Shown: positions 1 through 64,000 of the stretch, piece after piece
Layout: each line of letters begins with the position of its first letter
Numbering within the stretch: position 1 is the first letter of the stretch
NCBI GenBank assembly: GCA_964514055.1
Contig: CAZEPB010000002.1
Coordinates: 40,797-104,796, forward strand
DNA length: 64,000 nt
Source of the DNA: an uncultured Candidatus Bathyarchaeia archaeon
GTDB lineage: Archaea; Thermoproteota; Bathyarchaeia; Bathyarchaeales; Bathycorpusculaceae
Direction of reading: 5' to 3'
The notes under the pieces: generated by a model
What the model was told of the DNA's origin: nothing
The model's database searches: none
What the model saw: the letters and a program-made list of their open reading frames with translations, nothing else
Translations under genes and position numbers: made by a program

Positions 1-58
1 AAGGCAAAACAGCAGTTGGAACTTTCCTAAACGCGCTAAAAGAGGACGGCTGGAGATT

Positions 59-271
59 ATGGCGGAAATTCTGTTTTATTGTGACCAACAAAAAGGCAAG
101 ACAAAAATAATGTACAAGACCAACCTAAACTACGCGCAGTTGAAGAAGCATCTAAAGTCTTTAACGTCTAAAGGTTTGCTGGCAGCCAATACGAACAAGT
201 ATTTTACAACTCAGAAAGGTCGCCGTTTTCTCGAAATATTCGCTCAACTTAATGCCATGCTCAAAAACTGA
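59..271 (+). CDS. small winged-helix DNA-binding protein (HTH_45-like); N-terminus possibly upstream of window
   Basis: 70-aa ORF. KTKIMYKTNLNYAQLKKHLKSLTSKGLL resembles the core of small archaeal wHTH proteins. The frame has no stop back to nt 2 (..KRGRLEI precedes the ATG). Confidence 0.55.
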   Translation: MAEILFYCDQQKGKTKIMYKTNLNYAQLKKHLKSLTSKGLLAANTNKYFTTQKGRRFLEIFAQLNAMLKN

Positions 272-272
272 T

Positions 273-491
273 TTATTTTCGGTTATTCCACTTTTCTTTC
301 AACGTTGAAACGAAGCCAGCTTCGTCTTCCAAGATACGCGTTTTCACCTGTCTCCAAGCAGCTGGGCAATTCTTGTAGGCTACACCTACGATGTCATGGA
401 GTATCCTGTCGATTTCCTGTCTGTTTTTGGAAGTGACTTCTATGCCTGCTTTTTTGAAAACTTGGTCAAGATGTCTGAAGTAGCATGTCAT
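273..491 (-). CDS. small hypothetical protein
   Basis: 72-aa ORF packed tightly against the neighbouring gene. Composition is protein-like (..EIDRILHDIVGVAYKNCPAAWRQVK..). No motif I can name. Confidence 0.4.
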   Translation of the reverse strand: MTCYFRHLDQVFKKAGIEVTSKNRQEIDRILHDIVGVAYKNCPAAWRQVKTRILEDEAGFVSTLKEKWNNRK

Positions 492-627
492 GATAGGGCC
501 TCCTATAACTCAATCTGTCACAGGCTTTCTAAATCTTATGTTTCGATTAACATCTTTAATCGTAATTTTGTCTCTGTATGATGAAATCATAAGAAATATG
601 GGTTGAAACGCGAGAAATAAAATTGCA

Positions 628-1104
628 ATGAAAAATCTTAGACGTTCATTCGCATGCGTCTTCATTATTTTAGCGTTGCTTGCTGTCATCTTCATAGGGC
701 TTGGTCACGCAACAACCACCCAATTTACGCTGAAAGCTGGAGGGGAAGTAACTCATCCCATAAATCTCATCGCAGATGATCGCGTTTTGATACAATACAA
801 AGTTATCAGCGCCATTGCAGACACCTCTAACACCGTGCAATTCTCCATAAACTTTCCAAGCGGCACGGTAAAAGAATTTGGGGAATCAGGTGATTTCAGT
901 TACAGCTTTGTTTGCGACGCTGAAGGCGAGTATACTTTGAACTTTACGAACACTGACCAAACAGAAAGCAAGCTTGTAACGTTGAATTATGAGATTGACC
1001 ATTACATTTTTGGAATGCCCCAGATGCTCTTCATGGTCGTAGTAATTGCAGTCGTCAGCATGGTCGGGGTTGCAGTTTTCATAGGGTTAAGCCGAAAACC
1101 TTAG
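628..1104 (+). CDS. exported, C-terminally membrane-anchored protein
   Basis: 158 aa. N-terminal signal-like hydrophobic segment (FACVFIILALLAVIFIGLG), beta-rich middle, and a C-terminal TM (MLFMVVVIAVVSMVGVAVFIGL) followed by SRKP. Confidence 0.5.
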   Translation: MKNLRRSFACVFIILALLAVIFIGLGHATTTQFTLKAGGEVTHPINLIADDRVLIQYKVISAIADTSNTVQFSINFPSGTVKEFGESGDFSYSFVCDAEGEYTLNFTNTDQTESKLVTLNYEIDHYIFGMPQMLFMVVVIAVVSMVGVAVFIGLSRKP

Positions 1105-1109
1105 CATGT

Positions 1110-2039
1110 TCATTGCCGTTTCTTCTTTTCGTTCTGCCAAAGCCTAACGAAATCAGCGTAGTTTAGAGCGATCTTTTCCACTGCCTCCTCCCGACCGATT
1201 GTTCCAGCCTTGTGTTCAACAAGCGGCTGCCAGAAAATGGTTCTTCCCACGGCGAACCCTATTATACCGGGTATTTTGGCGCCCACAGCGAGCCATTTTT
1301 GCACCATCTCTTTGGATTCTCCTCGCCCAAGAGTTATTACTCCTGCTTTTCTGCCGCCGCTCTGAGCTTGATTTACAATGGTTTCTGCGTCATCGGGGTT
1401 GTCTACTCCTTCCAGCTTCCAGACTGCAGGTTCAACTCCAGCTGCTTGAATCGCCTTTATGCTTTCAACCATCAATTTGGGGCGTATCTTCTGGTCGTAT
1501 GTTTCCTTAGACCCTTCAGCTTCCGCCAACTGCTCAGAGGTTGCAGGAACTATCAGCTCAAAAAGGAAAGGCTTGCCAATTTGTCGCAAGTAGTCGCTAA
1601 GCGTCTTTAATCTGCGAAGTTGACGTTGATTCAGCATCGCGTCGCCTGCCGGATTATACCGTACCAGAACTTTAACAAAAGTAGGGTCGAACTTCTCGAT
1701 ATGTTTAGCGTATTCTTCTCCATACTCGAAATCAAATTCTGCTTGACCTGATTTTTCCACAGGCATAGCGAACGTGAAGCCGTTTTTTTTGGCTTCTCGA
1801 AGTATGTTCGCGCCATACTCCTCATCCACCAACAGTCCAGCTATTTCTCGGGGAACACTCTTTTCCAAAGCCTGACGAAAGCCCATGAAAATCAGCTTCT
1901 TATATTCCTCGATGTGTTTCTTCTCTTCAGCTGTTGGCTGACGGTTTTCAATGCCGAACAGTTTTTTTGTGAATGAGGACCGATGGTCAAAGGCTAAAAT
2001 TAAAACTTCTTTCCGAGTCCAATCAATCAACGTGTTCAC
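1110..2039 (-). CDS. aldolase-type TIM-barrel protein (DUF2090 / LacD-like)
   Basis: 309 aa. N-terminal LILAFDHRSSF resembles the AxDHR/DQR strand of DUF2090 and tagatose-bisphosphate-aldolase-like proteins. Recalled from family motifs only. Confidence 0.45.
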   Translation of the reverse strand: MNTLIDWTRKEVLILAFDHRSSFTKKLFGIENRQPTAEEKKHIEEYKKLIFMGFRQALEKSVPREIAGLLVDEEYGANILREAKKNGFTFAMPVEKSGQAEFDFEYGEEYAKHIEKFDPTFVKVLVRYNPAGDAMLNQRQLRRLKTLSDYLRQIGKPFLFELIVPATSEQLAEAEGSKETYDQKIRPKLMVESIKAIQAAGVEPAVWKLEGVDNPDDAETIVNQAQSGGRKAGVITLGRGESKEMVQKWLAVGAKIPGIIGFAVGRTIFWQPLVEHKAGTIGREEAVEKIALNYADFVRLWQNEKKKRQ

Positions 2040-2133
2040 CAGTCAATAGCTTCTTTGTTTTCAGTAATATACATTACCGTATAAGCTGGTTTTCTCAAAG
2101 TACTTTTCGCCTGACGGCATCACTTCCGCGAAA

Positions 2134-3414
2134 TCATTTCTTCAACAGTTCCATGAGTTTCGGCATTAACTCGCAACCTCGGGCTAAAACGCCTAAACTC
2201 CCCTTTTCACATTCGCGCTCAGAAAATTTAGCAACATTTCCATCCTTGACTTTGCCCCCCGAAATAAGCACTGGAACTGGCGTGTCGCTGTGCACCTTCA
2301 GGGCGCAGGGAGTTGCATGATCAGATGTTACGCAAATTATATGGTCTTTCAACGAAATCTTCGGCAACAGTTCTCCGAAGAAGTATTTGTCAATGGCGGA
2401 GATTATTGCGGTTTTTCGGTGGCAGTTGCCGTCGTGACCTGGCTCGTCTGGACCTTTGAGGTGAATGTAGAAACAGTCATGATTCGGCAGTGTCGCCAGC
2501 AGTTTCTTTACTCTGATTTCGCAGTCGCCTTTGAGGTCACCTGTTGGGGAAGGGAGAAGAGTTGCCTGCATCCCAGCCAGATGGGCTATGCCTTTTTCCG
2601 CCTGCATGTCGGCGAGAGCTGCAAAGTTCACGTTATACCGCTTGTTGATGTTGAAGAATTTCGGCAGTTGGTTTCCTGCATCTCGTGTGAGGACGCAGTT
2701 AGCTTTCAGTTTGCCTTCCGCGGCGCGTTTCTCATTTACTGGGTGGTTTTCCCAGAGCGCATGCGTTTTCTCTATAAACTCGTTCACGAGACCTGCAGAG
2801 TTTCGCGCTTCTTCGGTGTCATCCAAAGGCTCGCTTTTTTTGAGAACCATATCTACATTCGGCGTCGCTACGCCTATGCCGTTTATCATGGTATAAGCAG
2901 GGTCGCTGTTCGTTATCTTGCTGGAGAGACACTTTCCGTTGCTGCTTCTAAAAACAAGAACGGCGCGGTGACCTAACATGTTCCTAAATTCAAATGTTGC
3001 AGGGCACGATTCCAACTTCACGTTTTCGTTGACGGCTTCACTTAGCTCTGTGGCTTCTTCGGTGGTTAGGGTTCTTTTCACTCTGCGATCGATTATGGTT
3101 TTCCCCTCCCCCAAAGTAGCAAAGTTGCATCTCAAAGCCAAGTCACCATCCTTCACGTCAATACCTGCGCCGACGGCTTCGATTATGCCGCGTCCAGTGC
3201 TGTACTCAAACGGGTCGTAGCCTAAAAGCGAAATGACAGCCACATCACTCTCTGGGGCAACACCTTTTCTAACCGTGTACATCAATCCTGTTTTGCCATT
3301 CTTGGCGAGAAAGTCCAAGTTAGGCGTTTTAGCCGCTTCCAAAGGCGTTTTATTCCCCAACTCGGCAATTGGCAAGTCGCCCATACCATCAATAGCAACG
3401 TATATCAGCTTCAA
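2134..3414 (-). CDS. apgM: 2,3-bisphosphoglycerate-independent phosphoglycerate mutase, archaeal type
   Basis: 426 aa. N-terminal YVAIDGMGD metal-site motif, and later YIHLKGPDEPGHDG and VTSDHATP motifs of the alkaline-phosphatase-superfamily archaeal iPGM. Confidence 0.85.
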   Translation of the reverse strand: MKLIYVAIDGMGDLPIAELGNKTPLEAAKTPNLDFLAKNGKTGLMYTVRKGVAPESDVAVISLLGYDPFEYSTGRGIIEAVGAGIDVKDGDLALRCNFATLGEGKTIIDRRVKRTLTTEEATELSEAVNENVKLESCPATFEFRNMLGHRAVLVFRSSNGKCLSSKITNSDPAYTMINGIGVATPNVDMVLKKSEPLDDTEEARNSAGLVNEFIEKTHALWENHPVNEKRAAEGKLKANCVLTRDAGNQLPKFFNINKRYNVNFAALADMQAEKGIAHLAGMQATLLPSPTGDLKGDCEIRVKKLLATLPNHDCFYIHLKGPDEPGHDGNCHRKTAIISAIDKYFFGELLPKISLKDHIICVTSDHATPCALKVHSDTPVPVLISGGKVKDGNVAKFSERECEKGSLGVLARGCELMPKLMELLKK

Positions 3415-3491
3415 CTTCGGAGATTTCCTCCCCTCTTAAGCAGAGAGTTTACTCTATTTTGAGGCGATATTTCTTTTTTGCGTATAAGCCG

Positions 3492-4373
3492 CTACTTTTT
3501 CACGGATAGAATTGCTCTGATTTCTGTTTGCTTCGCTTGCGGCGTTCCAGTGGTGTTCACAAAATAAACATCGGTCTGTTCGAAATACTGAATTTTTAAA
3601 TTGTTGGTCATCTTGGTTGCGCTTGGCGATTCTAAGTAGCTCACGGTGAAACCTGACTCCTCGTCATCAAGAGGTGAAACTGAGACCAAGGGATTGTCCT
3701 CATCATCGTGCATGACGAGTTGGGCGTGGGAAAAATTGCCGATTGTTCCAGTGATACCGTCTACGGTTGCTTTGCACTCAGTGAAGTTTACGTTTCCGAA
3801 GTTTGCTAAAGTGCTGGTGGTGTCGTTAACGTTTGGTCGTTCAACTATCCATTCCGCCGTCAAACGCGAAGAATTGTAAACAACAACTTTCTCGAAATGT
3901 CCGCCTTGAGTGATATCCCTCATTTTTATTGACCAAGTGCTTGCGTTCTCGTTTACAAGGTTTATAGATGCTGTGATCGTGTCACCTGGTCGAATGCGAA
4001 AGTTCGGGATGCGGACCAAATAGTCAGGCAGCAGTTCATACCAAGCATAGTATGCAGAACGACCGTCTATGTACTCCTGCTCAGTGCCTGTCTGAATCAA
4101 GGTTTCTTCTCCATAGCCCCCTATTCCAACCCATACTCCTGCAAACGTGTTGTTTTCCGAAGGCTTAACCTCAGGCACCGTCCAAGAAGCGCTAACGCTG
4201 CTTATCGCTGGCGTACGGTTTTGCATGTCTGAAGCAGCAATATAGCCTGACCACTGCGAAACGCGCAGAGACGCTGGTCCATCAGGCTGGTTTGGATTTG
4301 CCAAAAACAGGTTTATCGAATAAAAAACTGCAAAAGCGCCCATGATGAAAGTCGTTATAGCGATTATCGCCAA
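3492..4373 (-). CDS. peptidase G1/A4 (eqolisin-like) family protein with N-terminal TM anchor
   Basis: 293 aa. N-terminal TM segment, then SQWSGY..WTVP..GVWVGIGGYG..LIQTGTE..YYAWYELLP, which matches the glutamic peptidase family pattern. Confidence 0.65.
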   Translation of the reverse strand: MAIIAITTFIMGAFAVFYSINLFLANPNQPDGPASLRVSQWSGYIAASDMQNRTPAISSVSASWTVPEVKPSENNTFAGVWVGIGGYGEETLIQTGTEQEYIDGRSAYYAWYELLPDYLVRIPNFRIRPGDTITASINLVNENASTWSIKMRDITQGGHFEKVVVYNSSRLTAEWIVERPNVNDTTSTLANFGNVNFTECKATVDGITGTIGNFSHAQLVMHDDEDNPLVSVSPLDDEESGFTVSYLESPSATKMTNNLKIQYFEQTDVYFVNTTGTPQAKQTEIRAILSVKK

Positions 4374-4517
4374 GAGTCTTGAAGCATTGATGTTTAAAGG
4401 TAAAGTCTGCCACCTTTTTTATTGGAAAGTCTTAATGGGCATATAAAGAATTTGCTGTTTTCTCGCAAACGAGCAAAGGGTGAAAAAGCAAAAAACACGT
4501 TCACGCGCCAGCCTTGC

Positions 4518-5969
4518 TCAGAAACTGTCCCTGAACCCTGACACCACATCTTTGATTGATTGGATTAATGGGTGCTTTATTTCCGCGGGAGCCTCAAGTT
4601 TCTCCAAGCGATTCACTCTAAAGTATATGGGGGGATGAGGGTCTAAACCCAACCATTCTTGAAGGCGGAAAGACGGCACCCGTTCGTACAGCAGCCGTTG
4701 GAAACCTATTTTTTCAAGTGCGCCAGCTAAGACTTCGGGTTTGCCCATCGTAATGGCTGATGTAAGGTCTGCGCGTGCTTCGAAGAATTTGGCGATGAAG
4801 AAGATTACTACCATCACAGCCCAGAAGTAGGCGAAGAACAGGAAAGAAGAGAAAATTAACGGGAATAATGGAAACAGCACGTAGAATCTGAAGAGAAACT
4901 CGCCAGCAGTCAACCCGTAAAGAAGAAGCGGGTCCCGCCCTTTAAGATGCCCGAACTCATGACCTAACACGCTGATAACTTCCTCCTCCTCAAGCTGAAC
5001 CAGAAGACCCGTAGTTATCAAAACCACACCACGACTTGGGCTGGGACCAGACGCCGCCGCGTTCGGAACCATAGTGTTTGACACCACGATTTTAGGCACT
5101 GAAAAACCGAATTTATCGGCGACCTTTTTTACGAGCGCGTAAACGTTCACTTTCTTAACCGAAAGGTTCTCAGGCTGGCATGCTATGCCATGTTTCCCGA
5201 AGACTTTTTGTGCTTCTTCACAGTCGATTTCGCCTCGCTCAGCCAAAATTTCGTCGTAGATTTCCTTTTTTATCGCTAATAATTGTTCTCGCGGGAGTGT
5301 TTGCTGAAGTTCGCCGTTTGTTTTGATGGGCAAATTGTATTTCAGAAGATGAATTATGGGGTTGGCTTTGGTGATATGCCAATCAGCCGTTCTGGAAATG
5401 AAGTTGCTGGAGTAAAAAACAAAAACAAACTGCACTGCGATAAGAACTAACGGTGCAATCCAGAAAGCCTGCGGGTAAAGCGAAGCTAAGACTATGAAAA
5501 TTACCATGCCGAAAGCTATGAACACTACGAAAAAGAGAATCTGAGTTTCAAGAAACAGGCGGCGGAAGGATTTTTCCTTTTTCTTAAGCTCCTCTGGCAC
5601 TATATCTTCGCCTTCTCTCCAAGCAAAGTACATTGTTGCTTTTCTAGCGTGTTCCTCGAAAATCTGCACTGCAATAACAACGTCTTGTTTTGCCTCTTCG
5701 ATGGCTGTGCTCGACACTGCGCCATCAATGGGAATTACTTTGACTTCTATGGGCGTGGTGCCTTTGACTTCCGCTTTAAGAGATTGTTTCCCCTGAGCGT
5801 CAAGAACCACGTAAGAGAGGAAAGGAAAACCGTCTGTTGTCTCTCTGTAAAAATTGGAAAATCGCTGTTTCTGAGGAAGCAGGTACTGCGTGTACATGAA
5901 ATTAAATAGTTTTTCCATGTAACTGGCTGGTATCTCTGTAGCTATGGTGTAAGAAACAGCTTGGGCCAT
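4518..5969 (-). CDS. M48-family (HtpX-like) membrane zinc metalloprotease
   Basis: 483 aa. Several TM helices and an HEFGH zinc motif (VLGHEFGHLKGRD). Confidence 0.8.
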   Translation of the reverse strand: MAQAVSYTIATEIPASYMEKLFNFMYTQYLLPQKQRFSNFYRETTDGFPFLSYVVLDAQGKQSLKAEVKGTTPIEVKVIPIDGAVSSTAIEEAKQDVVIAVQIFEEHARKATMYFAWREGEDIVPEELKKKEKSFRRLFLETQILFFVVFIAFGMVIFIVLASLYPQAFWIAPLVLIAVQFVFVFYSSNFISRTADWHITKANPIIHLLKYNLPIKTNGELQQTLPREQLLAIKKEIYDEILAERGEIDCEEAQKVFGKHGIACQPENLSVKKVNVYALVKKVADKFGFSVPKIVVSNTMVPNAAASGPSPSRGVVLITTGLLVQLEEEEVISVLGHEFGHLKGRDPLLLYGLTAGEFLFRFYVLFPLFPLIFSSFLFFAYFWAVMVVIFFIAKFFEARADLTSAITMGKPEVLAGALEKIGFQRLLYERVPSFRLQEWLGLDPHPPIYFRVNRLEKLEAPAEIKHPLIQSIKDVVSGFRDSF

Positions 5970-6236
5970 TCTGCCTCAAATCTCAACTTCGCTTATGTGC
6001 AATTCAATAAACTTCTTTTTTATAAAGGTTTTATCATGAACAAAAGGTTACGATGTGCATTCTGGGGTATCGAGCGAAATGGCATATCAAAAGCTATCAC
6101 TTTTTGTTCGGTCAAACTATTAGCTACAACCCATTTGTATTTGTGTTAAACTACTAATTAATAATCTTTATTAGGATTCAGTTTTTGATGTTCGTGGTGA
6201 ACAAAGATTAAAAGAAAAGCCTTTTTTATAATAGCT

Positions 6237-7673
6237 TTGCTGACAGCAGCCGTAATCGTGCCCCTAATAGTAATCAATGCACAGGCAGTTTTAAGCGCCG
6301 GTCCAGACCAGCAAGTGAACACGGGCGACAAAGTCTTTTTCAACGGAACAACTACCGAAAACGTCACCTCAATAATACAAGTCACTTGGGATTTCGGCGA
6401 CAACACCACAGCAGTAAACGGCACCAGCCCAGACCTGCTTAACGCAACCCACATTTACACCACAGCAGGCGTTTACAACGCTACACTCACCGTCAAGTTC
6501 GACTCCACACTCAACCAAACCGAAATCGCAACTGCCACAATAACCGTAAATGAAAACCAGCCGCCTATCGCCGATGCAGGACCTGACCAATCTGTAGAGC
6601 AAACAAGCCCGCAAGGTGCAAACGTAACGCTTAACGGCGCAGGCTCTAGTGACCCTAATAATGATACGCTGACTTATTTCTGGAACTGGACTGGAGGCTC
6701 CGCGTCAGGGATTAGTCCAACAGTAATGCTCCCGCCAGGAATGACAAACATCACTCTAACGGTAAGCGACGGAGAATTCAACTCAACAGACACTGTAAGC
6801 ATAACTATAGGCGACACAACACCACCGAACGTTGATGCCGGTGAGGATATGATAGTTGAAGCAGGGGCTCCTGATGGAGCGGAGGTAATGCTTCACGGTG
6901 AGGCAACAGATGACGTAGACATGGACCTTGACTACGTTTGGAGCGAAGAAGAAACAGTTCTAGGAACTGAAGCAAACTTGACCATCACGCTAAGCTTGGG
7001 ATCACACATCCTTACGTTGAACGCAACTGATGATTCAGGGAACATGGGAACTGACAACGTAACAATCGATGTTGTTGACACAACGCCACCAGAAGTGAAC
7101 GCGGGCGAAGACATTACTGTAGAGGCGGGATATGAAACAACAATTCATGGTAGTGCAACGGACCTCGTTGACATGGACCTTGATTACGTGTGGAAAGAGG
7201 GTCAAACGATTCTAGGAACTGAAGCGAACCTGACTTACATGTTCACTTTAGGAACACATGTGCTGACGTTAAGTGCGACTGATGACTCTGGAAATGTGGG
7301 AACTGACAACGTAACAATAGAAGCTGTGGATACTACGCCTCCAGAAATTAATGTAACCGTAGCTCCGGACATGATGTGGCCTCCAAACCACAAATATGTT
7401 GACGTAGAAACAGTGGTCACCGTTCATGATGCAGTAGACCCTTCCCCAACAATAACTTTGGTTTCAGTTACAAGCAACGAACCAGATAACTGGAAAGGCG
7501 ACGGTAATACAACCAACGATATTGTAATTCTAGGTAACAACATGTTTCGATTCAGAGCTGAAAGGTCTGGAACAGGTCAAGGACGAACTTACACGATAAC
7601 ATATAGAGCTACTGACGCATCCGGAAACTCTGCAGAAGCATCGGTAACTATAATGGTACCGCACAACAAATAA
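6237..7673 (+). CDS. secreted PKD/cadherin-like repeat protein
   Basis: 478 aa with a TTG start. Signal-like N-terminus, a PKD-like WDFGDN..H.Y..G.Y..TLTV unit, repeated ADAGPDQ / DAGED linkers, and many N-x-S/T sites. Confidence 0.7.
   Translation: MLTAAVIVPLIVINAQAVLSAGPDQQVNTGDKVFFNGTTTENVTSIIQVTWDFGDNTTAVNGTSPDLLNATHIYTTAGVYNATLTVKFDSTLNQTEIATATITVNENQPPIADAGPDQSVEQTSPQGANVTLNGAGSSDPNNDTLTYFWNWTGGSASGISPTVMLPPGMTNITLTVSDGEFNSTDTVSITIGDTTPPNVDAGEDMIVEAGAPDGAEVMLHGEATDDVDMDLDYVWSEEETVLGTEANLTITLSLGSHILTLNATDDSGNMGTDNVTIDVVDTTPPEVNAGEDITVEAGYETTIHGSATDLVDMDLDYVWKEGQTILGTEANLTYMFTLGTHVLTLSATDDSGNVGTDNVTIEAVDTTPPEINVTVAPDMMWPPNHKYVDVETVVTVHDAVDPSPTITLVSVTSNEPDNWKGDGNTTNDIVILGNNMFRFRAERSGTGQGRTYTITYRATDASGNSAEASVTIMVPHNK
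6813..7328 (+). repeat. tandem in-frame duplication (about 88 aa and 84 aa units) inside the PKD-repeat gene
   Basis: Both units start DTTPP(N/E)V(D/N)AGED and contain ..ATD.VDMDLDYVW.E..T(V/I)LGTEANLT...LG(S/T)H(I/V)LTL.ATDDSGN.GTDNVTI. A third DTTPPEINV starts at 7329. Confidence 0.85.
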
Positions 7674-7680
7674 CATCTAC

Positions 7681-7699
7681 CTTTTTTCTTTTTTATTTT
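7681..7699 (+). terminator. oligo-T tract after the PKD-repeat gene
   Basis: cttttttcttttttatttt lies directly after the stop. Archaeal terminators are typically T-runs. Confidence 0.45.
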
Positions 7700-7897
7700 G
7701 CTGAATTCAAAAAATCGGAATGGGCAGCTATCACAAGAATGTTAGATGTATATTTAACTAATCTAATGCTCAAACTCGCCTTTTATAACTCTACGAGTAC
7801 GAAGGGGAGAAGGCAACAGCTTGCCAGTCACCTTCCTGACCCATGAGAGAAGCTATAAATAAGCTTTCAGAAATAGTTAAAACCGCAAACTTAAAAG

Positions 7898-9145
7898 GTG
7901 AAAGTTTTGAGAGTTGGTTTTTTCGTTTGGGAATATCCACCTAGGCTTGTCGGTGGCTTAGGCACTTACGCCGAATATTTGGCACATGAATTCGTTGATA
8001 TAGGACACGACGTTTCGGTTTTCACACTTAACGACGGCAACCTTAAAACCAGAGAAATTCTACGGGGCGTAGAGGTTCATCGACCTCTAATTGCAGACGC
8101 AAGCAACGTTTTTCCGTTCTTCGTAGTTGACGACCTGAAGAAATGGGGCACAAACATCAAACTTTTCAATGACATTTTCATCTACAACATTCTAAGCGCA
8201 ACAAAATTTCTCAACGGCCTAATAAAAAAAGAAAATTACCGTTTTGACGTGGTCTGCGTTCACGACTGGCTAAGCGGCGTTGCAGGTCTCGTCGTTAAGA
8301 ACGAATCAAAGATTCCCGTGGTCTTCCACACCCACAGCACGGAATGGGGCAGAAGCGGAGGTCACGGATCAGAAGTAGTGTCACACTTAGAAGGCGCCAT
8401 GGCTCAAAACGCGAACAGGATAATAACCGTTAGTTACGCCATGCAGCAAGACCTGATACGACATGGCTGGCCACAGTCAAAAATTAGCGTGGTTTGGAAC
8501 GGCGTGGACCCTGAACGTTACGACCCGCGCAAAATTCAACAAGAAGATGTAAAGAAAATTCGAGAAAAATACGGCATCCCGAACGGTTGGAATATGCTTC
8601 TTTTCGTTGGAAGACTAACGTGGGTGAAAAGCGTAAGAAACTTGTTGCAGGCGATGCCCATGGTCCTAAAAGAATATCCCAACACTAAACTCGTTATCCT
8701 AGGCAAAGGCGAAGAGCAAACGGATATTGTGGAAACAGCGGACAGGTTAGGCATCAAAGACAAAGTTGTTTACCGCTTTGATTTTGTTAATGAAAACGAA
8801 AGAATCTTGCATTACGCTGCCTCGGATGTATGCGTCTTCCCGTCAGTTTACGAGCCCTTCGGTATAGTAAGTTTAGAAGCTATGGCACTGGAAAAACCAG
8901 TGGTTGTAGGCGCACGTGGCGTAGTAGGCTTCAAAGAGCAAGTGATAAGCTCAGGTGCAGACCAGAACGGCATGCACGTTAACGGCGAAGACCCTGCGGA
9001 CATAGCTTGGGGAATAAAAGAAACACTGAAGAACCCGGAAAAAGCGAGAAACTGGGGCGAGAACGGACGCAAAAGAGTACTAGAATACTTCACATGGAGA
9101 AAAGTCGCTGAAGAAACCCTCAAAATCTACGAGGCACTTATTTAA
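7898..9145 (+). CDS. GT-B glycosyltransferase (group 1 / glycogen-synthase-like)
   Basis: 415 aa with a GTG start. N-terminal EYPPRLVGGLGTYAEYL and C-terminal PSVYEPFGIVSLEAMA (E-x7-E type) motifs. Confidence 0.8.
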   Translation: MKVLRVGFFVWEYPPRLVGGLGTYAEYLAHEFVDIGHDVSVFTLNDGNLKTREILRGVEVHRPLIADASNVFPFFVVDDLKKWGTNIKLFNDIFIYNILSATKFLNGLIKKENYRFDVVCVHDWLSGVAGLVVKNESKIPVVFHTHSTEWGRSGGHGSEVVSHLEGAMAQNANRIITVSYAMQQDLIRHGWPQSKISVVWNGVDPERYDPRKIQQEDVKKIREKYGIPNGWNMLLFVGRLTWVKSVRNLLQAMPMVLKEYPNTKLVILGKGEEQTDIVETADRLGIKDKVVYRFDFVNENERILHYAASDVCVFPSVYEPFGIVSLEAMALEKPVVVGARGVVGFKEQVISSGADQNGMHVNGEDPADIAWGIKETLKNPEKARNWGENGRKRVLEYFTWRKVAEETLKIYEALI

Positions 9146-9236
9146 AAAAGCGAATTCTTCAAGCGCGCCCCAAAAGGAAAACTTAAAAAGATAGATTACG
9201 GCTAAGAATCGCCTATTAGGACAGAAGGCTTTTCCT

Positions 9237-11663
9237 ATGGATTCTAAAACTGCTTCTTCAGGTAAAGCACCATACGAAAAGTACGCCAAAACAGGGCTAT
9301 CCTCAGAAGAAGTAGAAAAGAAACTTCAACAATATGGTTTTAACGAGATTCCCGAAAAGAAAGTTAATCCTATCCGCAAGTTTCTGGGATATTTCTGGGG
9401 ACCTATTCCTTGGATGATAGAAGCAGCTGCCGCGCTTTCTATAGTGATACAGCACTGGGAAGACTTCGGCATAATCTTCACTTTGTTAATAGTAAACGCT
9501 GTGGTTGGCTTCTGGCAGGAGCACAAAGCCGATAACGCCATAGAATTGCTGAAAAAGAGGCTGGCGCCCAAAGCCCGTGTACTCAGAGATAGTGCTTGGC
9601 ATGAAATACCCTCGAGAGAACTTGTACCAGGCGATGTAGTGCGAGTCCGTTTAGGAGACATCGTTCCAGCAGACATCAAACTCATGAAAGGCGATTACAT
9701 GCTCTTGGACGAGTCTGCGTTGACTGGCGAATCACTGCCCGCGGAAAAGCATGTTTCCGACCTGGCCTATTCAGGGTCAATAGTTCGACAAGGCGAAATG
9801 GACGCCTATGTTGTAGCCACTGGAATCAGCAGTTACTTCGGCAAAACCACGAAGCTTGTGGAAGAAGCTAAAACTGGTAGCCACTTCCAAAAAGCCGTTG
9901 TAAAAATAGGCGACTACCTGATTGCTCTCGCCGTGATAATGGTTTCCACAATATTCATCGTAGCCCTCTTCCGAGCGGCTCCTATACTTGAAATCCTACA
10001 GTTCGCGTTGGTCTTGATAGTGGCGGCAATACCCGTGGCGTTGCCCGCCGTGTTGACCGTCACCATGGCTATCGGAGCCGTTGCGCTCGCCAAGAAGGAA
10101 GCCATCGTCAGCAAGCTGGTAGCAATTGAGGAAATGGCTGGCGTAGACGTGTTATGCTCAGATAAAACGGGCACCATAACCCAAAACGAACTTGCCATTG
10201 CGGAAGCTAAGACGTTTGGAGAATTCGAAATTGACGATGCCCTATTGTATGGGACGTTAGCCTCTAGAGAGGAAAATCAAGATCCCATTGATGATGCAGT
10301 TATAGCCAAAGCCAAGACCATCGGAGCAGTTGCTGACGCCCTTGGCAAATATGATGTGGTTGACTTCAAACCGTTTGACCCGGTTTCGAAAAGAACGGAA
10401 GCCACTGTGAAGAGCGCAGAGGGCAATCAGTTCAAAGTTTCGAAGGGTGCGCCGCAAGTCGTTCTCTCTCTTGTGCCAAACAAAGATGAAATAGAAAGTC
10501 GAATTAATGAAATCGTAGACACCTTCGCGGGTAAAGGATACCGAGCTTTAGGTGTAGCCAAAACTGATAAGAAAGGCAAGTGGGAGTACGTTGGGTTGCT
10601 CGGAATTTATGACCCGCCGAGGGAAGACTCAGCGGAAACGATAAAGACAGCCCAGAAGATGGGCATCAACGTTAAAATGGTTACAGGCGACCACGTTGCC
10701 ATAGCCAAAGAGATTGGCAAAGAGGTGAACCTCGGCGCAAACATCCTGCCAGCGTCTTCTTTCGTTGATAAAACGGACAGCGAATCAGGCGGTCTTATTG
10801 AAAACGCTGATGGTTTCGCCCAAGTTTTTCCTGAACACAAGTACCGCATCGTGCATTTGCTTCAGGAAAAAGGGCACATTGTTGGCATGACAGGTGACGG
10901 TGTTAATGACGCTCCTGCTTTGAAAAAGGCAGATGCGGGAATAGCTGTTTCTGGAGCCACGGATGCGGCTAAGTCAGCCGCGGATGTTGTGCTTACCAAG
11001 CCTGGTCTTTCGGTTATAATCGATACCATAAAAGAAAGCCGGAAAATTTTCCAGCGCATGAACAACTACTCCATTTACCGAATTGCCGAGACCATTCGTG
11101 TGCTGATTTTCTTGACGCTGTCGATTATTATCTTCAACTTTTACCCCGTGACTGCTGCGATGATTGTAATTTTGGCGTTGCTTAACGACATACCCATCAT
11201 GATGATTGCCTACGACAACGTGAAAATCAGAGAGAAACCTGTCCGTTGGAACATGCGCGAGGTGTTGGTCGTAGCTACCTTGCTCGGTATAACAGGTGTG
11301 TTCGCAAGTTTCTTCCTGTTCCTGATAGGTATGCAAGTGTTGAATTTGGACATGGCTACTCTGCAGACGCTTATTTTCCTCAAGTTGACCGTTGGCGGAC
11401 ACATGACTATTTACCTTGCGCGCACGGGCGTGCATCATTTCTGGGACCGCCCGCTCCCAGCCAAAATCCTTTTCGTGACTGCAGAGTCTACTCAAATTAT
11501 GGGTACGTTATTGGCGATCTTCGGCATATTCATGAATCCTCTCGGGTGGGAATTAGCCGCTTTCGTTTGGGGATATGCACTGCTAAGCTTCTTCATTACA
11601 GACTCTCTGAAAATACGCTATTTCAGATTAATGAGACATGAAGACGTAAAGATGCAAAGGTAA
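9237..11663 (+). CDS. P-type ATPase, plasma-membrane H+-ATPase-like (P3A)
   Basis: 808 aa. TGES, CSDKTGTIT, MVTGDH and MTGDGVNDAPALKKADAGIAV motifs. The N-terminal GLSSEEVEKKLQQYGFNEIPEKK is typical of the proton-pump subgroup. Confidence 0.85.
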   Translation: MDSKTASSGKAPYEKYAKTGLSSEEVEKKLQQYGFNEIPEKKVNPIRKFLGYFWGPIPWMIEAAAALSIVIQHWEDFGIIFTLLIVNAVVGFWQEHKADNAIELLKKRLAPKARVLRDSAWHEIPSRELVPGDVVRVRLGDIVPADIKLMKGDYMLLDESALTGESLPAEKHVSDLAYSGSIVRQGEMDAYVVATGISSYFGKTTKLVEEAKTGSHFQKAVVKIGDYLIALAVIMVSTIFIVALFRAAPILEILQFALVLIVAAIPVALPAVLTVTMAIGAVALAKKEAIVSKLVAIEEMAGVDVLCSDKTGTITQNELAIAEAKTFGEFEIDDALLYGTLASREENQDPIDDAVIAKAKTIGAVADALGKYDVVDFKPFDPVSKRTEATVKSAEGNQFKVSKGAPQVVLSLVPNKDEIESRINEIVDTFAGKGYRALGVAKTDKKGKWEYVGLLGIYDPPREDSAETIKTAQKMGINVKMVTGDHVAIAKEIGKEVNLGANILPASSFVDKTDSESGGLIENADGFAQVFPEHKYRIVHLLQEKGHIVGMTGDGVNDAPALKKADAGIAVSGATDAAKSAADVVLTKPGLSVIIDTIKESRKIFQRMNNYSIYRIAETIRVLIFLTLSIIIFNFYPVTAAMIVILALLNDIPIMMIAYDNVKIREKPVRWNMREVLVVATLLGITGVFASFFLFLIGMQVLNLDMATLQTLIFLKLTVGGHMTIYLARTGVHHFWDRPLPAKILFVTAESTQIMGTLLAIFGIFMNPLGWELAAFVWGYALLSFFITDSLKIRYFRLMRHEDVKMQR

Positions 11664-11666
11664 CTT

Positions 11667-12632
11667 TTAAATGGCTAACATTTCAGCCAGTTTCAGTAAG
11701 CGCAAGTCAAGAGGCTTCTGCGTTTCACACGACTTCTCTAAGTCTACGCTTGAGATTGCGCCATTCTGCAGTCCGACCACCCTGTTTCCCTGCTCTTGAC
11801 ATAAAAGATCCACGGCTTTTTCAGCAAAAAGACCAGCCAGCAGGCGACTGCGCGCTGTTGGGCTTCCGCCTCGTTGAGCATATCCCAGAATGGATAATCT
11901 AACTTCTGCACCTGTCTGCTTTTGGATTTCCTTGGCAAGCGCTGAGGTATCTCCGATACCTTCAGCAGCGACTATTATCCCCGCCCTTTTTCCTTTACGC
12001 TTGTTTTCTTTCAGCACTTCGATGATTTGGTCCGGTTTGCATTCTTCTTCAGGGACAAGAATAACTTCGGCGCCGACGCTGATTCCCACTTCCAGAGCTA
12101 TGAACCCTCGTTTCCGACCCATGACTTCAACGATGAAGAGGCGTTCATGGGAGAGCGCCGTGTCTCTTATCTTGTCGATTTCTGTTACGGCAGTGTTCAC
12201 GGCCGTGTCGAAGCCTATCGTTTCTTTGGTTCCAAAAACGTCATTATCTATTGTGGCTGGAATCCCCACCATCAGGGTGTCGCTTTTCCTGCTCAGGTCC
12301 AAGGCTCCTCTAAATGAGCCGTCACCGCCTATGACAACCAAGCCGTCCACTTTGTTCAGCGCCAAGTTTTCAGCAGCCTTTTCTACGCCTTCCTGCTCCT
12401 CGAATGCAGGGCATCTTAGAGTATGAAGCATAGTGCCGCCCGACTGGATTATGCCGCCCACTGCTCGAGGAGTCAAAAGCTTCAACTTATGGGAAATCAA
12501 CCCATCCCATCCCCTTAAAAAACCTATGACACCAAGGTTTCGTGAATGGGCAATTCGTGTAACAGCTCGGATGGCAGCGTTCATTCCCGGTGCATCTCCG
12601 CCCGGGGTGACCACACCTATAGTTTTCAACAT
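11667..12632 (-). CDS. pfkA: ATP-dependent 6-phosphofructokinase (PfkA family)
   Basis: 321 aa. IGVVTPGGDAPGMNAAIRAV, IGGDGS, PATIDND and GYAQRGG motifs. Confidence 0.85.
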   Translation of the reverse strand: MLKTIGVVTPGGDAPGMNAAIRAVTRIAHSRNLGVIGFLRGWDGLISHKLKLLTPRAVGGIIQSGGTMLHTLRCPAFEEQEGVEKAAENLALNKVDGLVVIGGDGSFRGALDLSRKSDTLMVGIPATIDNDVFGTKETIGFDTAVNTAVTEIDKIRDTALSHERLFIVEVMGRKRGFIALEVGISVGAEVILVPEEECKPDQIIEVLKENKRKGKRAGIIVAAEGIGDTSALAKEIQKQTGAEVRLSILGYAQRGGSPTARSRLLAGLFAEKAVDLLCQEQGNRVVGLQNGAISSVDLEKSCETQKPLDLRLLKLAEMLAI

Positions 12633-12699
12633 CCAACACTCCTTTGCAAGATTACCTGAACACGTTCACGGAATTAAAACCTATCTAAGCTTCCAAAAC

Positions 12700-12707
12700 A
12701 CATAAAT
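12700..12707 (+). promoter_or_regulatory. TATA-like box for the tRNA gene
   Basis: acataaat is centred about 31 nt upstream of tRNA position 1. Confidence 0.4.
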
Positions 12708-12734
12708 CTTTTAGTCGTATCCTATGGTTTTTGT

Positions 12735-12887
12735 CGGGAGGTAGCTCAGCCTGGCAGAGCTCTCGAGCCCGTTGGCAACCCAGCGGACGGAGACGCTGTA
12801 GAGGTCTACCCACGGTGGGCTTCATTCTAGCCTGCACAGGCCACAGACACCGAGCCGTCGCAGGTTCAAATCCTGCTCTCCCGACCA
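12735..12887 (+). tRNA. tRNA-Tyr(GUA) with two introns (29 nt at 30/31, 47 nt at 37/38); CCA encoded
   Basis: The acceptor CGGGAGG/UCUCCCG has C1-G72 and A73. The D arm is GCUC-AGCCUGGCA-GAGC and the T arm is GCAGG-UUCAAAU-CCUGC. Joining 12762-12765 (CUCG), 12795-12801 (GCUGUAG) and 12849 onward (ACCGAG) gives a perfect CUCGG/CUGUAGA/CCGAG anticodon arm. Confidence 0.8.
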
Positions 12888-12920
12888 CATTAATATCCAA
12901 AAAGCCTGAACCCATGAGTA

Positions 12921-13469
12921 GTGGTATTGATTTTTATGGAACCTGCAACCCAGAAAAAAATAAAACCTGTCGCATTATTATACGATATACGTAAATCTGT
13001 TTCAGAAATTCTCAACAAGCCTTTTTCAGAGCGTATAGACCACCAAATATTCCAACCAGATAAGAAAACATTAGCCCTTTGGGCAATTAATTGTGCTGAG
13101 CACGTTCTTCCTTATTTTGAGGAGAAATATCCTAATGATAAGCGTCCACGAAAAGCTCTTGAAACACTTAAGAAGTGGACAGATACAGGAATTTTTAAGA
13201 TGTCTGTTATACGCAAGGCTTCACTTGATGCACATTCTGCAGCTAAAGATGCGAAAGAGGATTACGCAAGATATGCGGCTCATGCGGCAGGCCAGGCAGT
13301 AGCAACTGCACATGTTCCTACTCATGCTTTTGGCAGTTCAGTATATGGTATCAGAGCTATCGCAGCATATTCTGGCAACGTAAATGATGGATTAATTAAA
13401 GAACGCAGTTGGCAGTTACAACGTCTACGAGATATAACAAAACAACTTTCTGCACAAAAAAAGTTGTAG
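12921..13469 (+). CDS. Imm-5-like putative immunity protein (family often mis-annotated as SbcC)
   Basis: 182 aa. LALWAINCAEHVLPYFEEKYPNDKRPRKALETLKKWTDTG ... AAHAAGQAVATAHVPTHA matches my recollection of that helical family. An ATG at 12936 is an alternative start. Confidence 0.45.
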   Translation: MVLIFMEPATQKKIKPVALLYDIRKSVSEILNKPFSERIDHQIFQPDKKTLALWAINCAEHVLPYFEEKYPNDKRPRKALETLKKWTDTGIFKMSVIRKASLDAHSAAKDAKEDYARYAAHAAGQAVATAHVPTHAFGSSVYGIRAIAAYSGNVNDGLIKERSWQLQRLRDITKQLSAQKKL

Positions 13470-13526
13470 TTATTGTGCAAAACTACTTTTACAATAATAA
13501 AATAACAACGTGTGTGAAAACTCTAT

Positions 13527-13709
13527 TTAGGGTCTGACGCATTCAGCTTTGGGTCTGTACGGCCGCTTTGCTGTTCGTTTTCGCTTGTGATAGTCGCACT
13601 CGTTAACTCGGGTCAGCAGCCAGCCTTTGTCTTGATACACGCAACCGCAAGGCAACTTGACCGTTTTAGTCGTTGAGCTATTATGTTTTTTAGCCACTTC
13701 TTTAGCCAT
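13527..13709 (-). CDS. small Cys-containing basic hypothetical protein
   Basis: 60-aa ORF containing CGC..C..H. There is no other support. Confidence 0.3.
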   Translation of the reverse strand: MAKEVAKKHNSSTTKTVKLPCGCVYQDKGWLLTRVNECDYHKRKRTAKRPYRPKAECVRP

Positions 13710-13813
13710 CCGCGTACATATTCAAGATGGGAAAGTAACTAAATAAGTTGTTGGAGCATGTTACTTGCAGCGTTTTTTCGTGTTGTGTTGATGAGGGAAA
13801 ATCTGCGAAAAAT

Positions 13814-13845
13814 CCTTTAAATAAGGGAGGGGGTAGTTTTCTCTC
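13814..13845 (+). promoter_or_regulatory. extended promoter element, variant 2 (TATA-like + AAGGGAGGGGGTAGTT)
   Basis: cctttaaataagggagggggtagttttctctc lies about 95-120 nt upstream of the OsmC-like start. The same 16-mer follows a TATA box upstream of pyrB. Confidence 0.45.
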
Positions 13846-13937
13846 ACGCATCAGTTCCACGATGCCATTCCATCCCAGTCAAAGTTCCCGTAAACAATAA
13901 ATTTGGCTTACAATGCAATATTTAGGGAGATTGTTTT

Positions 13938-14375
13938 ATGCCTGAAATGAATTTTGAAGGAACCGCCACTTGGAAAGGCGAGACTGAATGCGAGCTGACC
14001 GTTAAAGGCAAGAAAATCGCCACTGTCAGTCCTCCTACATCCTTCGGCGGAAAAGAAGGCTACTGTGTTCCCGAAGAAATTTTCGCGGCTGCTCTTGCCT
14101 CATGCATGAACACGCTGTTCCTGTTGATCGCGAGAAACTCCAGGCTGGGCCTCAAGAAACTTAACACAAAAGCGGTGGTCACGATGAACGTTGAAAGTCT
14201 GGAGAAGCTGATTTTCACGCACATCCACTTCGAAATGAATATCAAACTGGAAACAGATAACGAGCGAGAACGCAAAAAAGCTAACATGGTGTACGAGATG
14301 GCGGAGAAGATTTGTCCGCTTAGGCAGTCATGGGGCGAAGATGTGCCGATAAGCTTCGAACTTAACTTCCAGTGA
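13938..14375 (+). CDS. OsmC/Ohr-family protein
   Basis: 145 aa. The size and the PEE(I/L)F..ALASCM..... and KICP cysteine regions are typical of OsmC-like peroxiredoxins. Confidence 0.7.
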   Translation: MPEMNFEGTATWKGETECELTVKGKKIATVSPPTSFGGKEGYCVPEEIFAAALASCMNTLFLLIARNSRLGLKKLNTKAVVTMNVESLEKLIFTHIHFEMNIKLETDNERERKKANMVYEMAEKICPLRQSWGEDVPISFELNFQ

Positions 14376-14739
14376 AAACACAATCCCCTTTTCTATTTTT
14401 CCAACGCTACTGCGGAAAAAAATTAACGTAAAGGTAACATAGTCATTGACCAGTGCGGCACCATCGCAGTTTCCATACTTGTTGTCGTCGCAGATGCCCT
14501 AACCCTCTTAAATTTAGCGAGCATTCCAAGCATTCCACGGTCAGCCGCAGCAGCCGAAATAGCATACAACCTCATCGTTATGCTTTATCTGTCCCAACCG
14601 CGCGTTAGAATAAAATACAAATGAAACAGTTCACTCTTTATTTCCTTCCTTCCTGAACTATTACGCAAAAACTTAACTAAAACAGAAAGAACTAGTAAAA
14701 GAAGGGAAGACACTGAAATTCAAATATGTTGCTTCAATC

Positions 14740-15255
14740 TTGCTTGTATTCGGAACAATTTTGACGGTTGTATCTTATATGAACCTGTACTCATTAAATG
14801 AAGGTGACCTTTTCGACTCTTCGAGTGCAAACCCGCTTGTAATACCTGCCCATTCTTCCAACGAACGCAGTTTCTACATTAGCATAGGCATTGACCAGAA
14901 AAAAGTGGATGTTCACGTTGATAATGTGGCAGGGGAGGGTTGGATAAATCATCCTTTTGAAATGTCTTTGCTGAACGGAAAAGGAGAGTCTTTTACAGTT
15001 ACAGAAGAAGCTCCTCCTAGTGGGGGTAAACATTCCTTTGATATCCCAAACTCATGGAACAGTTTAGGTGGCGTTCGAATAAATAATCCTGAAGATTATT
15101 CCGTTGCAGTCAATGTTGAGTTCATTATTTATAGTCAAATCCGCAATCCCTTTTGGCTTAGTGCAATGATTCTAGGGCTGCTAATTGTCGCAAGTGGATT
15201 AGTGTTTGCATGGATAAGCATTAAAAGAGTCAGAGCTAAGCAAGCTATCCCTTGA
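14740..15255 (+). CDS. membrane-anchored hypothetical protein
   Basis: 171 aa. N-terminal TM and C-terminal TM (WLSAMILGLLIVASGLVFAWI) flank a beta-rich domain. Confidence 0.45.
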   Translation: MLVFGTILTVVSYMNLYSLNEGDLFDSSSANPLVIPAHSSNERSFYISIGIDQKKVDVHVDNVAGEGWINHPFEMSLLNGKGESFTVTEEAPPSGGKHSFDIPNSWNSLGGVRINNPEDYSVAVNVEFIIYSQIRNPFWLSAMILGLLIVASGLVFAWISIKRVRAKQAIP

Positions 15256-15292
15256 AATTGGAATAGAGAGAGACAGAGGTTGATATGCAAAA

Positions 15293-15335
15293 AAGTTCAC
15301 TCTTTATATAAGGGGGCTATAGACTTTTCCAAGCG
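15293..15335 (+). promoter_or_regulatory. extended promoter element, variant 1 (TTTATATA-AGGGGGCTATAGAC-TTTTCCA)
   Basis: cactctttatataagggggctatagacttttccaagc is almost identical to the reverse complement of 18463-18503. Confidence 0.5.
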
Positions 15336-15438
15336 TTAGAGAACATGCAACTGCCGAAAACAACGTCTGCTGCGTTCTCAGTTCGTATTTCATAAAACTT
15401 TTATATGTGATGGGTTTTGCATATGCATATATCAACTA

Positions 15439-15696
15439 ATGGAACACGGTGCTGTAATGGAACCAAGTAAAAAACCGTTGAACGTCCTTGTCAAACAATT
15501 ACACGGAAACATCGAAGTCGTTCTCAAAAATGGCTGTGAATACAAGGGAAAAATGATAAAGTGTGACGGACACATGAACATACTTCTTGAAGGAGCAACT
15601 GAATGCAGACAGGAGCAGCTGCTTACAAACTACGGTAACGTTCTGCTCCGAGGAAACAACATTCTCTACATAATATTAGACGCAACTAAACCCTAA
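15439..15696 (+). CDS. Sm-like (LSm) archaeal protein
   Basis: 85 aa. PLNVL...L.G.IEVVLKNG.EYKG.....D.HMN..L and GNVLLRGNNILYI (Sm1/Sm2). The start may be the ATG at 15457. Confidence 0.85.
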   Translation: MEHGAVMEPSKKPLNVLVKQLHGNIEVVLKNGCEYKGKMIKCDGHMNILLEGATECRQEQLLTNYGNVLLRGNNILYIILDATKP

Positions 15697-15861
15697 ACGC
15701 AACCGCTCTGTGCTTATTCCAATCACGTAATCACAAGTTTCTAACCGTATTTTTTCACTTTTTTGCTTTCTCAAAAGCTCTTCAGGGAAGTTTTTTATTT
15801 ATGTCTCTATACTATAGAGGAATAGATACGGGAGAAGGACCAACTGAGAACATTTGAGCAT

Positions 15862-16365
15862 ATGCTGAAACAGCTATACGAAAGATGCTGTATAATTGCA
15901 AAACGTAGAAAAGGAGTCACCCTCATACTGGCGATAATCGCAGTGATATTTTTGTCTGGAATAATATCTGGATTCGTTATTGTTAACGTTAGGTCACTTT
16001 ATCAGACAAGTAACACTATCTCCAGCGTTGGAACTTTGAAGGCAATTGGCATCGAAGTGTATGAGAATCAAGAGTTAACGGATGAAGCGACCACGATCAA
16101 GTGGGGAACATTAAAACCAGGCACCTCAAAAACCTACACGATCTACGTCAGCAATGAGGGAAACTTGCCTCTGACTTTGAGCCTGTCCACAGCTAACTGG
16201 AATCCATCATCTGCTTCTAACTACTTGACTTTAACTTGGAACTATAATGGTCAGACAATTAACGTAGATGACTTTATTCAGGTGACCTTAACTTTGACCG
16301 TTAGCTCCAGCATCACGGGAATAAACAGCTTCAACTTTGACATAACCGTAGTAGGAAGCGCATAA
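15862..16365 (+). CDS. exported beta-rich hypothetical protein
   Basis: 167 aa. An N-terminal TM/signal (VTLILAIIAVIFLSGIISGFVIV) is followed by an Ig-like beta-rich sequence. Confidence 0.5.
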   Translation: MLKQLYERCCIIAKRRKGVTLILAIIAVIFLSGIISGFVIVNVRSLYQTSNTISSVGTLKAIGIEVYENQELTDEATTIKWGTLKPGTSKTYTIYVSNEGNLPLTLSLSTANWNPSSASNYLTLTWNYNGQTINVDDFIQVTLTLTVSSSITGINSFNFDITVVGSA

Positions 16366-16465
16366 CAAGCAGCGAACAAAAGATAAGCATTACAAATCAC
16401 CTCACACCGTTTTCCTAAAATTTTTATTTACCAATAGCACATAGCCCCTTAATGGAGAGTTCCAA

Positions 16466-16930
16466 ATGAGCGACAAAGAACTACGGGTGTCAAAAATCAA
16501 AGACGGCACTGTTATTGACCACATAAGTGGCGGATACGCCTTAGACGTTGTTAAAATTTTGGGGATAACAGGACGCGAAAAGAGAGTGATGACCATTGCC
16601 ATGAACGTTCCGAGTAAACGCTTCAAAGTGAAGGATATTGTGAAAATCGAGGGACGTGCACTTAACGCGCAGGAGGTTAACCGGATTGCCTTGGTGGCAC
16701 CTCATGCTTCTATCAACATTATCCGTGATTATAAGGTGGTGGAAAAGTTGGAGGTCAAGTTGCCGAAGGTGATTGAAGCCATTATTAAGTGTGCGAATCC
16801 TGCGTGCATAAGCAACAGTAATGAGCCTGCAGCTGTTAGGTTTTACGTCGAGAGTGAAGAACCCCTGTTGTTGAAGTGTCATTATTGCGGTTATATTTTG
16901 GAGAAGGCTGATGTTTTGCAGCAGTTTTAG
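16466..16930 (+). CDS. pyrI: aspartate carbamoyltransferase regulatory subunit
   Basis: 154 aa. RVSKIKDGTVIDHI start and a C-terminal zinc domain C..C...C.YC. Confidence 0.9.
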   Translation: MSDKELRVSKIKDGTVIDHISGGYALDVVKILGITGREKRVMTIAMNVPSKRFKVKDIVKIEGRALNAQEVNRIALVAPHASINIIRDYKVVEKLEVKLPKVIEAIIKCANPACISNSNEPAAVRFYVESEEPLLLKCHYCGYILEKADVLQQF

Positions 16931-17055
16931 TGTTGTTCTTGTTCGGATTGTATAGTAAAGTTTATATCTTAATACGTCATATTCTCAGTTCAGAAATATG
17001 TCTGGAAAAAGACCTATTGTATGCGTGTAGAACACAGAAACAAAAAGTGAAAAAC

Positions 17056-17376
17056 ATGAATAACACACTAACAATCATTCTACCCGCAATCTGGGCGTCT
17101 TTCGCATGTTGCCTCCTATGGTTCGTAACGTCAGCGAAACGCAACGTATCCATCACCTTTGACGACGCAAAAGCGTTATGGCACATCCACAAGAAAACCA
17201 CCAGCTGCTCCAGCCACAAATGGAACCCCATTTCACGCAAAGGCGGAAAAATCTCTGGCTTCCAATGCGCATGCGGATACAGATACACACAGAAAAGACC
17301 GCTGATATGCAGCAGCCCAAAAAACGGCAACCACGACCATAGACGCCAAACAGGCTTTCCAGTTTCATCCTACTAA
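17056..17376 (+). CDS. small membrane protein with Cys/His cluster
   Basis: The ORF is open from 16930, but the first ATG (17056) gives MNNTLTIILPAIWASFACCLLWFV (TM) followed by C..H...C.C motifs. Confidence 0.35.
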   Translation: MNNTLTIILPAIWASFACCLLWFVTSAKRNVSITFDDAKALWHIHKKTTSCSSHKWNPISRKGGKISGFQCACGYRYTQKRPLICSSPKNGNHDHRRQTGFPVSSY

Positions 17377-17377
17377 A

Positions 17378-17842
17378 TCAGTTATCTCTATTTGAAACTG
17401 CTGACAGCCTAAATTTAGCGCGTGCAAGTCGGAACATTTTTCTAAAATAGTCCTTGTTCAGCAGTCTACCCTTGTTTATGCCTGGACACTCTTCGGTGTA
17501 AAGAAACACGGGGTTTCCTCTGTTCGAAACTTTGAGTTCAAATGGATAAAACCTGCAGATTAGTGGTCTTAAAGGGTAAACGGTGCAGTGGGCGTTTTCT
17601 AAAAAGACGCATTTTCCGTTTTCTCTTTTTTTCATCTCGTAAATGTAAGGCGCTTTGCCTTTGATTTTTACCGCGAACTTGAAGATTGGCTGCATGGTTG
17701 TCTTGGCGATTTGTTCAGCTTCTGCTCTCAAAAGGAGAATGTGCCTAGTTTTTTCTTGGGTGTCGCCGCAACAGGTTCCACATTTTATACAGCGAAAACG
17801 CACTGCAGTAGGGTAGTTAAAGTTCACTTTTGTTCTCAACAA
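17378..17842 (-). CDS. YkgJ-family cysteine-cluster protein (CxxCxxCC)
   Basis: 154 aa. FRCIKCGTCCGD at the N-terminus plus later C..C and CPG motifs. Confidence 0.75.
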   Translation of the reverse strand: MLRTKVNFNYPTAVRFRCIKCGTCCGDTQEKTRHILLLRAEAEQIAKTTMQPIFKFAVKIKGKAPYIYEMKKRENGKCVFLENAHCTVYPLRPLICRFYPFELKVSNRGNPVFLYTEECPGINKGRLLNKDYFRKMFRLARAKFRLSAVSNRDN

Positions 17843-17985
17843 AATCTATTGCTAAACTGCCATAAAAACTTGAACTGACGCAGTGTGGCATAAACTCTGT
17901 GCCAGCCCTTAGACTATTTCAAAATTCGGAATAACGTGTTATTAGAGCGCAGTCTTTCTTGAAGGAATGGGAGAAGACGATTAAC

Positions 17986-18087
17986 ATGAAGTGTCCAGTG
18001 TGCAGCGGCAAGTTAGATATTGATTTGAAGCTGAAGATGGCTCAGTGCCACACTTGTGGTTGGAGTAGACTTTTCCGCAAAAAATAG
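17986..18087 (+). CDS. 33-aa zinc-ribbon mini-protein (not in ORF track)
   Basis: MKCPVCSGKLDIDLKLKMAQCHTCGWSRLFRKK. Two CxxC pairs, with a ggag-containing purine stretch upstream. Confidence 0.35.
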   Translation: MKCPVCSGKLDIDLKLKMAQCHTCGWSRLFRKK

Positions 18088-18113
18088 TTACTCTTTAAGA
18101 ACATAATGTGCAG

Positions 18114-18422
18114 TTACTTGCTCCTGTGTCCTTCGCCATACTGATAGGGTCTACTGCGGTTCTTGTCTAACTTTTTCTCAAATGCACTGTCCATATTCAC
18201 GGTGGGACACGCCAAGCGGCTTGCATCTAAAAGGTAAAAAATCACGTCAATAAGCTCTTCAGCTATTTTCTCTTCAGGTTCGCCTTTTTTCCAAGCGTCA
18301 CTCGCTTCGCCCAACTCGATGAAGGCAAAAAGGAGTTTTTTAGGAACATCCTCACGGTTGTTGTAGAAACCTTTCTCTATAACGAGAGCTTCAATTTCCC
18401 TCTTCATCTCTTCCAAGTGCAT
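18114..18422 (-). CDS. MazG-like nucleotide pyrophosphohydrolase domain protein
   Basis: 102 aa. The pattern of E..EL.EA..........EEL.D....LLD acidic helices is typical of small all-alpha MazG proteins. Confidence 0.7.
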   Translation of the reverse strand: MHLEEMKREIEALVIEKGFYNNREDVPKKLLFAFIELGEASDAWKKGEPEEKIAEELIDVIFYLLDASRLACPTVNMDSAFEKKLDKNRSRPYQYGEGHRSK

Positions 18423-18462
18423 TTCACTTTAAGCTCCTTACGTCTGGTCTTCTGTTGACTGT

Positions 18463-18503
18463 TATGCGTGGAAAAGACTATAGCCCCCTGTATATAAAGG
18501 CTG
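18463..18503 (-). promoter_or_regulatory. extended promoter element, variant 1 (copy upstream of MazG-like gene)
   Basis: The minus-strand reading is cagcctttatatacagggggctatagtcttttccacgc. The TATA is about 70 nt upstream of the 18422 start, and aaggag lies before the ATG. Confidence 0.55.
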
Positions 18504-18529
18504 AAATGTTGAGGGTCAGTGTTAGTTTT

Positions 18530-19225
18530 TTATTTTTGTGCCACTATCATAGCGTGTGCTTTGTCGTAGGGTTCTAAGCGTATGATTTCTTTGACTTTGA
18601 AGCCGCGTTTCCTGAGGACTTTGGCTTCTTGCTTGTAAACTGCGGCTGGGTCTTTGGTCACGTCGATGCTTTGCGCTTTCACAGCCAGCATGACCCAACC
18701 TGATGGCTTAAGGAGGACATCGGCGTTGTCCGCTAAGACTTTGGCTTGTTCAGGCTGAGCTATGTCACAGTAGATGCAATCCACTTTTCTAGGGATGAAC
18801 AGGGCGTATTTTTCTGGAAATCGTGCATCCTCAAGAAACGGCGACATGTTAGACCTGTACGCCGCCACGTTGTTGACTAAATCCCGGATTGATCTTGAGG
18901 CGAATTCGACGCAGTAAACGTGGCCTTTTTCGCCGACGATATCTGAAACGTGGCTCGGCGTGGTTCCAGACGCAGCACCCAAGTAAAGAACCTGATAGCC
19001 TGGCGCTATGGGCACTGTCTTCACGCCTTTAATGATGGAGGCTGCCAGCTTGCTCCTGAAAGCATCCCAAACACGGTATTCAACCTTCTTAAAACGAATG
19101 AGCCTCTCGCCGTAAACCGTTCTGCCTGGCGCCAAGTTTCGTGTGGCTAACCTCTGCGCACCGTCTTCCAATGTGACTTGGTAGATTTCCGCGAACTGTG
19201 GGTGAGGCTTAACCTTTGCGTGCAC
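18530..19225 (-). CDS. flpA: fibrillarin-like rRNA/tRNA 2'-O-methyltransferase
   Basis: SAM-MTase motifs (VLYLGAASGTTPSHVSD). The ORF is open to 19372, but that extension is the alternate frame of the Nop5 tail. A GTG at 19225 gives about 232 aa and a 17-nt overlap with the nop5 stop. Confidence 0.88.
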   Translation of the reverse strand: MHAKVKPHPQFAEIYQVTLEDGAQRLATRNLAPGRTVYGERLIRFKKVEYRVWDAFRSKLAASIIKGVKTVPIAPGYQVLYLGAASGTTPSHVSDIVGEKGHVYCVEFASRSIRDLVNNVAAYRSNMSPFLEDARFPEKYALFIPRKVDCIYCDIAQPEQAKVLADNADVLLKPSGWVMLAVKAQSIDVTKDPAAVYKQEAKVLRKRGFKVKEIIRLEPYDKAHAMIVAQK

Positions 19226-20477
19226 GCCTGTTCTTTCTCCGCTTCTTGTCTCGCCGCCGTTGGTCCCTGCGTCCTGGTCTCTGTTCTCTCCTTTCGGGTC
19301 TCGACGGTTTCTCTTTCGGTGGTGGCGGCTCCTTGTACTTCTCGCGAATCTCCGCAAGTCTCTTATCCACATCTGCTTTCAAAGCGTCCCCGATATACCT
19401 GCCTCCTCCAAAAGCGTCAGCCCGCGCGGCAATGGCTAATTTTCCAGCTAAGACTCTGGCGATTTTGCCTCTCTGCCACCGTTTAGCGTCATGCAACAAC
19501 GCGTGCTGAAAGATTAACCCGTGCTTAGGCGGTCTCGCTCCCGTTTTCAACGAGCGAAACAGGGCTTTCTCCGCACCTAAAACTTGAATCGTGCTGGCGG
19601 GTTTCATAGCCAAATTTTGCAAGCTTCCTGCCACAGCGATTAAGCGTGCGCCTAGAAGCGCGCCAGCTACTGCTCGGGTGTTAGGCGCCACTTCTTCCAT
19701 GGTTTTGTCCACGTAGTTTTCCATGTTTTTTCGCAGTTCGTAAAGTTCCAGCACGTTCTTGCTTAAGGCTTGAATTTCCGCCAAGTCTTGTTCTGCCATG
19801 TCCGCGCCCATGGACTTTTCAGCCATCTTCGCGGTGTTCTCAGCCTTCTCTTTCGGAATAGCCTCTTTCTCGAGGGCTTCAAACGAAAAAACATCTCTAT
19901 AGCCTAAGTTCATGACAAGACGCGCGTAAGTCTCGTGCTTCTCGATTAACCTGTCAAGCTCGGGAAAGTGGATGCCATACCATTCTCTGAGGCGACCCAT
20001 GAAAAGGTTCACGGTTCTGTCCAAATCGTCAAGAGTCTGAATCGCCTGAGCAATTATCAAATCTCTCTTTTCGGAAGCGCCTTTTATTCTCAGTTTGGTG
20101 AGTTCCATGCTGACGTTACGATTCCAGATGCTGAGTTCTTTTGCGTCTTTAACGAAACCTGTTTCAGTCGCAATTTGTTCCATGCGAGTGCGGAGTGTCT
20201 CAGCGTCGGCAGGCTTCGAAACTTCCGCTTTGACGTTCAGCCTTTTTTGTGCTTCGTTGGCTAAGTTTGCGTTTTCGAAAGCAAATACGTCATAGCCTGC
20301 GTTCTGAAGCAGGGTAATCAAAGAGGTGACTTCGTTAGAAATTTTCCCAGACTCAGCGTTCATTATTTTTTTGGCGACTGCCTGCGGCTTTTTCGGAAAA
20401 AGCACTTTCTCTACCAAGTTGTTTTGCTCGCCAAAAGCCACAACTCCGAAAGTAAATTGAATTATCGTTGCCTTCAT
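19209..20477 (-). CDS. nop5: C/D box sRNP protein Nop5 (Nop56/58)
   Basis: 422 aa. Nop domain (..GARLIAVAGSLQNLAMKPASTIQVLGAEKALFR..), a basic KKE/R-rich tail, and the classical nop5-flpA operon order. Confidence 0.9.
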   Translation of the reverse strand: MKATIIQFTFGVVAFGEQNNLVEKVLFPKKPQAVAKKIMNAESGKISNEVTSLITLLQNAGYDVFAFENANLANEAQKRLNVKAEVSKPADAETLRTRMEQIATETGFVKDAKELSIWNRNVSMELTKLRIKGASEKRDLIIAQAIQTLDDLDRTVNLFMGRLREWYGIHFPELDRLIEKHETYARLVMNLGYRDVFSFEALEKEAIPKEKAENTAKMAEKSMGADMAEQDLAEIQALSKNVLELYELRKNMENYVDKTMEEVAPNTRAVAGALLGARLIAVAGSLQNLAMKPASTIQVLGAEKALFRSLKTGARPPKHGLIFQHALLHDAKRWQRGKIARVLAGKLAIAARADAFGGGRYIGDALKADVDKRLAEIREKYKEPPPPKEKPSRPERREQRPGRRDQRRRDKKRRKNRRARKG

Positions 20478-20742
20478 AGCATAAGCCTCGTTACAAGCTA
20501 ACTATTGCATGGTGCCGTCTTAATAAATAGTTGTTGCCGCAATAGCATATTTGGATTCTAATAGAAATACGATGCAGAAGCTATAGAGGGGTCTATCCAG
20601 AATAGGTAGAGGATAGGTCTGCTATTGGCGCTGAAACCGCCCAAAACTATGTTAAAAATTATATAAAATCCTCAACCCGCGCTAAATAATTGCATGTGCG
20701 AATCTGTACCTAAAGTTTAAACTTTGGCTCTGGTAATTAGGT

Positions 20743-22983
20743 ATGCTGTTTGAGGGAGGGGAAGCCATCGTGGTGAATCGTCCGCGTCGTGCACGCGGCG
20801 CAAAAGTGTTAAAAGCCGTTTCGTCACCTATCAGGCTGCAAATCCTGAACTTGGTTTTCGACAAGGGCGCCCTCTCCTACACCGAGTTGATGAACTCGTT
20901 AAAGATGAACCCCAGCAGAGACGCGGGACGCTTCGCTTACCACCTCAAGTTTTTGCTAAAAGCAGACTTACTTGAAGCCGACGCTGATACTAAAAAGTAC
21001 GGTTTGACCGATTTGGGCAAAATGGTGCTTGACGTTGCGGACCGCGTTGAAAAGAAAGCCTTCAAACCAAGAGGCATGCTTGTTCGCACCTCACACTTCA
21101 CGCTGGAAGAGTTTGACGCCAACAAAATAGCGAACTCGCTTATAAAAGAAGCCAAAGTGCCCCCTGAACTCGCGAAGAAAGCAGCTAAAGAAGCGGAAAA
21201 ACGCCTGCGCAATTCGAAAACGAAGTACCTGACAGCTCCACTGGTCAGAGAAGTTGTAAATGCCATTCTGGTTGAGAAAGGATTTGAGGATTATCGTCAC
21301 AAGCTCACGCGGTTGGGCATGCCCGTTCATGAAGTAACCGCCCTAGTAGACGCCAAAAACCGTGTTCGAGATTCAACCACCATCCTTTCGAAAGCGGGAA
21401 AAACAGTTTTAGGAGAATACACGCTTCTGAACGTTTTTCCCAGAGACATCGCCGACGCACACGTGTCTGGCGCCATTCACGTGAAAGGCTTAGGAACGTG
21501 GATACTTAAGCCAAACGAAGTAATACATGATTTGCGATTTTTCTTTCAACATGGTCTCAAACGGGCGAGTCCCCTTAAACTTTCGGCGGAGCCTCCTCAA
21601 AGCTTTGAATCCGCATTGTCCATCGTCTTTAACGTTCTCTTGCACGCCAGCCGAGAAACAGACGAAACGCAAACTTGCCCGTACTTCAACGTTTTCCTTG
21701 CTCCCTTCATAAAAGACGCTGACACCGCAGAAATAAAGGAAAACCTACGCCTATTCATCTTGAACATAAATCAACACGCAGACACGGCTCTAGGGCTGGA
21801 GCCTTCAATCCCCAAATTCGTGGCGGAAAAAGCAGCCTTTGGACCTGGAGGAAAAACATGCGGCAAATACGGAGACTTTGCAGAAGAAAGCCGATTGTTA
21901 GCGTCGCTTATCATCAATGTATTCGCAGAAGAAAGCCTTCAAAAACCGTTGCTTAACCCGAAACTTGTTCTTAAAGTCAACAAAGAAACGTTAGCGGATG
22001 GAAACGCAAAAACGCTTTTGTTGAAGGCTCACAAGTTGGCGGCGGAGAGGGGAATAGTATATTTTGCCAATGCGCTGCAAAAGGGAGAGAAAAACGCGGT
22101 TTTTTCTGCTTCAGGATGCAAGCTTGAGGCGGATTTAACTGAGGACTGGGAAACGGACACCTTACGAACAGGGTGTCTTGGAGTGGTAACGGTTAATCTG
22201 CCTCGAATCGTCCATGAAAGCAAGAAAGACAAGAACAAGTTTTTCGAAATTTTAAAGGAACGATGCGAGCTGGCAGCCCGAGCCTTAAAAATCAAATACC
22301 GCGGACTCAGACAACACGGAAAAAGCGCGCTCCCGTTCATAACGCAACGCTCGAACGGTGATAAGTATTTCAGGCTTGAAAACTGTTCCCGCATAATAAA
22401 CCTTGCAGGATTCAGAGAGGCTGTGGAAGCCTTCTGCGAGAAAAATATAAGCCATGAAGAAAGCCTGAAGTTTGCGGAGGAACTGGTTCAGAACCTGTTA
22501 GCGTTTAAACGTAAATTCAGCCGAAGATATGGAAAGCGATTGTTTCCTACGGTGTTGCGGAGCTTTGAAGCGTCTGTGCGACTGGCACAATTAGACGTTG
22601 AAAAGTACGGCGTCGCAAAAGTGAAGTTTTCAGGAACCAGAGAGAAACCCTTCTATTCAACTACAAAGCGGTTGAGTCTCCAAGTCGACAATTTTCCCTA
22701 CATTCCATCTGAATCGCTGGAAATTGAACAAAAACTTAAGGGTCTAAACATCGGAGGAGGCTTAAGCATAATAGAACTGAAAAACGAGACTTACAAGCCA
22801 GAGGACCTCATGAAATTCACAGAGCGCACGGTTGAGAATAAGTCTTTAGAATTTTTCACCTATAACCGCATAACCACGTACTGCGATAACTGCAAGAAAA
22901 GCTGGTTCGGCGTCTTGCACAAATGTCCTTCTTGCGGCTCTATGAGCACTCTGACAACGTTTGACAGATTCGTCTCCACTTGA
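20743..22983 (+). CDS. ArsR-type wHTH + ATP-cone + class III ribonucleotide reductase (NrdD)-like protein lacking the glycyl-radical glycine
   Basis: 746 aa. The N-terminal IRLQILNLV...YTEL...L is a wHTH, and the FDANKIANSLIKEA region is ATP-cone-like. GCLGVVTVNLPRI is NrdD-like. The C-terminal CDNC..CPSCG zinc ribbon is followed by DRFVST-stop where NrdD has RVCGY. Confidence 0.7.
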   Translation: MLFEGGEAIVVNRPRRARGAKVLKAVSSPIRLQILNLVFDKGALSYTELMNSLKMNPSRDAGRFAYHLKFLLKADLLEADADTKKYGLTDLGKMVLDVADRVEKKAFKPRGMLVRTSHFTLEEFDANKIANSLIKEAKVPPELAKKAAKEAEKRLRNSKTKYLTAPLVREVVNAILVEKGFEDYRHKLTRLGMPVHEVTALVDAKNRVRDSTTILSKAGKTVLGEYTLLNVFPRDIADAHVSGAIHVKGLGTWILKPNEVIHDLRFFFQHGLKRASPLKLSAEPPQSFESALSIVFNVLLHASRETDETQTCPYFNVFLAPFIKDADTAEIKENLRLFILNINQHADTALGLEPSIPKFVAEKAAFGPGGKTCGKYGDFAEESRLLASLIINVFAEESLQKPLLNPKLVLKVNKETLADGNAKTLLLKAHKLAAERGIVYFANALQKGEKNAVFSASGCKLEADLTEDWETDTLRTGCLGVVTVNLPRIVHESKKDKNKFFEILKERCELAARALKIKYRGLRQHGKSALPFITQRSNGDKYFRLENCSRIINLAGFREAVEAFCEKNISHEESLKFAEELVQNLLAFKRKFSRRYGKRLFPTVLRSFEASVRLAQLDVEKYGVAKVKFSGTREKPFYSTTKRLSLQVDNFPYIPSESLEIEQKLKGLNIGGGLSIIELKNETYKPEDLMKFTERTVENKSLEFFTYNRITTYCDNCKKSWFGVLHKCPSCGSMSTLTTFDRFVST

Positions 22984-22989
22984 CTTGGC

Positions 22990-23934
<945 letters not shown>

Positions 23935-24020
23935 TTAACTGCTAAATAACACTTTTTATGCGAGGAAAATTCTGCTTAAAAGAAAAGTTCATTGCATGTT
24001 GTTTCGAGGAACTTTTGTGC

Positions 24021-24058
24021 TCACGGAGAACTACCCCCTCCCTTTTATATACTTGAAC
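24021..24058 (-). promoter_or_regulatory. extended promoter element, variant 2 (copy upstream of pyrB)
   Basis: The minus-strand reading is caagtatataaaagggagggggtagttctccgtga. The TATA is about 120 nt upstream of the pyrB start. Confidence 0.45.
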
Positions 24059-24171
24059 TTCTCGTTAGAAATGCAGGGGCATGAGATAAACTGTTTTTGT
24101 TGGAAAGGGGCGAAACATATATTTCTGTTTGTGCACGCTAAATTTTTGGAATTGAACAGGGGCACGCTTCG

Positions 24172-24699
24172 ATGGCAGAGGAACAAAAAGAGCAGCAGGT
24201 TGACCTTAAACAACAGTTGGAAATGGAAAAAAAGCGTTCAGAAGAATACCTGACGCGTCTGAAGTATGTGCAAGCAGACTTCGAGAATTTGAAGAAGCGT
24301 TCTGACCGCCAAATGGAAGAAGCCAAGAAGTACTGCACTGAACGCTTAGTTATCCAGTTGTTGGATGTTCAGGACGAGTTAGAAATGGCCCTCAAGACCG
24401 CACAATCAGCTGATTCTGCCCAACCGTTAATTGAGGGCGTTAAAATGACGCTTAAGAAACTCAGAAAAGTTCTTGAGCAAGAAGGCGTGTCTCCCATAGA
24501 GTGCGAGGTGGGCAAGGTTTTTAACCCTGCGTGCCATCACGCTGTTTCTGCGGCAGAACGTGACGATGTTGAAGCATGCGTTGTGACCGAAGAAGTGAGA
24601 AAAGGCTATATCATGAACGATAAAGTGATTAGACCCAGCATCGTCAAAGTCGCAGTCAAGTCATCAAAATCACAAAAGGTGAAAGAAAAAAATGAGTAA
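24172..24699 (+). CDS. grpE: nucleotide exchange factor GrpE
   Basis: 175 aa. YLRL.A.FEN.KKR coiled-coil signature and a C-terminal beta domain. An 8-nt overlap with dnaK couples the two. Confidence 0.9.
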
Positions 24700-26572
24700 T
24701 ACAAAAACAGGTGAAAAAGTTTTAGGAATAGACTTGGGAACCACAAACTCGGCAGCCGCCATCTATGAAGGCGGACGCGCCACGGTAATCCCAAGCGCTG
24801 AAGGCCCAACCATGGCGGGAAAAATGTTCCCCTCAGTCGTAGCCTTCACAAAAGACGGGCAACTCATAATAGGCGAACCCGCAAAACGCCAAGCAACCGC
24901 CAACCCTGAAGGAACAATTTTTGAAATAAAACGGAAAATGGGAACGAACTACAAGGCAAACGTTTTTGGGAAAGAGTACACGCCGCAGCAGATTTCAGCG
25001 TTTATCCTGCAGAAAATCAAGAAAGACACGGAAACCTACTTGGGCGGCACAATGCGCAAAGCTGTCATAACCGTTCCAGCCCACTTTGATGACAACCAAC
25101 GCCAAGCCACGAAAGACGCTGGTGAAATCGCGGGTTTCGAGGTTATGCGCATAATCAATGAGCCCACTGCTGCGTGCCTCGCTTATGGCATAGATAAGCT
25201 GGAAAAAGAGATGAAGATACTGGTGTTCAGTTTCGGCGGTGGAACCCATGACGTTACGCTTATGGACTTCGGCAAAGGCGTGTTTCAGGTGCTCTCCACA
25301 AGCGGCGATACGCAGATAGGTGGAACCGACGTGGACAAGGCGTTAATGGATTACATATTGGACGAATTCAAAAGACAAACGAGCATAGACCTTACCAACG
25401 ACAAAAAGGCCACGGCGAGACTGAAAGAAGCATCGGAAAAAGCAAAGATAGAACTGTCCACTCTGATGAGCACAGACATTGATTTGCCTTTTATAGCATC
25501 TGACAGCTCAGGACCCAAGCATTTACATCTTACGGTGACAAGAACCAAACTTGAAAGTTTAGCGCAACCTATCGTTCAAAAAACCGAGAAAACCATAGTC
25601 AAAGCGCTTGAAGATGCCAAGTTGACGCCAACTGATGTAGACAAGATAATTCTCATCGGCGGCATGACTCGGATGCCACTTGTGCAAAAGTTTGTGGAGA
25701 AGATTTTAGGCAAAACTGTAGAGCGCGGTGTTGACCCCATGGAGTGCGTCGCTATAGGCGCTGCCATACAGGGCGGAGTTATAACAGGCGAAGTTACAGA
25801 CCTGCTCCTGCTGGATGTTACGCCGTTATCTCTTGGCGTGGAAACGTTAGGCGGCGTATTCACAAAGATAATTGAAAAGAACACCACAATTCCCACAAAA
25901 AGAACTCAAGTGTTCACAACCGCAGCAGACTTTCAAACAGCCGTAACAATCCATGTGCTTCAAGGCGAACGCACAATGGCAACAGACAACGTGTCCCTCG
26001 GAACGTTTAACCTCGTGGACCTGCCGCCAGCGCCAAGAGGAGTTCCACAGATAGAAGTCACCTTCGACATAGACGCCAACGGCATTCTTAACGTAACCGC
26101 CAAGGACTTAGGCACGGGAAAACAAGCAAAAATAACAATCACGGCATCCACGAAACTGTCACAAGAAGAGAAAGAACGCCTAACCAAAGAGGCTGAACAA
26201 TTCGCGGAGCAAGACAAAAAGAAACGCGAAGAAGTCGAACTGAGAAACAACGCTGATGGCTTACTCTACACTGCGGAGAGAACGAAGAAAGACTTGGCGG
26301 ACAAGCTGAATCAAGAACAAACGGGCAAGATAGACGCGGCGGTTTCAGCTCTGAAAGACGCATTAGCCAGCAACGACATGGCACAGGTAAAAACAAAGAC
26401 GGAAGAGCTCCAGAAAGTTTTACAAGAAGTCGGCACGGTGATTTATCAGCAGGCAGCGGCTGAACAAGCAAAACAGAAAGCCCAACCTGGGCAACAAAGC
26501 CAACAACCTCCACCTTCTGGAGAAGCGGGCGGCGAAAAAGTTGTTGACTCGAAAGATTACGAAGTGAAGTGA
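24692..26572 (+). CDS. dnaK: Hsp70 chaperone DnaK
   Basis: 626 aa. [15 protein letters not shown]-type ([10 protein letters not shown]) and [11 protein letters not shown] motifs. Confidence 0.95.
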
Positions 26573-26627
26573 GCATCCGAAAGAGTTTTGATTAGGAAGT
26601 TGCATTTCGAATTTAGCGGTAAAGCGC

Positions 26628-27752
26628 ATGGCTGAAAAAAGAGATTACTACGAAGTTCTCGGCGTATCTAAAAACGCTTCTAAAGGCGAAATCAAAGACG
26701 CCTACAGAAAACTAGCCATGCAGTATCATCCAGACAGGAACAAGGCTGCCGACGCAGAAGAGAAGTTCAAGGAAATCTCCGAAGCATACGCCGTTTTATC
26801 CGACGACCAAAAAAGACAACAGTACGATACGCTAGGACATGCGGGATTCGACCAGCGCTACACTTCGGAAGACATTTTCCGCGGCGCTGATTTTGAATCA
26901 ATATTCAGAGACATAGGCTTCGGCTTTGGCGACCTATTCCGCACTCTTTTTGGCGGCGGATTCGGCGGAGGCTTCAGAGAAAGAACCAACAGAGGCCAAG
27001 ACCTAGTCTACGACCTTGAATTGACGCTTGAAGAAGCTGCGAAAGGAACCGAGAAGGAAATCTTGGTGCCGAGAACCGAGAAGTGTGAAGTCTGCGGCGG
27101 GTCAGGCGCAAGCCCAGGCACTTCGCCCAAAACATGCCCAAAATGCAACGGTCAGGGCAGAGTCAGGAACATGAGACGAAGCAGCTTTGCCATGTACGTG
27201 CAAGTTACGCCTTGCTCTAACTGCAAAGGAAGAGGCACACTGATAGAATCGCCTTGCAAGAAATGCCACGGCACAGGACTTGTCAAAAAACGCCGAAAGA
27301 TAAGCGTGAAAATACCCGCAGGCATAGATGAGGGATACCAGCTTAGGCTCAGAGGCGAAGGCGGAATGGCGCCCAACGGAGGCGAACCCGGCGACCTCTA
27401 CGTTCTCGTTCACATAGCCCAGCACGAGTTGTTCATGCGAGAAGGAGACGACCTTTGGTACGTGCTGATAATTGGTTATCCTCAGGCAGCCCTTGGCTCA
27501 GAAGTCTCGGTGCCCACTTTGGAAGGGTCAACAAACGTGAAGATTAAGCCGGGAACGCAGGCAGGTGAGACCATTCGGTTGAAAGAGAAAGGCATGCCGC
27601 GTTTCAGGGGTTACGGCAAAGGCGACCTTTTGGTGCGCGTTGGAATTTCGGTTCCTGAGAAGTTGACTTCAAAGCAGCGAGAGCTTTTGGAGCAGCTGGC
27701 GGAAGAGTTCAATCAGGACGTTAAGCATAAGAAAAGTAGATTCGGCTTCTAG
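26628..27752 (+). CDS. dnaJ: Hsp40 co-chaperone DnaJ
   Basis: 374 aa. J domain with HPD (QYHPDRN), a G/F region, and four CxxCxGxG zinc repeats. Confidence 0.95.
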
Positions 27753-27852
27753 CCGCAAATTCAAACCCGTGTTAGCGTGTTAAGTTATCCAGCTAGGAAA
27801 AGATTTTAAATGGAATAGCATGCGAATATAATACAGCATAGGAAGTGAATGA

Positions 27853-28224
27853 ATGATCAACCTAGATTCGGCGATAGTAAACCTGATAATACAAATAATC
27901 GTCAACATCATCATTTTGGCACCAGTTCTTTGGATTTCAGGAAGACTCTTGGTAGGCAAAGATAAAGCGAAATTCATGGATGCACTCTGGATAGTCATTC
28001 TTGGAACCGTAATCGGCGGTATTTTTCAATATTTCTTTGCGGGTATTATTGCTGCTATTATAGTGCTGTTCATTTGGCTAGCTTTAGTGAAACACTTTTT
28101 CGACACAGGCTGGTTAAAGGCGTTTGCAATAGCTGTGGTAGCCATAATAATCTGGATAGTAATAGCTGTGATAATCGGGATAATAGTCGGAATAGCAATA
28201 ATCGGCGGCGGAATATTAGCCTAG
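27853..28224 (+). CDS. small polytopic membrane protein
   Basis: 123 aa, almost entirely hydrophobic, with 3-4 predicted TM helices. Confidence 0.45.
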   Translation: MINLDSAIVNLIIQIIVNIIILAPVLWISGRLLVGKDKAKFMDALWIVILGTVIGGIFQYFFAGIIAAIIVLFIWLALVKHFFDTGWLKAFAIAVVAIIIWIVIAVIIGIIVGIAIIGGGILA

Positions 28225-28302
28225 TACGAAACACCCAAAATCTCCTCTGTTTTTCTTTTATTTGAATACTGTAGCGCAAATTTTAGAGGATTCCAGAATT
28301 CG

Positions 28303-29238
28303 TTATTCAAATTCTATGGTTGAAGGCGGCTTATCCGTTATGTCGTAAAGGCACCTGACAACGCGCGGTATTTCACCTGTTATTCTCTCAGAAATGCGCA
28401 TCAACACTTCATAGGGAACTTGCCTAGCTTTGGCGGTCACCGCATCCTCTGAATCCACGATTCTAACAGTGATAATGTTCCCGTAGATCCTTTCTCCCTT
28501 TTTGATTCCAGTTGCCTTATCGTTGTGAAGCACCGCGAAGTTCTGAAAAGTCCCCAGTTCCTTGGTTTCTTCTTCCACGATTTCGGTGGCTTTCCGCACA
28601 ACCGCAACCTTCTCAGCGGTAACTTCACCAAGAACTCTCAGCGACAAAGCTGGACCTGGAAAAGGCATCCTTTCAGAGATTTCCTTCGGCAAACCTAATT
28701 CGCGAGCCACCTTGCGGACATCTGGCTTGAACAATTCCTTTAAGGGCTCAAGAATCTTGTAACCGTAAATCTCAGGGTCAATGCCAATCTGCTCCAAAAC
28801 GTTGTGCTGGGATTTTATGCCCTTCACGGTTTCGATAACGTCAGCCTTAATCGTTCCTTGCGCGATAAAAGCGATCTTCTCTTCCCGTGCGGCTTTGCCT
28901 AAGGTTTTGTAGAATTTGTCTCTGAAAGCCTTCCGCTTCTCTTCAGCGTCTGTCTTCCCCTTGAAAACAGCAAAGAACTCCTCTTTGGCGTCAACAAACT
29001 TGGTTTTGATACCCAAGCTCTTGAGCGTTTTCACTACAAACTCGGGTTCGCCTTCTCGCCTGAGACCATCATCTATGAAAACCGCCACAAGCTTGTCGCC
29101 TACAGCCTTGTGAACTAAGGCGGTCGTAACGGTGCTGTCCACACCGCCAGAACAGGCGGAGATTACACGGTTTTCACCAACAGTTTTTTGGATGTCTTGC
29201 AGGGAATTTTCAACGAACTTTTTAGCGTCAAACATCAC
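28303..29238 (-). CDS. guaA: GMP synthase subunit B (ATP pyrophosphatase subunit)
   Basis: 311 aa. SGGVDS PP-loop and a conserved C-terminal PPSTIEFE end. It lacks the glutamine amidotransferase domain, as in the archaeal split form. Confidence 0.85.
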   Translation of the reverse strand: MMFDAKKFVENSLQDIQKTVGENRVISACSGGVDSTVTTALVHKAVGDKLVAVFIDDGLRREGEPEFVVKTLKSLGIKTKFVDAKEEFFAVFKGKTDAEEKRKAFRDKFYKTLGKAAREEKIAFIAQGTIKADVIETVKGIKSQHNVLEQIGIDPEIYGYKILEPLKELFKPDVRKVARELGLPKEISERMPFPGPALSLRVLGEVTAEKVAVVRKATEIVEEETKELGTFQNFAVLHNDKATGIKKGERIYGNIITVRIVDSEDAVTAKARQVPYEVLMRISERITGEIPRVVRCLYDITDKPPSTIEFE

Positions 29239-29382
29239 TTTTCCTCCAAACCTTCAGTGTGCTAATCTAAGCTTTTCCCTTTTTAGCTTTGCCATAAACA
29301 CGCTTTACAGAACCAGCGCTGGCAAACTCAAGAAAAACTTTTGAGTGAAAGCTAAAAACTTGGAAAATAAGAAAAAGGAAGG

Positions 29383-31341
29383 CTATTGCGAAAGCTGTTT
29401 TCGCAAATCTTCGTATGTTGCTTTTATGTCTTCAACTGAGGCTTCGTCTTCTATGGTGGATGTGTCGCCTATTGGTGCTCCCATTATTACGGCTTTGAGT
29501 ATTCTGCGCATTATCTTTCCGCTGCGTGTTTTCGGCAGTTTGTTGACCATAGCGATGGCGGCTGGTGTGGCTATTGGACCTATGGTTGTTCGGATGTGTT
29601 TTATGAGTTCCTTGCGCAGTTCGTCTGATGGGGAAAAGCCGCTTCGCAGAACGATGAATGCTACTGGTACTTCGCCTTTCACGGGGTCTTCTTTGCCCAT
29701 GACTGCTGCTTCCGAGACTGCTGGGTGCGAAACCAAAGCGCTTTCAAGCTCCACTGTGCCTATGCGGTGTCCTGCCACTTTGAGGACTTCATCAGCCCTT
29801 CCAAGGAGCCAGAGGTAGCCTTCTGTGTCTTGGACTGCGTAGTCTCCTGTGTAGTAGACGTTAGGCCATCTTCCGAAGTAGGTCTGTTTGAATCTTTCAG
29901 GGTCTTTCCAGAGGGTTTGCAGCATTCCAGGCCATGGCGTTTTAACTATGAGGAAGCCTTTGTTTCCTGCTTGCGCGGGTTGCCCCTTCTCGTCGTAGAC
30001 TTCTGCTTGAACGCTTGGCAGCGGATACGTTGCTGAGCCAGGTTTAAGCGGAACCAAGTCTATTCCCGATAGCGGTGCGATCATGAAGCCGCCTGTTTCT
30101 GTCTGCCACCAAGTGTCGATTATGGCGAGTTTTTCTTTTCCGATTACGCGGTAGTACCATTTCCAGGCTTCGGGGTTTATGGGTTCGCCGACTGTGCCGA
30201 GTATGCGCAGGGTGCTGAGGTCGTGTTTGTTTATCAGTTCTTCGCCGAACTTCATGAACATTCTGACTGCTGTCGGCGTGGAGTAGAGTATGGTTACGCC
30301 GTGTCTTTCGATGATGTCCCACCAGCGGTCTTTTTCGGGGTAGTCGGGTGTGCCCTCAAAAAGCAACGAGGTCACGCCGAGCGATAGTGGCGCGTAAACG
30401 TTGTAGGTGTGCCCTGTGATCCAGCCTATGTCTGCGGTGCACCACCAGATGTCCTCGTCATTTGGGTTGAAAGCCCACTTGAGGGTCCAGTAAGCCCAAA
30501 CGTTGTATCCTCCTGTTCCGTGTTGGACTCCTTTCGGTTTGCCTGTTGTGCCAGAAGTGTAAAGGATAAAGAGTGGATCTGTCGCCTGCATGGGTTCGGG
30601 TGGGACGTAAGCGTTTGCCCCTGCTTGTGCGAGAGCGTCGGTGTACCAGATGTCTCTGCCGTCTTTCATTTGGATGTCTTGGCATGTTCTTTTTACGACT
30701 ATGACTTTTTCCACGGTTGGCGTGGTCTGTAATGCGCGGTCTGCGTTGTCTTTTATTTTGATTATTTTTCCGCGTCTGTATGATCCGTCTGCGGTTACGA
30801 GGATTTTTGCTTCGCAGTCGTTGATGCGGTCTGCGAGGGCTTCGGCGCTGAAGCCTGAGAAGACTACGGTGTGGATTCCGCCTATGCGTGCTGTTGCGAG
30901 CAGGGTTATTGGCAGTTCGGGGATTACGGGTAGGTAAACGGCTACGCGGTCACCTTTTTTGAGACCTGAATCTTTGAGGACTTTGGCGAGTTTGTTGACT
31001 TCTCTGTAGAGTTGGTAGTAGGTGTAGGTTTTGACTTCGCCCATTTCTCCTTCCCAGATGTAGGCGAGCTTGTTTTTTCTCGGGGTTTTGACGTGTCTGT
31101 CTAATGCGTTGTGTGTTATGTTGAGGATTCCGCCTTGGAACCATTTGTAGAACGGTTTGTTTGAGTCGTCTAGCACTTTGTCCCATGGTTTGAACCAGTC
31201 GATGGCTTTTGCTTTTTCAGCCCAGAACTCCTGCGGGTTGTTTATTGATTTCTCCCATTCCTGTCGACGTTTTTCTCCTGAAGATGGTTGCGCGTTATTT
31301 GGACAGAATTTTTCGTTGAAGGGTAAATTAGTTTCAGACAT
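29383..31341 (-). CDS. acs: acetyl-CoA synthetase (AMP-forming)
   Basis: 652 aa. YTSGTTGKPKG, YWQTETGG-like (WWQTETGG), and the TRSGKIMRR C-terminal motif. Confidence 0.95.
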   Translation of the reverse strand: MSETNLPFNEKFCPNNAQPSSGEKRRQEWEKSINNPQEFWAEKAKAIDWFKPWDKVLDDSNKPFYKWFQGGILNITHNALDRHVKTPRKNKLAYIWEGEMGEVKTYTYYQLYREVNKLAKVLKDSGLKKGDRVAVYLPVIPELPITLLATARIGGIHTVVFSGFSAEALADRINDCEAKILVTADGSYRRGKIIKIKDNADRALQTTPTVEKVIVVKRTCQDIQMKDGRDIWYTDALAQAGANAYVPPEPMQATDPLFILYTSGTTGKPKGVQHGTGGYNVWAYWTLKWAFNPNDEDIWWCTADIGWITGHTYNVYAPLSLGVTSLLFEGTPDYPEKDRWWDIIERHGVTILYSTPTAVRMFMKFGEELINKHDLSTLRILGTVGEPINPEAWKWYYRVIGKEKLAIIDTWWQTETGGFMIAPLSGIDLVPLKPGSATYPLPSVQAEVYDEKGQPAQAGNKGFLIVKTPWPGMLQTLWKDPERFKQTYFGRWPNVYYTGDYAVQDTEGYLWLLGRADEVLKVAGHRIGTVELESALVSHPAVSEAAVMGKEDPVKGEVPVAFIVLRSGFSPSDELRKELIKHIRTTIGPIATPAAIAMVNKLPKTRSGKIMRRILKAVIMGAPIGDTSTIEDEASVEDIKATYEDLRKQLSQ

Positions 31342-31493
31342 TTCTTTTCAATCCATGAATCTTGTTCGGGGAAAAATTAAAACAAGAGAATATAAAGTTT
31401 TTCAGCCATTTATCGAAAAATAAGGGAATAGGTTAGACGTTTTTGGCTTACTGGAGAAACAAGCAGCACAGTTTTTCAGAGTGGATGCTGCGC

Positions 31494-31581
31494 AGGTTGG
31501 TTGTTTGACGTTGCGGCTCTGTTGCGATTTTTTGTCTATACCCCCCTTATATATAATAAGGCGGTTCTAAACAACCAACCT
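31494..31581. repeat. perfect 13-bp inverted repeat bracketing the acs TATA region
   Basis: aggttggttgttt (31494-31506) and aaacaaccaacct (31569-31581) are separated by 62 nt that contain the TATA/G-run element. Confidence 0.7.
31534..31562 (-). promoter_or_regulatory. extended promoter element, variant 1-like (upstream of acs)
   Basis: The minus-strand reading is gccttattatatataaggggggtatagac, about 200 nt upstream of the acs start. Confidence 0.4.
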
Positions 31582-31606
31582 ACATAGGGTGGCGTTTTAA
31601 ACGCTT
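31534..31606. repeat. left copy of imperfect inverted repeat at island border
   Basis: The core tatatataataaggcggttctaaacaacc (31548-31576) matches 25 of 29 positions against the reverse complement of 61212-61240. Weaker similarity continues for about 35 nt. Confidence 0.5.
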
Positions 31607-31885
31607 TTTTGTAAGGGCTGGAAAGATACTATCAACCAACTTCAATATAAATTGTTGTGATTGAAAGCGCACGTCATTTTTTAAAAACATATAAAGGGTA
31701 ATATAACATGGACAAACATATTTTTCGAGTGATTTCGGTTTACACGTTGTTGGTGGAGTAGATAGAGGGTACTAATTAATGGTACTTCAATCCAACCCTT
31801 AGACTTCGATATTTGCACGCACACCGTAGAAGATGATCATTAACATAGATTTCTTATAAACTAACATCCTTCCTTTAAATTAGGG

Positions 31886-33655
31886 TCAGCTCTTCCATCT
31901 TTCCAAGGCGAATTTTATAAGCTTCTCTTCTCGAGCCAATATATCTTTCTGCCCCCATTGCTCAAGACTAGATAGTTCTTTTTGGACTCGAAGAATTGAA
32001 TTGGAGTAATATGGTCTTTTCTTTTCAAAAGACTTATTTCCCCATCTCCGGTTCCAAGGGGCAGAAGCAAGGGTAAGGTTTCCTATTTTATGTTTATGCT
32101 CTTCATGTATCTGCTCTAATTCAGATGGAACTTCGTCTGGATTGTCTGCCCATATGTGCTCGATCTCAAAATCATCCGTAAGAATGGTCTCTAATTCAAA
32201 ATCAATAGGTTCGTCAGCTTCTTTTCTCAAAAACTTTTCATATTCAAAAAGCAAATATTTCAAATCACGTCTGGCAATTCTTTTATAAAACTGTGCAAAT
32301 CTCAAATCATTTTGGAAAGATTGATCATCCTCATAGTAGAAGACCGTATCTTTGAGATTGTTCAATATTTTCCCGAAATTCAGCTTAGTGTTGTGGACTT
32401 TGTATGCAAGTCTACAAACTGATGTTTCACCCGTATCTGCTCTTCTACGACCAACCACATAAACCCTTAATATGAAGAGTTCTATTAGTTTCAGAATTTC
32501 CTTAATCTTTTCCTTTTCATTCTTAAATCTCATCCAAACCGCAATTAATAGAGGGAAAAAATTGGCGACTCTCTCAAGAATAAAGAGTTTATTCAACAAA
32601 TTACCAATTGCATCGCTTTTTTTCAAAGAAACTAATTCGTACGCGGCAAAGAAGGCTTTCTCCAAATCCTCGGTATACTTCATTACATAAGCTAAGCAGT
32701 CGTCCTTTTTTGTCCGATAAAGTTCTCTGGTTACCCGTTTTAAGTAATCAAGATAATTGTAGGAAGTATCCCTATCTCCTTCGGCATTTGGTTCAAAAAC
32801 AATAAAATGATACCTTTGAATAGCTTCTTCATTAAGAAAATCCGCTTTGCTTATAGTCTTGATTTTTTCAACATATCTATATATGTTTGCAAATCTTTCG
32901 TCTATTTTGCGTAGAAGCACTTCGGGTACTTCAGCTTCAGACAGATAAACCATGTGCATCATGAAGCTCTTTGTTTTCTCTAACCTACTCAAAGGTTTAC
33001 CTCTGTCATTCACTGTCTCAAAGATCAGCACAGCGTCGGAATCGTTCTTAACAGGATATCGGATTATGTCTAAATTATCTACTTTCCGTTTGAACTGAGT
33101 GAGAAAATTCTTGAAGTCGATACCTTGCCTTTTAATTTCACCATATTTATCTCTAAAATAGATTTTAGCAATTTTGAGCCTTCGTTGTGATGGAGTGAGT
33201 GTCTCATCAGGATAGTTTTGGTCATCTATGATTACTCTTCTAAAGAACTCTGCGTCGTCTCCCAGTAATTCTAGTTTATATATGTCCTTATATTTGAGAT
33301 AGCTCTTTTCCAAATCCTCTAATTCATTCTTTGATTCAGTGTCGGTGCATACATCCTTGAACTGCACAATCATTTCCTTAAGGAGAATTAGGATGGTTGT
33401 TATTCTCTGCTGTCCATCTATTATATCGTAAACATCAAATGTTCTTAGGCCAGATTGTTTGATTCCAGTCTTTTTTAGCAAGATTGTTCCAAAATAGTGT
33501 TTCTTGTTTGAATCCAAGTATATGAGGTCATTCCAAAGGTCCTCTAATTGCCTTTCTTCCCATGAGTAGTTGCGTTGATAAATTGGGATCTGGAAAACTC
33601 GTTCGCCAACGAGTAGTTCCTTAAATGGAGCTAATCCTCGTTCCAAAAACGTCAC
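31886..33655 (-). CDS. DUF262/DUF1524 protein (GmrSD-like type IV restriction family)
   Basis: 589 aa. N-terminal IPIYQRNYSWEE and IIDGQQRITT (the ParB-like DUF262). C-terminal FEIEHIWA ... HKIGNLTL (DUF1524 His-Me finger). Confidence 0.8.
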   Translation of the reverse strand: MTFLERGLAPFKELLVGERVFQIPIYQRNYSWEERQLEDLWNDLIYLDSNKKHYFGTILLKKTGIKQSGLRTFDVYDIIDGQQRITTILILLKEMIVQFKDVCTDTESKNELEDLEKSYLKYKDIYKLELLGDDAEFFRRVIIDDQNYPDETLTPSQRRLKIAKIYFRDKYGEIKRQGIDFKNFLTQFKRKVDNLDIIRYPVKNDSDAVLIFETVNDRGKPLSRLEKTKSFMMHMVYLSEAEVPEVLLRKIDERFANIYRYVEKIKTISKADFLNEEAIQRYHFIVFEPNAEGDRDTSYNYLDYLKRVTRELYRTKKDDCLAYVMKYTEDLEKAFFAAYELVSLKKSDAIGNLLNKLFILERVANFFPLLIAVWMRFKNEKEKIKEILKLIELFILRVYVVGRRRADTGETSVCRLAYKVHNTKLNFGKILNNLKDTVFYYEDDQSFQNDLRFAQFYKRIARRDLKYLLFEYEKFLRKEADEPIDFELETILTDDFEIEHIWADNPDEVPSELEQIHEEHKHKIGNLTLASAPWNRRWGNKSFEKKRPYYSNSILRVQKELSSLEQWGQKDILAREEKLIKFALERWKS

Positions 33656-33786
33656 CTTATTTGCGTTCTTGACTTTATGTTAACTGTGGGTTTGTATTTA
33701 TTATTCTTTCCAAGCTAGTATTTTTGGGGATTATGTTTTAATCCTATCAACTGCTTTGCGACTTGATAGCGCGGACCTAATCAGGA

Positions 33787-35142
33787 CTATTTTAAAATGT
33801 AGTTTTTACCGCGTCTAATTTTTTGAATGTTGCGACAAGTCTTTCCGAATAACTGTGGGTTTTCTGTGTGTATGGGAAAGACCTTCTTTGGGTTGACTTT
33901 CTTAATTCTTTCTACTATCTCTTCTCGGTTCATGTGACCAGAAGCGTGAAGCTGGTGGAAATTAATACCGAAATGATTTAGCCAGTTATGCATTACTTCG
34001 TCTTCTATGTCTTCTTCACTGAACGGTTCGCTCATGCTATGAATAAAATGACTGTATGCGTCAGGTTTAATGTCTATCAATTCTGCAAACTGGTAGAAGT
34101 TCAAGTCCATCACCATCTCGCCTTGTTTTTCGTGTATGTTTTCGGATGTTACTTTCTTTTCTAAAAATGGGCGTTCCCAAGTGTAGTAGTCCTTTTCAAC
34201 GTGTTCTCCAGATTTCTTTCGTTTATAGTAGACCCGGATGGTTTCGTCTTTGGCGGGGTCAGGCAGGTCAAGGCGCGGGTCATCAACAAGTTTACCTAGA
34301 AGATAGGCGCTTTTTGTCGATATGATGAATTTTCGGTTATTTTCTTTCGCGACGGTGTAGAGGCTTCGGAACCTGTCCATATCTCTACTGTAGTGGGTCA
34401 CAAACACGATTTTGTCAGTATTAGCAATGATGTCGTTGCTTCCTTGCTTAACCTGCTGCTCAGAGTGATTCTTTCGTTTTTCAGTGGATGCCATGCGGGT
34501 TCCTTCACAAATCATAGCAACTGGTTCAGATTCACATGCTTTTTCGATAAACTCTTCGGTCATTTCGCTTCTCGGTCCATGAACTCTCATGTCTCCAGTG
34601 TAAACCACAGTCCCTTCTGAGGTGTGAATCAAATAACCATAAGCTGCTGGGATAGAGTGGTCAACGTGTACAGGCTCAACTGTTAAGTCCCCGATGGAGA
34701 TTGTGTCTCCTGTTCTGAAGGTTTTGTAGTTGTGTTCGCAGTAGTTGCAGTAACTGCTGGTTTCTTCTTGGGCTTCAACGAAGAGTTTGGTTCCTTCTCC
34801 GAGATAAACTGGAATTTCTGGGTCGAGGAACTTTATGTGTTCGATGTGGTCGAAGTGCGCATGAGACAAGAAAACAGCATCGATACTTGGTTTAGTGTAT
34901 GGCAAATTTGTTGGCTCAAGATTCTCTTTGCTGTATACTCCCTTCAGTTTGGGCAGCAGACCAAACTCGAAGTAGTCTTTTAATCCTGTGATTTTTCTTG
35001 CTGAAAGCCATCCAGTGAAGTAGTCAGAGCCGAAGGTGAAGGACTGCCCGAAATCTAGGAATACTCTGGTTTTTTTGTCTTCAAGGAGAATTTTGTTGCC
35101 GCCTATTTCGTTGACTCCGCCATAAAAGGTAAGCTTAGCCAT
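33787..35142 (-). CDS. MBL-fold / beta-CASP RNase J-like hydrolase
   Basis: Start moved to the ATG at 35142 (MAKLTFYGGVNEIGGNKILLED..). LSHAHFDHIEH metallo-beta-lactamase motif. The size and N-terminus resemble archaeal RNase J. Confidence 0.65.
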   Translation of the reverse strand: MAKLTFYGGVNEIGGNKILLEDKKTRVFLDFGQSFTFGSDYFTGWLSARKITGLKDYFEFGLLPKLKGVYSKENLEPTNLPYTKPSIDAVFLSHAHFDHIEHIKFLDPEIPVYLGEGTKLFVEAQEETSSYCNYCEHNYKTFRTGDTISIGDLTVEPVHVDHSIPAAYGYLIHTSEGTVVYTGDMRVHGPRSEMTEEFIEKACESEPVAMICEGTRMASTEKRKNHSEQQVKQGSNDIIANTDKIVFVTHYSRDMDRFRSLYTVAKENNRKFIISTKSAYLLGKLVDDPRLDLPDPAKDETIRVYYKRKKSGEHVEKDYYTWERPFLEKKVTSENIHEKQGEMVMDLNFYQFAELIDIKPDAYSHFIHSMSEPFSEEDIEDEVMHNWLNHFGINFHQLHASGHMNREEIVERIKKVNPKKVFPIHTENPQLFGKTCRNIQKIRRGKNYILK

Positions 35143-35314
35143 ACGCAAACATTTCCACATAAGGAATAGAGGGATATGATAATTGAATTTTATGTACCTG
35201 AAATAAGTGTGATGATTTTTGAAACTTGTACAATCAGTTTAAAATGGCGATGTCACCCGCACATTCTCCCCTTTTCTTTCAGAAAACTAAAACACCAAAT
35301 ATAATTTGGGCTTA

Positions 35315-36646
35315 TCAGATTTTTAAGACTAATTCTAGCCGAGTTTCTATAAAATAGGCAATTATAGCTGCTATTAGTCCTATTCCAAGAGAGATAAGCC
35401 CGCCCAGTATTAAATTCCCCTCCATAAAGAATATCGTGCCAATAGGCAAACCGAATAAAATCCAACCTAAAAAAAATGCAATGATAGCCATTTCACCTGC
35501 AAGCTTTTTCTTGCGCATTTCTTTAATTTCTAGTTGCTTTTCTTCAAATTCTAGTTGCTCCAATCTTGCCTGTCTCCTGCGTTCCAGTTGCTCTTTCTCA
35601 GATTGAAGTCTTTTTTTCTCGTCCTCAAGCTTCTGCTGCTCTCTTTCCGCTTTTGCTCTATCAAAGTATTCTTTTCGCATTTTCTTCTCGGCTACTGTAG
35701 GTCTTGGAATAAGTTCAAATTGGCTAAGAGCAAGAAACCCCAATTTTTCCACCAGTCCCACATGTTTTTCATTTTCAGAGTGAGATTTTATGTTCCAAGG
35801 GTCTTCCTTACCAAGCTGTTTTACTGCAATCAAAGTGTATCGAGCAACTTCGAGGCTCATTCTGTAGGCAATATTCAAGTCAAGTATAGGATTGCTCCAA
35901 GACGAAGGTCTATTAGTTAGAATGAACTGAATTAGGGCAGCTTGGCACCCTTCTATACCTGGCTTAAGATATTCTTCTTCGATAAGCGCGTCTACTCTTT
36001 CTTCGCGTTTTCGACTATCAGCCTCGAACTTTAACATGGTCAAGGAAGTAGATATACCATCCAGTTTTTTCCAATATGCATAGGAAAAATCATAAACTGA
36101 TTGTATTCCGTTGTTTTTTATCCTAATTAATAAATTGTAAAGTTTAGTATACTCATCAATTGCCTTGATTGGCAAGTCTGATTGCTTCAAATTTTCTATT
36201 AAATGTAAATCATCTAGCAAAGGTGACTGCGCAATCGCTATTTCCCATCTTGTATGTGTATCTGCTGTTCTAGGGCGAAGAGTCCATCTGTCTTGAAGGT
36301 AATGAAGTCCTATTCCCAGTTCAGAGTAGCATTCATCGTCACCTGCTAGAAACATGTTTCTTGAATTGGCGATTCTTTTCAGAATCTCGTTGTCTTTTCT
36401 TGTGTGATGCGGAAAATCTCCCCACGAGTCTGGAGTAGTTGAGCCTATCTCCAACAATTTTGTTTCTTTTTCTTTTAGCTTCAGTTCTTTTCCAATTTGC
36501 TTAGCTATTGCTATATGAGTCTTCTGAAGCAATATAGGCCACAATAACAAGTTACAGGTAATAAGCTTAAATTTTTTTAGGATTTTGACATTAATTGGAT
36601 GAATCGAAAACGGATTTGAATATGATGCTAGCGCGCTAAACAACAT
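35315..36646 (-). CDS. membrane-anchored coiled-coil protein; N-terminal region weakly Zn-dependent PLC/nuclease-P1-like
   Basis: 443-aa ORF with an uncertain true start. THIAIAKQIG .. TPDSWGDFPHH .. GLHYLQDRW form His/Asp clusters. Then come a long charged coiled coil (EREQQKLEDEKKRLQSEKEQLERRRQ..) and two C-terminal TM helices. Confidence 0.45.
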   Translation of the reverse strand: MLFSALASYSNPFSIHPINVKILKKFKLITCNLLLWPILLQKTHIAIAKQIGKELKLKEKETKLLEIGSTTPDSWGDFPHHTRKDNEILKRIANSRNMFLAGDDECYSELGIGLHYLQDRWTLRPRTADTHTRWEIAIAQSPLLDDLHLIENLKQSDLPIKAIDEYTKLYNLLIRIKNNGIQSVYDFSYAYWKKLDGISTSLTMLKFEADSRKREERVDALIEEEYLKPGIEGCQAALIQFILTNRPSSWSNPILDLNIAYRMSLEVARYTLIAVKQLGKEDPWNIKSHSENEKHVGLVEKLGFLALSQFELIPRPTVAEKKMRKEYFDRAKAEREQQKLEDEKKRLQSEKEQLERRRQARLEQLEFEEKQLEIKEMRKKKLAGEMAIIAFFLGWILFGLPIGTIFFMEGNLILGGLISLGIGLIAAIIAYFIETRLELVLKI

Positions 36647-36914
36647 ACGTAACCAGTTACCAACAGTGTGTAGTATAGCGCGCGCTTTCTTTTAGAACAG
36701 CTGCTGTATACATAATACCTAAGCTTTCATTATCCCAAAACTTGGATTTGTCAAAGGGAGGCTTAACTAGAAGCATGTCCTTTCGCTTCTTCCTCCAATA
36801 TCCTAACTGTTCAAATGATTAAACCTTTTAGCCCTTTTAGTTTTTTAACCTCTCAAGAGTATGCAAGAACTTCGAAAGATATTTGTATTTCATGGATGGT
36901 TAATAGAGGTTTTC

Positions 36915-38024
36915 TTAAATTTTCTTACAGGAAGAACATATGCCTTTCAAGGAAGAGTCTATATTTGATTTTTCTTTGGATCCCTCAATTACGGTTTTGA
37001 AAATATGCACATCGTGGATTGTAGACCAAAGGTAACTTTTGTTAAAATTATACATCAGTCCACGTGCTCCTTCATATGCACAATTTAAGGCTGCCATACG
37101 TTGACCAAACTTCAAAACCGACTCAACTTCTTCCATTGATGCCTCTTGGAAGCTCTCAATCCCAGAGCGACCAAGAAAGTGAATAATGCCCGCACTGCAC
37201 CAATCACCAGCGCCTGCAGTATCGATAATAACAGGCGCGTCAATTGATTCAATCGTCTTCCAATCGTTATTTTTGTCCTTTCGATTATTCAACTTATACC
37301 TTAGGCCTTTATTCCCTAAGGTTTGTATCTCTAATAAAACGTCTCTCTCGAATGGTATTTCGCATATTTGTTGCGCTGAATATTTTACTATATGGGCGAC
37401 ATCAAAAAACTCACGGAATAATTTATTCCTATATATCCTATGCGGTTCGAATACTATTAAAGCTCCACGTTGTTTCTGCAATTTTGCAAGGGTTAAAGCC
37501 GATTTTGAAACTCGGTCGACATAGAAAACTTGTACGTCCGGCATTTTTTTGGAAATTTCAAAAATCAGACGTAGAGGGACGGGCCTATTTCTTGGCAAAG
37601 CTGAGCCACAATAGGGGCATTTGAACTCAAAAACATGGGTATTCTTATTTTCTTCTTGAATTCTCTCAACTACTATAGGTGTTTGCTTTGTTTCGTCGCT
37701 ATATATGAAATCTGTTTTGACTCCCCATTCTCTAATATCTTTTAGAATAATCTTTGATGCAAGGTCCTTTCCTATACTTGCAACTGGATACGAAGACCAG
37801 CCTAGATAGGCAAGTATAGTCAAAACATTGCCACAAGAGCCGCCAATCCCAAAACTTGGGCAACTTTGCTTTTTTCCATTAATGACTATATCCAACACTA
37901 TGAGTCCGGTTCCCATGGAAACGGGTCTGGGCGTTTTTATCTCAAATAATTTCTCATCAATCATAACACTCACCCGCAATCCACAAGCTAAAGAATTCTG
38001 TTCTGAATAAATCCTTTTCAACAT
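36915..38024 (-). CDS. PfkB-family carbohydrate/nucleoside kinase with CxxC insert (operon gene 5)
   Basis: GIGGSCGNV (GG motif) and DTAGAGDWCSAGI (PfkB signature 2). There are extra CPYCGS and C-terminal CSSCKK pairs. The ATG at 37964 is the likelier start (8-nt overlap with the upstream gene). Confidence 0.75.
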   Translation of the reverse strand: MLKRIYSEQNSLACGLRVSVMIDEKLFEIKTPRPVSMGTGLIVLDIVINGKKQSCPSFGIGGSCGNVLTILAYLGWSSYPVASIGKDLASKIILKDIREWGVKTDFIYSDETKQTPIVVERIQEENKNTHVFEFKCPYCGSALPRNRPVPLRLIFEISKKMPDVQVFYVDRVSKSALTLAKLQKQRGALIVFEPHRIYRNKLFREFFDVAHIVKYSAQQICEIPFERDVLLEIQTLGNKGLRYKLNNRKDKNNDWKTIESIDAPVIIDTAGAGDWCSAGIIHFLGRSGIESFQEASMEEVESVLKFGQRMAALNCAYEGARGLMYNFNKSYLWSTIHDVHIFKTVIEGSKEKSNIDSSLKGICSSCKKI

Positions 38025-39084
38025 CCGAGGTTATTTTGTACCCCATACTTTCAACGTTTATTATTGCTACACCTCTTTTTTTAAATTCATACGCAGTTAG
38101 CAAAGCTCCAATTGATATAAGCTTACTAGATGATGCTGATAGTACTATTTGGCACTCACCAATAGCTGCAAATGCGTTTTGATAATTGTCTATTGTTCTA
38201 CATAACTGAGCGTAAACTTCAAAAGGGTTCCTTTCATGCCCGTAAAGGACGTTCTTTGGGTCAATTAGTAATCTATCAAATAAGAGTCTACGATACTCCA
38301 AGATTAAATTGTCACCTCTACGCGGGTCTTTGCTCGGCATTGGGATTAGGGGGGTAATCTCATCAGCTTTCACTTTGTCTGCAATTGTAACAAGTTGCTT
38401 CTCTTGATTTTCTCCAATTATTGGAATCCAAATCTTAATTTTGTTGGCATGCGTTACTGATTGAAGTTCACCAGTAAATCCACGAACATAAGAAGCGTCT
38501 TCAGCAATTCCATCCGCACTTATCGCACGATCAATATCTACGTTTTCGCATACGATCACATGTAAATTAATAGGTTTGTTTTCTTTTCTCATTAAATCAA
38601 CGATTGTTAGAACTTTTCCAATTAAAGGAAAGTAAATTCCACGTGGAAGAGCACTTATATCAATTATTATATCAGAATAACCTTTAAGCTCGTCAGAATC
38701 TGAAATAACACTAAAAGCTTCGCTTGAGCCAATTCGTCTACTTCCATCCTCTGATATCATTCTAACTCTCTTATTGATTCTTATACTTCCTTCTGGTATT
38801 AGACTTTTTAATTTGTCTTCGTTTTTCTCGACCAAATCGTGGTAGTTTAATGAAGGAGAATTTGGTCCCTCATCAAGTTCTATAGTTAAATAATCCCGAC
38901 GACCTTTGCCTGCTGCCGACAAAATTTTCTCGTACCCTAGACATGACCGCGAATCAAAGCCTAATCCAGAGACGTAAAGGATATCTCTAACCTTTTGGCT
39001 CAAGTACTCTCTCCAAAATAATTGAAACTGTTTCCCTTGTACCATGAAATAATTCTTCCATCGTAATTTCATGCCAAAACTCAT
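37957..39084 (-). CDS. orphan protein, alpha/beta Rossmann-like by eye (operon gene 4)
   Basis: 375 aa. Its ATG overlaps the upstream stop (ATGA). The alternating beta-alpha pattern (LYVSGLGFDSRS, IIIDISALPRGIYFPLIG, IWIPIIGEN, IVLSASSSKL) matches no motif I can name. Confidence 0.6.
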   Translation of the reverse strand: MSFGMKLRWKNYFMVQGKQFQLFWREYLSQKVRDILYVSGLGFDSRSCLGYEKILSAAGKGRRDYLTIELDEGPNSPSLNYHDLVEKNEDKLKSLIPEGSIRINKRVRMISEDGSRRIGSSEAFSVISDSDELKGYSDIIIDISALPRGIYFPLIGKVLTIVDLMRKENKPINLHVIVCENVDIDRAISADGIAEDASYVRGFTGELQSVTHANKIKIWIPIIGENQEKQLVTIADKVKADEITPLIPMPSKDPRRGDNLILEYRRLLFDRLLIDPKNVLYGHERNPFEVYAQLCRTIDNYQNAFAAIGECQIVLSASSSKLISIGALLTAYEFKKRGVAIINVESMGYKITSDVEKDLFRTEFFSLWIAGECYD

Positions 39085-41063
39085 ATGCTTCCACCCTGAA
39101 AAAGAGTTTTTTCTGGACTTTTAATGAATGATAAAAGGCTAGAGATGCGAGTTTTTCTCCAACCTCCATAGTTTAATGGTAATCCAAAATGTACACACAA
39201 AAGCCTGTTCAAATAGAAGACAGTTAATATCCGCCCTTTTTTTCCCTGCCTATATTCCGCATGTTCTTCAAGAAAATTTTGAGAAACACAAATTTTCAAG
39301 ACTTCTTTTAAAGGTGAGTAGATTGATTTCTCTCCAGAGTTTACCATTCTATTGATTTCGGTTTCCAGAACACCTATACCTGTAACACCCTCGTAGGACG
39401 CAGCTTTTCTGAAAGTCTGCTTTTTGCAAATATCTCGAATAGCCGTCAACAATGAAATAACCTCACCGCTCCTAGACACGGTATTAGGGATAGTGCTCCA
39501 AACTTCTTTTGCCACTCGTCGCAGGATTTCTTCTTGTCGTTTTGCACTTAAAGTATATCTTCTATTTAACCACACAGAGGAAATTGCTTCTTCAAAAAGG
39601 TCTCCAGCCAAATGTATAAACTGTTCTACATTAAAAGAAGCAGCTTGTACCAAACGAGAAAAGCCAAAATAATATGGAATATGAAATTCTTGGGAAAGCA
39701 AGAATTCACTAATTGATTTAATCCCAGCATCTAACTGTACTTCTTCGCTAGGTATGGGTTCGTTGAATAACCTTCTTTGGTATCTACGCTCAACTAGTAT
39801 TTCTAAAGCACGCCAACTCACTGCCTTTTCTTTGCATCCTCCTCTAGTATTTTCAATTTTTTCTATCCAAAGATCAAAGGTTTTGTCCTTCCCTAATTTT
39901 TCTCTTAATCTCTTGGAAATTATTTCAATCGCTTCAGAATATTTCTTTTCTAAAGATCTGCGATCGCTGGTATGGGTTAAGCAAGCCTCAAAAGTGTTGA
40001 ATTGCATACGTTGAGAGTCTTTGGCCAATCTAGTCCGGCGATCCGCGATTTCTCTTAACCATGATTCGAAACGCTTTTTTTTCCCTAAACTCCGCTTTCT
40101 CCAAAAGTTCTCCAGGTTAATAGTTTCACCATATTCTCTGCCGAGTTTAGTACCTGTGGAAAACAACTCTGCTGAGGAAAGCGCCTCCATCCTTTTTGCT
40201 GTCCATATGTTAATTGGTTGCCTACTTTCTGTTAGAACCTTTTCTAGCCTTTTCCTTTGATCTAAACTCAGTTTTTCCAAATCATCAAGCAGTAACAATA
40301 CCTTTTTATCAAATAATTTATTGTTTATGTATATTCCATTTGGTTGGAATAAATTCAGGCTAAAAAGTGTGTCATTTCCCTCTATTTTACTCTCTTGCTG
40401 AGGTACGAAACTATCGATAATTTGAAGAATTGACATTTCATTTTCAGTTGCCCAATCATATAGATACTGGCCGTTACAGGGTAATTTTATTTGAGGATGG
40501 ACCGAAGATGGCTTTGGGTTGACAAATTTAAGCCGACTGAGGTCTTCAGGATATGACAGCTCAAATAACTCTGATAGCCCTCTTAGTCCTGCGATGATTA
40601 TTCTGCTATTTAGAAGTGATAAGAAAAACCGAATTTTTTGACCTGTTGTCAAATCAAGATCTTCTAACAAATCATAGTTTTGATTGAAGGATAAGAAAAG
40701 ACCTAGAATATTTGGACCTTCATCTGAAAAGACGTTGAGCATTTTCAGTCTGTTGTATAGCTCCTTATACTCTTCCAAATCCCTTCTTTCATTAAGTAGA
40801 AGTAATAGCCGAGGCTCAAATAATCTGAAAAGAGAAGTTTTTCCCCCTCCTGGAGAACTCGTAAAAGGATGTACAAGAGGTCTGTTAATAATATCATCGG
40901 ATAGAATATCCAGAATTCCTGGACCAAACAGGTTTAAAAAAGTCTCGTCGTACCTTATTCTTTCAGCATCTCTTAGTATGAATGGGTTTCTTGGAGCACT
41001 CATATTAAACACTGTGTCGGTTAACTCTTGGAAAGATCCCCTTGTATTCTCTTTTAGGTTCAA
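39081..41063 (-). CDS. large P-loop NTPase (operon gene 3)
   Basis: Walker A-like SSPGGGKTS and Walker B VLLLLDDLEKL lie about 190 residues apart, followed by a long helical C-terminal half. The alternative ATG at 41003 sits 1 nt after the upstream TAA. Confidence 0.7.
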   Translation of the reverse strand: MNLKENTRGSFQELTDTVFNMSAPRNPFILRDAERIRYDETFLNLFGPGILDILSDDIINRPLVHPFTSSPGGGKTSLFRLFEPRLLLLLNERRDLEEYKELYNRLKMLNVFSDEGPNILGLFLSFNQNYDLLEDLDLTTGQKIRFFLSLLNSRIIIAGLRGLSELFELSYPEDLSRLKFVNPKPSSVHPQIKLPCNGQYLYDWATENEMSILQIIDSFVPQQESKIEGNDTLFSLNLFQPNGIYINNKLFDKKVLLLLDDLEKLSLDQRKRLEKVLTESRQPINIWTAKRMEALSSAELFSTGTKLGREYGETINLENFWRKRSLGKKKRFESWLREIADRRTRLAKDSQRMQFNTFEACLTHTSDRRSLEKKYSEAIEIISKRLREKLGKDKTFDLWIEKIENTRGGCKEKAVSWRALEILVERRYQRRLFNEPIPSEEVQLDAGIKSISEFLLSQEFHIPYYFGFSRLVQAASFNVEQFIHLAGDLFEEAISSVWLNRRYTLSAKRQEEILRRVAKEVWSTIPNTVSRSGEVISLLTAIRDICKKQTFRKAASYEGVTGIGVLETEINRMVNSGEKSIYSPLKEVLKICVSQNFLEEHAEYRQGKKGRILTVFYLNRLLCVHFGLPLNYGGWRKTRISSLLSFIKSPEKTLFQGGSI

Positions 41064-42105
41064 ACCATAGGAGCGGAATTGAGTTATTGGGTGTATTATG
41101 ATTCAAGATCAAAGGTAAAGCACATTCATTAAATCCCAGATACGGCCTGTCGTGTTTACCTTTTTTATAGCTATCAGTGATTATTGATTCGTCAAAATAT
41201 TTTTCAAGTAGTTTAAGAAATTCTTTGTCTCTTTCTCCATTTACTTTTACAGAATCAGGCAACAAACAAACAGATTTGACCTTAAATGGAATTTTACCAA
41301 ACAGCTCAGTTCCAATCTTACGTAAATATGTACACGCTTCTTCTGTTGCTATATAAAGAATCAGATGCACCCTAAGATCGGAGTGATCGAAAAGAGAATA
41401 TGCATCACCATTCTTATTACATGCAATATTAAAAAAATTGGCGAGTTTCCCTTTGAATTCCAAATTTTCTCGTCTAAGATAACTAATGCCACTTGCCGAA
41501 AAATCATCTAAAAGAAACACATTATTGAATGTGAAATTTTTCTTATCCAGCTCAATATTTAATTTATTAAGTCGTTCTTTTAATTTGTCTATCGTTTTCT
41601 GCGCCCGGTCTTTTTGGATTTCATGAGTTCGCAATATCTGTTCGTTACTTAGATTTGGGTTACTTCGTCTGAAAAGACCAATGTGAGCACCGTCACTTAG
41701 ACCCAAAAATATACTACGGTACTCGGCGACTTCGAACTCTTGGCTTTCCAAAATTTTATTGACATGCCATTCAGGGATATCTTGTTCTTTTGAAACATGA
41801 TGTATTAATATTTGCTTAATGCAATCAGGATAAGACATATCTATACAATGTTCCAGTTCATCATCCGAAATATATATGAGGCGATGTTTTATGAATCGAT
41901 ATGCTTCAACCCGTTCTTCCTTATTCTTAAATTGAGAAAGCCACATTGCTAAACTTTCAAAAAAATGCATTCCTTGAAAAAAAGGTTGATATTCATCATA
42001 CTTAAATGCAGCTAAAAACAATAAATCAGGTCGCTCTTTTGCTATGTCTTCTGGGTTCCACTGCATCGTTTTCGCTAGAATCTGTCCAACTAAATTTTCG
42101 TTCAC
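41005..42105 (-). CDS. phosphoribosyltransferase-like protein (operon gene 2)
   Basis: 366 aa with a GTG start 2 nt after the upstream stop. NNVFLLDDFSASGISY fits the type I PRTase PRPP-loop pattern (4 hydrophobic residues, DD, x-x, S/T-G-x-S/T). The N-terminal half is helical and unassigned. Confidence 0.55.
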   Translation of the reverse strand: MNENLVGQILAKTMQWNPEDIAKERPDLLFLAAFKYDEYQPFFQGMHFFESLAMWLSQFKNKEERVEAYRFIKHRLIYISDDELEHCIDMSYPDCIKQILIHHVSKEQDIPEWHVNKILESQEFEVAEYRSIFLGLSDGAHIGLFRRSNPNLSNEQILRTHEIQKDRAQKTIDKLKERLNKLNIELDKKNFTFNNVFLLDDFSASGISYLRRENLEFKGKLANFFNIACNKNGDAYSLFDHSDLRVHLILYIATEEACTYLRKIGTELFGKIPFKVKSVCLLPDSVKVNGERDKEFLKLLEKYFDESIITDSYKKGKHDRPYLGFNECALPLILNHNTPNNSIPLLWFEPKREYKGIFPRVNRHSV

Positions 42106-42107
42106 CT

Positions 42108-44060
42108 CTAACCCCCTCTAAGAATGTTCATATCAAATTTTGCTTCCCCATTTCTACTATGAATTGCCTTCAAATAATCTTCAGCAGCTTGTGTACATCT
42201 ATGTCCAGCTGGAGCCAAGTTCCAACAAGTGTTGGGATTAGGAGAAACAGTATCTACACTTAGTGAATTCTGAACACTTAGGAGGTAAAAATCGTTTCCA
42301 GGCCACTTGCCTTTATCCCCTATACACAATATTGAATTAGTTTTTTGATTGTTGCGATTTTGAATCTCTATTAAAACATTTAATTTACTGACTTTTGGAG
42401 CTAGAACGTCAATAGAATGATCAGATTCAAGAATCTGAATTGTTCTTAAATCATCCTTATTTTCCACTATATTTCGCAAGTACTGACTTAGCTCCTTGAT
42501 AGAATGATTTCTCTTCGGGGTGAAAGTAATTTGATTTGGACGACATTCTGACTTTGAAATAAGATTGAAGTATCCATTATTACTTAAATGATCCATCAAC
42601 AATTTAAGCTTTGGTTCTATTGCTTCGCTCTTGTTAGGTCTTGTCAAATCATTTAATAGTCCTATGTCTGAACCATTGTAATAGCCAATTAGCATTTTTG
42701 ACCAATATCTCTTAGGTATCATTTTTTGTAGATCGTTCCTGACTGACTTCCCACGACCGGTAGCTATGCCAATAGAAATATCGCCGTCTAATAACCTAGT
42801 CAAATGCCCTCCAATTGTTCCTGATATTCCCTCATATCTCTTTTTTGTGTTGCAAAGCGTGCCATCATAATCGAAGACTACCGAATGGTAAGTGTTTGTT
42901 TCCAGATTTTTTACAAATTTGTTACATGCCTTAATCCAGAAATCAATAATTTCATTGTCCATAAAAAAGTTAGGTGGAATTTTTCTTTTTATGGCTCTAA
43001 TTAGAAAAGGATTACTTCGTTTTACAAGGGGGATTCGATTTCTGAATAAATCAGAAGGAACGGTAAGGTGGTACAGTTTCCTACCAAAGGTAGGGACACG
43101 TGGTTGCCCAGGATCAACATCATGATATTCACCAAAAACACCCACTAAATACATAGCTTTAACAAGTAGGGACAGAGCGCCAACAGACCCATTAAGTTTG
43201 GTCGTTAACCTAATGATTGGGACGTCCTTAGGTATTAATTCCAAGTGTTTCTCTGCTAGCCTTTTATCTTCAGGTGAGATTAATGCAAGTACACCCGATT
43301 CGCTAGGCCACTTCGCTAACCAGTAATGTCTTCCATGTGCAAAATTACGATAATCGGCTAGCCGCACATTGCATAATGCGGACTCTGTGAATTTAGACTC
43401 TAAATCAAAAGCAGCAGGTTTTCCCCATTTACCGTGCAACACAATTAAGGTTCTTTTTCGCACTAATGGATTTAATTGTGTCTTCAGACATGAATACAGC
43501 TCTTGAGAACTATATTCGATTAAAGTATTAAACGAGATAGGAAGCCGATCACCCGGGAAAAATTCTTCTTGTGTCCGGAGTAAAACAAGGAAAAACGTAA
43601 GAAGGGAATTAGTTGCAAGAAAACCGTCTTTCTTAGATGGAGGTTCGAATTCACATAAATGTGCAAATCTAAATTTATTCACAATTTTTCCGATAGCGCT
43701 TCCTTTTTTCGTACACAAAACTAATAATTGTCGTGCTTCATTTCTTATTGCATTCTTTACAGCCAGCAATACGTCAGAGTTTCCTCCTTTTGCAGTGAAG
43801 AGTATTACAGAAGTATTTTGGATGTTGATGTCAGCCGTAATGAACTCTAACGGCGTTAAATATTGTGCATGCATTCCTAGCTCTTGGTGAAGCAGAGACG
43901 TAAATATCGCTGCAGTAAAGGAACCGCCCGAGCCTACAGCAATCAATGGAAGAGTACCAGACAAACTACGAAAGGCAGTTAAGCTGCTAATATCAGTAGT
44001 TAGACCCCAGTTATATGTCAAAGGCATGCGTTCAATTTCCTTTAGGTAATTCTTGCCCAA
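42108..44060 (-). CDS. double-SIS phosphosugar-binding domain fused to HAD-IIB phosphatase (operon gene 1)
   Basis: 650 aa with a TTG start. LIAVGSGGSFTAA and FLATNSLL (SIS 1), HGKWGKPAAFDLESKFTE..NFAHGRH (SIS 2, GlmS/AgaS-like). Then VVFDYDGTLC, IATGRG and CIGDKGKWPGND (HAD motifs I, II and IV). Confidence 0.75.
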   Translation of the reverse strand: MGKNYLKEIERMPLTYNWGLTTDISSLTAFRSLSGTLPLIAVGSGGSFTAAIFTSLLHQELGMHAQYLTPLEFITADINIQNTSVILFTAKGGNSDVLLAVKNAIRNEARQLLVLCTKKGSAIGKIVNKFRFAHLCEFEPPSKKDGFLATNSLLTFFLVLLRTQEEFFPGDRLPISFNTLIEYSSQELYSCLKTQLNPLVRKRTLIVLHGKWGKPAAFDLESKFTESALCNVRLADYRNFAHGRHYWLAKWPSESGVLALISPEDKRLAEKHLELIPKDVPIIRLTTKLNGSVGALSLLVKAMYLVGVFGEYHDVDPGQPRVPTFGRKLYHLTVPSDLFRNRIPLVKRSNPFLIRAIKRKIPPNFFMDNEIIDFWIKACNKFVKNLETNTYHSVVFDYDGTLCNTKKRYEGISGTIGGHLTRLLDGDISIGIATGRGKSVRNDLQKMIPKRYWSKMLIGYYNGSDIGLLNDLTRPNKSEAIEPKLKLLMDHLSNNGYFNLISKSECRPNQITFTPKRNHSIKELSQYLRNIVENKDDLRTIQILESDHSIDVLAPKVSKLNVLIEIQNRNNQKTNSILCIGDKGKWPGNDFYLLSVQNSLSVDTVSPNPNTCWNLAPAGHRCTQAAEDYLKAIHSRNGEAKFDMNILRGG

Positions 44061-44098
44061 ACTTCACAACCAACTAGAAACTAATATGGTTAAAAGGA

Positions 44099-44108
44099 CT
44101 TTATAATT
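44099..44108 (-). promoter_or_regulatory. TATA-like box for the five-gene operon
   Basis: The minus-strand aattataaag is centred about 44 nt upstream of the TTG start at 44060. Confidence 0.4.
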
Positions 44109-44754
44109 GGTATGTGACCCATGCTCTGGCTCCATCCGTTGATAGTCTGCATTTTGCTCTGTTTCTAGAGAAACACTTTGGCAAGAATGCTAATTTGAGG
44201 AAAATCATTATTTACATTTAACCAATAAAACCCTGCATGAAACGAAATTAGTCCAATTTCATCTAAGTTAACTTAGCATCTTACGCAGTATAACCACTAA
44301 AATAACTATTTTTGGCACAAATAAATAGTCAAAAACAAATCATAAACTAGAAGTGAACCTTAATCTATAAAACATCGTGAAAAGCTTCTTAGAAAAACTA
44401 AAAAAGGTTACTTAGAATGAAGGCTTTTTGTTTGTTTAGGATGGACAACGACTACCACTACCATAAGAAAAATTTTGGCAAGTCAAATAAAATCAATGTT
44501 AAAAATGGGTTTTTTAACCTTAACTTAAAAAACCGATAAGTTAGGATTCTTGGACTAAAATTTAATTTCCTTCCTTTTATACCAGCTTCCAGGTCATTGG
44601 GGAAAACAGCAGACTTGGTGAATATCGCTGCTAACTTTTTGTAGGGGAGAAACAGATAAGCAGACCATCATAGAGGTCTTAATCTTTTCATTTCCTACCC
44701 TCTAAGATAAGTCTGGTTTCTCCCTCCTTTTTACAACAATGAATATTTTCAAAT

Positions 44755-45225
44755 TTATTTCAAGTCTTTAATTCTTTTTATTGTCTCTTCAAAGTCTAGC
44801 CACTTTGGTATATTGGCTATTTGATTCGTAATTTCTTCAATTTGAATAATTGGCTTTATCTCAGCGTTTAATCTTCTTCGGCGTTCTTCCGCTGTAAGGT
44901 TAAAGAAAACCCATAAACAAGCATTTGAATTATCTGGGCTAACTCTAAATTCGTAGAGTTCAAAACCAAAAGGAATGTTAATGTTGTGCTCTGTAACTGG
45001 AATAGGCTTAGCAATTCCAAGTTCAGCTAATAAGTCTAAACCTGACTTGACTAACTTCTCCCAATTACCCGTTTTCTCGATAATACTTGTCACGTTTCTT
45101 TCATCTTCTTCGGTGATATCGAAATAACCCGTTCGCACTCTGCATCTAACAGTTTCTCCTCTCATCATTTCAAAATCACAAAATTTGTATTTCCCGAAAG
45201 TAAATTCTTGGGGCATAGGAACCAC
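44755..45225 (-). CDS. hypothetical protein, divergent partner of the TIR-like gene
   Basis: 156-aa ORF with clean coding appearance and no nameable motif. It shares a 98-nt AT-rich divergent promoter region with 45324-46175. Confidence 0.5.
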   Translation of the reverse strand: MVPMPQEFTFGKYKFCDFEMMRGETVRCRVRTGYFDITEEDERNVTSIIEKTGNWEKLVKSGLDLLAELGIAKPIPVTEHNINIPFGFELYEFRVSPDNSNACLWVFFNLTAEERRRRLNAEIKPIIQIEEITNQIANIPKWLDFEETIKRIKDLK

Positions 45226-45323
45226 TAAAAGAAGCCTTAGTTATCTAGTTTTATAAATTTATATGTTTAATTAATGAATCGATAAGTTTTTCTTCCCATA
45301 ATACTATTAGCTGTTGACCTGAA

Positions 45324-46175
45324 ATGTCATCAGAAAAGCGATATTACCATGTTCAATTGAAATATACAGAACCCCAAAAAACAGGGATGGGAACACTTAC
45401 TTCTTACCCAAAAACTGAACAAGAGTTTGATTTGTCAGAAGAGGATGCAACTGAATTGGGCGAGCAATATTCTAAAGGATGTATTCTTTTCAAAGGGAAG
45501 TGGATTGAGGTATCAAATATTGAAGAGATTGAAATTCGAGAAACAACAGCGAAATCAAACACGCTATGGGGAAGTTCAGTTTTTCAATCTTCAACGGCAA
45601 ACGTTGTAACAAGACGTTTCATAAAATCACCACCTAGAAAAGGCTCTGCTGCTCCTCAGCCTATTAGTGAATCCGCTAAAATAGTAACACAGGCAAAAAG
45701 TAAAGATGTTTTTATTGTTCACGGCAATGACTATGAACCACTGAAAGAGCTAAAAACGATGCTTTATGATTTAGGTCTAAATCCCATAGTTTTACATGAA
45801 CAACCAAGTGGAAGTAAGACGGTGGTTGAGAAGCTCGAACACTACTCAGATGTTGGTTATGCGTTTGTAATTCTGACTCCTGATGATATGGGTTGTTCAG
45901 GTAATGAATTAAGAAAAGCCATCATTGCTCAGTATCCTATGGAAAAAATATTGAGCATGTTTAGAAATAGAGCAAGACAGAATGTTGTTCTAGAATTTGG
46001 TTATTTTATCAATAAATTAGGTCGTTCTCGAGTTTGTTGTTTATACAAAGGTGACGTAGAATTACCATCGGATATGCAAGGAATTGTGTATATTCCTTTT
46101 CGCAACTCTGTTGAAGAAGTTCGAGTAAGAATAATGAAAGAACTCAAACAGGCTAAATATGATGTAAGAATCTAA
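45324..46175 (+). CDS. TIR-like nucleotide-binding domain protein (COG4271 / Cap12-PycTIR-type) with unknown N-terminal domain
   Basis: 283 aa. The C-terminal half has VFIVHGNDYEPLKELKTML, FVILTPDDMG and RARQNVVLEFGYFINKLGRSRV, the signature I recall for the bacterial TIR-like family. Confidence 0.7.
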   Translation: MSSEKRYYHVQLKYTEPQKTGMGTLTSYPKTEQEFDLSEEDATELGEQYSKGCILFKGKWIEVSNIEEIEIRETTAKSNTLWGSSVFQSSTANVVTRRFIKSPPRKGSAAPQPISESAKIVTQAKSKDVFIVHGNDYEPLKELKTMLYDLGLNPIVLHEQPSGSKTVVEKLEHYSDVGYAFVILTPDDMGCSGNELRKAIIAQYPMEKILSMFRNRARQNVVLEFGYFINKLGRSRVCCLYKGDVELPSDMQGIVYIPFRNSVEEVRVRIMKELKQAKYDVRI

Positions 46176-46223
46176 GGGTAGGGCAGTTGTCATAATAATG
46201 TGGACTGCAAAAGCTGAAAGGAG

Positions 46224-46484
46224 ATGGTTGTATACTTGATAATGTTTGATAATAGACCTTGGAAGGAATTAAATGATGAGATTGCAAAACTGAGTGAGGA
46301 ATATGCAAGATTAAAGAATAGACCTAAACCATTTGAAACTGAAACTGAGAAAGAAGTGAGAGAAGACCAGTTTAGAAAAGACAGACATGAAAAATGGGCA
46401 GAGTTTGATTCTTTTAAAGCTGATTTTGAAAAAAAGAGAGAATACATTCTGAAATTGAAGCAAGAAATCGAAAACAAAAGCTAA
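46224..46484 (+). CDS. small charged coiled-coil protein
   Basis: 86 aa (or from MFDNRPW at 46242). Highly charged helical sequence lying 48 nt after the TIR-like gene on the same strand. Confidence 0.4.
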   Translation: MVVYLIMFDNRPWKELNDEIAKLSEEYARLKNRPKPFETETEKEVREDQFRKDRHEKWAEFDSFKADFEKKREYILKLKQEIENKS

Positions 46485-46506
46485 AATCTTCTGATTCTGA
46501 AGATTT
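46484..46506 (+). terminator. 8-bp stem hairpin at the end of the TIR-like/coiled-coil unit
   Basis: aaatcttc-tgattct-gaagattt starts at the last base of the stop codon. Confidence 0.4.
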
Positions 46507-46640
46507 ATTAACATATCAAAGCGCTAAATAGCACGTGCCAAGTATTCCGCCTATCCATGAAATATCAAAAAGAGCGAATAAGTGAAAACCACTGCAACGA
46601 TGATTTGGTAAAGGTTTCTATTGAATAGGACATTTGTCAA

Positions 46641-47600
46641 TCACCTATTTGGAATATTAAAGTTGATAGTTTTTTCAAACTCGCTGTTAATTTCGCCAGA
46701 CGATGGCGCTGAATATATCATTGTAATTCTAATATCAGAATGTCTCATCACCTCTTTTAAGACTTGAAGGTCGCCTTTGTTATTTCTCCATAAGTGTCCG
46801 AAGACATGACGCATTTTGTGAAGAGTGACTTTATTTCCTTCGCGGTCTTCAATCACCGTCTTTTCACAATAGCGATAAAACCATTTAAGCAAAGTTTTGT
46901 AGGAAACGGGGATAACACGAGAGTTGGGTTCACGCTTACTCACTGAATGCAACAAATAAATGCTAAAATCGTTAAGCGGAATCAATACAGCTGGGTCGCC
47001 AACTTTGGTTGATTTTGGAAAATACCTTTCGCCCTTGTGACGTTGCAGATTGATTTTTTTATTTTCTAAGTCCAAGTCTTCAAAATATAAACCCAATACC
47101 TCGCCTGGACGCAAGCCATCAAAAGCCATTAGGCTCCAGCCAAGGGCAAACTCTTGTGAATAAGGATTTTTCTTATCATTTTGCGTGACTTCAATTAGCT
47201 TCAATATTTGTTCAATTGGAATATCAACCCTAAACTTGTTTTGAGGCTGAACCTCTTTCATGTTATCTCTGAGCCATTTAGAATCATCTCGCCTTCCGAG
47301 GCTGTTGAATAATGCCCTCATAAATCGCTTGTATGCAACTGCGCTGTTCATTGATTTGTAGTAAGAGGTTTTAAGGTCATATCTTCCCATTTTTTGGATA
47401 AAGGCTTTAGCGTGAAGGCAGTTCATCTCGCTGAGTGAAATCCACTGTTCATCAAGAAACGCCTCCAAATTTCTACAGTAGCTTTTATAGGTGCTTGAGG
47501 TTCGCCTTTCACTTTTCTGGGAGAATGTGATGAGTTCGGGAATCGTAAGCTCCCGTGATATAGGTCTGCCACCAACTGAAACGGTTTTTATCATTTTCAC
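46641..47600 (-). CDS. tyrosine recombinase / integrase
   Basis: 319 aa. GLRPGEV (Arg I), LHKMRHVFG (H-x-x-R) and MRHSDIRITMIYS (catalytic Tyr region). Confidence 0.85.
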   Translation of the reverse strand: MKMIKTVSVGGRPISRELTIPELITFSQKSERRTSSTYKSYCRNLEAFLDEQWISLSEMNCLHAKAFIQKMGRYDLKTSYYKSMNSAVAYKRFMRALFNSLGRRDDSKWLRDNMKEVQPQNKFRVDIPIEQILKLIEVTQNDKKNPYSQEFALGWSLMAFDGLRPGEVLGLYFEDLDLENKKINLQRHKGERYFPKSTKVGDPAVLIPLNDFSIYLLHSVSKREPNSRVIPVSYKTLLKWFYRYCEKTVIEDREGNKVTLHKMRHVFGHLWRNNKGDLQVLKEVMRHSDIRITMIYSAPSSGEINSEFEKTINFNIPNR

Positions 47601-47608
47601 ATCCGTGA

Positions 47609-47902
47609 CTAGGGGTTTTTAGCACGACTCCCCTCGCCTTTTTTTGTCAAGTTTCCCTCTTGCTTCCGTGTCCAGGGTTTGCGCCAAGGTCGTAATTCAA
47701 TGCCTTTTCTACGGGCTTGATGAGCAATACTGTCAACTTTTCCCTTTGGTATTCCGTACTTGCGGAGAAAATATTTGTAGTTGAGAAACGGCTTTTCCTT
47801 CAACTCGCCAATCACTAACTGGCTGATGTTGACTTCTTCCCTTCTGAAGCGCTCCCCATTGATGATGATATAGTCTTTTTCCTCAGAGTTTTCTTGAATC
47901 AA
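47609..47902 (-). CDS. small basic protein (possible excisionase/HTH)
   Basis: 97 aa. Its start overlaps the upstream gene stop by 4 nt, and it lies directly upstream of the integrase. Confidence 0.45.
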   Translation of the reverse strand: MIQENSEEKDYIIINGERFRREEVNISQLVIGELKEKPFLNYKYFLRKYGIPKGKVDSIAHQARRKGIELRPWRKPWTRKQEGNLTKKGEGSRAKNP

Positions 47903-48237
47903 TTTTCGATCCCTCCGTTTCTGTCAACCTCTTTTAAAAATTCTAAGCCTTTCGACGTTAGGCGATAGTAGTCACGGCTGTACAGCCTTCGGTTGCCAGT
48001 TGATATTACGATTAGACCTCTGCCCGACGTTGAACATGTTGGTAAAAGGACTTTTTCAACCAAACCTAACTCAATAAGCTCATCCAGAAAAATAGTCACA
48101 TCTTTAGCGTAAAGACGGTTTTTCATAGTGATTTTTGATTTTATCAATGGCTTCTGAAGAATTGACATGCAAATACGATAGGCTTTTTCAAAGCTTATCT
48201 TGACTTGAGAAAAATTAATCAGCTCTATTCGCGCCAA
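47899..48237 (-). CDS. winged-helix DNA-binding protein
   Basis: 112 aa. LYAKDVTIFLDELIELGLVEK ... YRLTSKGLEFLKE is a wHTH-like pattern. Confidence 0.5.
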   Translation of the reverse strand: MARIELINFSQVKISFEKAYRICMSILQKPLIKSKITMKNRLYAKDVTIFLDELIELGLVEKVLLPTCSTSGRGLIVISTGNRRLYSRDYYRLTSKGLEFLKEVDRNGGIEN

Positions 48238-48282
48238 CTTGTTTTGCCTCCCTATTTCGTTCTTTCGTGTAGATGCAATCCA

Positions 48283-48456
48283 TTAGGCAACACCAATTAT
48301 GACTGTGTCACTTTTAGTCCAGTAGAGGTTGCCCTTAGGAGTTCTGAAAACTTCAACGTCTTTTTTGTCTAACAGCTTTTGGAACTCAGCACTTGACATC
48401 TCAATGATGCAAATGTCTTCAGGGATTGAGATTTTATCAACATCTATGACCTGCAT
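48283..48456 (-). CDS. 57-aa hypothetical protein (not in ORF track)
   Basis: MQVIDVDKISIPEDICIIEMSSAEFQKLLDKKDVEVFRTPKGNLYWTKSDTVIIGVA. Its ATG overlaps the TAA of the upstream RHH ORF (TAATG). Confidence 0.4.
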   Translation of the reverse strand: MQVIDVDKISIPEDICIIEMSSAEFQKLLDKKDVEVFRTPKGNLYWTKSDTVIIGVA

Positions 48457-48626
48457 TACTCACATTCGCCGTCCTTCAGAAAGCCCATATCTTCAAGCCT
48501 ACGTCTAACAGCGTCGCGGATGAAGTCTGATTTATTCGCAAAGGTTGTTTCGGGAAGGGCATCAACCAACACTTTGTCAAGTTTCTTGGGAACTTGGATG
48601 CCCCAAACAGTTGTTAGTTGATCCAT
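48456..48626 (-). CDS. 56-aa ribbon-helix-helix (CopG-like) protein (not in ORF track)
   Basis: MDQLTTVWGIQVPKKLDKVLVDALPETTFANKSDFIRDAVRRRLEDMGFLKDGECE. The beta-strand and helix pattern with KSDFIRDAVRRRL is typical of RHH. A ggaggt lies 7 nt upstream. Confidence 0.55.
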   Translation of the reverse strand: MDQLTTVWGIQVPKKLDKVLVDALPETTFANKSDFIRDAVRRRLEDMGFLKDGECE

Positions 48627-48855
48627 AGGTTAAACCTCCGCTTAGTTCTACTACCTTAGCTATGGGAAGTTCTATAAAAGCTTTAGGGATTTTTTATAAT
48701 AAATCAAATAAAAGGATAAATAATATTGAAATTAATAATGATTTTGCGTTAAAAAAAACGCATCAATTCTAAATTGTAACCAAAACGCTTATTAGGCTAT
48801 TTTTTTACTATAAACGGCATTAAAGGATAACTAAAATTAAACTAAAGATGATAAC

Positions 48856-49110
48856 ATGCGTAGAAAAGTCAGTACACCTGAATACGAGGCAAAAGTACTA
48901 GAAGCACTAAGCAACGTAGAAAACCCAGTGACTGTTCAATTTATTGCAGACCAATGTGAGCTTGGCTGGGGCACCGCTCGCGCTGTTCTTTATGATTTAA
49001 CTCTCCAGGGTAGGATTAAGATGCAACAAACGACTAGTACACCTTTTTTTTGTTTAGAAAGAGGAGAAGAAGAAAAGAAGAGTGAAGAAAATGGAAACAA
49101 CCAAAAATGA
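48856..49110 (+). CDS. winged-helix DNA-binding protein
   Basis: 84 aa. VLEALSNVENPVTVQFIADQCELGWGTARAVLYDLTLQGRI is a wHTH pattern. Confidence 0.5.
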   Translation: MRRKVSTPEYEAKVLEALSNVENPVTVQFIADQCELGWGTARAVLYDLTLQGRIKMQQTTSTPFFCLERGEEEKKSEENGNNQK

Positions 49111-49303
49111 TACAATAACAGTTAAGGTTGTAGGTACTAGAACGGCTGTTGAACAATTTGTTAAATTGACAAACCTAATTTTTCCGTTGAATGTGAAATC
49201 AAAGCTTTTGGAAAATAGAAGTCCAGTTGATGGAAAAGTTCACATCTTCATAGACCTTAATCCCTTCGCTGTACCTGATAAAGTAGAACTTAACTGGAGG
49301 TAG
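49082..49303 (+). CDS. small hypothetical protein
   Basis: 73-aa ORF in operon position, overlapping the previous gene end. Confidence 0.35.
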   Translation: MKKMETTKNDTITVKVVGTRTAVEQFVKLTNLIFPLNVKSKLLENRSPVDGKVHIFIDLNPFAVPDKVELNWR

Positions 49304-49309
49304 AATAGA

Positions 49310-50773
49310 ATGATGGAAATTCCGTCAGGATTTTTAAAAGAAACATTTGATATGCTTTGTGAAAGATACCCAAGAATGAATAAAGACTATTTGTTTGCTA
49401 TTTCTGAAATAACATTAAGCTCTGCTTGTTGGAATGTTTATGTGCTAGATGAGTATGGAGCTTTAGCGCCTAACATCTGGGTTCAGATGATAGCACCCAG
49501 CGGTGACGGAAAGAGCCTGCCAATTGATTATTTTTTGATTCCAACTCTTGATGAACTTGAAAAGATGATTGAAACTGATGATAAAATTTTCAAGCTTTAC
49601 ATATCCGACTACACTAAGGAAGGAATACTTAGACATTTTTCTGGTAGAACAAAAAGGAAGGGAAAGAAAGGAAAGAAAACTAAACAGATGATTTACATTT
49701 ATGGGCTTCTCTGTAAAGACGAGGCTACAATGTTTATTGAGGCTGCTACTAAGAAGAATTATATGGCTGATATTGTGGCTGTTGAATCCAAGATGTATGA
49801 TGGCAAACTTTATCGAAAAATCACGGCTGGACGTGGGCTTGAGGAAGTGCCAAAATGTTTCAAGGCTAATATTGCTGCGACGACACCAGCTGTTTACACT
49901 TTAATGAAGATTGATGCTTTTATCCAAGGTGGTTGGAATAGATATGATATGATAGTTGGAAATCCACTTAGACCCGAAGAGGTTGAAAGATACACACCAG
50001 AGTTCTTTCTACCAGATAAAGAGGCATCAAAAGAATTTGGTGATATACCTTACCATTGGGCTGAAAAACTTTCGATATTAAATTCAGATAATAAAATACG
50101 TATAATGTTGGTTGATGAAATTGCTGATCTTTGGACTGCGTATGAACAAAAGTGTAAATTAGAAGCAATCAAACTTAAGGAGACGGATTTGAGACGTGGG
50201 TACTTGCAGAGGCAAGCGGAAAAGGCACTGAAGAGGGCTGCACTTTACGAAATAAGTTCAATAATTAATGATTTGAATAAGTTCCCTACATCAGATTATA
50301 TTGATAGATTAGAAGTTCATAGGGTTGAAAAAATTATTGCTGTACGGAAACAGAATATGGAAAAGGCTATTGCTAATCAAGAGACTTATTACCAATATTG
50401 GCTTAAGATGCTTGAGGAACGTGGGCAAGCTGCTTCGAGCAATGAGGTGAAAACTGATGCGAATGAAATTGAATACTTTGATAAACATATGGAAGCGCTA
50501 AGTAAGAAATACGGGATTTTTTCACATAAGTTGATTATTGAAGCCACTCAATGGAAAGACGGTGATAAACGCCTAACAACTAACATTGATACTGCTATTG
50601 AAAGAGGTAAATTACATAGGTTGGTTCCTGAACAAGCTAAATTAATGCTCATGAAAAAGAAATCAGATAAGGATTGGGGTTGGTTCCGCGACCAAGATAT
50701 CAGCACTAACTTCAGGAGACTGCCTTTGCTGTACTATTGGGGTAAAAGGATGAAGGAGGTTGATGATAATTAA
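49310..50773 (+). CDS. P-loop NTPase, candidate replication helicase/initiator of the integrated element
   Basis: 487 aa. Walker A-like IAPSGDGKSLP and Walker B-like IRIMLVDEIADLW. Confidence 0.55.
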   Translation: MMEIPSGFLKETFDMLCERYPRMNKDYLFAISEITLSSACWNVYVLDEYGALAPNIWVQMIAPSGDGKSLPIDYFLIPTLDELEKMIETDDKIFKLYISDYTKEGILRHFSGRTKRKGKKGKKTKQMIYIYGLLCKDEATMFIEAATKKNYMADIVAVESKMYDGKLYRKITAGRGLEEVPKCFKANIAATTPAVYTLMKIDAFIQGGWNRYDMIVGNPLRPEEVERYTPEFFLPDKEASKEFGDIPYHWAEKLSILNSDNKIRIMLVDEIADLWTAYEQKCKLEAIKLKETDLRRGYLQRQAEKALKRAALYEISSIINDLNKFPTSDYIDRLEVHRVEKIIAVRKQNMEKAIANQETYYQYWLKMLEERGQAASSNEVKTDANEIEYFDKHMEALSKKYGIFSHKLIIEATQWKDGDKRLTTNIDTAIERGKLHRLVPEQAKLMLMKKKSDKDWGWFRDQDISTNFRRLPLLYYWGKRMKEVDDN

Positions 50774-50774
50774 T

Positions 50775-50889
50775 ATTCTTAAATTTTTAATTCTTAAAAG
50801 GACTAATGGTATTAAGGATATAATTATATTATCAGTTATATTATATTCTTAATTAATTTAAGAATTAGGAAAATTAAGAAATTAAGAAT
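50775..50889. repeat. cluster of six ATTCTTAA/TTAAGAAT octamers including a 21-bp palindrome
   Basis: attcttaa occurs at 50775, 50790 and 50845. ttaagaat/ttaagaaa occurs at 50858, 50874 and 50882. The palindrome attcttaattaatttaagaat spans 50845-50865. Confidence 0.8.
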
Positions 50890-50904
50890 GTTGGGTGATA
50901 ATAA

Positions 50905-51441
50905 ATGGTCTGTGAATACGCCTTACAATGCCAAAGTTTCAATTCTAACAGCGATATTTGTGTGGAACGCCCAGGACGTTCAAGTGGCGAATGTAACGTC
51001 TATAATACACGGAAAGATATGGAATTGGCAGCAAGAGGGAGAGATTGTAAAGGAAGTGAATTGGTGAATTCAGGTATGTGTCTTATATGCGGAGGAAGGC
51101 TTGATGAAAATGGTTCCTGTTCATATTGTGATGAAATTAAGAAAACAAAAAGAAAACTTGGACACTACCAAATTGATGGTATGGAGTATTTGACAACAAC
51201 TGAAGGAAGAGAAATCTTAAGAGTAACAAAAGAACAGTTTGAAAAATTATTAGAAAAGGCAGAAGAAAGGCATATTGAAATACGTAGTTATGAACGTTTG
51301 AATCTACATAATAATAAGTATTTTAGGATATTTTGCTTTGAAGACTTGGAAAAACTGGAAAAGTTGAAAAAAGAGATTGAAAGTGAACAACAGTCACTTA
51401 GAAATTCATCCAACATTTTTGATGAAATATTCGGAGAATGA
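50905..51441 (+). CDS. zinc-ribbon / coiled-coil hypothetical protein
   Basis: 178 aa. CLICGG....CSYC zinc-ribbon-like pairs and a charged C-terminus. Confidence 0.45.
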   Translation: MVCEYALQCQSFNSNSDICVERPGRSSGECNVYNTRKDMELAARGRDCKGSELVNSGMCLICGGRLDENGSCSYCDEIKKTKRKLGHYQIDGMEYLTTTEGREILRVTKEQFEKLLEKAEERHIEIRSYERLNLHNNKYFRIFCFEDLEKLEKLKKEIESEQQSLRNSSNIFDEIFGE

Positions 51442-51446
51442 CTTGA

Positions 51447-51899
51447 TTGGGGTATCGCGTTAAATATGTATGCCCAAAACAAGTGCATCCCCTTTCTGGA
51501 CGAAAGGAAAAGCTGATTAGAATTGTACGGCAACAGTTGAAAATATTGCCCAAAAACCCTACTCTGCCGTACTGTAGATTTAAGCTGAGGGATTTAAGTT
51601 ATCACATGCTTGAAAACTACAACTGTTTCCATAAGGAAAACGGTGAAGTTTGTAGATTTTTGAATTGGTATTATATTCGGGGAGAGCCAACAGAAATAGC
51701 TTTGCGGAAGTTCATGGGGTGGGAAAACAAACCGCTCTGGCATTACGATTGGACTGAAAACCTTAAAGACGAGTACAGAATAAAAGCGAGGAAAGAAGCT
51801 ATCTTGGCTAATAGGCAAAGGGAACTTTGGTCTTTTTGGGTTAAGGAAGACCCATCGTTGAAATCACTGCTTGAACATGGAAAAAGTTGCAATACATAG
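51447..51899 (+). CDS. hypothetical protein
   Basis: 150-aa ORF with a non-ATG start, in operon position. Confidence 0.4.
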   Translation: MGYRVKYVCPKQVHPLSGRKEKLIRIVRQQLKILPKNPTLPYCRFKLRDLSYHMLENYNCFHKENGEVCRFLNWYYIRGEPTEIALRKFMGWENKPLWHYDWTENLKDEYRIKARKEAILANRQRELWSFWVKEDPSLKSLLEHGKSCNT

Positions 51900-51935
51900 T
51901 CTTTTAAACGACTTTGTTAATTTAGCTTCAGCGAG

Positions 51936-52265
51936 GTGAAACATTTGGTTGTAGTAACAAAGGAAATCAACAATGAAACACCAGATTTCTATTATCTCTT
52001 CGGTATATGTGCATTGCTGGATGATGGTGATTTAACAGGAGCAGAGCTATTGCATAGTGAACTTTGTCTTGACTCATACAGCGTTAATAGGTACATCAGG
52101 TTTCTAGCTAAGGTTGGTTTTGTGGAAATTAATGGCATAATGTTTTCACTAACTAATAGAGGCAAGCTATTCGTTGAAAAGATGGTGGCGCTGTACCGTT
52201 TCATGCTTTCAATGAATGACCGAGTTTTCCTATTCAATCCGATTTTCCTTTCTTTTTGGTTTTAA
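51936..52265 (+). CDS. winged-helix-like hypothetical protein
   Basis: 109 aa. YSVNRYIRFLAKVGFVEINGIMFSLTNRGKLF is a wHTH-like pattern. The 3' end overlaps the convergent TPR-HEPN gene by 32 nt. Confidence 0.45.
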   Translation: MKHLVVVTKEINNETPDFYYLFGICALLDDGDLTGAELLHSELCLDSYSVNRYIRFLAKVGFVEINGIMFSLTNRGKLFVEKMVALYRFMLSMNDRVFLFNPIFLSFWF

Positions 52266-53817
52266 CTTTTTTACGAGTGCTTTTCATTTTATCAGGAATA
52301 GCATGCACAGGAATTGGCAAAGTCGGCTTTAGCGTTTTAATATTTTTCTTTTTTTCTTCTAAATAAACGAAATGAAGTAGGTAAATTATGGAGTTTCTTA
52401 CAATTTTCGCCAAATCTAATGTTCGATTGATTAATGTCTCCTCGGTCATATTTTTATCATCTTCAAATTTTGGAACATTTTTCACATTGACAAATCTATG
52501 CGTAAGAGCATTGCGCGTGCCTTTCAGGTGCTTGTACATACCATAATCAAGGTCTCTATGAATATCAAACAAAGCATTAAGACTTAGGTTCTTGGTATAA
52601 GCTATTTTGTTTCGGATGATTTTTTGTTTATTTGTGTACCAGAGATTTGTGAAATTTATGTGCCTTTCAGGGATTCCAAGCCTCAAGTAATCGTTTATAA
52701 AGAACGCAATTTTATCGAGTATATCGTAGAACGTTTTGAAAGATGTTTTAACCAGTTGAATATAGATGTTATGAATGTTATAATCAAGTGTATTAATAAT
52801 CGTGACCCGTTTGTCCACAAAATCTAAGTTTGAGTTTTCATATCTGGAGAGGATAAGCAAGAACCTAGCTGTGATGTAGTCTTGCTTTATCTGATTCAAA
52901 TATGCAGATAAGGTAAGGTAGGATGTATCTCGGGCAGGTAAAATCATCGTTTTTATTGTCACCGTGTCACCTATTGTCGCATCACATTTTTGACAGAAAC
53001 TGCATACATTGAGATACAGTCCGTATTTCAAACAGAATTCTATTAAAAACCTTTCAATCTTCGATTTAGCTTTAATTTTATACCCTGGATATTTCGGAGA
53101 TTTTTGTAATGGAAGTTTTGTCGAAAATCTCTGCTCGATGTACTTTATGTAATTTGAAAAACTCGAGGTCGCTTCGCTATATGCTCCTAAATTCTGTGCA
53201 GATTTTAAAAGAGAATATGCCTCTAGGACGTATGTCCCTTGGTGCTCTCCGCAAAGGTCAGCATATGTCAAGAGAGAAATTCCTTTGTTCCCTATTGCCA
53301 TACCAAAATCTGGTTCTAAACTCAACGCTTTGTCGTAACATTCCAGAGCATCAACTACTCTGCCAAGATTATCATAGCAATTACCAAGATTCACAAAGAT
53401 TTGCGCCATCAGAATTTTGTCCGTAGATTTATATTCCAATGCTTTCATAAAATGAAATTTAGCTGAATCAAGACCACTCGCTTTAAAAAACGCAAGATTT
53501 AGATTCTTTCTCATTTCTAAGTTATGAATTCCTAAGTAGGCATTCGCAAGATTGTAGTGCACTGTCGAACGGTACTTAGCATGACTCGTTATCTTTTCAA
53601 AATCTTTCAGAAGTAGTTGTTTACCTTCTTCAATAATGTCTATGTTCTTGAGAGCGGTTCCGATGTCAATTAAGAGGGCACTTGCCATGTAAGAAACCAA
53701 GTAGTTAGGACCAAGATTTTTCATCTGATTGACTATACCCAATGCTTCGCCAAATCTGCTTTCATTTATTCTCTGTGAAGCACGGTCGCATAGATTTTGG
53801 AGCCGTTTTTTATCCAA
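52234..53817 (-). CDS. TPR-repeat protein with C-terminal HEPN domain (LA2681-like)
   Basis: 527 aa. The N-terminal half has TPR-like repeats (..NLGNCYDNLGRVVDALECYDKALSLEPDF..). The C-terminal half has GTRNALTHRF, which fits the HEPN R-x4-H motif. Confidence 0.6.
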   Translation of the reverse strand: MDKKRLQNLCDRASQRINESRFGEALGIVNQMKNLGPNYLVSYMASALLIDIGTALKNIDIIEEGKQLLLKDFEKITSHAKYRSTVHYNLANAYLGIHNLEMRKNLNLAFFKASGLDSAKFHFMKALEYKSTDKILMAQIFVNLGNCYDNLGRVVDALECYDKALSLEPDFGMAIGNKGISLLTYADLCGEHQGTYVLEAYSLLKSAQNLGAYSEATSSFSNYIKYIEQRFSTKLPLQKSPKYPGYKIKAKSKIERFLIEFCLKYGLYLNVCSFCQKCDATIGDTVTIKTMILPARDTSYLTLSAYLNQIKQDYITARFLLILSRYENSNLDFVDKRVTIINTLDYNIHNIYIQLVKTSFKTFYDILDKIAFFINDYLRLGIPERHINFTNLWYTNKQKIIRNKIAYTKNLSLNALFDIHRDLDYGMYKHLKGTRNALTHRFVNVKNVPKFEDDKNMTEETLINRTLDLAKIVRNSIIYLLHFVYLEEKKKNIKTLKPTLPIPVHAIPDKMKSTRKKVKTKKKGKSD

Positions 53818-53979
53818 ATTAGTTCCTCCAGCACCACTTACCCTTAGCCAAACTCACAGTATTTAAACGCTATTTGATAGACAGCGTATGAGATGTTTGA
53901 CACACCTTGTCTAAGGTGCCAGCTCTTTCACTCAAACTTCACTCTCCGCTGATCAGTCATGTCATTTCTTTGAAGCGGA

Positions 53980-54186
53980 TTATGGGATTTCACTTTGAGA
54001 ATTGATTTGTATTTCAATGCGAATAGGAGTGGCGTCAAATTTTCCTTGAAGCGTAACGGTATAGCCCGTGCCCAACTCAAAAATTGCCCTGTCAATGTGA
54101 GTTTTGAAAATCTTAGCTATCCGCTTTCTTTCGGATGAAATTGACTTCATATAAATCACTTCTGATGTGTAAGTATCCTGGAACAT
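53980..54186 (-). CDS. small hypothetical protein
   Basis: 68-aa ORF overlapping the upstream gene end by 31 nt, on the same strand as both neighbours. Confidence 0.35.
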   Translation of the reverse strand: MFQDTYTSEVIYMKSISSERKRIAKIFKTHIDRAIFELGTGYTVTLQGKFDATPIRIEIQINSQSEIP

Positions 54187-54947
54187 ATTCTCTGATAATC
54201 TCTGTAAGTTTCAAGTTGTTCATCACTGCTCCTCCTATCACCTTGAGGTTGAGGTAATGCAGAATGCGTTATTCCTGTTTTAGTGTTCAATAGTTGCAGT
54301 CGCCAAGCAAGCGTCTTCTCTACACCTATTCCGATGACAATTATGTGCTTTGGTTTATCTTCAAGAATCTGGTTTAGGATGTACGAGTCCCAACAAGTTT
54401 TAATTATATTGTCTTTAACGTCTCTGCTCATTTTCCATCCATAGCTCTTTTTATTTCCAGCAATGCCAATAATGCTTGCATCCATCAGCCAGATTCCTTT
54501 CCGCTGCATTTCTTTTAGGATGTTGACTTTGTTTAGTATCCGTCTATACGTGTTTGGCGTGCCTTTCTTGACTATTTTACTAAAACCTAAGTCATTGCAG
54601 CTGCTTGATATGCACGAACTGAATATTCTCCAAAACTGCCATGTTCCACTGTTATTTTTTGGTACTCTATCAAACAATGCTTTTTCTCCCGAACCTAAAC
54701 AGTAAACTGCCCTTACAAAGTGAGTGGGGTAGTTCGGAATGAGGTCTTTTTGATACCGAGTTATTTCAGAATTGAAGTCTTCTTCGTTTGTGGCTACATG
54801 CGATTCCCCGAGAAGGTATACACCTGGTTGTTTAGGTCTCCACCATTGCCTGTACTCTTCGACCTGTTTAACAACATCAAAAGAGTCTATTTGCTTACCT
54901 CTGGGGACATACACCTTAAGACGCTCGTATGTTGCCGCCAAGCTCAT
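54156..54947 (-). CDS. hypothetical protein, weakly uracil-DNA-glycosylase-fold-like
   Basis: 263 aa. VYLLGESHV, IWLMDASIIGI, HIIVIGIGV and ALPQPQG occur in the order of UDG-superfamily motifs (GExPG-like ... HPS-like). This is a weak by-eye resemblance only. Confidence 0.4.
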   Translation of the reverse strand: MSLAATYERLKVYVPRGKQIDSFDVVKQVEEYRQWWRPKQPGVYLLGESHVATNEEDFNSEITRYQKDLIPNYPTHFVRAVYCLGSGEKALFDRVPKNNSGTWQFWRIFSSCISSSCNDLGFSKIVKKGTPNTYRRILNKVNILKEMQRKGIWLMDASIIGIAGNKKSYGWKMSRDVKDNIIKTCWDSYILNQILEDKPKHIIVIGIGVEKTLAWRLQLLNTKTGITHSALPQPQGDRRSSDEQLETYRDYQRICSRILTHQK

Positions 54948-55183
54948 AATGAATCAACTGAACTATGATTTTTAAATGAGGCTTTTAGTTATTGTGCTCT
55001 TTTTAGGTCTAAAACAGCATTAAATTCTATTCAGAGTGCGTTTGAGCGTGAAGGATACCTCTTTTTTCTGGTGCAGGTGGAAAAAGGCGTATTTTAGGCG
55101 AAAATATGGCGTGCAGGGGAATAAGGAAGAATACCAAGAAAAGTCATGATTAGTTTCACTAATAAGTTTTAAAAGCGATTCTT

Positions 55184-57235
55184 GTGAATACTCTTGTTTT
55201 GGGCGAGCAAGCTATGAGTATCGTATACGATTTGAAAGTATTACGGCGTATCGCTATATTCGTTCTAAACAAGTCTTCTCAAGATTTGCGTTCAGAACTT
55301 TATGACTACCTTGTGATTGGTGCACTTTCAGATGATAAGGAACGTAGCGGTATGACGAAAGCCCAGATAAATGATTCTATCGAAAAAGACTTTAAAATTA
55401 GTGAACTGCCTGATGTTTTAATCCGCAATTCCTTAAATAGACTTGGAAAAAACGGCTCTGTTAATGTTGCACACAGTAAGGGAAACAAAATATACATTTT
55501 ATCGCAAGACAAAATGAATTTAATGGAATTGATGTCAAACGAATACTCAAAAACTGTAGTTGGAGTTAAAGAGAAAATCTCCAAAAGACTTGGCGAAGCT
55601 CTGAGGTCTCCTATCGACTTAAATTTGGAGAATAGTGCCTTTTCACTCTTTCAAAAAATCTTGGCAACTACATTAAGTAGATTGGGTGAAGAATGTTGTT
55701 ACTCAATTGTCGGTACACGCGGAACGGACTTAGAAGCCATCCAGAACACGAATATGCTGGAAATAATTGATGAAGTTTTGCGTGCGGAAAAAGAAGACTA
55801 TTATAGAGACGCTGAGGAACAGGTTTTCATAGAATATATTTCGGAGCCAGACGAAAATCTTAAGGATTATCTTTTTTCTCTAGCGCAATCCTACTTCGTG
55901 ATTAATGTTTTGCGCATTGACCCTGAATGCGATTCTTGCACAAGAGAGAGCTTAAGCCGAAAGAAAGTGTTCCTCGACACAAATGTAATAGTTCATGCAC
56001 TTACTGGTTCGCGACCGCGTTTTTCAGCCGCAGACTCAGCCTTAAAATTGACTAATCAACTCGGTATTCAATTGCTTTTCTCCAAGCGTACTAAAACAGA
56101 GTATAACGTTCTAATAGGAGATTCGAAGCGAAGCTATGGAAAATCGCCCACGATTCCAAAGACCAGATTCCAGAAAATTCGAAATAGTTTGTCAGATGGA
56201 TTTTTGAAAAATTATGAGCTGAAAAAACAAAAGAATCCAAATCTTACGTTTGAGGGTTACATACAACGCCTTGAAGAGATTGAAACTGTATTAAGGAATC
56301 GTTATTCGGTAGCTTATGATGATACCGATTATAATGAAATATCAGAAGACCCCGACCTTCCAATACTAATCGAAGTTGTCGCAGACGAAAGCGTCAAGTT
56401 TGGTAATTTCAAATCAAGAGTAGTCGCTGAACATGATGCGTTTCATATTCTGTTAGTTCAGCAATTGCGGAGCAAAGAAAAGGATGACATTTTGGGACCA
56501 AACTATTGGTTTTTGACGCATGACAGAAGTTTGTCTTCAGCAGAAATGCGCTTCCACAAATTTGACTTTCCAACGTCAAGTGTTTTTCTGGATGACTGGG
56601 TTCAAATGATTTCTCCGTTGTTATCACCAAAACAGACTAAAACTGCAAAAGAGGCTTATGTTGAATTGTTTGCATCAAGACTTCCAGTTTTGTCAAAAAC
56701 CATCGATGATGAAGTATTCTTGACTTTTCAGGGTGATTGGGTAGACGATGAAGATTTAACTCCACAAGACATTGCAAGAATTATTGGGAAAAAATATTTG
56801 AAAGACCTTCATAAGAAACTTGAAGATGAAGGAAAACAGCTCTCTGAAGAAGATAAAAAACTTATAATTGGTCCGATTATTGAAGAGATAAAATCCCAAA
56901 AAAGAAATAATGAGCAAACCAGCCAAAAAGTAGCAAGGTTGGGAAAGACAGTATTCCATTTAAAAGGCGATGTACATAGGTTAAAAGAAACTGTTAACAA
57001 ACAAAACTCAGCATTAAAAAATGTTGGGCATTTAATAGGCGCCTTGATTTTTCTCTTGCTTTGGTATGTTCTTTTTTCATACGTGCTGATTAGCTATTTA
57101 GAGCCATGGCAAGCTTTTATTGGAGCAATTATAGTCGCCGCTGTATTTGGATATTTAGCAGACTTTCACGGATACAAATGGCTTTTAGAGAGATTGCTTG
57201 GCAATAGTTATAAAACTAAACAAAGTGAAGATTAA
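55184..57235 (+). CDS. wHTH + PIN-domain protein with coiled coil and C-terminal double TM anchor
   Basis: 683 aa with a GTG start (an ATG lies at 55214). KKVFLDTNVIVHAL, AEHDAFHIL and WFLTHDRSL are PIN acidic motifs. The C-terminus has a charged coiled coil and then LIGALIFLLLWYVLFSYVLI and FIGAIIVAAVFGYL. Confidence 0.6.
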   Translation: MNTLVLGEQAMSIVYDLKVLRRIAIFVLNKSSQDLRSELYDYLVIGALSDDKERSGMTKAQINDSIEKDFKISELPDVLIRNSLNRLGKNGSVNVAHSKGNKIYILSQDKMNLMELMSNEYSKTVVGVKEKISKRLGEALRSPIDLNLENSAFSLFQKILATTLSRLGEECCYSIVGTRGTDLEAIQNTNMLEIIDEVLRAEKEDYYRDAEEQVFIEYISEPDENLKDYLFSLAQSYFVINVLRIDPECDSCTRESLSRKKVFLDTNVIVHALTGSRPRFSAADSALKLTNQLGIQLLFSKRTKTEYNVLIGDSKRSYGKSPTIPKTRFQKIRNSLSDGFLKNYELKKQKNPNLTFEGYIQRLEEIETVLRNRYSVAYDDTDYNEISEDPDLPILIEVVADESVKFGNFKSRVVAEHDAFHILLVQQLRSKEKDDILGPNYWFLTHDRSLSSAEMRFHKFDFPTSSVFLDDWVQMISPLLSPKQTKTAKEAYVELFASRLPVLSKTIDDEVFLTFQGDWVDDEDLTPQDIARIIGKKYLKDLHKKLEDEGKQLSEEDKKLIIGPIIEEIKSQKRNNEQTSQKVARLGKTVFHLKGDVHRLKETVNKQNSALKNVGHLIGALIFLLLWYVLFSYVLISYLEPWQAFIGAIIVAAVFGYLADFHGYKWLLERLLGNSYKTKQSED

Positions 57236-57350
57236 AATTTACTAAAAATCTGGAAATAGCAAGCAAATTTTCACTTTAACAGCACTCTGTACAACTTCGG
57301 AAGGTCGTTTCTTCACTTGTTTTTTATTTGCTCTACGCCTAAGTTAGCTC

Positions 57351-57460
57351 GGAGTTTGCGAGCCTTGTCTTCCCCAGAAAAAAGGTCATGTGCCTTGCAC
57401 ATTCTTCTCCTCGGTATTCCCACGAGCTTTCTGAGCGGAAACAAGGTACTCGCAAACTTT
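57351..57460. repeat. long imperfect inverted repeat upstream of the Zn-ribbon ORF
   Basis: ggagtttgcgagccttgtcttcc (57351-57373) pairs with ggaaacaaggtactcgcaaacttt (57437-57460). About 20 bp pair, with two small bulges. An inner atgtgc-ctt-gcacat hairpin is also present. Confidence 0.6.
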
Positions 57461-57481
57461 TTACTAAAATAGTGAGCAGTA

Positions 57482-57658
57482 ATGACCGACCTTCTAGCGA
57501 GACCTTGCGATGCTTGCGGTAAACCTGTTGGTGGAGGCTACAAGCACTGCCCAAAATGCAACATTTTTTTCTGCTGGTATTGTGGATACAAGTTGCAGAA
57601 CATGTCAAACGAGTTTTCAGCTAAGTGTCCTATGTGCGGTGGAGAGTTTGAGGATTGA
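57482..57658 (+). CDS. 58-aa zinc-ribbon protein (not in ORF track)
   Basis: MTDLLARPCDACGKPVGGGYKHCPKCNIFFCWYCGYKLQNMSNEFSAKCPMCGGEFED. It has four CxxC pairs. I prefer it over the antisense 57339-57608 ORF. Confidence 0.5.
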   Translation: MTDLLARPCDACGKPVGGGYKHCPKCNIFFCWYCGYKLQNMSNEFSAKCPMCGGEFED

Positions 57659-57707
57659 AAAAAACAAAAAATAGGTAGTTGAGCTAATATTCAACAGGCT
57701 ATGCTTC

Positions 57708-57899
57708 TCACTCTTCAGGCGGCGGAACCCATTTCTCAACAAGCAGATTGTCGCCTTTGAGTTTAAAGCTCACCTTGACAAAAATCGAGTCTGCTCCCTT
57801 AAATGGGAACATGCTGTCTTCCGCCAAGTCCTTCGGCAAGTAAATCAGGTATTTGCCGTCCTTTCTCCTGAACAGTCGCCCTCTTCCTTCACTAACCAT
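57708..57899 (-). CDS. small AbrB/SpoVT-like protein (weak)
   Basis: Start moved to the ATG at 57899, which is preceded by aggaggg. MVSEGRGRLFRRKDGKYLIYLPKDLAEDSMFPFKGADSIFVKV resembles swapped-hairpin AbrB-type sequences. Confidence 0.4.
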   Translation of the reverse strand: MVSEGRGRLFRRKDGKYLIYLPKDLAEDSMFPFKGADSIFVKVSFKLKGDNLLVEKWVPPPEE

Positions 57900-58068
57900 A
57901 GTTTTCCCTCCTGATTGAATTCTACTATTGAGTACACCTTTGTGCATGTTACATTATAATATTTGCTTTAAAAAATGGCTCGCCTATTCAAACATTATTT
58001 TAAGGTATGAACTTAAGAAAAGTTATAATCGAAAAAAGAAGTAAATATTAACCAAGTCGGTGTGAAAA

Positions 58069-59847
58069 GTGAGTGATGATAACCAGCCAAAAACCGATGT
58101 GATTTTTCTATTCGGAGCAGGAGCTTCTGTTGATGCTGGCATACCCGATACTTACAAGTTTGTGGTTGATTTTGAAGATTATATTAAAGAATACCAATGG
58201 GAATTTTACAACCTTCTTCTGACTATCATAGAAGTTAGAGAAGAATTCAACGAAAAAGTTTATGGTAAAAAACAACGCCAAGTTGACGTTGAACAACTTT
58301 TGGAAATATTGAGGCGTCTTATTGAAAAAGAAAAAGACCCAATACTTGACTTTTACGAGGAAAAGAAGTTTCGTATAACGACGAGACAGAGCAATTTTGT
58401 CGAACTTAAAAGGCTTCTTGAGAATTTTATAAGGGAAAAAGCTATAATCAAAGACGAGTCGAAACTTGAGTACCTCAAAGAACTCCTAAACTTTAATAGA
58501 CCTATAGAAATCTTCTCAACCAATTACGACACCTGTATTGAACAATTAAGCCATATCAATCATATGAGGTACACGGATGGGTTCGATATCTATTGGAATC
58601 CAAGGAACTTCAGAATAAATTACGACATAAAGCATTACAAAATGCATGGCTCCGTTATTTGGTATGAAAACGTAAAGACCAAAGAATGCGTAAAAATACC
58701 TGTTCATTCTTTTTCGGAAGGAGAACCAATTGCTTTAAAACTTATCTATGGAGATGATGTGAAACCACTTGTGATTTATCCAGCTCAAAAGGCAGAGTAT
58801 GTTGAACCTTTAACTGATTTGCAGTTAATGTTTAAAGAAAGGCTTTTTGATAAAAAAACAAAATATGTGATTGTTGTTGGCTATTCTTTTAGGGATGCTT
58901 ATATAGTTCACATGCTCTGGGACGCAGCAAGAATCAATGAAGACCTAAAGGTACTTCTAATAGCACCAAATGCGCAGCGGATTTTTGAAAACAAATTGAA
59001 GTACATAAACAAAGAAAAGAATGACCTTTCAAGGATTCACGACAGAGTAGTATGTGTTCCCTACCCCTTTTCAACAATTATTAATCAATTACGAAACCAT
59101 TATTTGAACAAACTTAACCAATTACGAAATTACTACAAACAGTTGCTTGACGATGAGCGAATTGGACGCGAACCGAATTGGAGTTACTCAATTCGTTTTT
59201 GTATTGAAATCGGATACTTGACAAAAGCAGAGGAAATAATTCATAAATCAAGCAAGCAATGGAAGGATTTAGAAATAGGAACTCCTAGCGAAAAACTACT
59301 TTTAGGGTTCAAAGGTTTATTGCATTCAGTCATTTGCAAAGACGGATATGAAGAAAAATGGCTCAAGAGGGTTAATGAATCTCTAAAGATGTTTAGCACT
59401 GAAAAATTTGATGTTGTAGATAGTAAAGGAGACTTATATTTTCTAGGTCTTCGGAAGAATGGTGAAATAATCCTCATTGGAAAGTTTTTGAAGGATTGGA
59501 TTCATCCACTTATTAGCGAAAAAAAGAGAAAGATTGAATTGTTAAGTCCAAAATTCGAAAGCGCGCTTAAGAGAATTAGACCCAGTTTAGAAAGATTTGA
59601 AGAATTCAGCAGATACCTCGATAATTTATCAAGAGGTGTTAGGGTTTATGGCTACAAAGAATCTAAAAATGATTCTGCAGAAGTTAAGTCATTCCTTAAA
59701 AGATTTGAGATAGCAAAACAAAGAAGACAATATATGGCTGGAGAGCCTAATAGCATTATTCTGGGTATTGAAAGAGGGAGATTGAAAACGGTCTTAGGCG
59801 CAAAAAGTTTTGAGTTCAAACTCAGTAATAAAAAAGGAGAAGAATAA
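58069..59847 (+). CDS. SIR2-family (SIR2_2 / DSR-ThsA-like) protein with unknown C-terminal half
   Basis: 592 aa with a GTG start. FLFGAGASVDAGIP, IFSTNYDTCIE, YKMHGSV and VVGYSFRD appear in the canonical order of defence-associated SIR2 domains. Confidence 0.7.
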   Translation: MSDDNQPKTDVIFLFGAGASVDAGIPDTYKFVVDFEDYIKEYQWEFYNLLLTIIEVREEFNEKVYGKKQRQVDVEQLLEILRRLIEKEKDPILDFYEEKKFRITTRQSNFVELKRLLENFIREKAIIKDESKLEYLKELLNFNRPIEIFSTNYDTCIEQLSHINHMRYTDGFDIYWNPRNFRINYDIKHYKMHGSVIWYENVKTKECVKIPVHSFSEGEPIALKLIYGDDVKPLVIYPAQKAEYVEPLTDLQLMFKERLFDKKTKYVIVVGYSFRDAYIVHMLWDAARINEDLKVLLIAPNAQRIFENKLKYINKEKNDLSRIHDRVVCVPYPFSTIINQLRNHYLNKLNQLRNYYKQLLDDERIGREPNWSYSIRFCIEIGYLTKAEEIIHKSSKQWKDLEIGTPSEKLLLGFKGLLHSVICKDGYEEKWLKRVNESLKMFSTEKFDVVDSKGDLYFLGLRKNGEIILIGKFLKDWIHPLISEKKRKIELLSPKFESALKRIRPSLERFEEFSRYLDNLSRGVRVYGYKESKNDSAEVKSFLKRFEIAKQRRQYMAGEPNSIILGIERGRLKTVLGAKSFEFKLSNKKGEE

Positions 59848-59848
59848 C

Positions 59849-61138
59849 TCACTTCTCACTTTTCGAACTCTTTGGTTTGCTTTCCTTTTCATTTTGTTCC
59901 TCAGCTTCGGTCAGTGATTCTTGTTCCGCTTCTCTGAATTCTTGTAGTGCTTTTTCTTGTTCTTCTTCGTACAACTTCTTTAAAGCTGCTTTACCCTCAG
60001 GCGTATCAACGAGCTTATCAAAAGCGTAGATTATTGGGTCGTAATTCTTATGCATAAACTCCTGCATTTCTTTAAGTTGCAATTCAAAATCCTCTTTCTG
60101 TTTAGCAATAACATCGGCAAGCTGGCTTTTAGTCTGATTGAACTCTTCTTTCAGTTTAGCTATATCAGTTCGGGTTTGCATTCCATTAATTGAAAGGTGT
60201 TCAAAAGCACGTTGATAAGCTTCCCTGATGGTAATTTCATCATAGTCGTATTTCTTGCGTGCTCCTCTCCGTTGGTGACCCATCATCAGGTCTTTGAGTT
60301 CTTGCGGTTGAATTCCAGCTCTCAACAAAGCGGAATTGTAGAAACTGCGAAGTGATTTTGTCTTGAATTCTTTAGCCTTCTCGACTCCGAATGCCTTCTC
60401 CGCTAAGTTCTTCATTGCAGTATTGATGCTTCTCACTTCAAGCTTGTCATCTTTCCCTTTAGTTGTTGAAACAAACAAGTAGCCTTCACTTGGGTTTCCG
60501 CGCTCTTGAAGCATAGCTCTAATGTCATGCATGGCTTCATAGCTGAAACAGGTTGCTTGCATTTCACCTGTCTTTTCCCGAGGTTTCTCCACAATATAGT
60601 GCTCTGTCTCTGGTGCAGTGTAAAGTCCTTTCAGGTTTTCAATTCTAATGCTACTAACATCCACTTCACTGAATCCACTTTGGGCTAGAACTAGAAGTAA
60701 GGCTCTATCTCTAAGGTTGCCGTGAGAATACATTGATTTCACATCATCTTTTGTAGTCTTTGATTTTTGCACAACTCCCTGTTTCAGTGTACTCTCCCAG
60801 TCACCGCGTTTCAGGTTTAAAGGCAAGCCGTTTCTACTGAAAAACGAAGCCACAGGAATAAGAGCTGTTTTCACAGCTATAGGCTTCAAGTTACCACGTG
60901 CTTCCAAGTATTCCTTGTAGGCTCGGAACTGGTCTTCAAAGAATGTTCTTTCAGCAATGTTTTGAGTTGTCAGGTCATGCATCCGTTTTTTGATTTGCTC
61001 GGTTGGACTCATACCGATGAAAACTAACCAGCCTCGAATTTGGTTGGTGTAGTTCTTCTTTGTCCTTTCGCTTAATCCAACTAACCACTTTTTGAAAAAT
61101 TCATCCTTTTCGTAGGGCTTAACTGATTTTTTACTCAT
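59849..61138 (-). CDS. tyrosine recombinase / integrase with long charged C-terminal tail
   Basis: 429 aa. LRDRALLLVLAQSGFS (Arg I region), KSLRSFYNS and MGHQRRGARKKYDY (H/R/Y region), then about 110 aa of coiled-coil/acidic tail. Confidence 0.75.
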   Translation of the reverse strand: MSKKSVKPYEKDEFFKKWLVGLSERTKKNYTNQIRGWLVFIGMSPTEQIKKRMHDLTTQNIAERTFFEDQFRAYKEYLEARGNLKPIAVKTALIPVASFFSRNGLPLNLKRGDWESTLKQGVVQKSKTTKDDVKSMYSHGNLRDRALLLVLAQSGFSEVDVSSIRIENLKGLYTAPETEHYIVEKPREKTGEMQATCFSYEAMHDIRAMLQERGNPSEGYLFVSTTKGKDDKLEVRSINTAMKNLAEKAFGVEKAKEFKTKSLRSFYNSALLRAGIQPQELKDLMMGHQRRGARKKYDYDEITIREAYQRAFEHLSINGMQTRTDIAKLKEEFNQTKSQLADVIAKQKEDFELQLKEMQEFMHKNYDPIIYAFDKLVDTPEGKAALKKLYEEEQEKALQEFREAEQESLTEAEEQNEKESKPKSSKSEK

Positions 61139-61174
61139 TTTCTCAACCTCTTTTCGTTTTTAAGCCCTTATAGT

Positions 61175-61260
61175 CTTTGCGTTCTAAATGCCACAACTAT
61201 ATACAAAACTTGGTAGTTCAAAACCGCCTTACTATATATAGAGTCAATTGGCGCTTAGAC
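61175..61260. repeat. right copy of imperfect inverted repeat at island border
   Basis: The reverse complement of 61212-61240 is tatatatagtaaggcggttttgaactacc, matching 25 of 29 positions against 31548-31576. It also supplies a TATA about 90 nt upstream of the integrase start. Confidence 0.5.
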
Positions 61261-61382
61261 TAACGCTTGAGTAACCGCTCAGAAAAAAATTGGCGCCTCT
61301 GTACAAAGCAGGGCTTGCCGTAAGCATCAATAAGTTGTTAACTCAGCTTTAGTGTAAAAGAATGGAAAAGGGGGTCGGGTTT

Positions 61383-61970
61383 TTAGCTTGTAGGGTGAAT
61401 GGGGAGCACGGTTTTTTTGTGTGCTTCGTTCAGTACTTCTGCAAATGCCAAGTAGACTGCGCTTAGTCCGCAGATTATGCCTTCGAACCCAGTTATTGTG
61501 TTTAGTGTCACGTTTTCAAACAGCGTTGGGTTTCCTGTTAATTCTCTCGCGGTCAGGAGGAAGAACAGAATCGCTAAACTCATGAAGACGAATTGCAAGG
61601 CGCGGTTTGTCTTAAGCGTGCCGAAGAACATCACGAATGTGAATAGCCCCCACATGAAGAAGTACGCAGCCATCCCCATCTCTGTCGGAGCGCTTATGCC
61701 AGCGAAAGAGAAGCTAGGCAAAACGAGCAATGCCACGAGAGACCACCAGAAAAGCCCATAAGAAGTAAACGCCACTGTACCAAAGGTGTTGCCCTTCCTG
61801 AACTCCATAATTCCCACTATCACCTGAGCTAATCCACCGTACGCCAAGCCCATTGCAAGAATCATGGTGTCAAGGGGAAAAAGCCCCGCGTTGTGCAGGT
61901 TAAGCAATACAGTTGTCAATCCGAAACCCAGTAGACCAAGCGGTGCAGGATTCGCCAATTTCTCACTCAC
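61383..61970 (-). CDS. GPR1/FUN34/YaaH-family acetate (succinate-acetate) channel
   Basis: 195 aa. [14 protein letters not shown] signature and six hydrophobic helices. Confidence 0.85.
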
Positions 61971-62042
61971 AGTTCATCACACATCTTTTCCAGGTTAGGA
62001 ACTGCTCTTTTGAAAGATGAGAATATTAAGTTTTCCTACCAA

Positions 62043-64000
62043 TTATCGCCATTTCCAGACTTTTCTGCCATAGAAAAACTCAGGCAAAATCAGAAAACCT
62101 GAAAACGAGAACGGTAGAATAACCAACCAGTCTACAAGGTCCAGAGGCGCAGTTCCGAACAAGTAGAAGCCGGGTACGAGGTAAGAAGTGTAAGGTATAA
62201 TTGCAGTCAATATCGCCGACACAAGTACTGCTACAAGCAAGAATTTGTTTGATGTGAACCCAACTTTGAACGCGTTGTGTTTTTCCGAACGGCAATTCCA
62301 AACTATGACTAATTCTTGCAGAGTAGCCTGCACAAAAGCCATTGCCCGAGCCTCCTCGATAGGTCGCCCCAGCACATAGTACGATACAGCAAATACAAGT
62401 CCCGTGCCTATAAACTGCGTTATAAACGTAGCCAAAATCGACGCTATTCTCCCATGTAATATGCCTTCTTTTGGGTCGCGTGGAGGTCTATGCATAAGAT
62501 CGCCTTCCGGCGGGTCCATGGTCAAGGCAAGGGCTGGACCTCCATCGGTGACCAAATTTAGCCATAGAATCATGCCCGCAGTGAGAGGCAGTTCCAATCC
62601 TAAAAGCGCAAAGCTGCCTATAACAAGCAACTCATCAAAGTTGGAACGTAACAGGAAGAAAGAGAACTTTCGAATATTATCGTAAATGCCTCGCCCACCC
62701 TCAACGGCGTTAACTATCGTGGCGAAGTTATCATCCGCCAATACAATGTCCGCCGCTTCTCTTGTAACGTCTGTACCCGTTATCCCCATTGCAACGCCGA
62801 TATCTGCTTGCTTAAGCGCGGGTGCATCGTTTACACCGTCACCTGTCATGGCAACTATTTCGCCCTTGCTTTTCAACGCCTTAACGATTCGAAGCTTGTG
62901 TTCAGGCGACACCCGCGCATACACCGAAACTTCCTCTACAACCCTTCCGAATTCCTCGTCACCCAAGTCGTCAAGCTCCACACCTGTAAGCACTTTGTCG
63001 CTGTGCAACATTCCCAGCTCTTTCGCTATAGCAACCGCAGTTAGTTTGTGATCTCCAGTTATCATTACGGTCTTTATGCCCGCTTCTCTGCATCTAGCGT
63101 TAGCTTCTTTTGCTTCAGCCCTCGGAGGATCAATCATGCCTGAAAGACCAAGAAATACCAGATTACTCTCAAAGTCTTCCTCATCACACTCTTCAATGAA
63201 GCCTTTAGGCAGGTCCTCATTATACGCCGCGCCGAGGACACGGAGAGCATCATTCGCCATTTGCTCATTTATCGCTAAAATTTCCTTTTTCTCTTCAGCC
63301 GTGAACTTCTTAATTTTCCCATCTTTCAAGATGTGAGTGCTGCGCTCTATGATCATTTCGGGAGCGCCTTTTACGTAAGCAACAATCTTTCCTTCTGGCA
63401 TTTTGTGAACGGTTGTCATGCGCTTCCTTTCCGAAGTGAAGGGCACTTCGTGAACGCGGGGATATGTTTCTTCCGCCTCTTTTTTTGTTATTCCCGCTTT
63501 GGCTGCTGCGACAATAAGCGCTCCTTCGGTGGTGTCTCCGATAACACGTTTGCCATCATAATGAGCGTTAGCATTCAACGTGTTAGCCCTCAACATCAAT
63601 TCAAGTTCAGGATTTTCCTTCGGGCTGATTGGGGTGCCATCCACCAAAAACTCGCCTTTCGGTTCGTAGCCAGCCCCTGTCACATCAAAAATCTTATTGT
63701 TAACGTAGATTTTGCGAACCGTCATTTCGCCCTTCGTCAAAGTTCCCGTCTTGTCTGAACAGATAACAGTCGTAGCACCCAAAGTTTCCGCGGAAGAAAG
63801 TCTCCTCAAAATCGCGTTGCGCCTAGCAAGTTCTCTAGCGCCAAGTGCAAGCGACACAGTCACAATTGCTGGCAAGCCTTCTGGAACCGCTGACACAGCA
63901 AGCGCAATTGACACTTCAAAAGCATCCAACACGCTAGCGATAATGCCACCTGACTCAACTACGCCTAGAATAAAGATTTCATACAACTCAAGCGCAAAAA
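62043..64000 (-). CDS. P-type cation (Ca2+-type, P2) ATPase; N-terminal part lies beyond the window
   Basis: CSDKTGTLT, MITGDH and MTGDGVNDAPALKQADIGVAMG motifs. The frame is open to the window end. Confidence 0.9.
   Translation of the reverse strand, partial: FALELYEIFILGVVESGGIIASVLDAFEVSIALAVSAVPEGLPAIVTVSLALGARELARRNAILRRLSSAETLGATTVICSDKTGTLTKGEMTVRKIYVNNKIFDVTGAGYEPKGEFLVDGTPISPKENPELELMLRANTLNANAHYDGKRVIGDTTEGALIVAAAKAGITKKEAEETYPRVHEVPFTSERKRMTTVHKMPEGKIVAYVKGAPEMIIERSTHILKDGKIKKFTAEEKKEILAINEQMANDALRVLGAAYNEDLPKGFIEECDEEDFESNLVFLGLSGMIDPPRAEAKEANARCREAGIKTVMITGDHKLTAVAIAKELGMLHSDKVLTGVELDDLGDEEFGRVVEEVSVYARVSPEHKLRIVKALKSKGEIVAMTGDGVNDAPALKQADIGVAMGITGTDVTREAADIVLADDNFATIVNAVEGGRGIYDNIRKFSFFLLRSNFDELLVIGSFALLGLELPLTAGMILWLNLVTDGGPALALTMDPPEGDLMHRPPRDPKEGILHGRIASILATFITQFIGTGLVFAVSYYVLGRPIEEARAMAFVQATLQELVIVWNCRSEKHNAFKVGFTSNKFLLVAVLVSAILTAIIPYTSYLVPGFYLFGTAPLDLVDWLVILPFSFSGFLILPEFFYGRKVWKWR

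Follow-up and report, generated by a model that had tools for sequence, protein, structure and literature searches.

A conserved, horizontally mobile five-gene cassette in an archaeal low-GC island with a candidate role in anti-virus or anti-plasmid defence

What function unites a sugar isomerase-like/HAD fusion, a phosphoribosyltransferase (PRTase)-like protein, an AAA+ ATPase, a predicted ligand sensor and a sugar kinase encoded in one tightly packed operon? The five co-directional genes lie on the minus strand at positions 36915–44060 of the window, a 64,000-nucleotide stretch from an uncultured Candidatus Bathyarchaeia archaeon (aNOP56 and a split GMP synthase attest to the archaeal nature of the host), and are separated by gaps of 1–2 nt or overlap by 4–8 nt. 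A sequence-only reading had reported these five ORFs, and they are present at the coordinates it gave; its junctions also agree exactly with the sequence, with TAG-ag-GTG between genes 1 and 2, TAA-t-ATG between genes 2 and 3, an ATGA overlap between genes 3 and 4, and ATGATTGA between genes 4 and 5 (8 nt overlap). Of the alternative starts that it offered, the shorter are favoured and the longer are not. Gene 3 starts at ATG 41003 (640 aa; the longest ORF starts at TTG 41063), as supported by a conserved N-terminus (M..RNPF) in homologues, and gene 5 starts at ATG 37964 (349 aa; its longest possible ORF begins at 38024); for both genes the NCBI-derived product has the length of the shorter version. 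The TTG start of gene 1 at 44060 is supported by a conserved N-terminus, MGKPY/F. The 694 bp spacer upstream (44061–44754) contains no ORF of at least 80 aa, as previously noted, and the TATA-like box reported ~44 nt from the first start corresponds to TTATAAA at 44100–44106, ~40–46 nt upstream. This spacer is the probable promoter region in the archaeal host; it matches no Rfam family, and blastn across loci reveals no conserved upstream element.

The five genes constitute a rigidly conserved, horizontally mobile unit. In 80 of 80 fetched loci, drawn from ~15 bacterial and archaeal phyla, the five occur together as far as the contig allows, a co-occurrence far above chance; this supports the earlier proposal of one functional unit and argues decisively against a gene order confined to a single genome. 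There are three gene orders, in all of which the PRTase, ATPase and CARF6 genes are contiguous and follow one another in this sequence, and the five genes are kept throughout, plasmid copies included, with the exception of Burkholderia gladioli bgla_2p, where the 19 kb fetched contain no PfkB gene. Beyond these five, no gene is conserved across the loci. Pairwise-identity matrices of the five proteins are closely correlated (r 0.87–0.94), with the highest values between genes 1 and 5 and among genes 2, 3 and 4. The distribution is sporadic, with 185 relatives among 185,579 species genomes (~0.1% of bacterial and archaeal species), and the copies most closely related to the archaeal one are bacterial. 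Copies are carried by ~20 plasmids, nine of them conjugative, and Tn7-like genes adjoin one copy. Intact cassettes include those of Agrobacterium tumefaciens pAtA74a_b, Paenarthrobacter aurescens pTC2, Flavobacterium and Corallococcus. The reading we favour, at about an even chance, is of a self-contained, horizontally mobile conflict cassette with two co-evolving modules, most likely serving in anti-virus or anti-plasmid defence. The analysis establishes which genes are present, their families and intact motifs, and the conservation, mobility and genomic setting of the cassette; the role in defence, the PRTase as effector, the split into modules with separate tasks and all of the chemistry are inferred.

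Gene 2 (41005–42105; GTG start) encodes PRTase-CE, a 366-residue divergent type I PRTase-like protein that matches Pfam PF24390 (E = 1.2e-19; 71.6 bits, cut-off 27) and, over nearly its full length, the PADLOC retron-type PRTase_III-A models (E = 1.3e-12). It contains a PRPP loop, FLLDDFSASG (~41482–41520), and a Gx14PNN motif (~41080–41136); LLDDFSASG is invariant or nearly so in homologues, as are D200, D201, G324, P339 and N340 (all invariant) and N341 (near-invariant). Foldseek matches to its AF2 model (pLDDT 88.9) are weak, but mostly type I PRTases. Its likeness to type III-A retron PRTase effectors consists of the model match and the shared Gx14PNN motif, described as Gx14PNNxP for retron PRTases (PMC12746101), and the similarity is moderate (E 1e-12). 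Defence by Retron-Eco11 requires the PRPP motif, and its activation lowers PRPP (by a reported 50% or so only) and causes abortive infection (PMC12746101). Because of its relatedness to this effector clade, gene 2 is likely the output of the cassette and not a biosynthetic step only. By analogy, the activated PRTase would consume PRPP by moving phosphoribose onto an amine or base acceptor, and the loss of PRPP would starve nucleotide synthesis and abort infection. The cassette encodes none of the classical toxins (nuclease, pore or NADase), which counts against a defence role, and its output is therefore assumed.

The lack of a toxin domain is also compatible with a four-step pathway in which the PRTase, SIS isomerase, HAD phosphatase and PfkB kinase make a toxic nucleoside-like or ribosylamine-derived metabolite, an antiviral or antimicrobial product, and the ATPase and CARF6 merely regulate. 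The synthesis of a chain terminator by viperin and nucleoside antibiotic biosynthesis are parallels, and the histidine and tryptophan pathways and coformycin-type nucleoside biosynthesis run from a PRTase through an Amadori-type isomerase to a phosphatase. The catalytic motifs are kept in all four cassette enzymes. A PRTase-plus-HAD 'nucleoside-like metabolite' has been proposed for Ter systems, at least as that proposal is cited in PMC5512222. However, gene 2 groups with effector-type retron PRTases and not with biosynthetic ones, genes for export, self-resistance or tailoring are absent from a cassette that has no sixth conserved member, and the pairing of a kinase with a phosphatase is explained no better; we consider such a pathway unlikely.

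The two genes contiguous with gene 2 suggest how a PRTase effector might be controlled. Gene 3 (39081–41003) encodes an ORC/Cdc6-like AAA+ ATPase of 640 aa matching Pfam PF24389 (ORC-CDC6-like; E = 5e-21), as do 24 of 24 homologues (best E = 1.4e-30). Both its Walker A motif (SPGGGKTS, ~40833–40859) and Walker B aspartates (~40281–40286) are intact, with PGGGKT and DD invariant or nearly so in homologues (G52, G54, K55, D240 and D241 are invariant), and it has no sequence relatives in the PDB. Gene 4 (37957–39084; 375 aa) had been regarded as an orphan, which is ruled out by its membership of a defined PADLOC-DB family, CARF6 (CARF6--CARF_CARF_CARF, PDLC01910; E = 1.5e-110 over residues 8–375), a family that has 852 cluster representatives among 1.84 billion proteins. 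It is a predicted ligand sensor with tandem Rossmann-like domains. The CARF label has three sources: the family name in PADLOC, a single motif and a single structural match. The motif, D142-I-S-A-x-P-R148 (~38641–38661), conforms to the CARF-type strand-4 signature [DN]x[ST]xxx[RK], directly follows a predicted strand (138–142) and is well conserved (D 29/29, S 27/29, R/K 26/29). The match, from a Foldseek search with the AF2 model (pLDDT 91, pTM 0.91), is to the Csm6 CARF domain 8jbb (170 columns, probability 1.0) at rank 49, the best structural matches being KCC/NKCC C-terminal domains and not CARF proteins; no Pfam CARF model matches gene 4.

An NTPase and partner acting as sensor-regulator of a small-molecule pathway, as the sequence-only reading suggested, is still the best general frame, and is strengthened because gene 4 is predicted to be a CARF-like ligand-binding protein. 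Genes 2, 3 and 4 would form a first module, the sensing and output core, with the ATPase as switch and probable nucleic-acid-binding partner and CARF6 as a regulator binding a small molecule; no enzyme making a known CARF ligand is encoded in the cassette. Retron PRTases are partnered by a winged-helix DNA-binding protein (PMC7736814), and the ATPase is proposed to stand in place of this partner and the RT-msDNA.

A nucleic-acid-associated PRTase could alternatively act on the nucleic acid itself, placing PRPP-derived phosphoribose on an exocyclic amine of an invader or host DNA or RNA base, with the SIS-HAD protein, the PfkB kinase and, where present, a NADAR protein trimming, rearranging or erasing the adduct. 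DarT, which transfers ADP-ribose onto DNA bases, offers a parallel, and the coupling or fusion of retron PRTase-like effectors to winged-helix DNA-binding domains fits, as does the ORC/Cdc6-like partner of the cassette PRTase. Three proteobacterial plasmid variants carry an orthologous NADAR gene beside the cassette, in one case overlapping by 4 nt; NADAR proteins cleave ribosyl-amine bonds as N-glycosidases, and are able to strip ADP-ribose from guanine bases and to hydrolyse ribosylamino-pyrimidines. ComFC-type PRTases also function in DNA uptake (PMC5512222). This reading is nevertheless quite improbable, more so than the metabolite pathway: the NADAR gene is missing from 80 of 80 genome loci, the analysis identified no DNA-binding domain in gene 2 or gene 3, GlmS-type SIS and PfkB enzymes have free sugar phosphates and not polymers as known substrates, and there is no linked nuclease or repair gene.

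The remaining two genes encode sugar-phosphate enzymes. Gene 1 (42108–44060; 650 aa), characterized from its ORF, Pfam and a PDB profile search, is a fusion of a double SIS module of the GlmS/NagB-II type (~43071–44003) and a HAD-IIB domain (~42201–42893), a predicted phosphatase or phosphomutase. The SIS module matches NagB-II GlcN6P deaminase/GlmS-like structures (8eol, 3hba; E = 3e-6), and in alignments with such enzymes ESK..E falls on the KLKE motif and FAHG on the EFLHG motif. The HAD domain matches Pfam Hydrolase_3 (30.1 bits, cut-off 20.9), TIGR01484 HAD-IIB below its cut-off (32.7 versus 41.8 bits) and, weakly, Cof-type/PMM HAD-IIB structures; given the weak PMM matches, it could equally be a phosphomutase. 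GSGGS, KDGFLATN, ESK..E, NFAHGRH, DYDGT, TGRG, K559 and GD.G..GND are invariant in 25 homologues. Gene 5 (36915–37964; 349 aa) encodes a PfkB/ribokinase-family sugar kinase (Pfam PfkB E = 1.7e-16; 60.9 bits, cut-off 25.8) whose PDB profile matches are the PH1459 sugar kinase, ketohexokinase and fructokinase (E = 7e-13 to 1e-8); it is closest to keto-/fructokinases, and every NCBIfam equivalog scores far under its cut-off. GG.CGN and the catalytic D.AGAGDW (~37203–37223) are invariant or nearly so (G41, G42, G45, N46, D248, G251, G253 and D254 are invariant), and a pair of CxxC motifs varies between lineages. All motifs previously read by eye are present and similarly conserved, and the catalytic motifs of the four enzymes and the ATPase are invariant.

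These families had prompted comparison with the ADP-heptose route, since GmhA, the HldE kinase domain and GmhB are, at superfamily level, SIS, PfkB and HAD proteins, respectively. The analogy fails at the subfamily level: the SIS module is of the double GlmS/NagB-II type and not GmhA, the HAD domain is of subfamily IIB (GmhB belongs to IIIA), and the kinase is keto-/fructokinase-like, scoring 18.8 bits against rfaE domain I (cut-off 345). None of the loci has a linked nucleotidyltransferase or glycosyltransferase gene, and three non-metabolic partners are left unexplained. An acquired glycan-precursor pathway, ADP-heptose-like or otherwise, which the sequence-only reading had listed as its least exciting option, falls on the same evidence and is effectively refuted, with only the slightest residual likelihood.

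A closer parallel for genes 1 and 5 is the FrlD/FrlB treatment of Amadori compounds, by a PfkB kinase and a double-SIS deglycase. The GlmS/FrlB-like fusion and the kinase would form a second module of the conflict cassette, acting on a phosphosugar-amine metabolite of the N-ribosylamine or Amadori ketosamine type, and either making the ligand read by CARF6 or regenerating the acceptor, which would make PRPP consumption catalytic. The orthologous NADAR gene beside three proteobacterial variants, with the ribosyl-amine chemistry of its family, is in keeping with such a metabolite. There is no settled rationale for combining a kinase with a phosphatase in the same pathway, which counts against this reading.

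The same ketosamine-degradation pair could instead serve the catabolism or salvage of an Amadori/opine-like or nucleoside-type compound, in a mobile module with the ATPase and CARF6 as unusual regulators and no role in immunity. Copies on Rhizobium and Agrobacterium plasmids, which are rich in opine and sugar-amine catabolic loci, and metabolic genes in some genomic flanks are in keeping with this. But transporters and conventional transcription factors are linked to the cassette in none of the loci, no NCBIfam equivalog is reached for Frl or related enzymes, such a pathway gives no role to an effector-type PRTase or an AAA+ ATPase, and hosts include autotrophic or specialised archaea (Nitrosopumilus, Methanoregula, Methanosarcina) and a cyanobacterium. 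The location of the cassette inside defence or mobile-element islands also argues against catabolism, which we regard as less probable than either base phosphoribosylation or metabolite synthesis.

The cassette matches no named, characterised system of defence, modification or biosynthesis, in agreement with the sequence-only reading. Only two of the five proteins match PADLOC models, NCBIfam lacks a family-specific model for the PRTase, ATPase and CARF6 trio, all three are annotated 'hypothetical' in plasmid records, and no experiments on any member were found in the literature. Searches for viral or phage copies, or for a counter-defence link, found none, which is neutral for the defence reading. 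The flanks vary across loci, and mobile-element or defence genes are frequent in them, including integrases, transposases, type I RM, BREX, DISARM, Septu, SoFic, TA and nSTAND genes, a setting that favours a conflict role; against it, many flanking genes are ordinary housekeeping genes. The defence island around the window copy spans 30 kb, is low in GC and holds GmrSD, TIR, HEPN, PIN and SIR2 genes and two integrases; consistent with the AT-rich setting first described, the cassette is situated between the GmrSD gene and a CAP12-type TIR gene.

The cassette occupies ~7 kb of the minus strand and contains five genes at the coordinates proposed from the sequence-only reading. The first is g1, a SIS-SIS-HAD fusion (42108-44060), with a TTG start at 44060 that is backed by a conserved N-terminus (MGKPY/F..EL). 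It is followed by g2, a PRTase-CE protein (41005-42105; GTG start), g3, an ORC/Cdc6-like AAA+ ATPase (longest ORF 39081-41063), g4, a CARF6 protein (37957-39084), and g5, a PfkB kinase (longest ORF 36915-38024). The close junctions described in that reading are borne out, with TAG-ag-GTG between g1 and g2, TAA-t-ATG between g2 and g3, ATGA between g3 and g4, and an 8-nt overlap (ATGATTGA) between g4 and g5. Two start options had been left for both g3 and g5, and the shorter is favoured in each case: the NCBI-derived products are 640 aa for g3 (from ATG 41003) and 349 aa for g5 (from ATG 37964), and the conserved N-terminus of the g3 homologues (M..RNPF) starts at ATG 41003.

The TATA-like box noted earlier is present as TTATAAA at 44100-44106, and the 694-bp upstream spacer, which extends to 44754, lacks any ORF of at least 80 aa. 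A non-coding gap of 430-1000 bp often lies ahead of the first gene of the cassette (window 44061-44754 and the fetched loci L085, L086, L087 and L089). The gap was searched for a retron-like ncRNA or an operator; blastn conservation is limited to close relatives and there are no Rfam matches to it, nor does any Rfam family match elsewhere in the window. The G+C content of the cassette is ~36-38%, and it is situated within a ~30-kb low-GC island with flanks of 44-49% G+C. The host is an archaeon, judging from the core part of the window, which has genes for aNOP56 and a stand-alone GMP-synthase C-terminal subunit, together with an anaerobic ribonucleotide reductase and acetyl-CoA synthetase.

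There are hundreds of close homologues of g4 in metagenomes, and 185 relatives turn up when each of 185,579 species is represented by a single genome. The five-gene survey covered the best 80 of these 185 loci, in which six-frame ORFs were searched with the five window proteins. They include archaea (Bathyarchaeota, Methanoregula, Methanosarcina, Methanotrichaceae and Nitrosopumilaceae) and bacteria (Myxococcota, Bacteroidota, Planctomycetota, Acidobacteriota, Chloroflexota, Armatimonadota, Nitrospirae, Verrucomicrobiota, Bacillota, a Synechococcus and others). All five genes are present in one order wherever the contig is long enough; g1 to g5 are found in 71, 76, 79, 80 and 78 of the 80 loci in turn, every miss is at a contig end, and three copies (L008, L033 and L048) look fragmented. 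The prospect raised with the sequence-only reading, that this order might occur in no other genome, is thus not realized, as the five-gene order recurs throughout the best 80 loci. No sixth conserved gene was found in the 80 loci, and the most distant family member listed has the same cassette around it. Identities are 35-50% across two domains of life, and the archaeal window copy is most closely related to copies from Armatimonadota and Bacillota.

The cassette is also carried by ~20 plasmids (26-37% identity) of Rhizobiales, Burkholderiales, Sphingomonas and actinobacteria, nine of which are conjugative. With S, P, A, C and K denoting the SIS-HAD, PRTase, ATPase, CARF6 and kinase genes, plasmid copies have the window order S-P-A-C-K, and also S-K-P-A-C (Bradyrhizobium p187_1, L084) and P-A-C-S-K (Paenarthrobacter pTC2, L088, and Bosea, L090). 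The PRTase-ATPase-CARF6 genes are contiguous in every plasmid order and the two metabolic genes move together. Plasmid copies keep all five genes, with the exception of Burkholderia gladioli, for which PfkB is absent from the 19-kb region fetched and a NADAR gene is present instead. Intact cassettes are present, for example, on Agrobacterium tumefaciens pAtA74a_b (NZ_CP116695, 21513-28686), Paenarthrobacter aurescens pTC2 and Paraburkholderia p22B1P2, and in Flavobacterium sp. C4GT6 and Corallococcus sicarius CA040B. No cassette match was found in phage records, IMG/VR or PHROGs.

NADAR-family genes are located directly beside the cassette at three loci (L083 6418-7011, rightwards; L089 13153-13677, leftwards; L090 15109-15612, leftwards), all in proteobacterial plasmids (Burkholderia gladioli bgla_2p, Paraburkholderia p22B1P2 and Bosea vestrisii). 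The three copies are orthologous (mutual match E ~1e-72), and that of B. gladioli has a 4-nt overlap with the SIS-HAD gene; none of the 80 genome loci has a NADAR gene. At one metagenomic locus (L093 674-2497, rightwards) a 607-aa HisG-domain (ATP phosphoribosyltransferase) protein is encoded ~660 bp upstream of the cassette, a neighbour that is probably incidental.

Pairwise-identity matrices of the five proteins across 63 complete loci are strongly correlated (r 0.87-0.94), with the highest values between g1 and g5 (0.935) and within g2-g3-g4 (0.92-0.94). Together with the conservation and distribution of the genes, these correlations indicate one co-inherited unit that has spread horizontally and is composed of two co-evolving modules, g2-g3-g4 and g1-g5. 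The operon observed in the sequence-only reading is confirmed and considerably strengthened.

The g2 product matches Pfam PRTase-CE (PF24390; 71.6 bits) and the PADLOC PRTase_III-A models (E 1.3e-12) over nearly its full length with moderate similarity. These models are named for the PRTase-like effectors found in retrons of type III-A (PMC7736814); a reading of PRTase_III-A as a CRISPR accessory was ruled out, since III-A here is a retron type. The PRPP loop is LLDDFSASG, in which LLDDF, including the DD, is invariant among homologues; G324-x14-P339-N340 is likewise invariant and N341 nearly so, corresponding to the retron Gx14PNN motif, and Gx14PNNxP is the clade-specific motif of retron PRTases (PMC12746101). 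The AF2 model (pLDDT 88.9) is without a significant PDB neighbour, and the weak Foldseek matches (E 0.01-0.2) are mostly type I PRTases (OPRT, UPRT, HGPRT and TT1426). With a PRPP loop made up of a hydrophobic strand, two acidic residues and a Ser/Thr-Gly segment, g2 is assigned to the type I PRTase fold. No sequence relatives of g2, g3 or g4 were found in the PDB.

Defence by Retron-Eco11 requires the PRPP motif, and activation by phage helicases leads to lowered PRPP and abortive infection (PMC12746101). Retron PRTase effectors act with a winged-helix DNA-binding protein and an RT-msDNA sensor (PMC7736814). The cassette shares with type III-A retrons (PMC12746101, PMC7736814) the type of PRPP loop, the Gx14PNN motif and the pairing of the PRTase with a probable nucleic-acid-binding partner. 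However, g2 lacks the fused winged-helix tail of the retron effectors, it is partnered by the AAA+ ATPase g3, the CARF-like g4 and the two sugar-phosphate enzymes, and there is no RT among the conserved genes of the 80 loci; having no RT, ncRNA or msDNA, the cassette is not a retron. Other PRTase-superfamily proteins are used against phage by ShosTA and PsyrTA (DprA-PRTase), and for Ter systems a passage of PMC5512222 cites a proposal that a PRTase and a HAD protein make a nucleoside-like compound. Unlike these systems, the cassette has no DprA, TerD or ATP-grasp partner, and in PADLOC g2 matches retron-type models alone, none of them named for ShosTA or PsyrTA. A nucleoside-like antiviral product is a rival explanation for the cassette. 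Phosphoribosylation of nucleic-acid bases is a second rival, with which the probable nucleic-acid-binding partner of g2 would be compatible.

The large NTPase g3 matches Pfam ORC-CDC6-like (PF24389) at 75.4 bits (cut-off 27), as do all of 24 homologues examined, and the Walker A (PGGGKT/S) and Walker B (DD) motifs are invariant among homologues. The product of g4, previously labelled an orphan, is instead a match to the PADLOC model CARF6--CARF_CARF_CARF (PDLC01910; E 1.5e-110), with residues 8-375 covering positions 2-348 of the 348 in the model. Its AF2 model (pLDDT 91, pTM 0.91) has tandem Rossmann-like domains, and a signature D142-I-S144-A-x-P-R148 directly follows a predicted strand at 138-142. 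Of 29 homologues, all have the D, 27 the S and 26 the R/K, and a [DN]x[ST]xxx[RK] motif right after strand 4 is the defining feature of the ligand pocket in CARF domains (PMC4012209). The 29 g4-family members searched have no match to a Pfam CARF family even at E up to 1, and the top Foldseek matches are KCC/NKCC C-terminal double-Rossmann domains (TM 0.22-0.27), with Csm6 (8jbb) ranked 49th (probability 1.0 over 170 columns; rmsd 5.9). Because the Pfam and Foldseek support is weaker, we refer to g4 as CARF-like and regard it as a putative ligand-binding protein.

The CARF6 family, reportedly catalogued in the 2020 CARF/SAVED census, is represented in PADLOC-DB by models PDLC01910, 01916, 01922 and 01924. 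It is small: a limit of E 1e-3 gives 852 cluster representatives among 1.84 billion and a limit of 1e-30 gives 405, and nearly all members are stand-alone proteins of 355-400 aa without a fused effector domain. As a full-length, stand-alone, multi-Rossmann protein with the strand-4 signature, g4 is a member of this census family.

CARF-type sensors have so far been tied to oligoadenylate or related nucleotide signals. The logic that we propose for the cassette, from a small molecule through a Rossmann-type sensor to an abortive-infection output, is shared with type III CRISPR, CBASS and Thoeris. Unlike these, it has no CD-NTase, TIR or cyclase inside it or conserved beside it, and the TIR gene that neighbours it in the window is on the opposite strand and is not conserved beside the cassette elsewhere. 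No Cas10 or other oligoadenylate synthase was found in the cassette or among the window ORFs scanned, nor among the most frequent families listed for the 150 ORFs closest to the cassette in the 80 loci. Lacking Cas10, CD-NTase, TIR and cyclase, the cassette is not a known CARF/SAVED pathway, and its candidate signal-making enzymes are sugar-phosphate enzymes, which have no known precedent in second-messenger immunity.

In Pfam searches only the HAD domain of g1 is matched (Hydrolase_3, above cut-off), and the nearest NCBIfam model is TIGR01484 (HAD-IIB) at 32.7 bits, just under its cut-off of 41.8. All four HAD motifs are invariant (DYDGT, TGRG, K559 and GD.G..GND), and as the HAD-IIB matches are Cof-type phosphatases and phosphomannomutases, this domain is predicted to be a phosphatase or mutase. 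A single-sequence PDB search with the SIS half gives nothing informative. A profile of 25 homologues aligns 220 residues with double-SIS enzymes of the GlcN6P deaminase NagB-II/GlmS type (8eol and 3hba; E 3e-6), with motif correspondences of GSGGS/GRGSS (phosphate loop), SASGxNxD/SQSGRSPD, ESKxTE/LKLKE and NFAHG/EFLHG. All four g1 motifs, among them the phosphate-binding Ser/Thr loop and the catalytic Glu and His motifs, are invariant among homologues. Judged by these motifs, the SIS part is a GlmS/NagB-II/FrlB-type double SIS, and no SIS-family NCBIfam model matches at E up to 0.01 that would place it as an orthologue of a characterised SIS enzyme.

The g5 product matches Pfam PfkB at 60.9 bits (cut-off 25.8), and its N-terminal GG motif (GG.CGN) and GAGD motif (D.AGAGDW) are intact and invariant among homologues. 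The closest structures in a PDB profile search are PH1459, ketohexokinase and fructokinase, and scores against substrate-specific NCBIfam equivalogs are far under every cut-off. It has two CxxC pairs, one in an insert (FKCPYCG, residues ~116-119) and one C-terminal (CSSC), and these tend to co-occur, with both present in 36/64 homologues and neither in 18/64; the paired motifs suggest a lineage-variable zinc-ribbon-like element. One 559-aa protein (P0305; L091 1650-3329 and L092 1625-3304) has the first ~297 residues of CARF6 linked to a PfkB domain. Its two occurrences, one in an NCBI assembly and one in a Logan assembly, may share their underlying data, and the protein represents a genuine CARF6-kinase fusion or else an artefact of deletion or assembly.

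The SIS, kinase and HAD enzymes had been read as the triad of the ADP-heptose pathway (GmhA, HldE/HldA and GmhB). The three superfamilies are in common but the subfamilies differ: the kinase scores 18.8 bits against rfaE_dom_I (cut-off 345), the SIS is of the double GlmS type and the HAD is IIB. This subfamily evidence rules out the ADP-heptose and glycan readings; no nucleotidyltransferase is linked to the cassette, and glycan-precursor synthesis is effectively excluded. Another parallel is FrlD/FrlB, in which the pairing of a PfkB kinase with a double-SIS enzyme is mirrored by g5 and g1, and on which a rival catabolic function could be modelled. Unlike FrlB, GlmS and NagB-II, the SIS of g1 carries a fused HAD-IIB domain and both genes are tied to the PRTase-ATPase-CARF trio, and neither g1 nor g5 reaches any NCBIfam equivalog threshold.

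These parts can be assembled into a model in which the PRTase is the output, the ATPase and CARF6 provide control, and g1 and g5 form a sugar-phosphate module; we give this overall arrangement an even chance of being correct. The PRTase is taken as the output because no other component has a relative whose part in immunity has been studied by experiment. When activated it would transfer phosphoribose to an acceptor, consuming PRPP and cutting off nucleotide supply as reported for Retron-Eco11. The ORC/Cdc6-like ATPase would be a nucleotide-driven switch or nucleic-acid sensor, and g4 a small-molecule-responsive regulator. The g1-g5 module would either build the ligand that CARF6 reads or regenerate the acceptor, such that PRPP, and via the kinase ATP, would be burnt catalytically; each of these specific chemistries is unlikely at best. 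SIS-HAD, PfkB and NADAR would be expected to act as antidotes or recyclers. The interpretation offered in the sequence-only reading is supported in part: the NTPase and g4 as sensor-regulators of a small-molecule pathway are retained as the general frame, and the glycan-precursor route falls.

Enzymes with a GlmS/NagB-II/FrlB-type double SIS interconvert ketose phosphates and amino-sugar or ketosamine phosphates, and the FrlD/FrlB route for Amadori compounds consists of a PfkB kinase and a double-SIS enzyme of this type. A PRTase with an amine acceptor produces N-phosphoribosylamines, which are classic substrates of Amadori rearrangement (TrpD/TrpF and HisG/HisA). We put forward, as a doubtful but specific proposal, that the immune second messenger or catalytic co-substrate may be a phosphosugar-amine (an N-phosphoribosylamine or Amadori ketosamine-type compound) and not an oligonucleotide, with PRPP exhausted by the retron-type PRTase. 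Such a compound would be made and turned over by the GlmS/FrlB-like isomerase-phosphatase fusion and the ketohexokinase-like kinase, and read by the stand-alone CARF-like protein together with the ORC/Cdc6-like ATPase. The NADAR family includes N-glycosidases for ribosyl-N bonds, and the NADAR gene beside the three proteobacterial variants would fit a ribosyl-amine intermediate. The chemistry of HisG, in which PRPP and an amine are joined prior to an Amadori rearrangement, also parallels the proposed pathway.

In line with the sequence-only reading, the assembly matches no characterised system. Its components are individually familiar: g2 is a PRTase effector of the retron type, g3 an AAA+ switch and g4 a CARF-like sensor, and the others are SIS, HAD and PfkB enzymes. 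PADLOC has no model for three of the five proteins, and the trio g2-g3-g4 has no family-specific NCBIfam model and is annotated as hypothetical in plasmid records. A full-text literature search, to which the 2020 CARF census was external, found no papers on this gene set. The neighbourhood may have been partly noted computationally before, because the accessions PF24389 and PF24390 are consecutive and CARF6 is in that census. If the cassette is an immune system, PRTase-like effectors would be a portable output module for very different sensors, beyond retrons and toxin-antitoxin systems, and CARF-type sensors would be linked to sugar-phosphate enzymology, implying an unknown class of ligand; a phosphosugar-amine would be a new signalling chemistry for such sensors, common to Bacteria and Archaea. 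The cassette is compact and unusually well conserved and is present in culturable hosts and on conjugative plasmids, such that the hypothesis is directly testable, and it provides a function-level handle on three families annotated as hypothetical (PRTase-CE, ORC-CDC6-like and CARF6).

Genes flanking the cassette vary from locus to locus. Integrases, Fic, HTH_17, IstB, resolvase, RadC and DDE transposases recur among the Pfam families listed for the 150 ORFs closest to the cassette, where the PADLOC matches listed are type I RM methyltransferases, BrxE/BrxL, DrmD, PtuA, SoFic, mad2 and a number of PDC candidates; these are interspersed with ordinary housekeeping genes. Individual loci have small islands between core genes with toxin-antitoxin, nSTAND3, DUF4365, ArdC/RadC, HNH and serine recombinase genes, and one plasmid copy adjoins Tn7-like tnsB/tniB/tniQ genes. 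This genomic context provides good support for inferring a role of the cassette in defence.

On the upstream side in the window, a rightwards-transcribed CAP12/Pycsar-type TIR gene (45324-46175; PADLOC candidate PDC-S35, E 2.8e-63) and a divergent leftwards-transcribed gene for a 156-aa protein with no family match (44755-45225) look like a separate candidate defence pair. Beyond these are two tyrosine integrases (46641-47600 and 59849-61138), a DUF3987 protein (49310-50773), a HEPN_LA2681 protein with TPR repeats (52234-53817), a 683-aa PIN-like protein with a weak PIN_3 match (55184-57235) and a SIR2_2 protein (58069-59847), and the 46641-61138 segment would fit the integration of one or two elements rich in defence genes. 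Nothing convincing was found in searches for att-like direct repeats around the island, and there is no tRNA in the window.

Downstream of the cassette the island contains GmrSD and two leftwards-transcribed genes, one coding for a 443-aa PLC-like membrane protein with a weakly zinc phospholipase C-like N-terminus (35315-36646) and the other for an RNase J-like beta-CASP MBL protein (33787-35160; TIGR00649, E 2.5e-32). As none of these or the upstream TIR gene is conserved beside the cassette elsewhere, they are regarded as separate cargo. The 443-aa protein has no match among PADLOC models and could be a separate membrane-acting effector; it has a Glu/Lys/Arg/Gln-rich segment with a coiled-coil look by eye and a hydrophobic C-terminal stretch. 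The RNase J-like MBL protein has faint similarity to cyclic-nucleotide-degrading phosphodiesterases and to Apyc1.

Follow-up and report, generated by a model that had tools for sequence, protein, structure and literature searches.

A PRTase-CE protein and an ORC-CDC6-like ATPase in a five-gene operon of a Bathyarchaeia archaeon: parts of a predicted mobile defence module

What might a PRTase-like protein and a large P-loop NTPase do together? The question is raised by a locus of an uncultured Candidatus Bathyarchaeia archaeon (contig CAZEPB010000002.1), in which the two genes are separated by a single nucleotide. A first-pass annotation of the window (the whole 64,000-nt stretch of DNA analysed here) described the two as translationally coupled, suspected a conflict system and left the pairing without a name. 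Both families have Pfam entries (PF24390 and PF24389), and the component families of the cassette are already catalogued in databases (Pfam, PADLOC). Our literature search found no experiment on any cassette member and no paper describing the cassette.

A translationally coupled five-gene operon

The pair lies in the middle of five translationally coupled genes on the minus strand (36915-44060), which form one operon in the order SIS/HAD-IIB, PRTase-CE, AAA+ (ORC-CDC6-like), CARF6 family and PfkB kinase:

42108..44060, minus strand: gene 1, SIS/HAD-IIB protein, 650 aa (Pfam, NCBIfam and profile matches)
41005..42105, minus strand: gene 2, PRTase-CE, 366 aa, predicted effector (PF24390, PADLOC, fold)
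39081..41003, minus strand: gene 3, ORC-CDC6-like AAA+ ATPase, 640 aa, predicted sensor/switch (PF24389, Foldseek)
37957..39084, minus strand: gene 4, CARF6-family protein, 375 aa, predicted ligand sensor (PADLOC PDLC01910)
36915..37964, minus strand: gene 5, PfkB-family kinase, 349 aa from ATG 37964 (Pfam PfkB)

Gene 1 stops 2 nt ahead of the GTG start of the PRTase gene. The PRTase ends in S-V-TAA (stop codon at 41007-41005), and the single base 41004 precedes the ATPase ATG at 41003-41001. The TTG at 41063 that opens the listed ATPase ORF is an in-frame extension upstream of this ATG; ATPase homologues begin at the ATG (consensus MxxxRNPF). The ATPase stop overlaps the CARF6 start (ATGA), and the CARF6 and PfkB genes overlap by 8 nt, homologues of the kinase aligning from ATG 37964. 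Among the 60 loci that could be mapped reliably, 48 have a 4-nt overlap between the PRTase and ATPase genes, and the junction falls within -10 to +12 nt in 78 of 78. The translational coupling proposed for the pair is supported, with the ORFs as described, the 1-nt gap in place and the junction kept across loci. The adjacency of the two genes also stands, but they belong to a five-gene coupled operon rather than forming a stand-alone unit. Overall, the earlier observation held, and its interpretation found partial support.

Identity of the PRTase and the ATPase

Three motifs in the pair were located by translation:

41479..41535, minus strand: PRPP-binding loop of the PRTase, FTFNNVFLLDDFSASGISY
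40833..40859, minus strand: Walker A of the ATPase, SSPGGGKTS, residues 49-57, with Ser replacing the first Gly
40281..40301, minus strand: Walker B of the ATPase, VLLLLDD, residues 235-241

The 366-aa protein matched the Pfam family PRTase-CE (PF24390; 1.2e-19, 71.6 bits against a cut-off of 27), and the PADLOC retron profile PRTase_III-A matched it at 1.3e-12. Its structural model (pLDDT 90.9) gave a fold list topped by type I PRTases (for UPRT 1vst, Z 9.5, rmsd 4.4, 161 aligned). Profiles and structure therefore both back the PRTase-like character first proposed from the PRPP loop, and by its sequence the protein belongs to the clade of retron type III-A effectors. The "helical N-terminal half" ascribed to it lies mostly inside the family domain: the Pfam match spans residues 54-360, and structural alignments to UPRT and HGPRT begin at residues 34-80. 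The PRPP-loop motif FTFNNVFLLDDFSASG was verified by translation at 41488-41535; D200, D201 and F202 are identical in all 33 PRTase homologues, and conservation is at least 90% for S205 and G206. The Gx14PNN signature described for the retron type III-A PRTase clade (PMC12746101) is kept as well (G324-x14-P339-N340-N341), with G324, P339 and N340 invariant in the same 33 homologues.

The retron type III-A PRTase-like effectors (for example Retron-Eco11; Mestre 2020, PMC7736814; PMC12746101) share with the cassette protein the PRTase clade (PRTase_III-A, PRTase-CE), the acidic pair of the PRPP loop, the Gx14PNN signature and a partner bearing a winged helix. In Retron-Eco11, activating such a PRTase cut PRPP by about 50% and led to abortive infection (PMC12746101). 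The cassette has neither reverse transcriptase nor msDNA. Its PRTase, a longer protein of 366 aa that carries inserts, is only distantly related in sequence, is partnered by an AAA+ ATPase and CARF6, and is accompanied by two extra sugar-phosphate enzymes. Because the Pfam score is modest and the protein is only about 21% identical to the compact PRTase-CE (290-305 aa) of three-gene relatives, its chemistry may differ from that of Retron-Eco11.

The ATPase matched the Pfam family ORC-CDC6-like (PF24389; 5.4e-21, 75.4 bits), and its homologues carry the NCBI/UniRef label "ORC-CDC6 family AAA ATPase". Foldseek matched its model (pLDDT 86.5) to ORC/Cdc6 at E 5e-4, and fold matches included VIA PAB2304 (2qen, Z 12.0), Cdc6/Orc1 (2qby_B, Z 11.3), MuB (Z 10.9), BrxC (Z 10.3) and plant NLRs (Z 9.9). 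TnsC was also among the nearest structures. The deviant Walker A and the Walker B, described as about 190 residues apart, are both present, with 185 residues from K55 to D240. S49, G52, G54, K55 and D240 do not vary among 35 ATPase homologues, and D241 is kept in at least 90% of them; given this and the conservation of the PRPP loop, these features do not reflect chance resemblance. The wide Walker spacing had been compared with that of ABC/SMC-like or insert-containing NTPases; an ABC/SMC-like identity is not supported, as the PF24389 score, the Foldseek match to ORC/Cdc6 and the Z scores for VIA and Cdc6/Orc1 place the protein in AAA+. The ATPase sits in the ORC/Cdc6-STAND branch of AAA+, and the extra length between Walker A and B is due to an insert, modelled as about 125 mostly helical residues between strands beta2 and beta3. 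The region of about 380 aa beyond the core, described as helical, is so in part, but the model closes with an alpha/beta, winged-helix-like module (about 540-628). STAND/NLR-like and BrxC-type ORC/Cdc6-clade ATPases have the same AAA+ core followed by helical and winged-helix modules, and an NTP-dependent switch would be expected of all of them; unlike these, the cassette ATPase has no repeat-type sensor, carries the large insert between Walker A and B and has an obligate CARF6 partner.

The CARF6 triad and its flanking enzymes

Gene 4, an "orphan" in the first-pass annotation, matched the PADLOC profile PDLC01910 "CARF6" over its full length (1.5e-110), with no Pfam match and no recognisable effector domain. 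From this profile we predict a CARF-fold ligand sensor of the CARF6 family. It carries two CARF-type strand-end motifs, G-x-G-F-D-x-R after the first strand and D-I-S-x-x-P-R; G42, F43, R46, D142, S144 and P147 are invariant, and G40, D44 and R148 are at least 90% conserved. Family members also gave weak cross-matches to Csx1, CARF1 and CARF3 profiles. Together with the listing of gene 4 in the CARF superfamily catalogue and one CBASS cyclase among 135 flanking ORFs, these cross-matches would suit a cyclic-oligonucleotide arm, in which CARF6 binds cOA or another ligand from type III CRISPR or CBASS elsewhere and relays the signal via the ATPase to the PRTase. We consider this quite improbable, as neither Cas10 nor a SMODS cyclase was found in this genome (86.7% complete) and no cyclase recurs beside approximately 80 cassettes. 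Compared with the CARF/SAVED sensors of type III CRISPR and CBASS, the cassette and, as far as found, the genome have no cyclase, and gene 4 has no fused nuclease.

In related loci, the effector varies between PRTase-CE, HD-CE and a fused Ser/Thr kinase, and the ORC-CDC6-like ATPase and then CARF6 come after it. PRTase-CE precedes the ATPase-CARF6 pair in L096 (genome G247), L101 (Pseudomonas wadenswilerensis), L102 (Rhizobium leguminosarum) and L103 (Methanosarcina mazei), and HD-CE precedes it in L097; in L099 and L100 a protein kinase is fused to the N terminus of the ATPase, with CARF6 following. PADLOC holds a profile for the STK-AAA-CARF6 fusion (PDLC01925), and in record P0378 PF24390 and PF24389 lie on a single 797-aa protein. 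The invariant core is a triad of effector, AAA+ and CARF6, and SIS/HAD-IIB and PfkB are subfamily-specific flanking enzymes. The triad, which is the true unit and is accompanied here by the two sugar-phosphate enzymes, was missed in the first-pass annotation of the pair. Three-gene PRTase-CE loci share the three families, their order and their tight coupling; they differ in their compact PRTase and in having DNA methyltransferases and dUTPase-like genes as companions in place of SIS/HAD and PfkB. The Ser/Thr kinase-AAA+-CARF fusions (PADLOC "CARF6--CARF_STK_AAA"; Makarova et al. 2014, PMC4012209) also combine the PF24389 and CARF6 families in this order, with the effector N-terminal or upstream, but they fuse a kinase to the ATPase and have no SIS/HAD or PfkB, whereas the cassette PRTase is a separate protein.

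DNA methyltransferases regularly adjoin the three-gene relatives (N6 in-operon at L101 and L102; C5 beside L096, L097 and L103, the last also beside DISARM genes). They would suit an R-M-type system, in which the ATPase would recognise foreign or unmodified DNA and the PRTase would target nucleic acid or protein, not the PRPP pool; ORC/Cdc6-type AAA+ proteins bind DNA, and MuB, TnsC and BrxC are among the structures nearest to the ATPase. We think this unlikely, since the five-gene cassette contains no methyltransferase and the PRPP loop is of the type of nucleotide-forming type I PRTases. To our knowledge, DNA modification has not been described for any PRTase.

Gene 1 is predicted to join an N-terminal GlmS/AgaS-like double-SIS phosphosugar-binding/isomerase region to a C-terminal HAD-IIB (Cof-type) sugar-phosphate phosphatase. 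It matched Pfam Hydrolase_3 (5e-7) and an NCBIfam HAD-IIB entry, and its family profile matched the SIS isomerase/deaminase structures 8eol and 3hba (1.2e-5, positions 20-228) and HAD 4qjb (4e-5). D397, D399 and T401 of HAD motif I are invariant; in the SIS loop GSGGS the glycines (G43, G45 and G46) are invariant too, and the serines (S44 and S47) are conserved to at least 90%. Gene 5 is a PfkB-family sugar/nucleoside kinase (Pfam PfkB, 1.7e-16), which NCBIfam entries for fructokinase, ribokinase and ribose-1-phosphate kinase matched weakly. It has a CPxCG insert, which is conserved, and a CxxC at the C-terminal end; G251, G253 and D254 of its GAGD motif (250-254) show no variation, and conservation of A250 is at least 90%. 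All enzymatic motifs of the operon are kept (PRPP-loop DD, Walker A/B, HAD DxD, PfkB GAGD), and its NCBIfam scores are far under every equivalog cut-off.

PfkB, PRTase and SIS/HAD could instead build a phosphoribosyl- or pentose-derived nucleoside- or nucleotide-like compound, either a second messenger read by CARF6 or an antiviral antimetabolite, with the AAA+ protein gating the pathway. We regard such small-molecule synthesis as possible, if on the doubtful side. The three phosphosugar/nucleotide enzymes have intact motifs, are strictly co-conserved and are coupled with the CARF6 gene; the genome search found neither Cas10 nor a SMODS cyclase as a source of the usual type of CARF ligand; three cassette loci carry an additional dCTP-deaminase/dUTPase-like gene; and PRTase and HAD sets of Ter systems have been proposed to produce a nucleoside-like signal (PMC7824862). 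However, AAA+-CARF6 has HD-CE, protein kinase or compact PRTase-CE partners in loci that lack the PfkB kinase and the phosphatase, so CARF6 cannot in general need a ligand from these enzymes, and retrons are known to use PRTases of this clade as toxic effectors. SIS/HAD and PfkB are strictly conserved yet dispensable in the three-gene relatives, which counts against a PRPP-depletion reading; simple PRPP depletion does not account for them, and a biosynthetic pathway fits equally well. ShosT of ShosTA (PMC11961720) and the Ter-linked sets (PMC7824862) likewise bring a PRTase together with a HAD-superfamily hydrolase in a defence setting, with toxicity through nucleotide metabolism, as may be the case for the cassette. 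ShosT, in contrast, is a HAD-like pyrophosphatase fused to the PRTase and accompanied by a DNA-binding antitoxin; in the cassette, the HAD part, a IIB sugar phosphatase, is joined to SIS domains in a separate protein, and no Ter proteins are present.

Distribution and proposed role

The five-gene cassette was found in identical order in about 80 loci from at least 17 bacterial and archaeal phyla, ranging from Nitrososphaerota and Methanosarcina to Myxococcota, Bacteroidota and Cyanobacteriota. Gene order was kept in every retrieved locus whose contig extended far enough, and the gene couplings are conserved among loci. A survey of about 185,600 species genomes gave relatives of the ATPase in 183 (approximately 0.1%), spread over both domains. 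Members of different phyla and domains are intermixed on the ATPase tree, where the labels change 28 times and 16 changes would be the minimum. The ATPase was not found in any of 60 relatives of this archaeal MAG and is therefore not a housekeeping family. The operon lies inside a 32-60 kb low-GC defence island that also holds GmrSD, CAP12-type TIR, HEPN, PIN and SIR2 genes and two integrases; elsewhere, cassettes have variable flanks in which integrase, transposase, ArdC, BREX, DISARM, type I R-M and CBASS genes occur. The distribution of the cassette is that of an accessory, mobile element. The conflict-system setting suspected at the outset agrees with this island, with the defence genes in the flanks of other loci and with the PADLOC retron-effector match. 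PfkB, HAD, SIS and PRTase are common metabolic families, from which an ordinary carbohydrate or nucleoside salvage operon with a regulatory ATPase might be assembled; the failure to find the ATPase in the 60 relatives, its sparse distribution across both domains, the island and mobile-element setting, the retron-effector clade of the PRTase, its CARF6 partner and the low NCBIfam scores make this highly implausible.

We favour, with somewhat better than even confidence, the interpretation that the PRTase and the NTPase belong together to a horizontally mobile defence module: AAA+ and CARF6 would detect an invader and then activate the PRTase, draining PRPP. The ATPase, with its winged-helix-like end, and CARF6 would serve as sensor and switch, triggered by invader nucleic acid and/or a nucleotide-type ligand. 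ATP-dependent switching would activate the PRTase, which, by analogy with the related Retron-Eco11 effector, would use up PRPP and upset nucleotide synthesis. The kinase and the phosphatase/isomerase would probably feed, pull or extend the attack, for example through phosphoribosyl product processing or pentose phosphate cycling. Virus replication would thereby be halted, with host growth paying the cost.

Organization and products of the five-gene operon

Five minus-strand ORFs lie head to tail in the window and make up a cassette of 7.1 kb:

42108-44060, minus strand: gene 1, SIS/HAD-IIB protein, 650 aa
41005-42105, minus strand: gene 2, PRTase-CE protein, 366 aa
39081-41003, minus strand: gene 3, ORC-CDC6-like ATPase, 640 aa counted from the ATG
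37957-39084, minus strand: gene 4, CARF6 protein, 375 aa
36915-37964, minus strand: gene 5, PfkB kinase, 349 aa

All four junctions are tight. Genes 1 and 2 are joined as TAG, 2 nt, GTG, and genes 2 and 3 as TAA, 1 nt, ATG; genes 3 and 4 share an ATGA overlap, and genes 4 and 5 overlap by 8 nt. The first-pass annotation had described a PRTase-like protein coupled to an atypical P-loop NTPase. The adjacency and coupling are borne out, but this pair sits midway in an operon of five genes and is not the whole unit. Translation places the motifs noted for both proteins where they had been read, and these are conserved across homologues. A scan of the DNA for sigma-70 promoters and terminators stayed at background level, the sigma-70 model not being applicable to an archaeal host.

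Gene 2 matches Pfam PF24390 (PRTase-CE) at 71.6 bits (1.2e-19, residues 54-360; curated cut-off, 27 bits) and was recovered at 71.5 bits when the host genome was scanned with the same family; the PADLOC retron type III-A PRTase profiles also match it, at 1.3e-12. Its PRPP loop, VFLLDDFSASG, consists of four hydrophobic residues, an acidic pair and a small-residue/Gly turn. In an alignment of 33 homologues, D200, D201 and F202 are invariant, and S205 and G206 are at least 90% conserved. The AlphaFold model (pLDDT 90.9) aligned best with UPRT 1vst in a wide VIA search (Z 9.5, rmsd 4.4, 161 aligned), followed by 1bd3 (Z 9.2), the OPRT domain of 3qw4 (Z 8.9) and HGPRT 2xbu (Z 8.5), and all 12 of the top 12 VIA rows are PRTases or PRTase-like proteins. 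Foldseek matches of the model were weak (best E 7.5e-3), and a PDB profile search with the family alignment returned no match. The family match, the conserved acidic pair of the loop and the structural alignments uphold the earlier PRTase reading, and the model points to a type I PRTase fold with a Rossmann-like core. The protein also carries the signature G324-x14-P339-N340-N341, of which G324, P339 and N340 are invariant among the 33 homologues. A Gx14PNNxP signature is typical of retron PRTase effectors (Retron-Eco11 paper, PMC12746101); in gene 2, the trailing Pro falls one position later (PNNSIP).

Gene 3 matches Pfam PF24389 (ORC-CDC6-like) at 75.4 bits (5.4e-21; cut-off, 27 bits) over residues 72-631 of the 660-aa ORF. 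Walker A K55 and Walker B D240 are invariant in the family, and D241 is at least 90% conserved. Using the predicted model (pLDDT 86.5), Foldseek retrieved Drosophila ORC (7jk6_A, E 4.7e-4) and Cdc6 (1fnn, E 1.1e-3), and VIA-align retrieved PAB2304 (2qen, Z 12.0, 315 aligned), Cdc6/Orc1 (2qby_B, Z 11.3), MuB (Z 10.9), BrxC (Z 10.3) and plant NLRs (9.9). These alignments place the modeled protein in the ORC/Cdc6-STAND branch of the AAA+ fold. The wide spacing of the Walker motifs had earlier raised the alternative of an ABC/SMC-like NTPase. In the model, the 185-residue gap stems from a mostly helical insert of roughly 125 residues, placed between beta2 (99-105) and the Walker B strand (234-240), and among the listed structural matches, nearly all of which are AAA+/STAND-type ATPases, there is no ABC or SMC chain. 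What speaks for an ABC-type ATPase is only a local match of the family profile, at positions 187-281, to the part of ABCB1 that holds Walker B and the D-loop (E 7e-4). Set against the AAA+ folds, this local match did not sustain the ABC/SMC alternative, which we rejected; the resemblance is probably a convergence of the LLLDD-x-x-x-L-D stretch. The matching stretch (residues ~187-281) corresponds to window positions 40170-40450.

At the C terminus of the gene 3 model, a DSSP pattern of H-H-E-E at 547-598, together with alignments to 2qen and 2fna that extend to ~608, suggests a winged helix. Complex prediction of the ATPase (residues 1-630) with the PRTase gave a score of 0.00, which is below the mark and bears on binding in neither direction. 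Fused forms of this ATPase, longer than 1120 aa, were sought and not found, which is weak evidence.

Over residues 8-375, gene 4 matches positions 2-348 of the 348-position PADLOC CARF6 profile PDLC01910 (1.5e-110), and by this profile coverage it is a full-length member of the PADLOC CARF6 set. The name CARF6 reportedly comes from the Makarova et al. 2020 CARF census. Relatives in the family show weak cross-matches to Csx1, CARF1 and CARF3 profiles (1e-4 to 5.5e-7). A PDB profile search with the family alignment gave no match, and an ESM Atlas feature search returned unnamed clusters only. Comparison of the N-terminal and C-terminal halves with hhalign detected no internal repeat, and we therefore do not claim a tandem-CARF or SAVED-like build. 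In gene 1, a GlmS/AgaS-like SIS module in the N-terminal part (1.2e-5 to 8eol, 3hba) is fused to a C-terminal HAD-IIB phosphatase. Gene 5 encodes a PfkB kinase with a conserved GAGD motif and a Zn-ribbon-like CPxCG insert. This insert and a C-terminal CxxC are kept family-wide, so that the Zn-ribbon-like add-on is a family trait.

Distribution of the cassette and its genomic surroundings

The ATPase has at least 160 close cluster representatives, each of about 640 aa. A profile search reached 984 clusters at 50% identity, 478 with values below 1e-30, and 183 relatives came to light when 185,579 species genomes were scanned. We compared 80 fetched loci and three obtained by exact look-up. Wherever the contig reaches, all five genes are present in identical order, with four exceptions: L013 is rearranged, and L017, L034 and L083 are partial matches. 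The hosts include, among others, the archaeal Nitrososphaerota, Bathyarchaeota, Methanosarcina, Methanoregula and Thermoplasmata and the bacterial Acidobacteriota, Myxococcota, Planctomycetota, Bacteroidota, Chloroflexota, Cyanobacteriota and Bacillota; homologues occur in the named isolates Myxococcus faecalis, Flagellimonas aurea and Mucilaginibacter pedocola. The PRTase and ATPase genes overlap by 4 nt in 48 of the 60 reliably mapped loci. CARF6 directly follows the ATPase in cassette loci where both were matched, within 30 nt at 76 of 79 junctions.

On the ATPase tree, phyla and both domains are interleaved (28 label changes versus a minimum of 16), and the window sits beside Nitrososphaerota and Bathyarchaeota rows and one Acidobacteriota row. 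The ATPase was not found in any of the 60 relatives of the host that were searched (10 of the same genus, 26 of the same family, 24 of the same order). The cassette is thus a conserved, mobile unit, and the five-gene PRTase form is among the most rigidly conserved cassettes common to archaea and bacteria. The flanks of the other loci hold no conserved sixth gene. Within the operon, three loci from one Bacillota and two Armatimonadota MAGs (L003, L008 and L025) have an additional gene of ~220 aa between SIS/HAD and PRTase; the copy in L003 (5047-5709) shows weak DCD/dUTPase Pfam matches.

In the window, the cassette lies inside the low-GC stretch at 32-60 kb (35-41% GC versus about 46% outside). 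This island also holds GmrSD and, in its remaining part (44755-61138), the following genes:

45324-46175: CAP12/Pycsar-type TIR protein (match 2e-33), no cyclase nearby
46641-47600: tyrosine recombinase
49310-50773: DUF3987 protein
52234-53817: TPR-HEPN_LA2681 protein
55184-57235: PIN-like protein with TM helices
58069-59847: SIR2_2 protein
59849-61138: second tyrosine recombinase

Downstream of the operon (31886-36646) come three defence-like, unrelated genes. One encodes the type IV restriction enzyme GmrSD (PF03235/PF07510), another an MBL/beta-CASP protein similar to RNase J, and the third a Zn-phospholipase-C-like protein that has a coiled coil and, at its C terminus, a TM region. These three were rejected as members of the system, being absent from all other loci. 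No att-like direct repeats, tRNA or Rfam RNA were found at the island boundaries, and an Rfam search of the window gave no match. Flanks of the other loci include integrases, transposases, ArdC, BREX, DISARM, type I R-M, PD-T4-6 and one CBASS cyclase. The host genome carries two TBP genes, and McrA was not found in it.

Exchange of effectors in the wider PF24389 family

A PF24389 scan of 400 genomes from the host's phylum turned up six further genomes, which carry other subfamilies. The non-cassette loci, from these genomes and from bacterial members, are the following.

Effector, ATPase and CARF6 in loci outside the five-gene form
L096: PRTase-CE (290 aa) upstream; ATPase; CARF6 (1e-151)
L097: HD-CE (PF24391) upstream; ATPase; CARF6 (2.5e-86)
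L098: no separate effector; ATPase with N-terminal extension; CARF6 present
L099, L100: protein kinase fused to ATPase; CARF6 present
L101 (Pseudomonas): PRTase-CE upstream; ATPase; CARF6 present
L102 (Rhizobium): PRTase-CE upstream; ATPase; CARF6 present
L103 (Methanosarcina mazei): PRTase-CE upstream; ATPase; CARF6 present

The triad of effector, ATPase and CARF6 was found in the window and in all eight non-cassette loci examined. In the PADLOC profile PDLC01925, kinase, AAA+ and CARF6 form a single polypeptide; a kinase-AAA+-CARF fusion was described by Makarova et al. 2014 (PMC4012209). The ATPase and CARF6 are constant across the surveyed loci and are therefore an obligate pair, and the effectors that they accept are interchangeable, whether PRTase, HD hydrolase or protein kinase. 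The upstream or N-terminal slot is filled by a swappable enzymatic module, the usual signature of an effector.

One metagenomic protein of 797 aa (P0378, on a 4.1-kb ENA contig) has both PF24390 and PF24389; a 185-aa PRTase-CE fragment precedes it, and a 319-aa gene follows. Either it is a genuine fusion, or a frameshifted or duplicated PRTase gene has been read through; the protein may be an artefact of gene calling.

DNA methyltransferases regularly adjoin the three-gene relatives, which consist of PRTase-CE or HD-CE, the ORC-CDC6-like ATPase and CARF6. An N6 methyltransferase lies within the operon in Pseudomonas (L101:3424-8978) and Rhizobium (L102:3533-8822), and a C5 methyltransferase occurs in three archaeal loci (L096:4209-9153, L097:897-5855 and L103:160-8022), one of which directly follows the DISARM genes DrmB/PLD/MTase. 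dUTPase-type genes also recur near these relatives, and the methyltransferase and dUTPase neighbors hint that these loci may be tied to DNA modification or to dNTP pools.

Candidate mechanism and implications

The reading that fits best is a sensor and switch, composed of the AAA+ protein with its winged-helix-like end and CARF6, that would control a PRTase effector. On the model of Retron-Eco11, this effector would use up PRPP and so block nucleotide supply; activation of the homologous PRTase in that retron halves PRPP and aborts infection (PMC12746101). A second analogy is ShosT, which combines a PRTase and a HAD-like pyrophosphatase and disturbs purine metabolism. The PRTase clade signature is common to gene 2 and retron type III-A, whereas here the PRTase has SIS/HAD and the AAA+ ATPase as neighbors and no adjacent RT, and no RT family was found among the scanned proteins of the operon and island.

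Profiles for Cas10 and CD-NTases (TIGR02578, TIGR02577, PF18144) had no match in the host MAG, which is 86.7% complete, so that this absence is not proof; the flanks of other cassette loci hold no recurring cyclase. If CARF6 has a ligand, a cyclic oligoadenylate made locally is therefore an improbable candidate.

SIS/HAD and PfkB are strictly conserved in the five-gene subfamily and absent from the three-gene relatives. The two may act by pulling the PRTase reaction or by extending it; alternatively, SIS/HAD, PfkB and PRTase could be the steps of a short pathway whose product is nucleoside-like. We consider it rather unlikely that the five-gene form is a cyclase-independent signaling or antimetabolite system, in which PfkB, PRTase and SIS/HAD would build a PRPP- or pentose-phosphate-derived molecule on infection, the CARF protein would read or buffer it, and the ORC/Cdc6-like ATPase would act as the gate. 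If true, CARF6 would be the first sensor of CARF type whose ligand is not an oligonucleotide, or the system would be a new route to an antiviral nucleoside analogue.

The component families are already catalogued: PF24389, PF24390 and PF24391 are consecutive Pfam accessions, PADLOC has CARF6 profiles, and the kinase-fused form was noted in 2014. In the literature accessible to this analysis we found neither an account of the PRTase triad or the five-gene cassette nor an experiment. The window copy adds to a well-populated, uncharacterised family and is, on this record of catalogued components and the literature searched, a variant of CARF-type sensing, STAND-like switching and PRTase effectors rather than something categorically new. 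With its small size and its homologues in named isolates, the cassette lends itself directly to testing. Should it prove to be a defence system, one would have to ask what a CARF domain detects where no cOA is produced; a CARF-type sensor and a STAND-like switch would be coupled with no cyclase involved, and PRTase-based attack on the nucleotide pool would reach beyond retrons and ShosTA.
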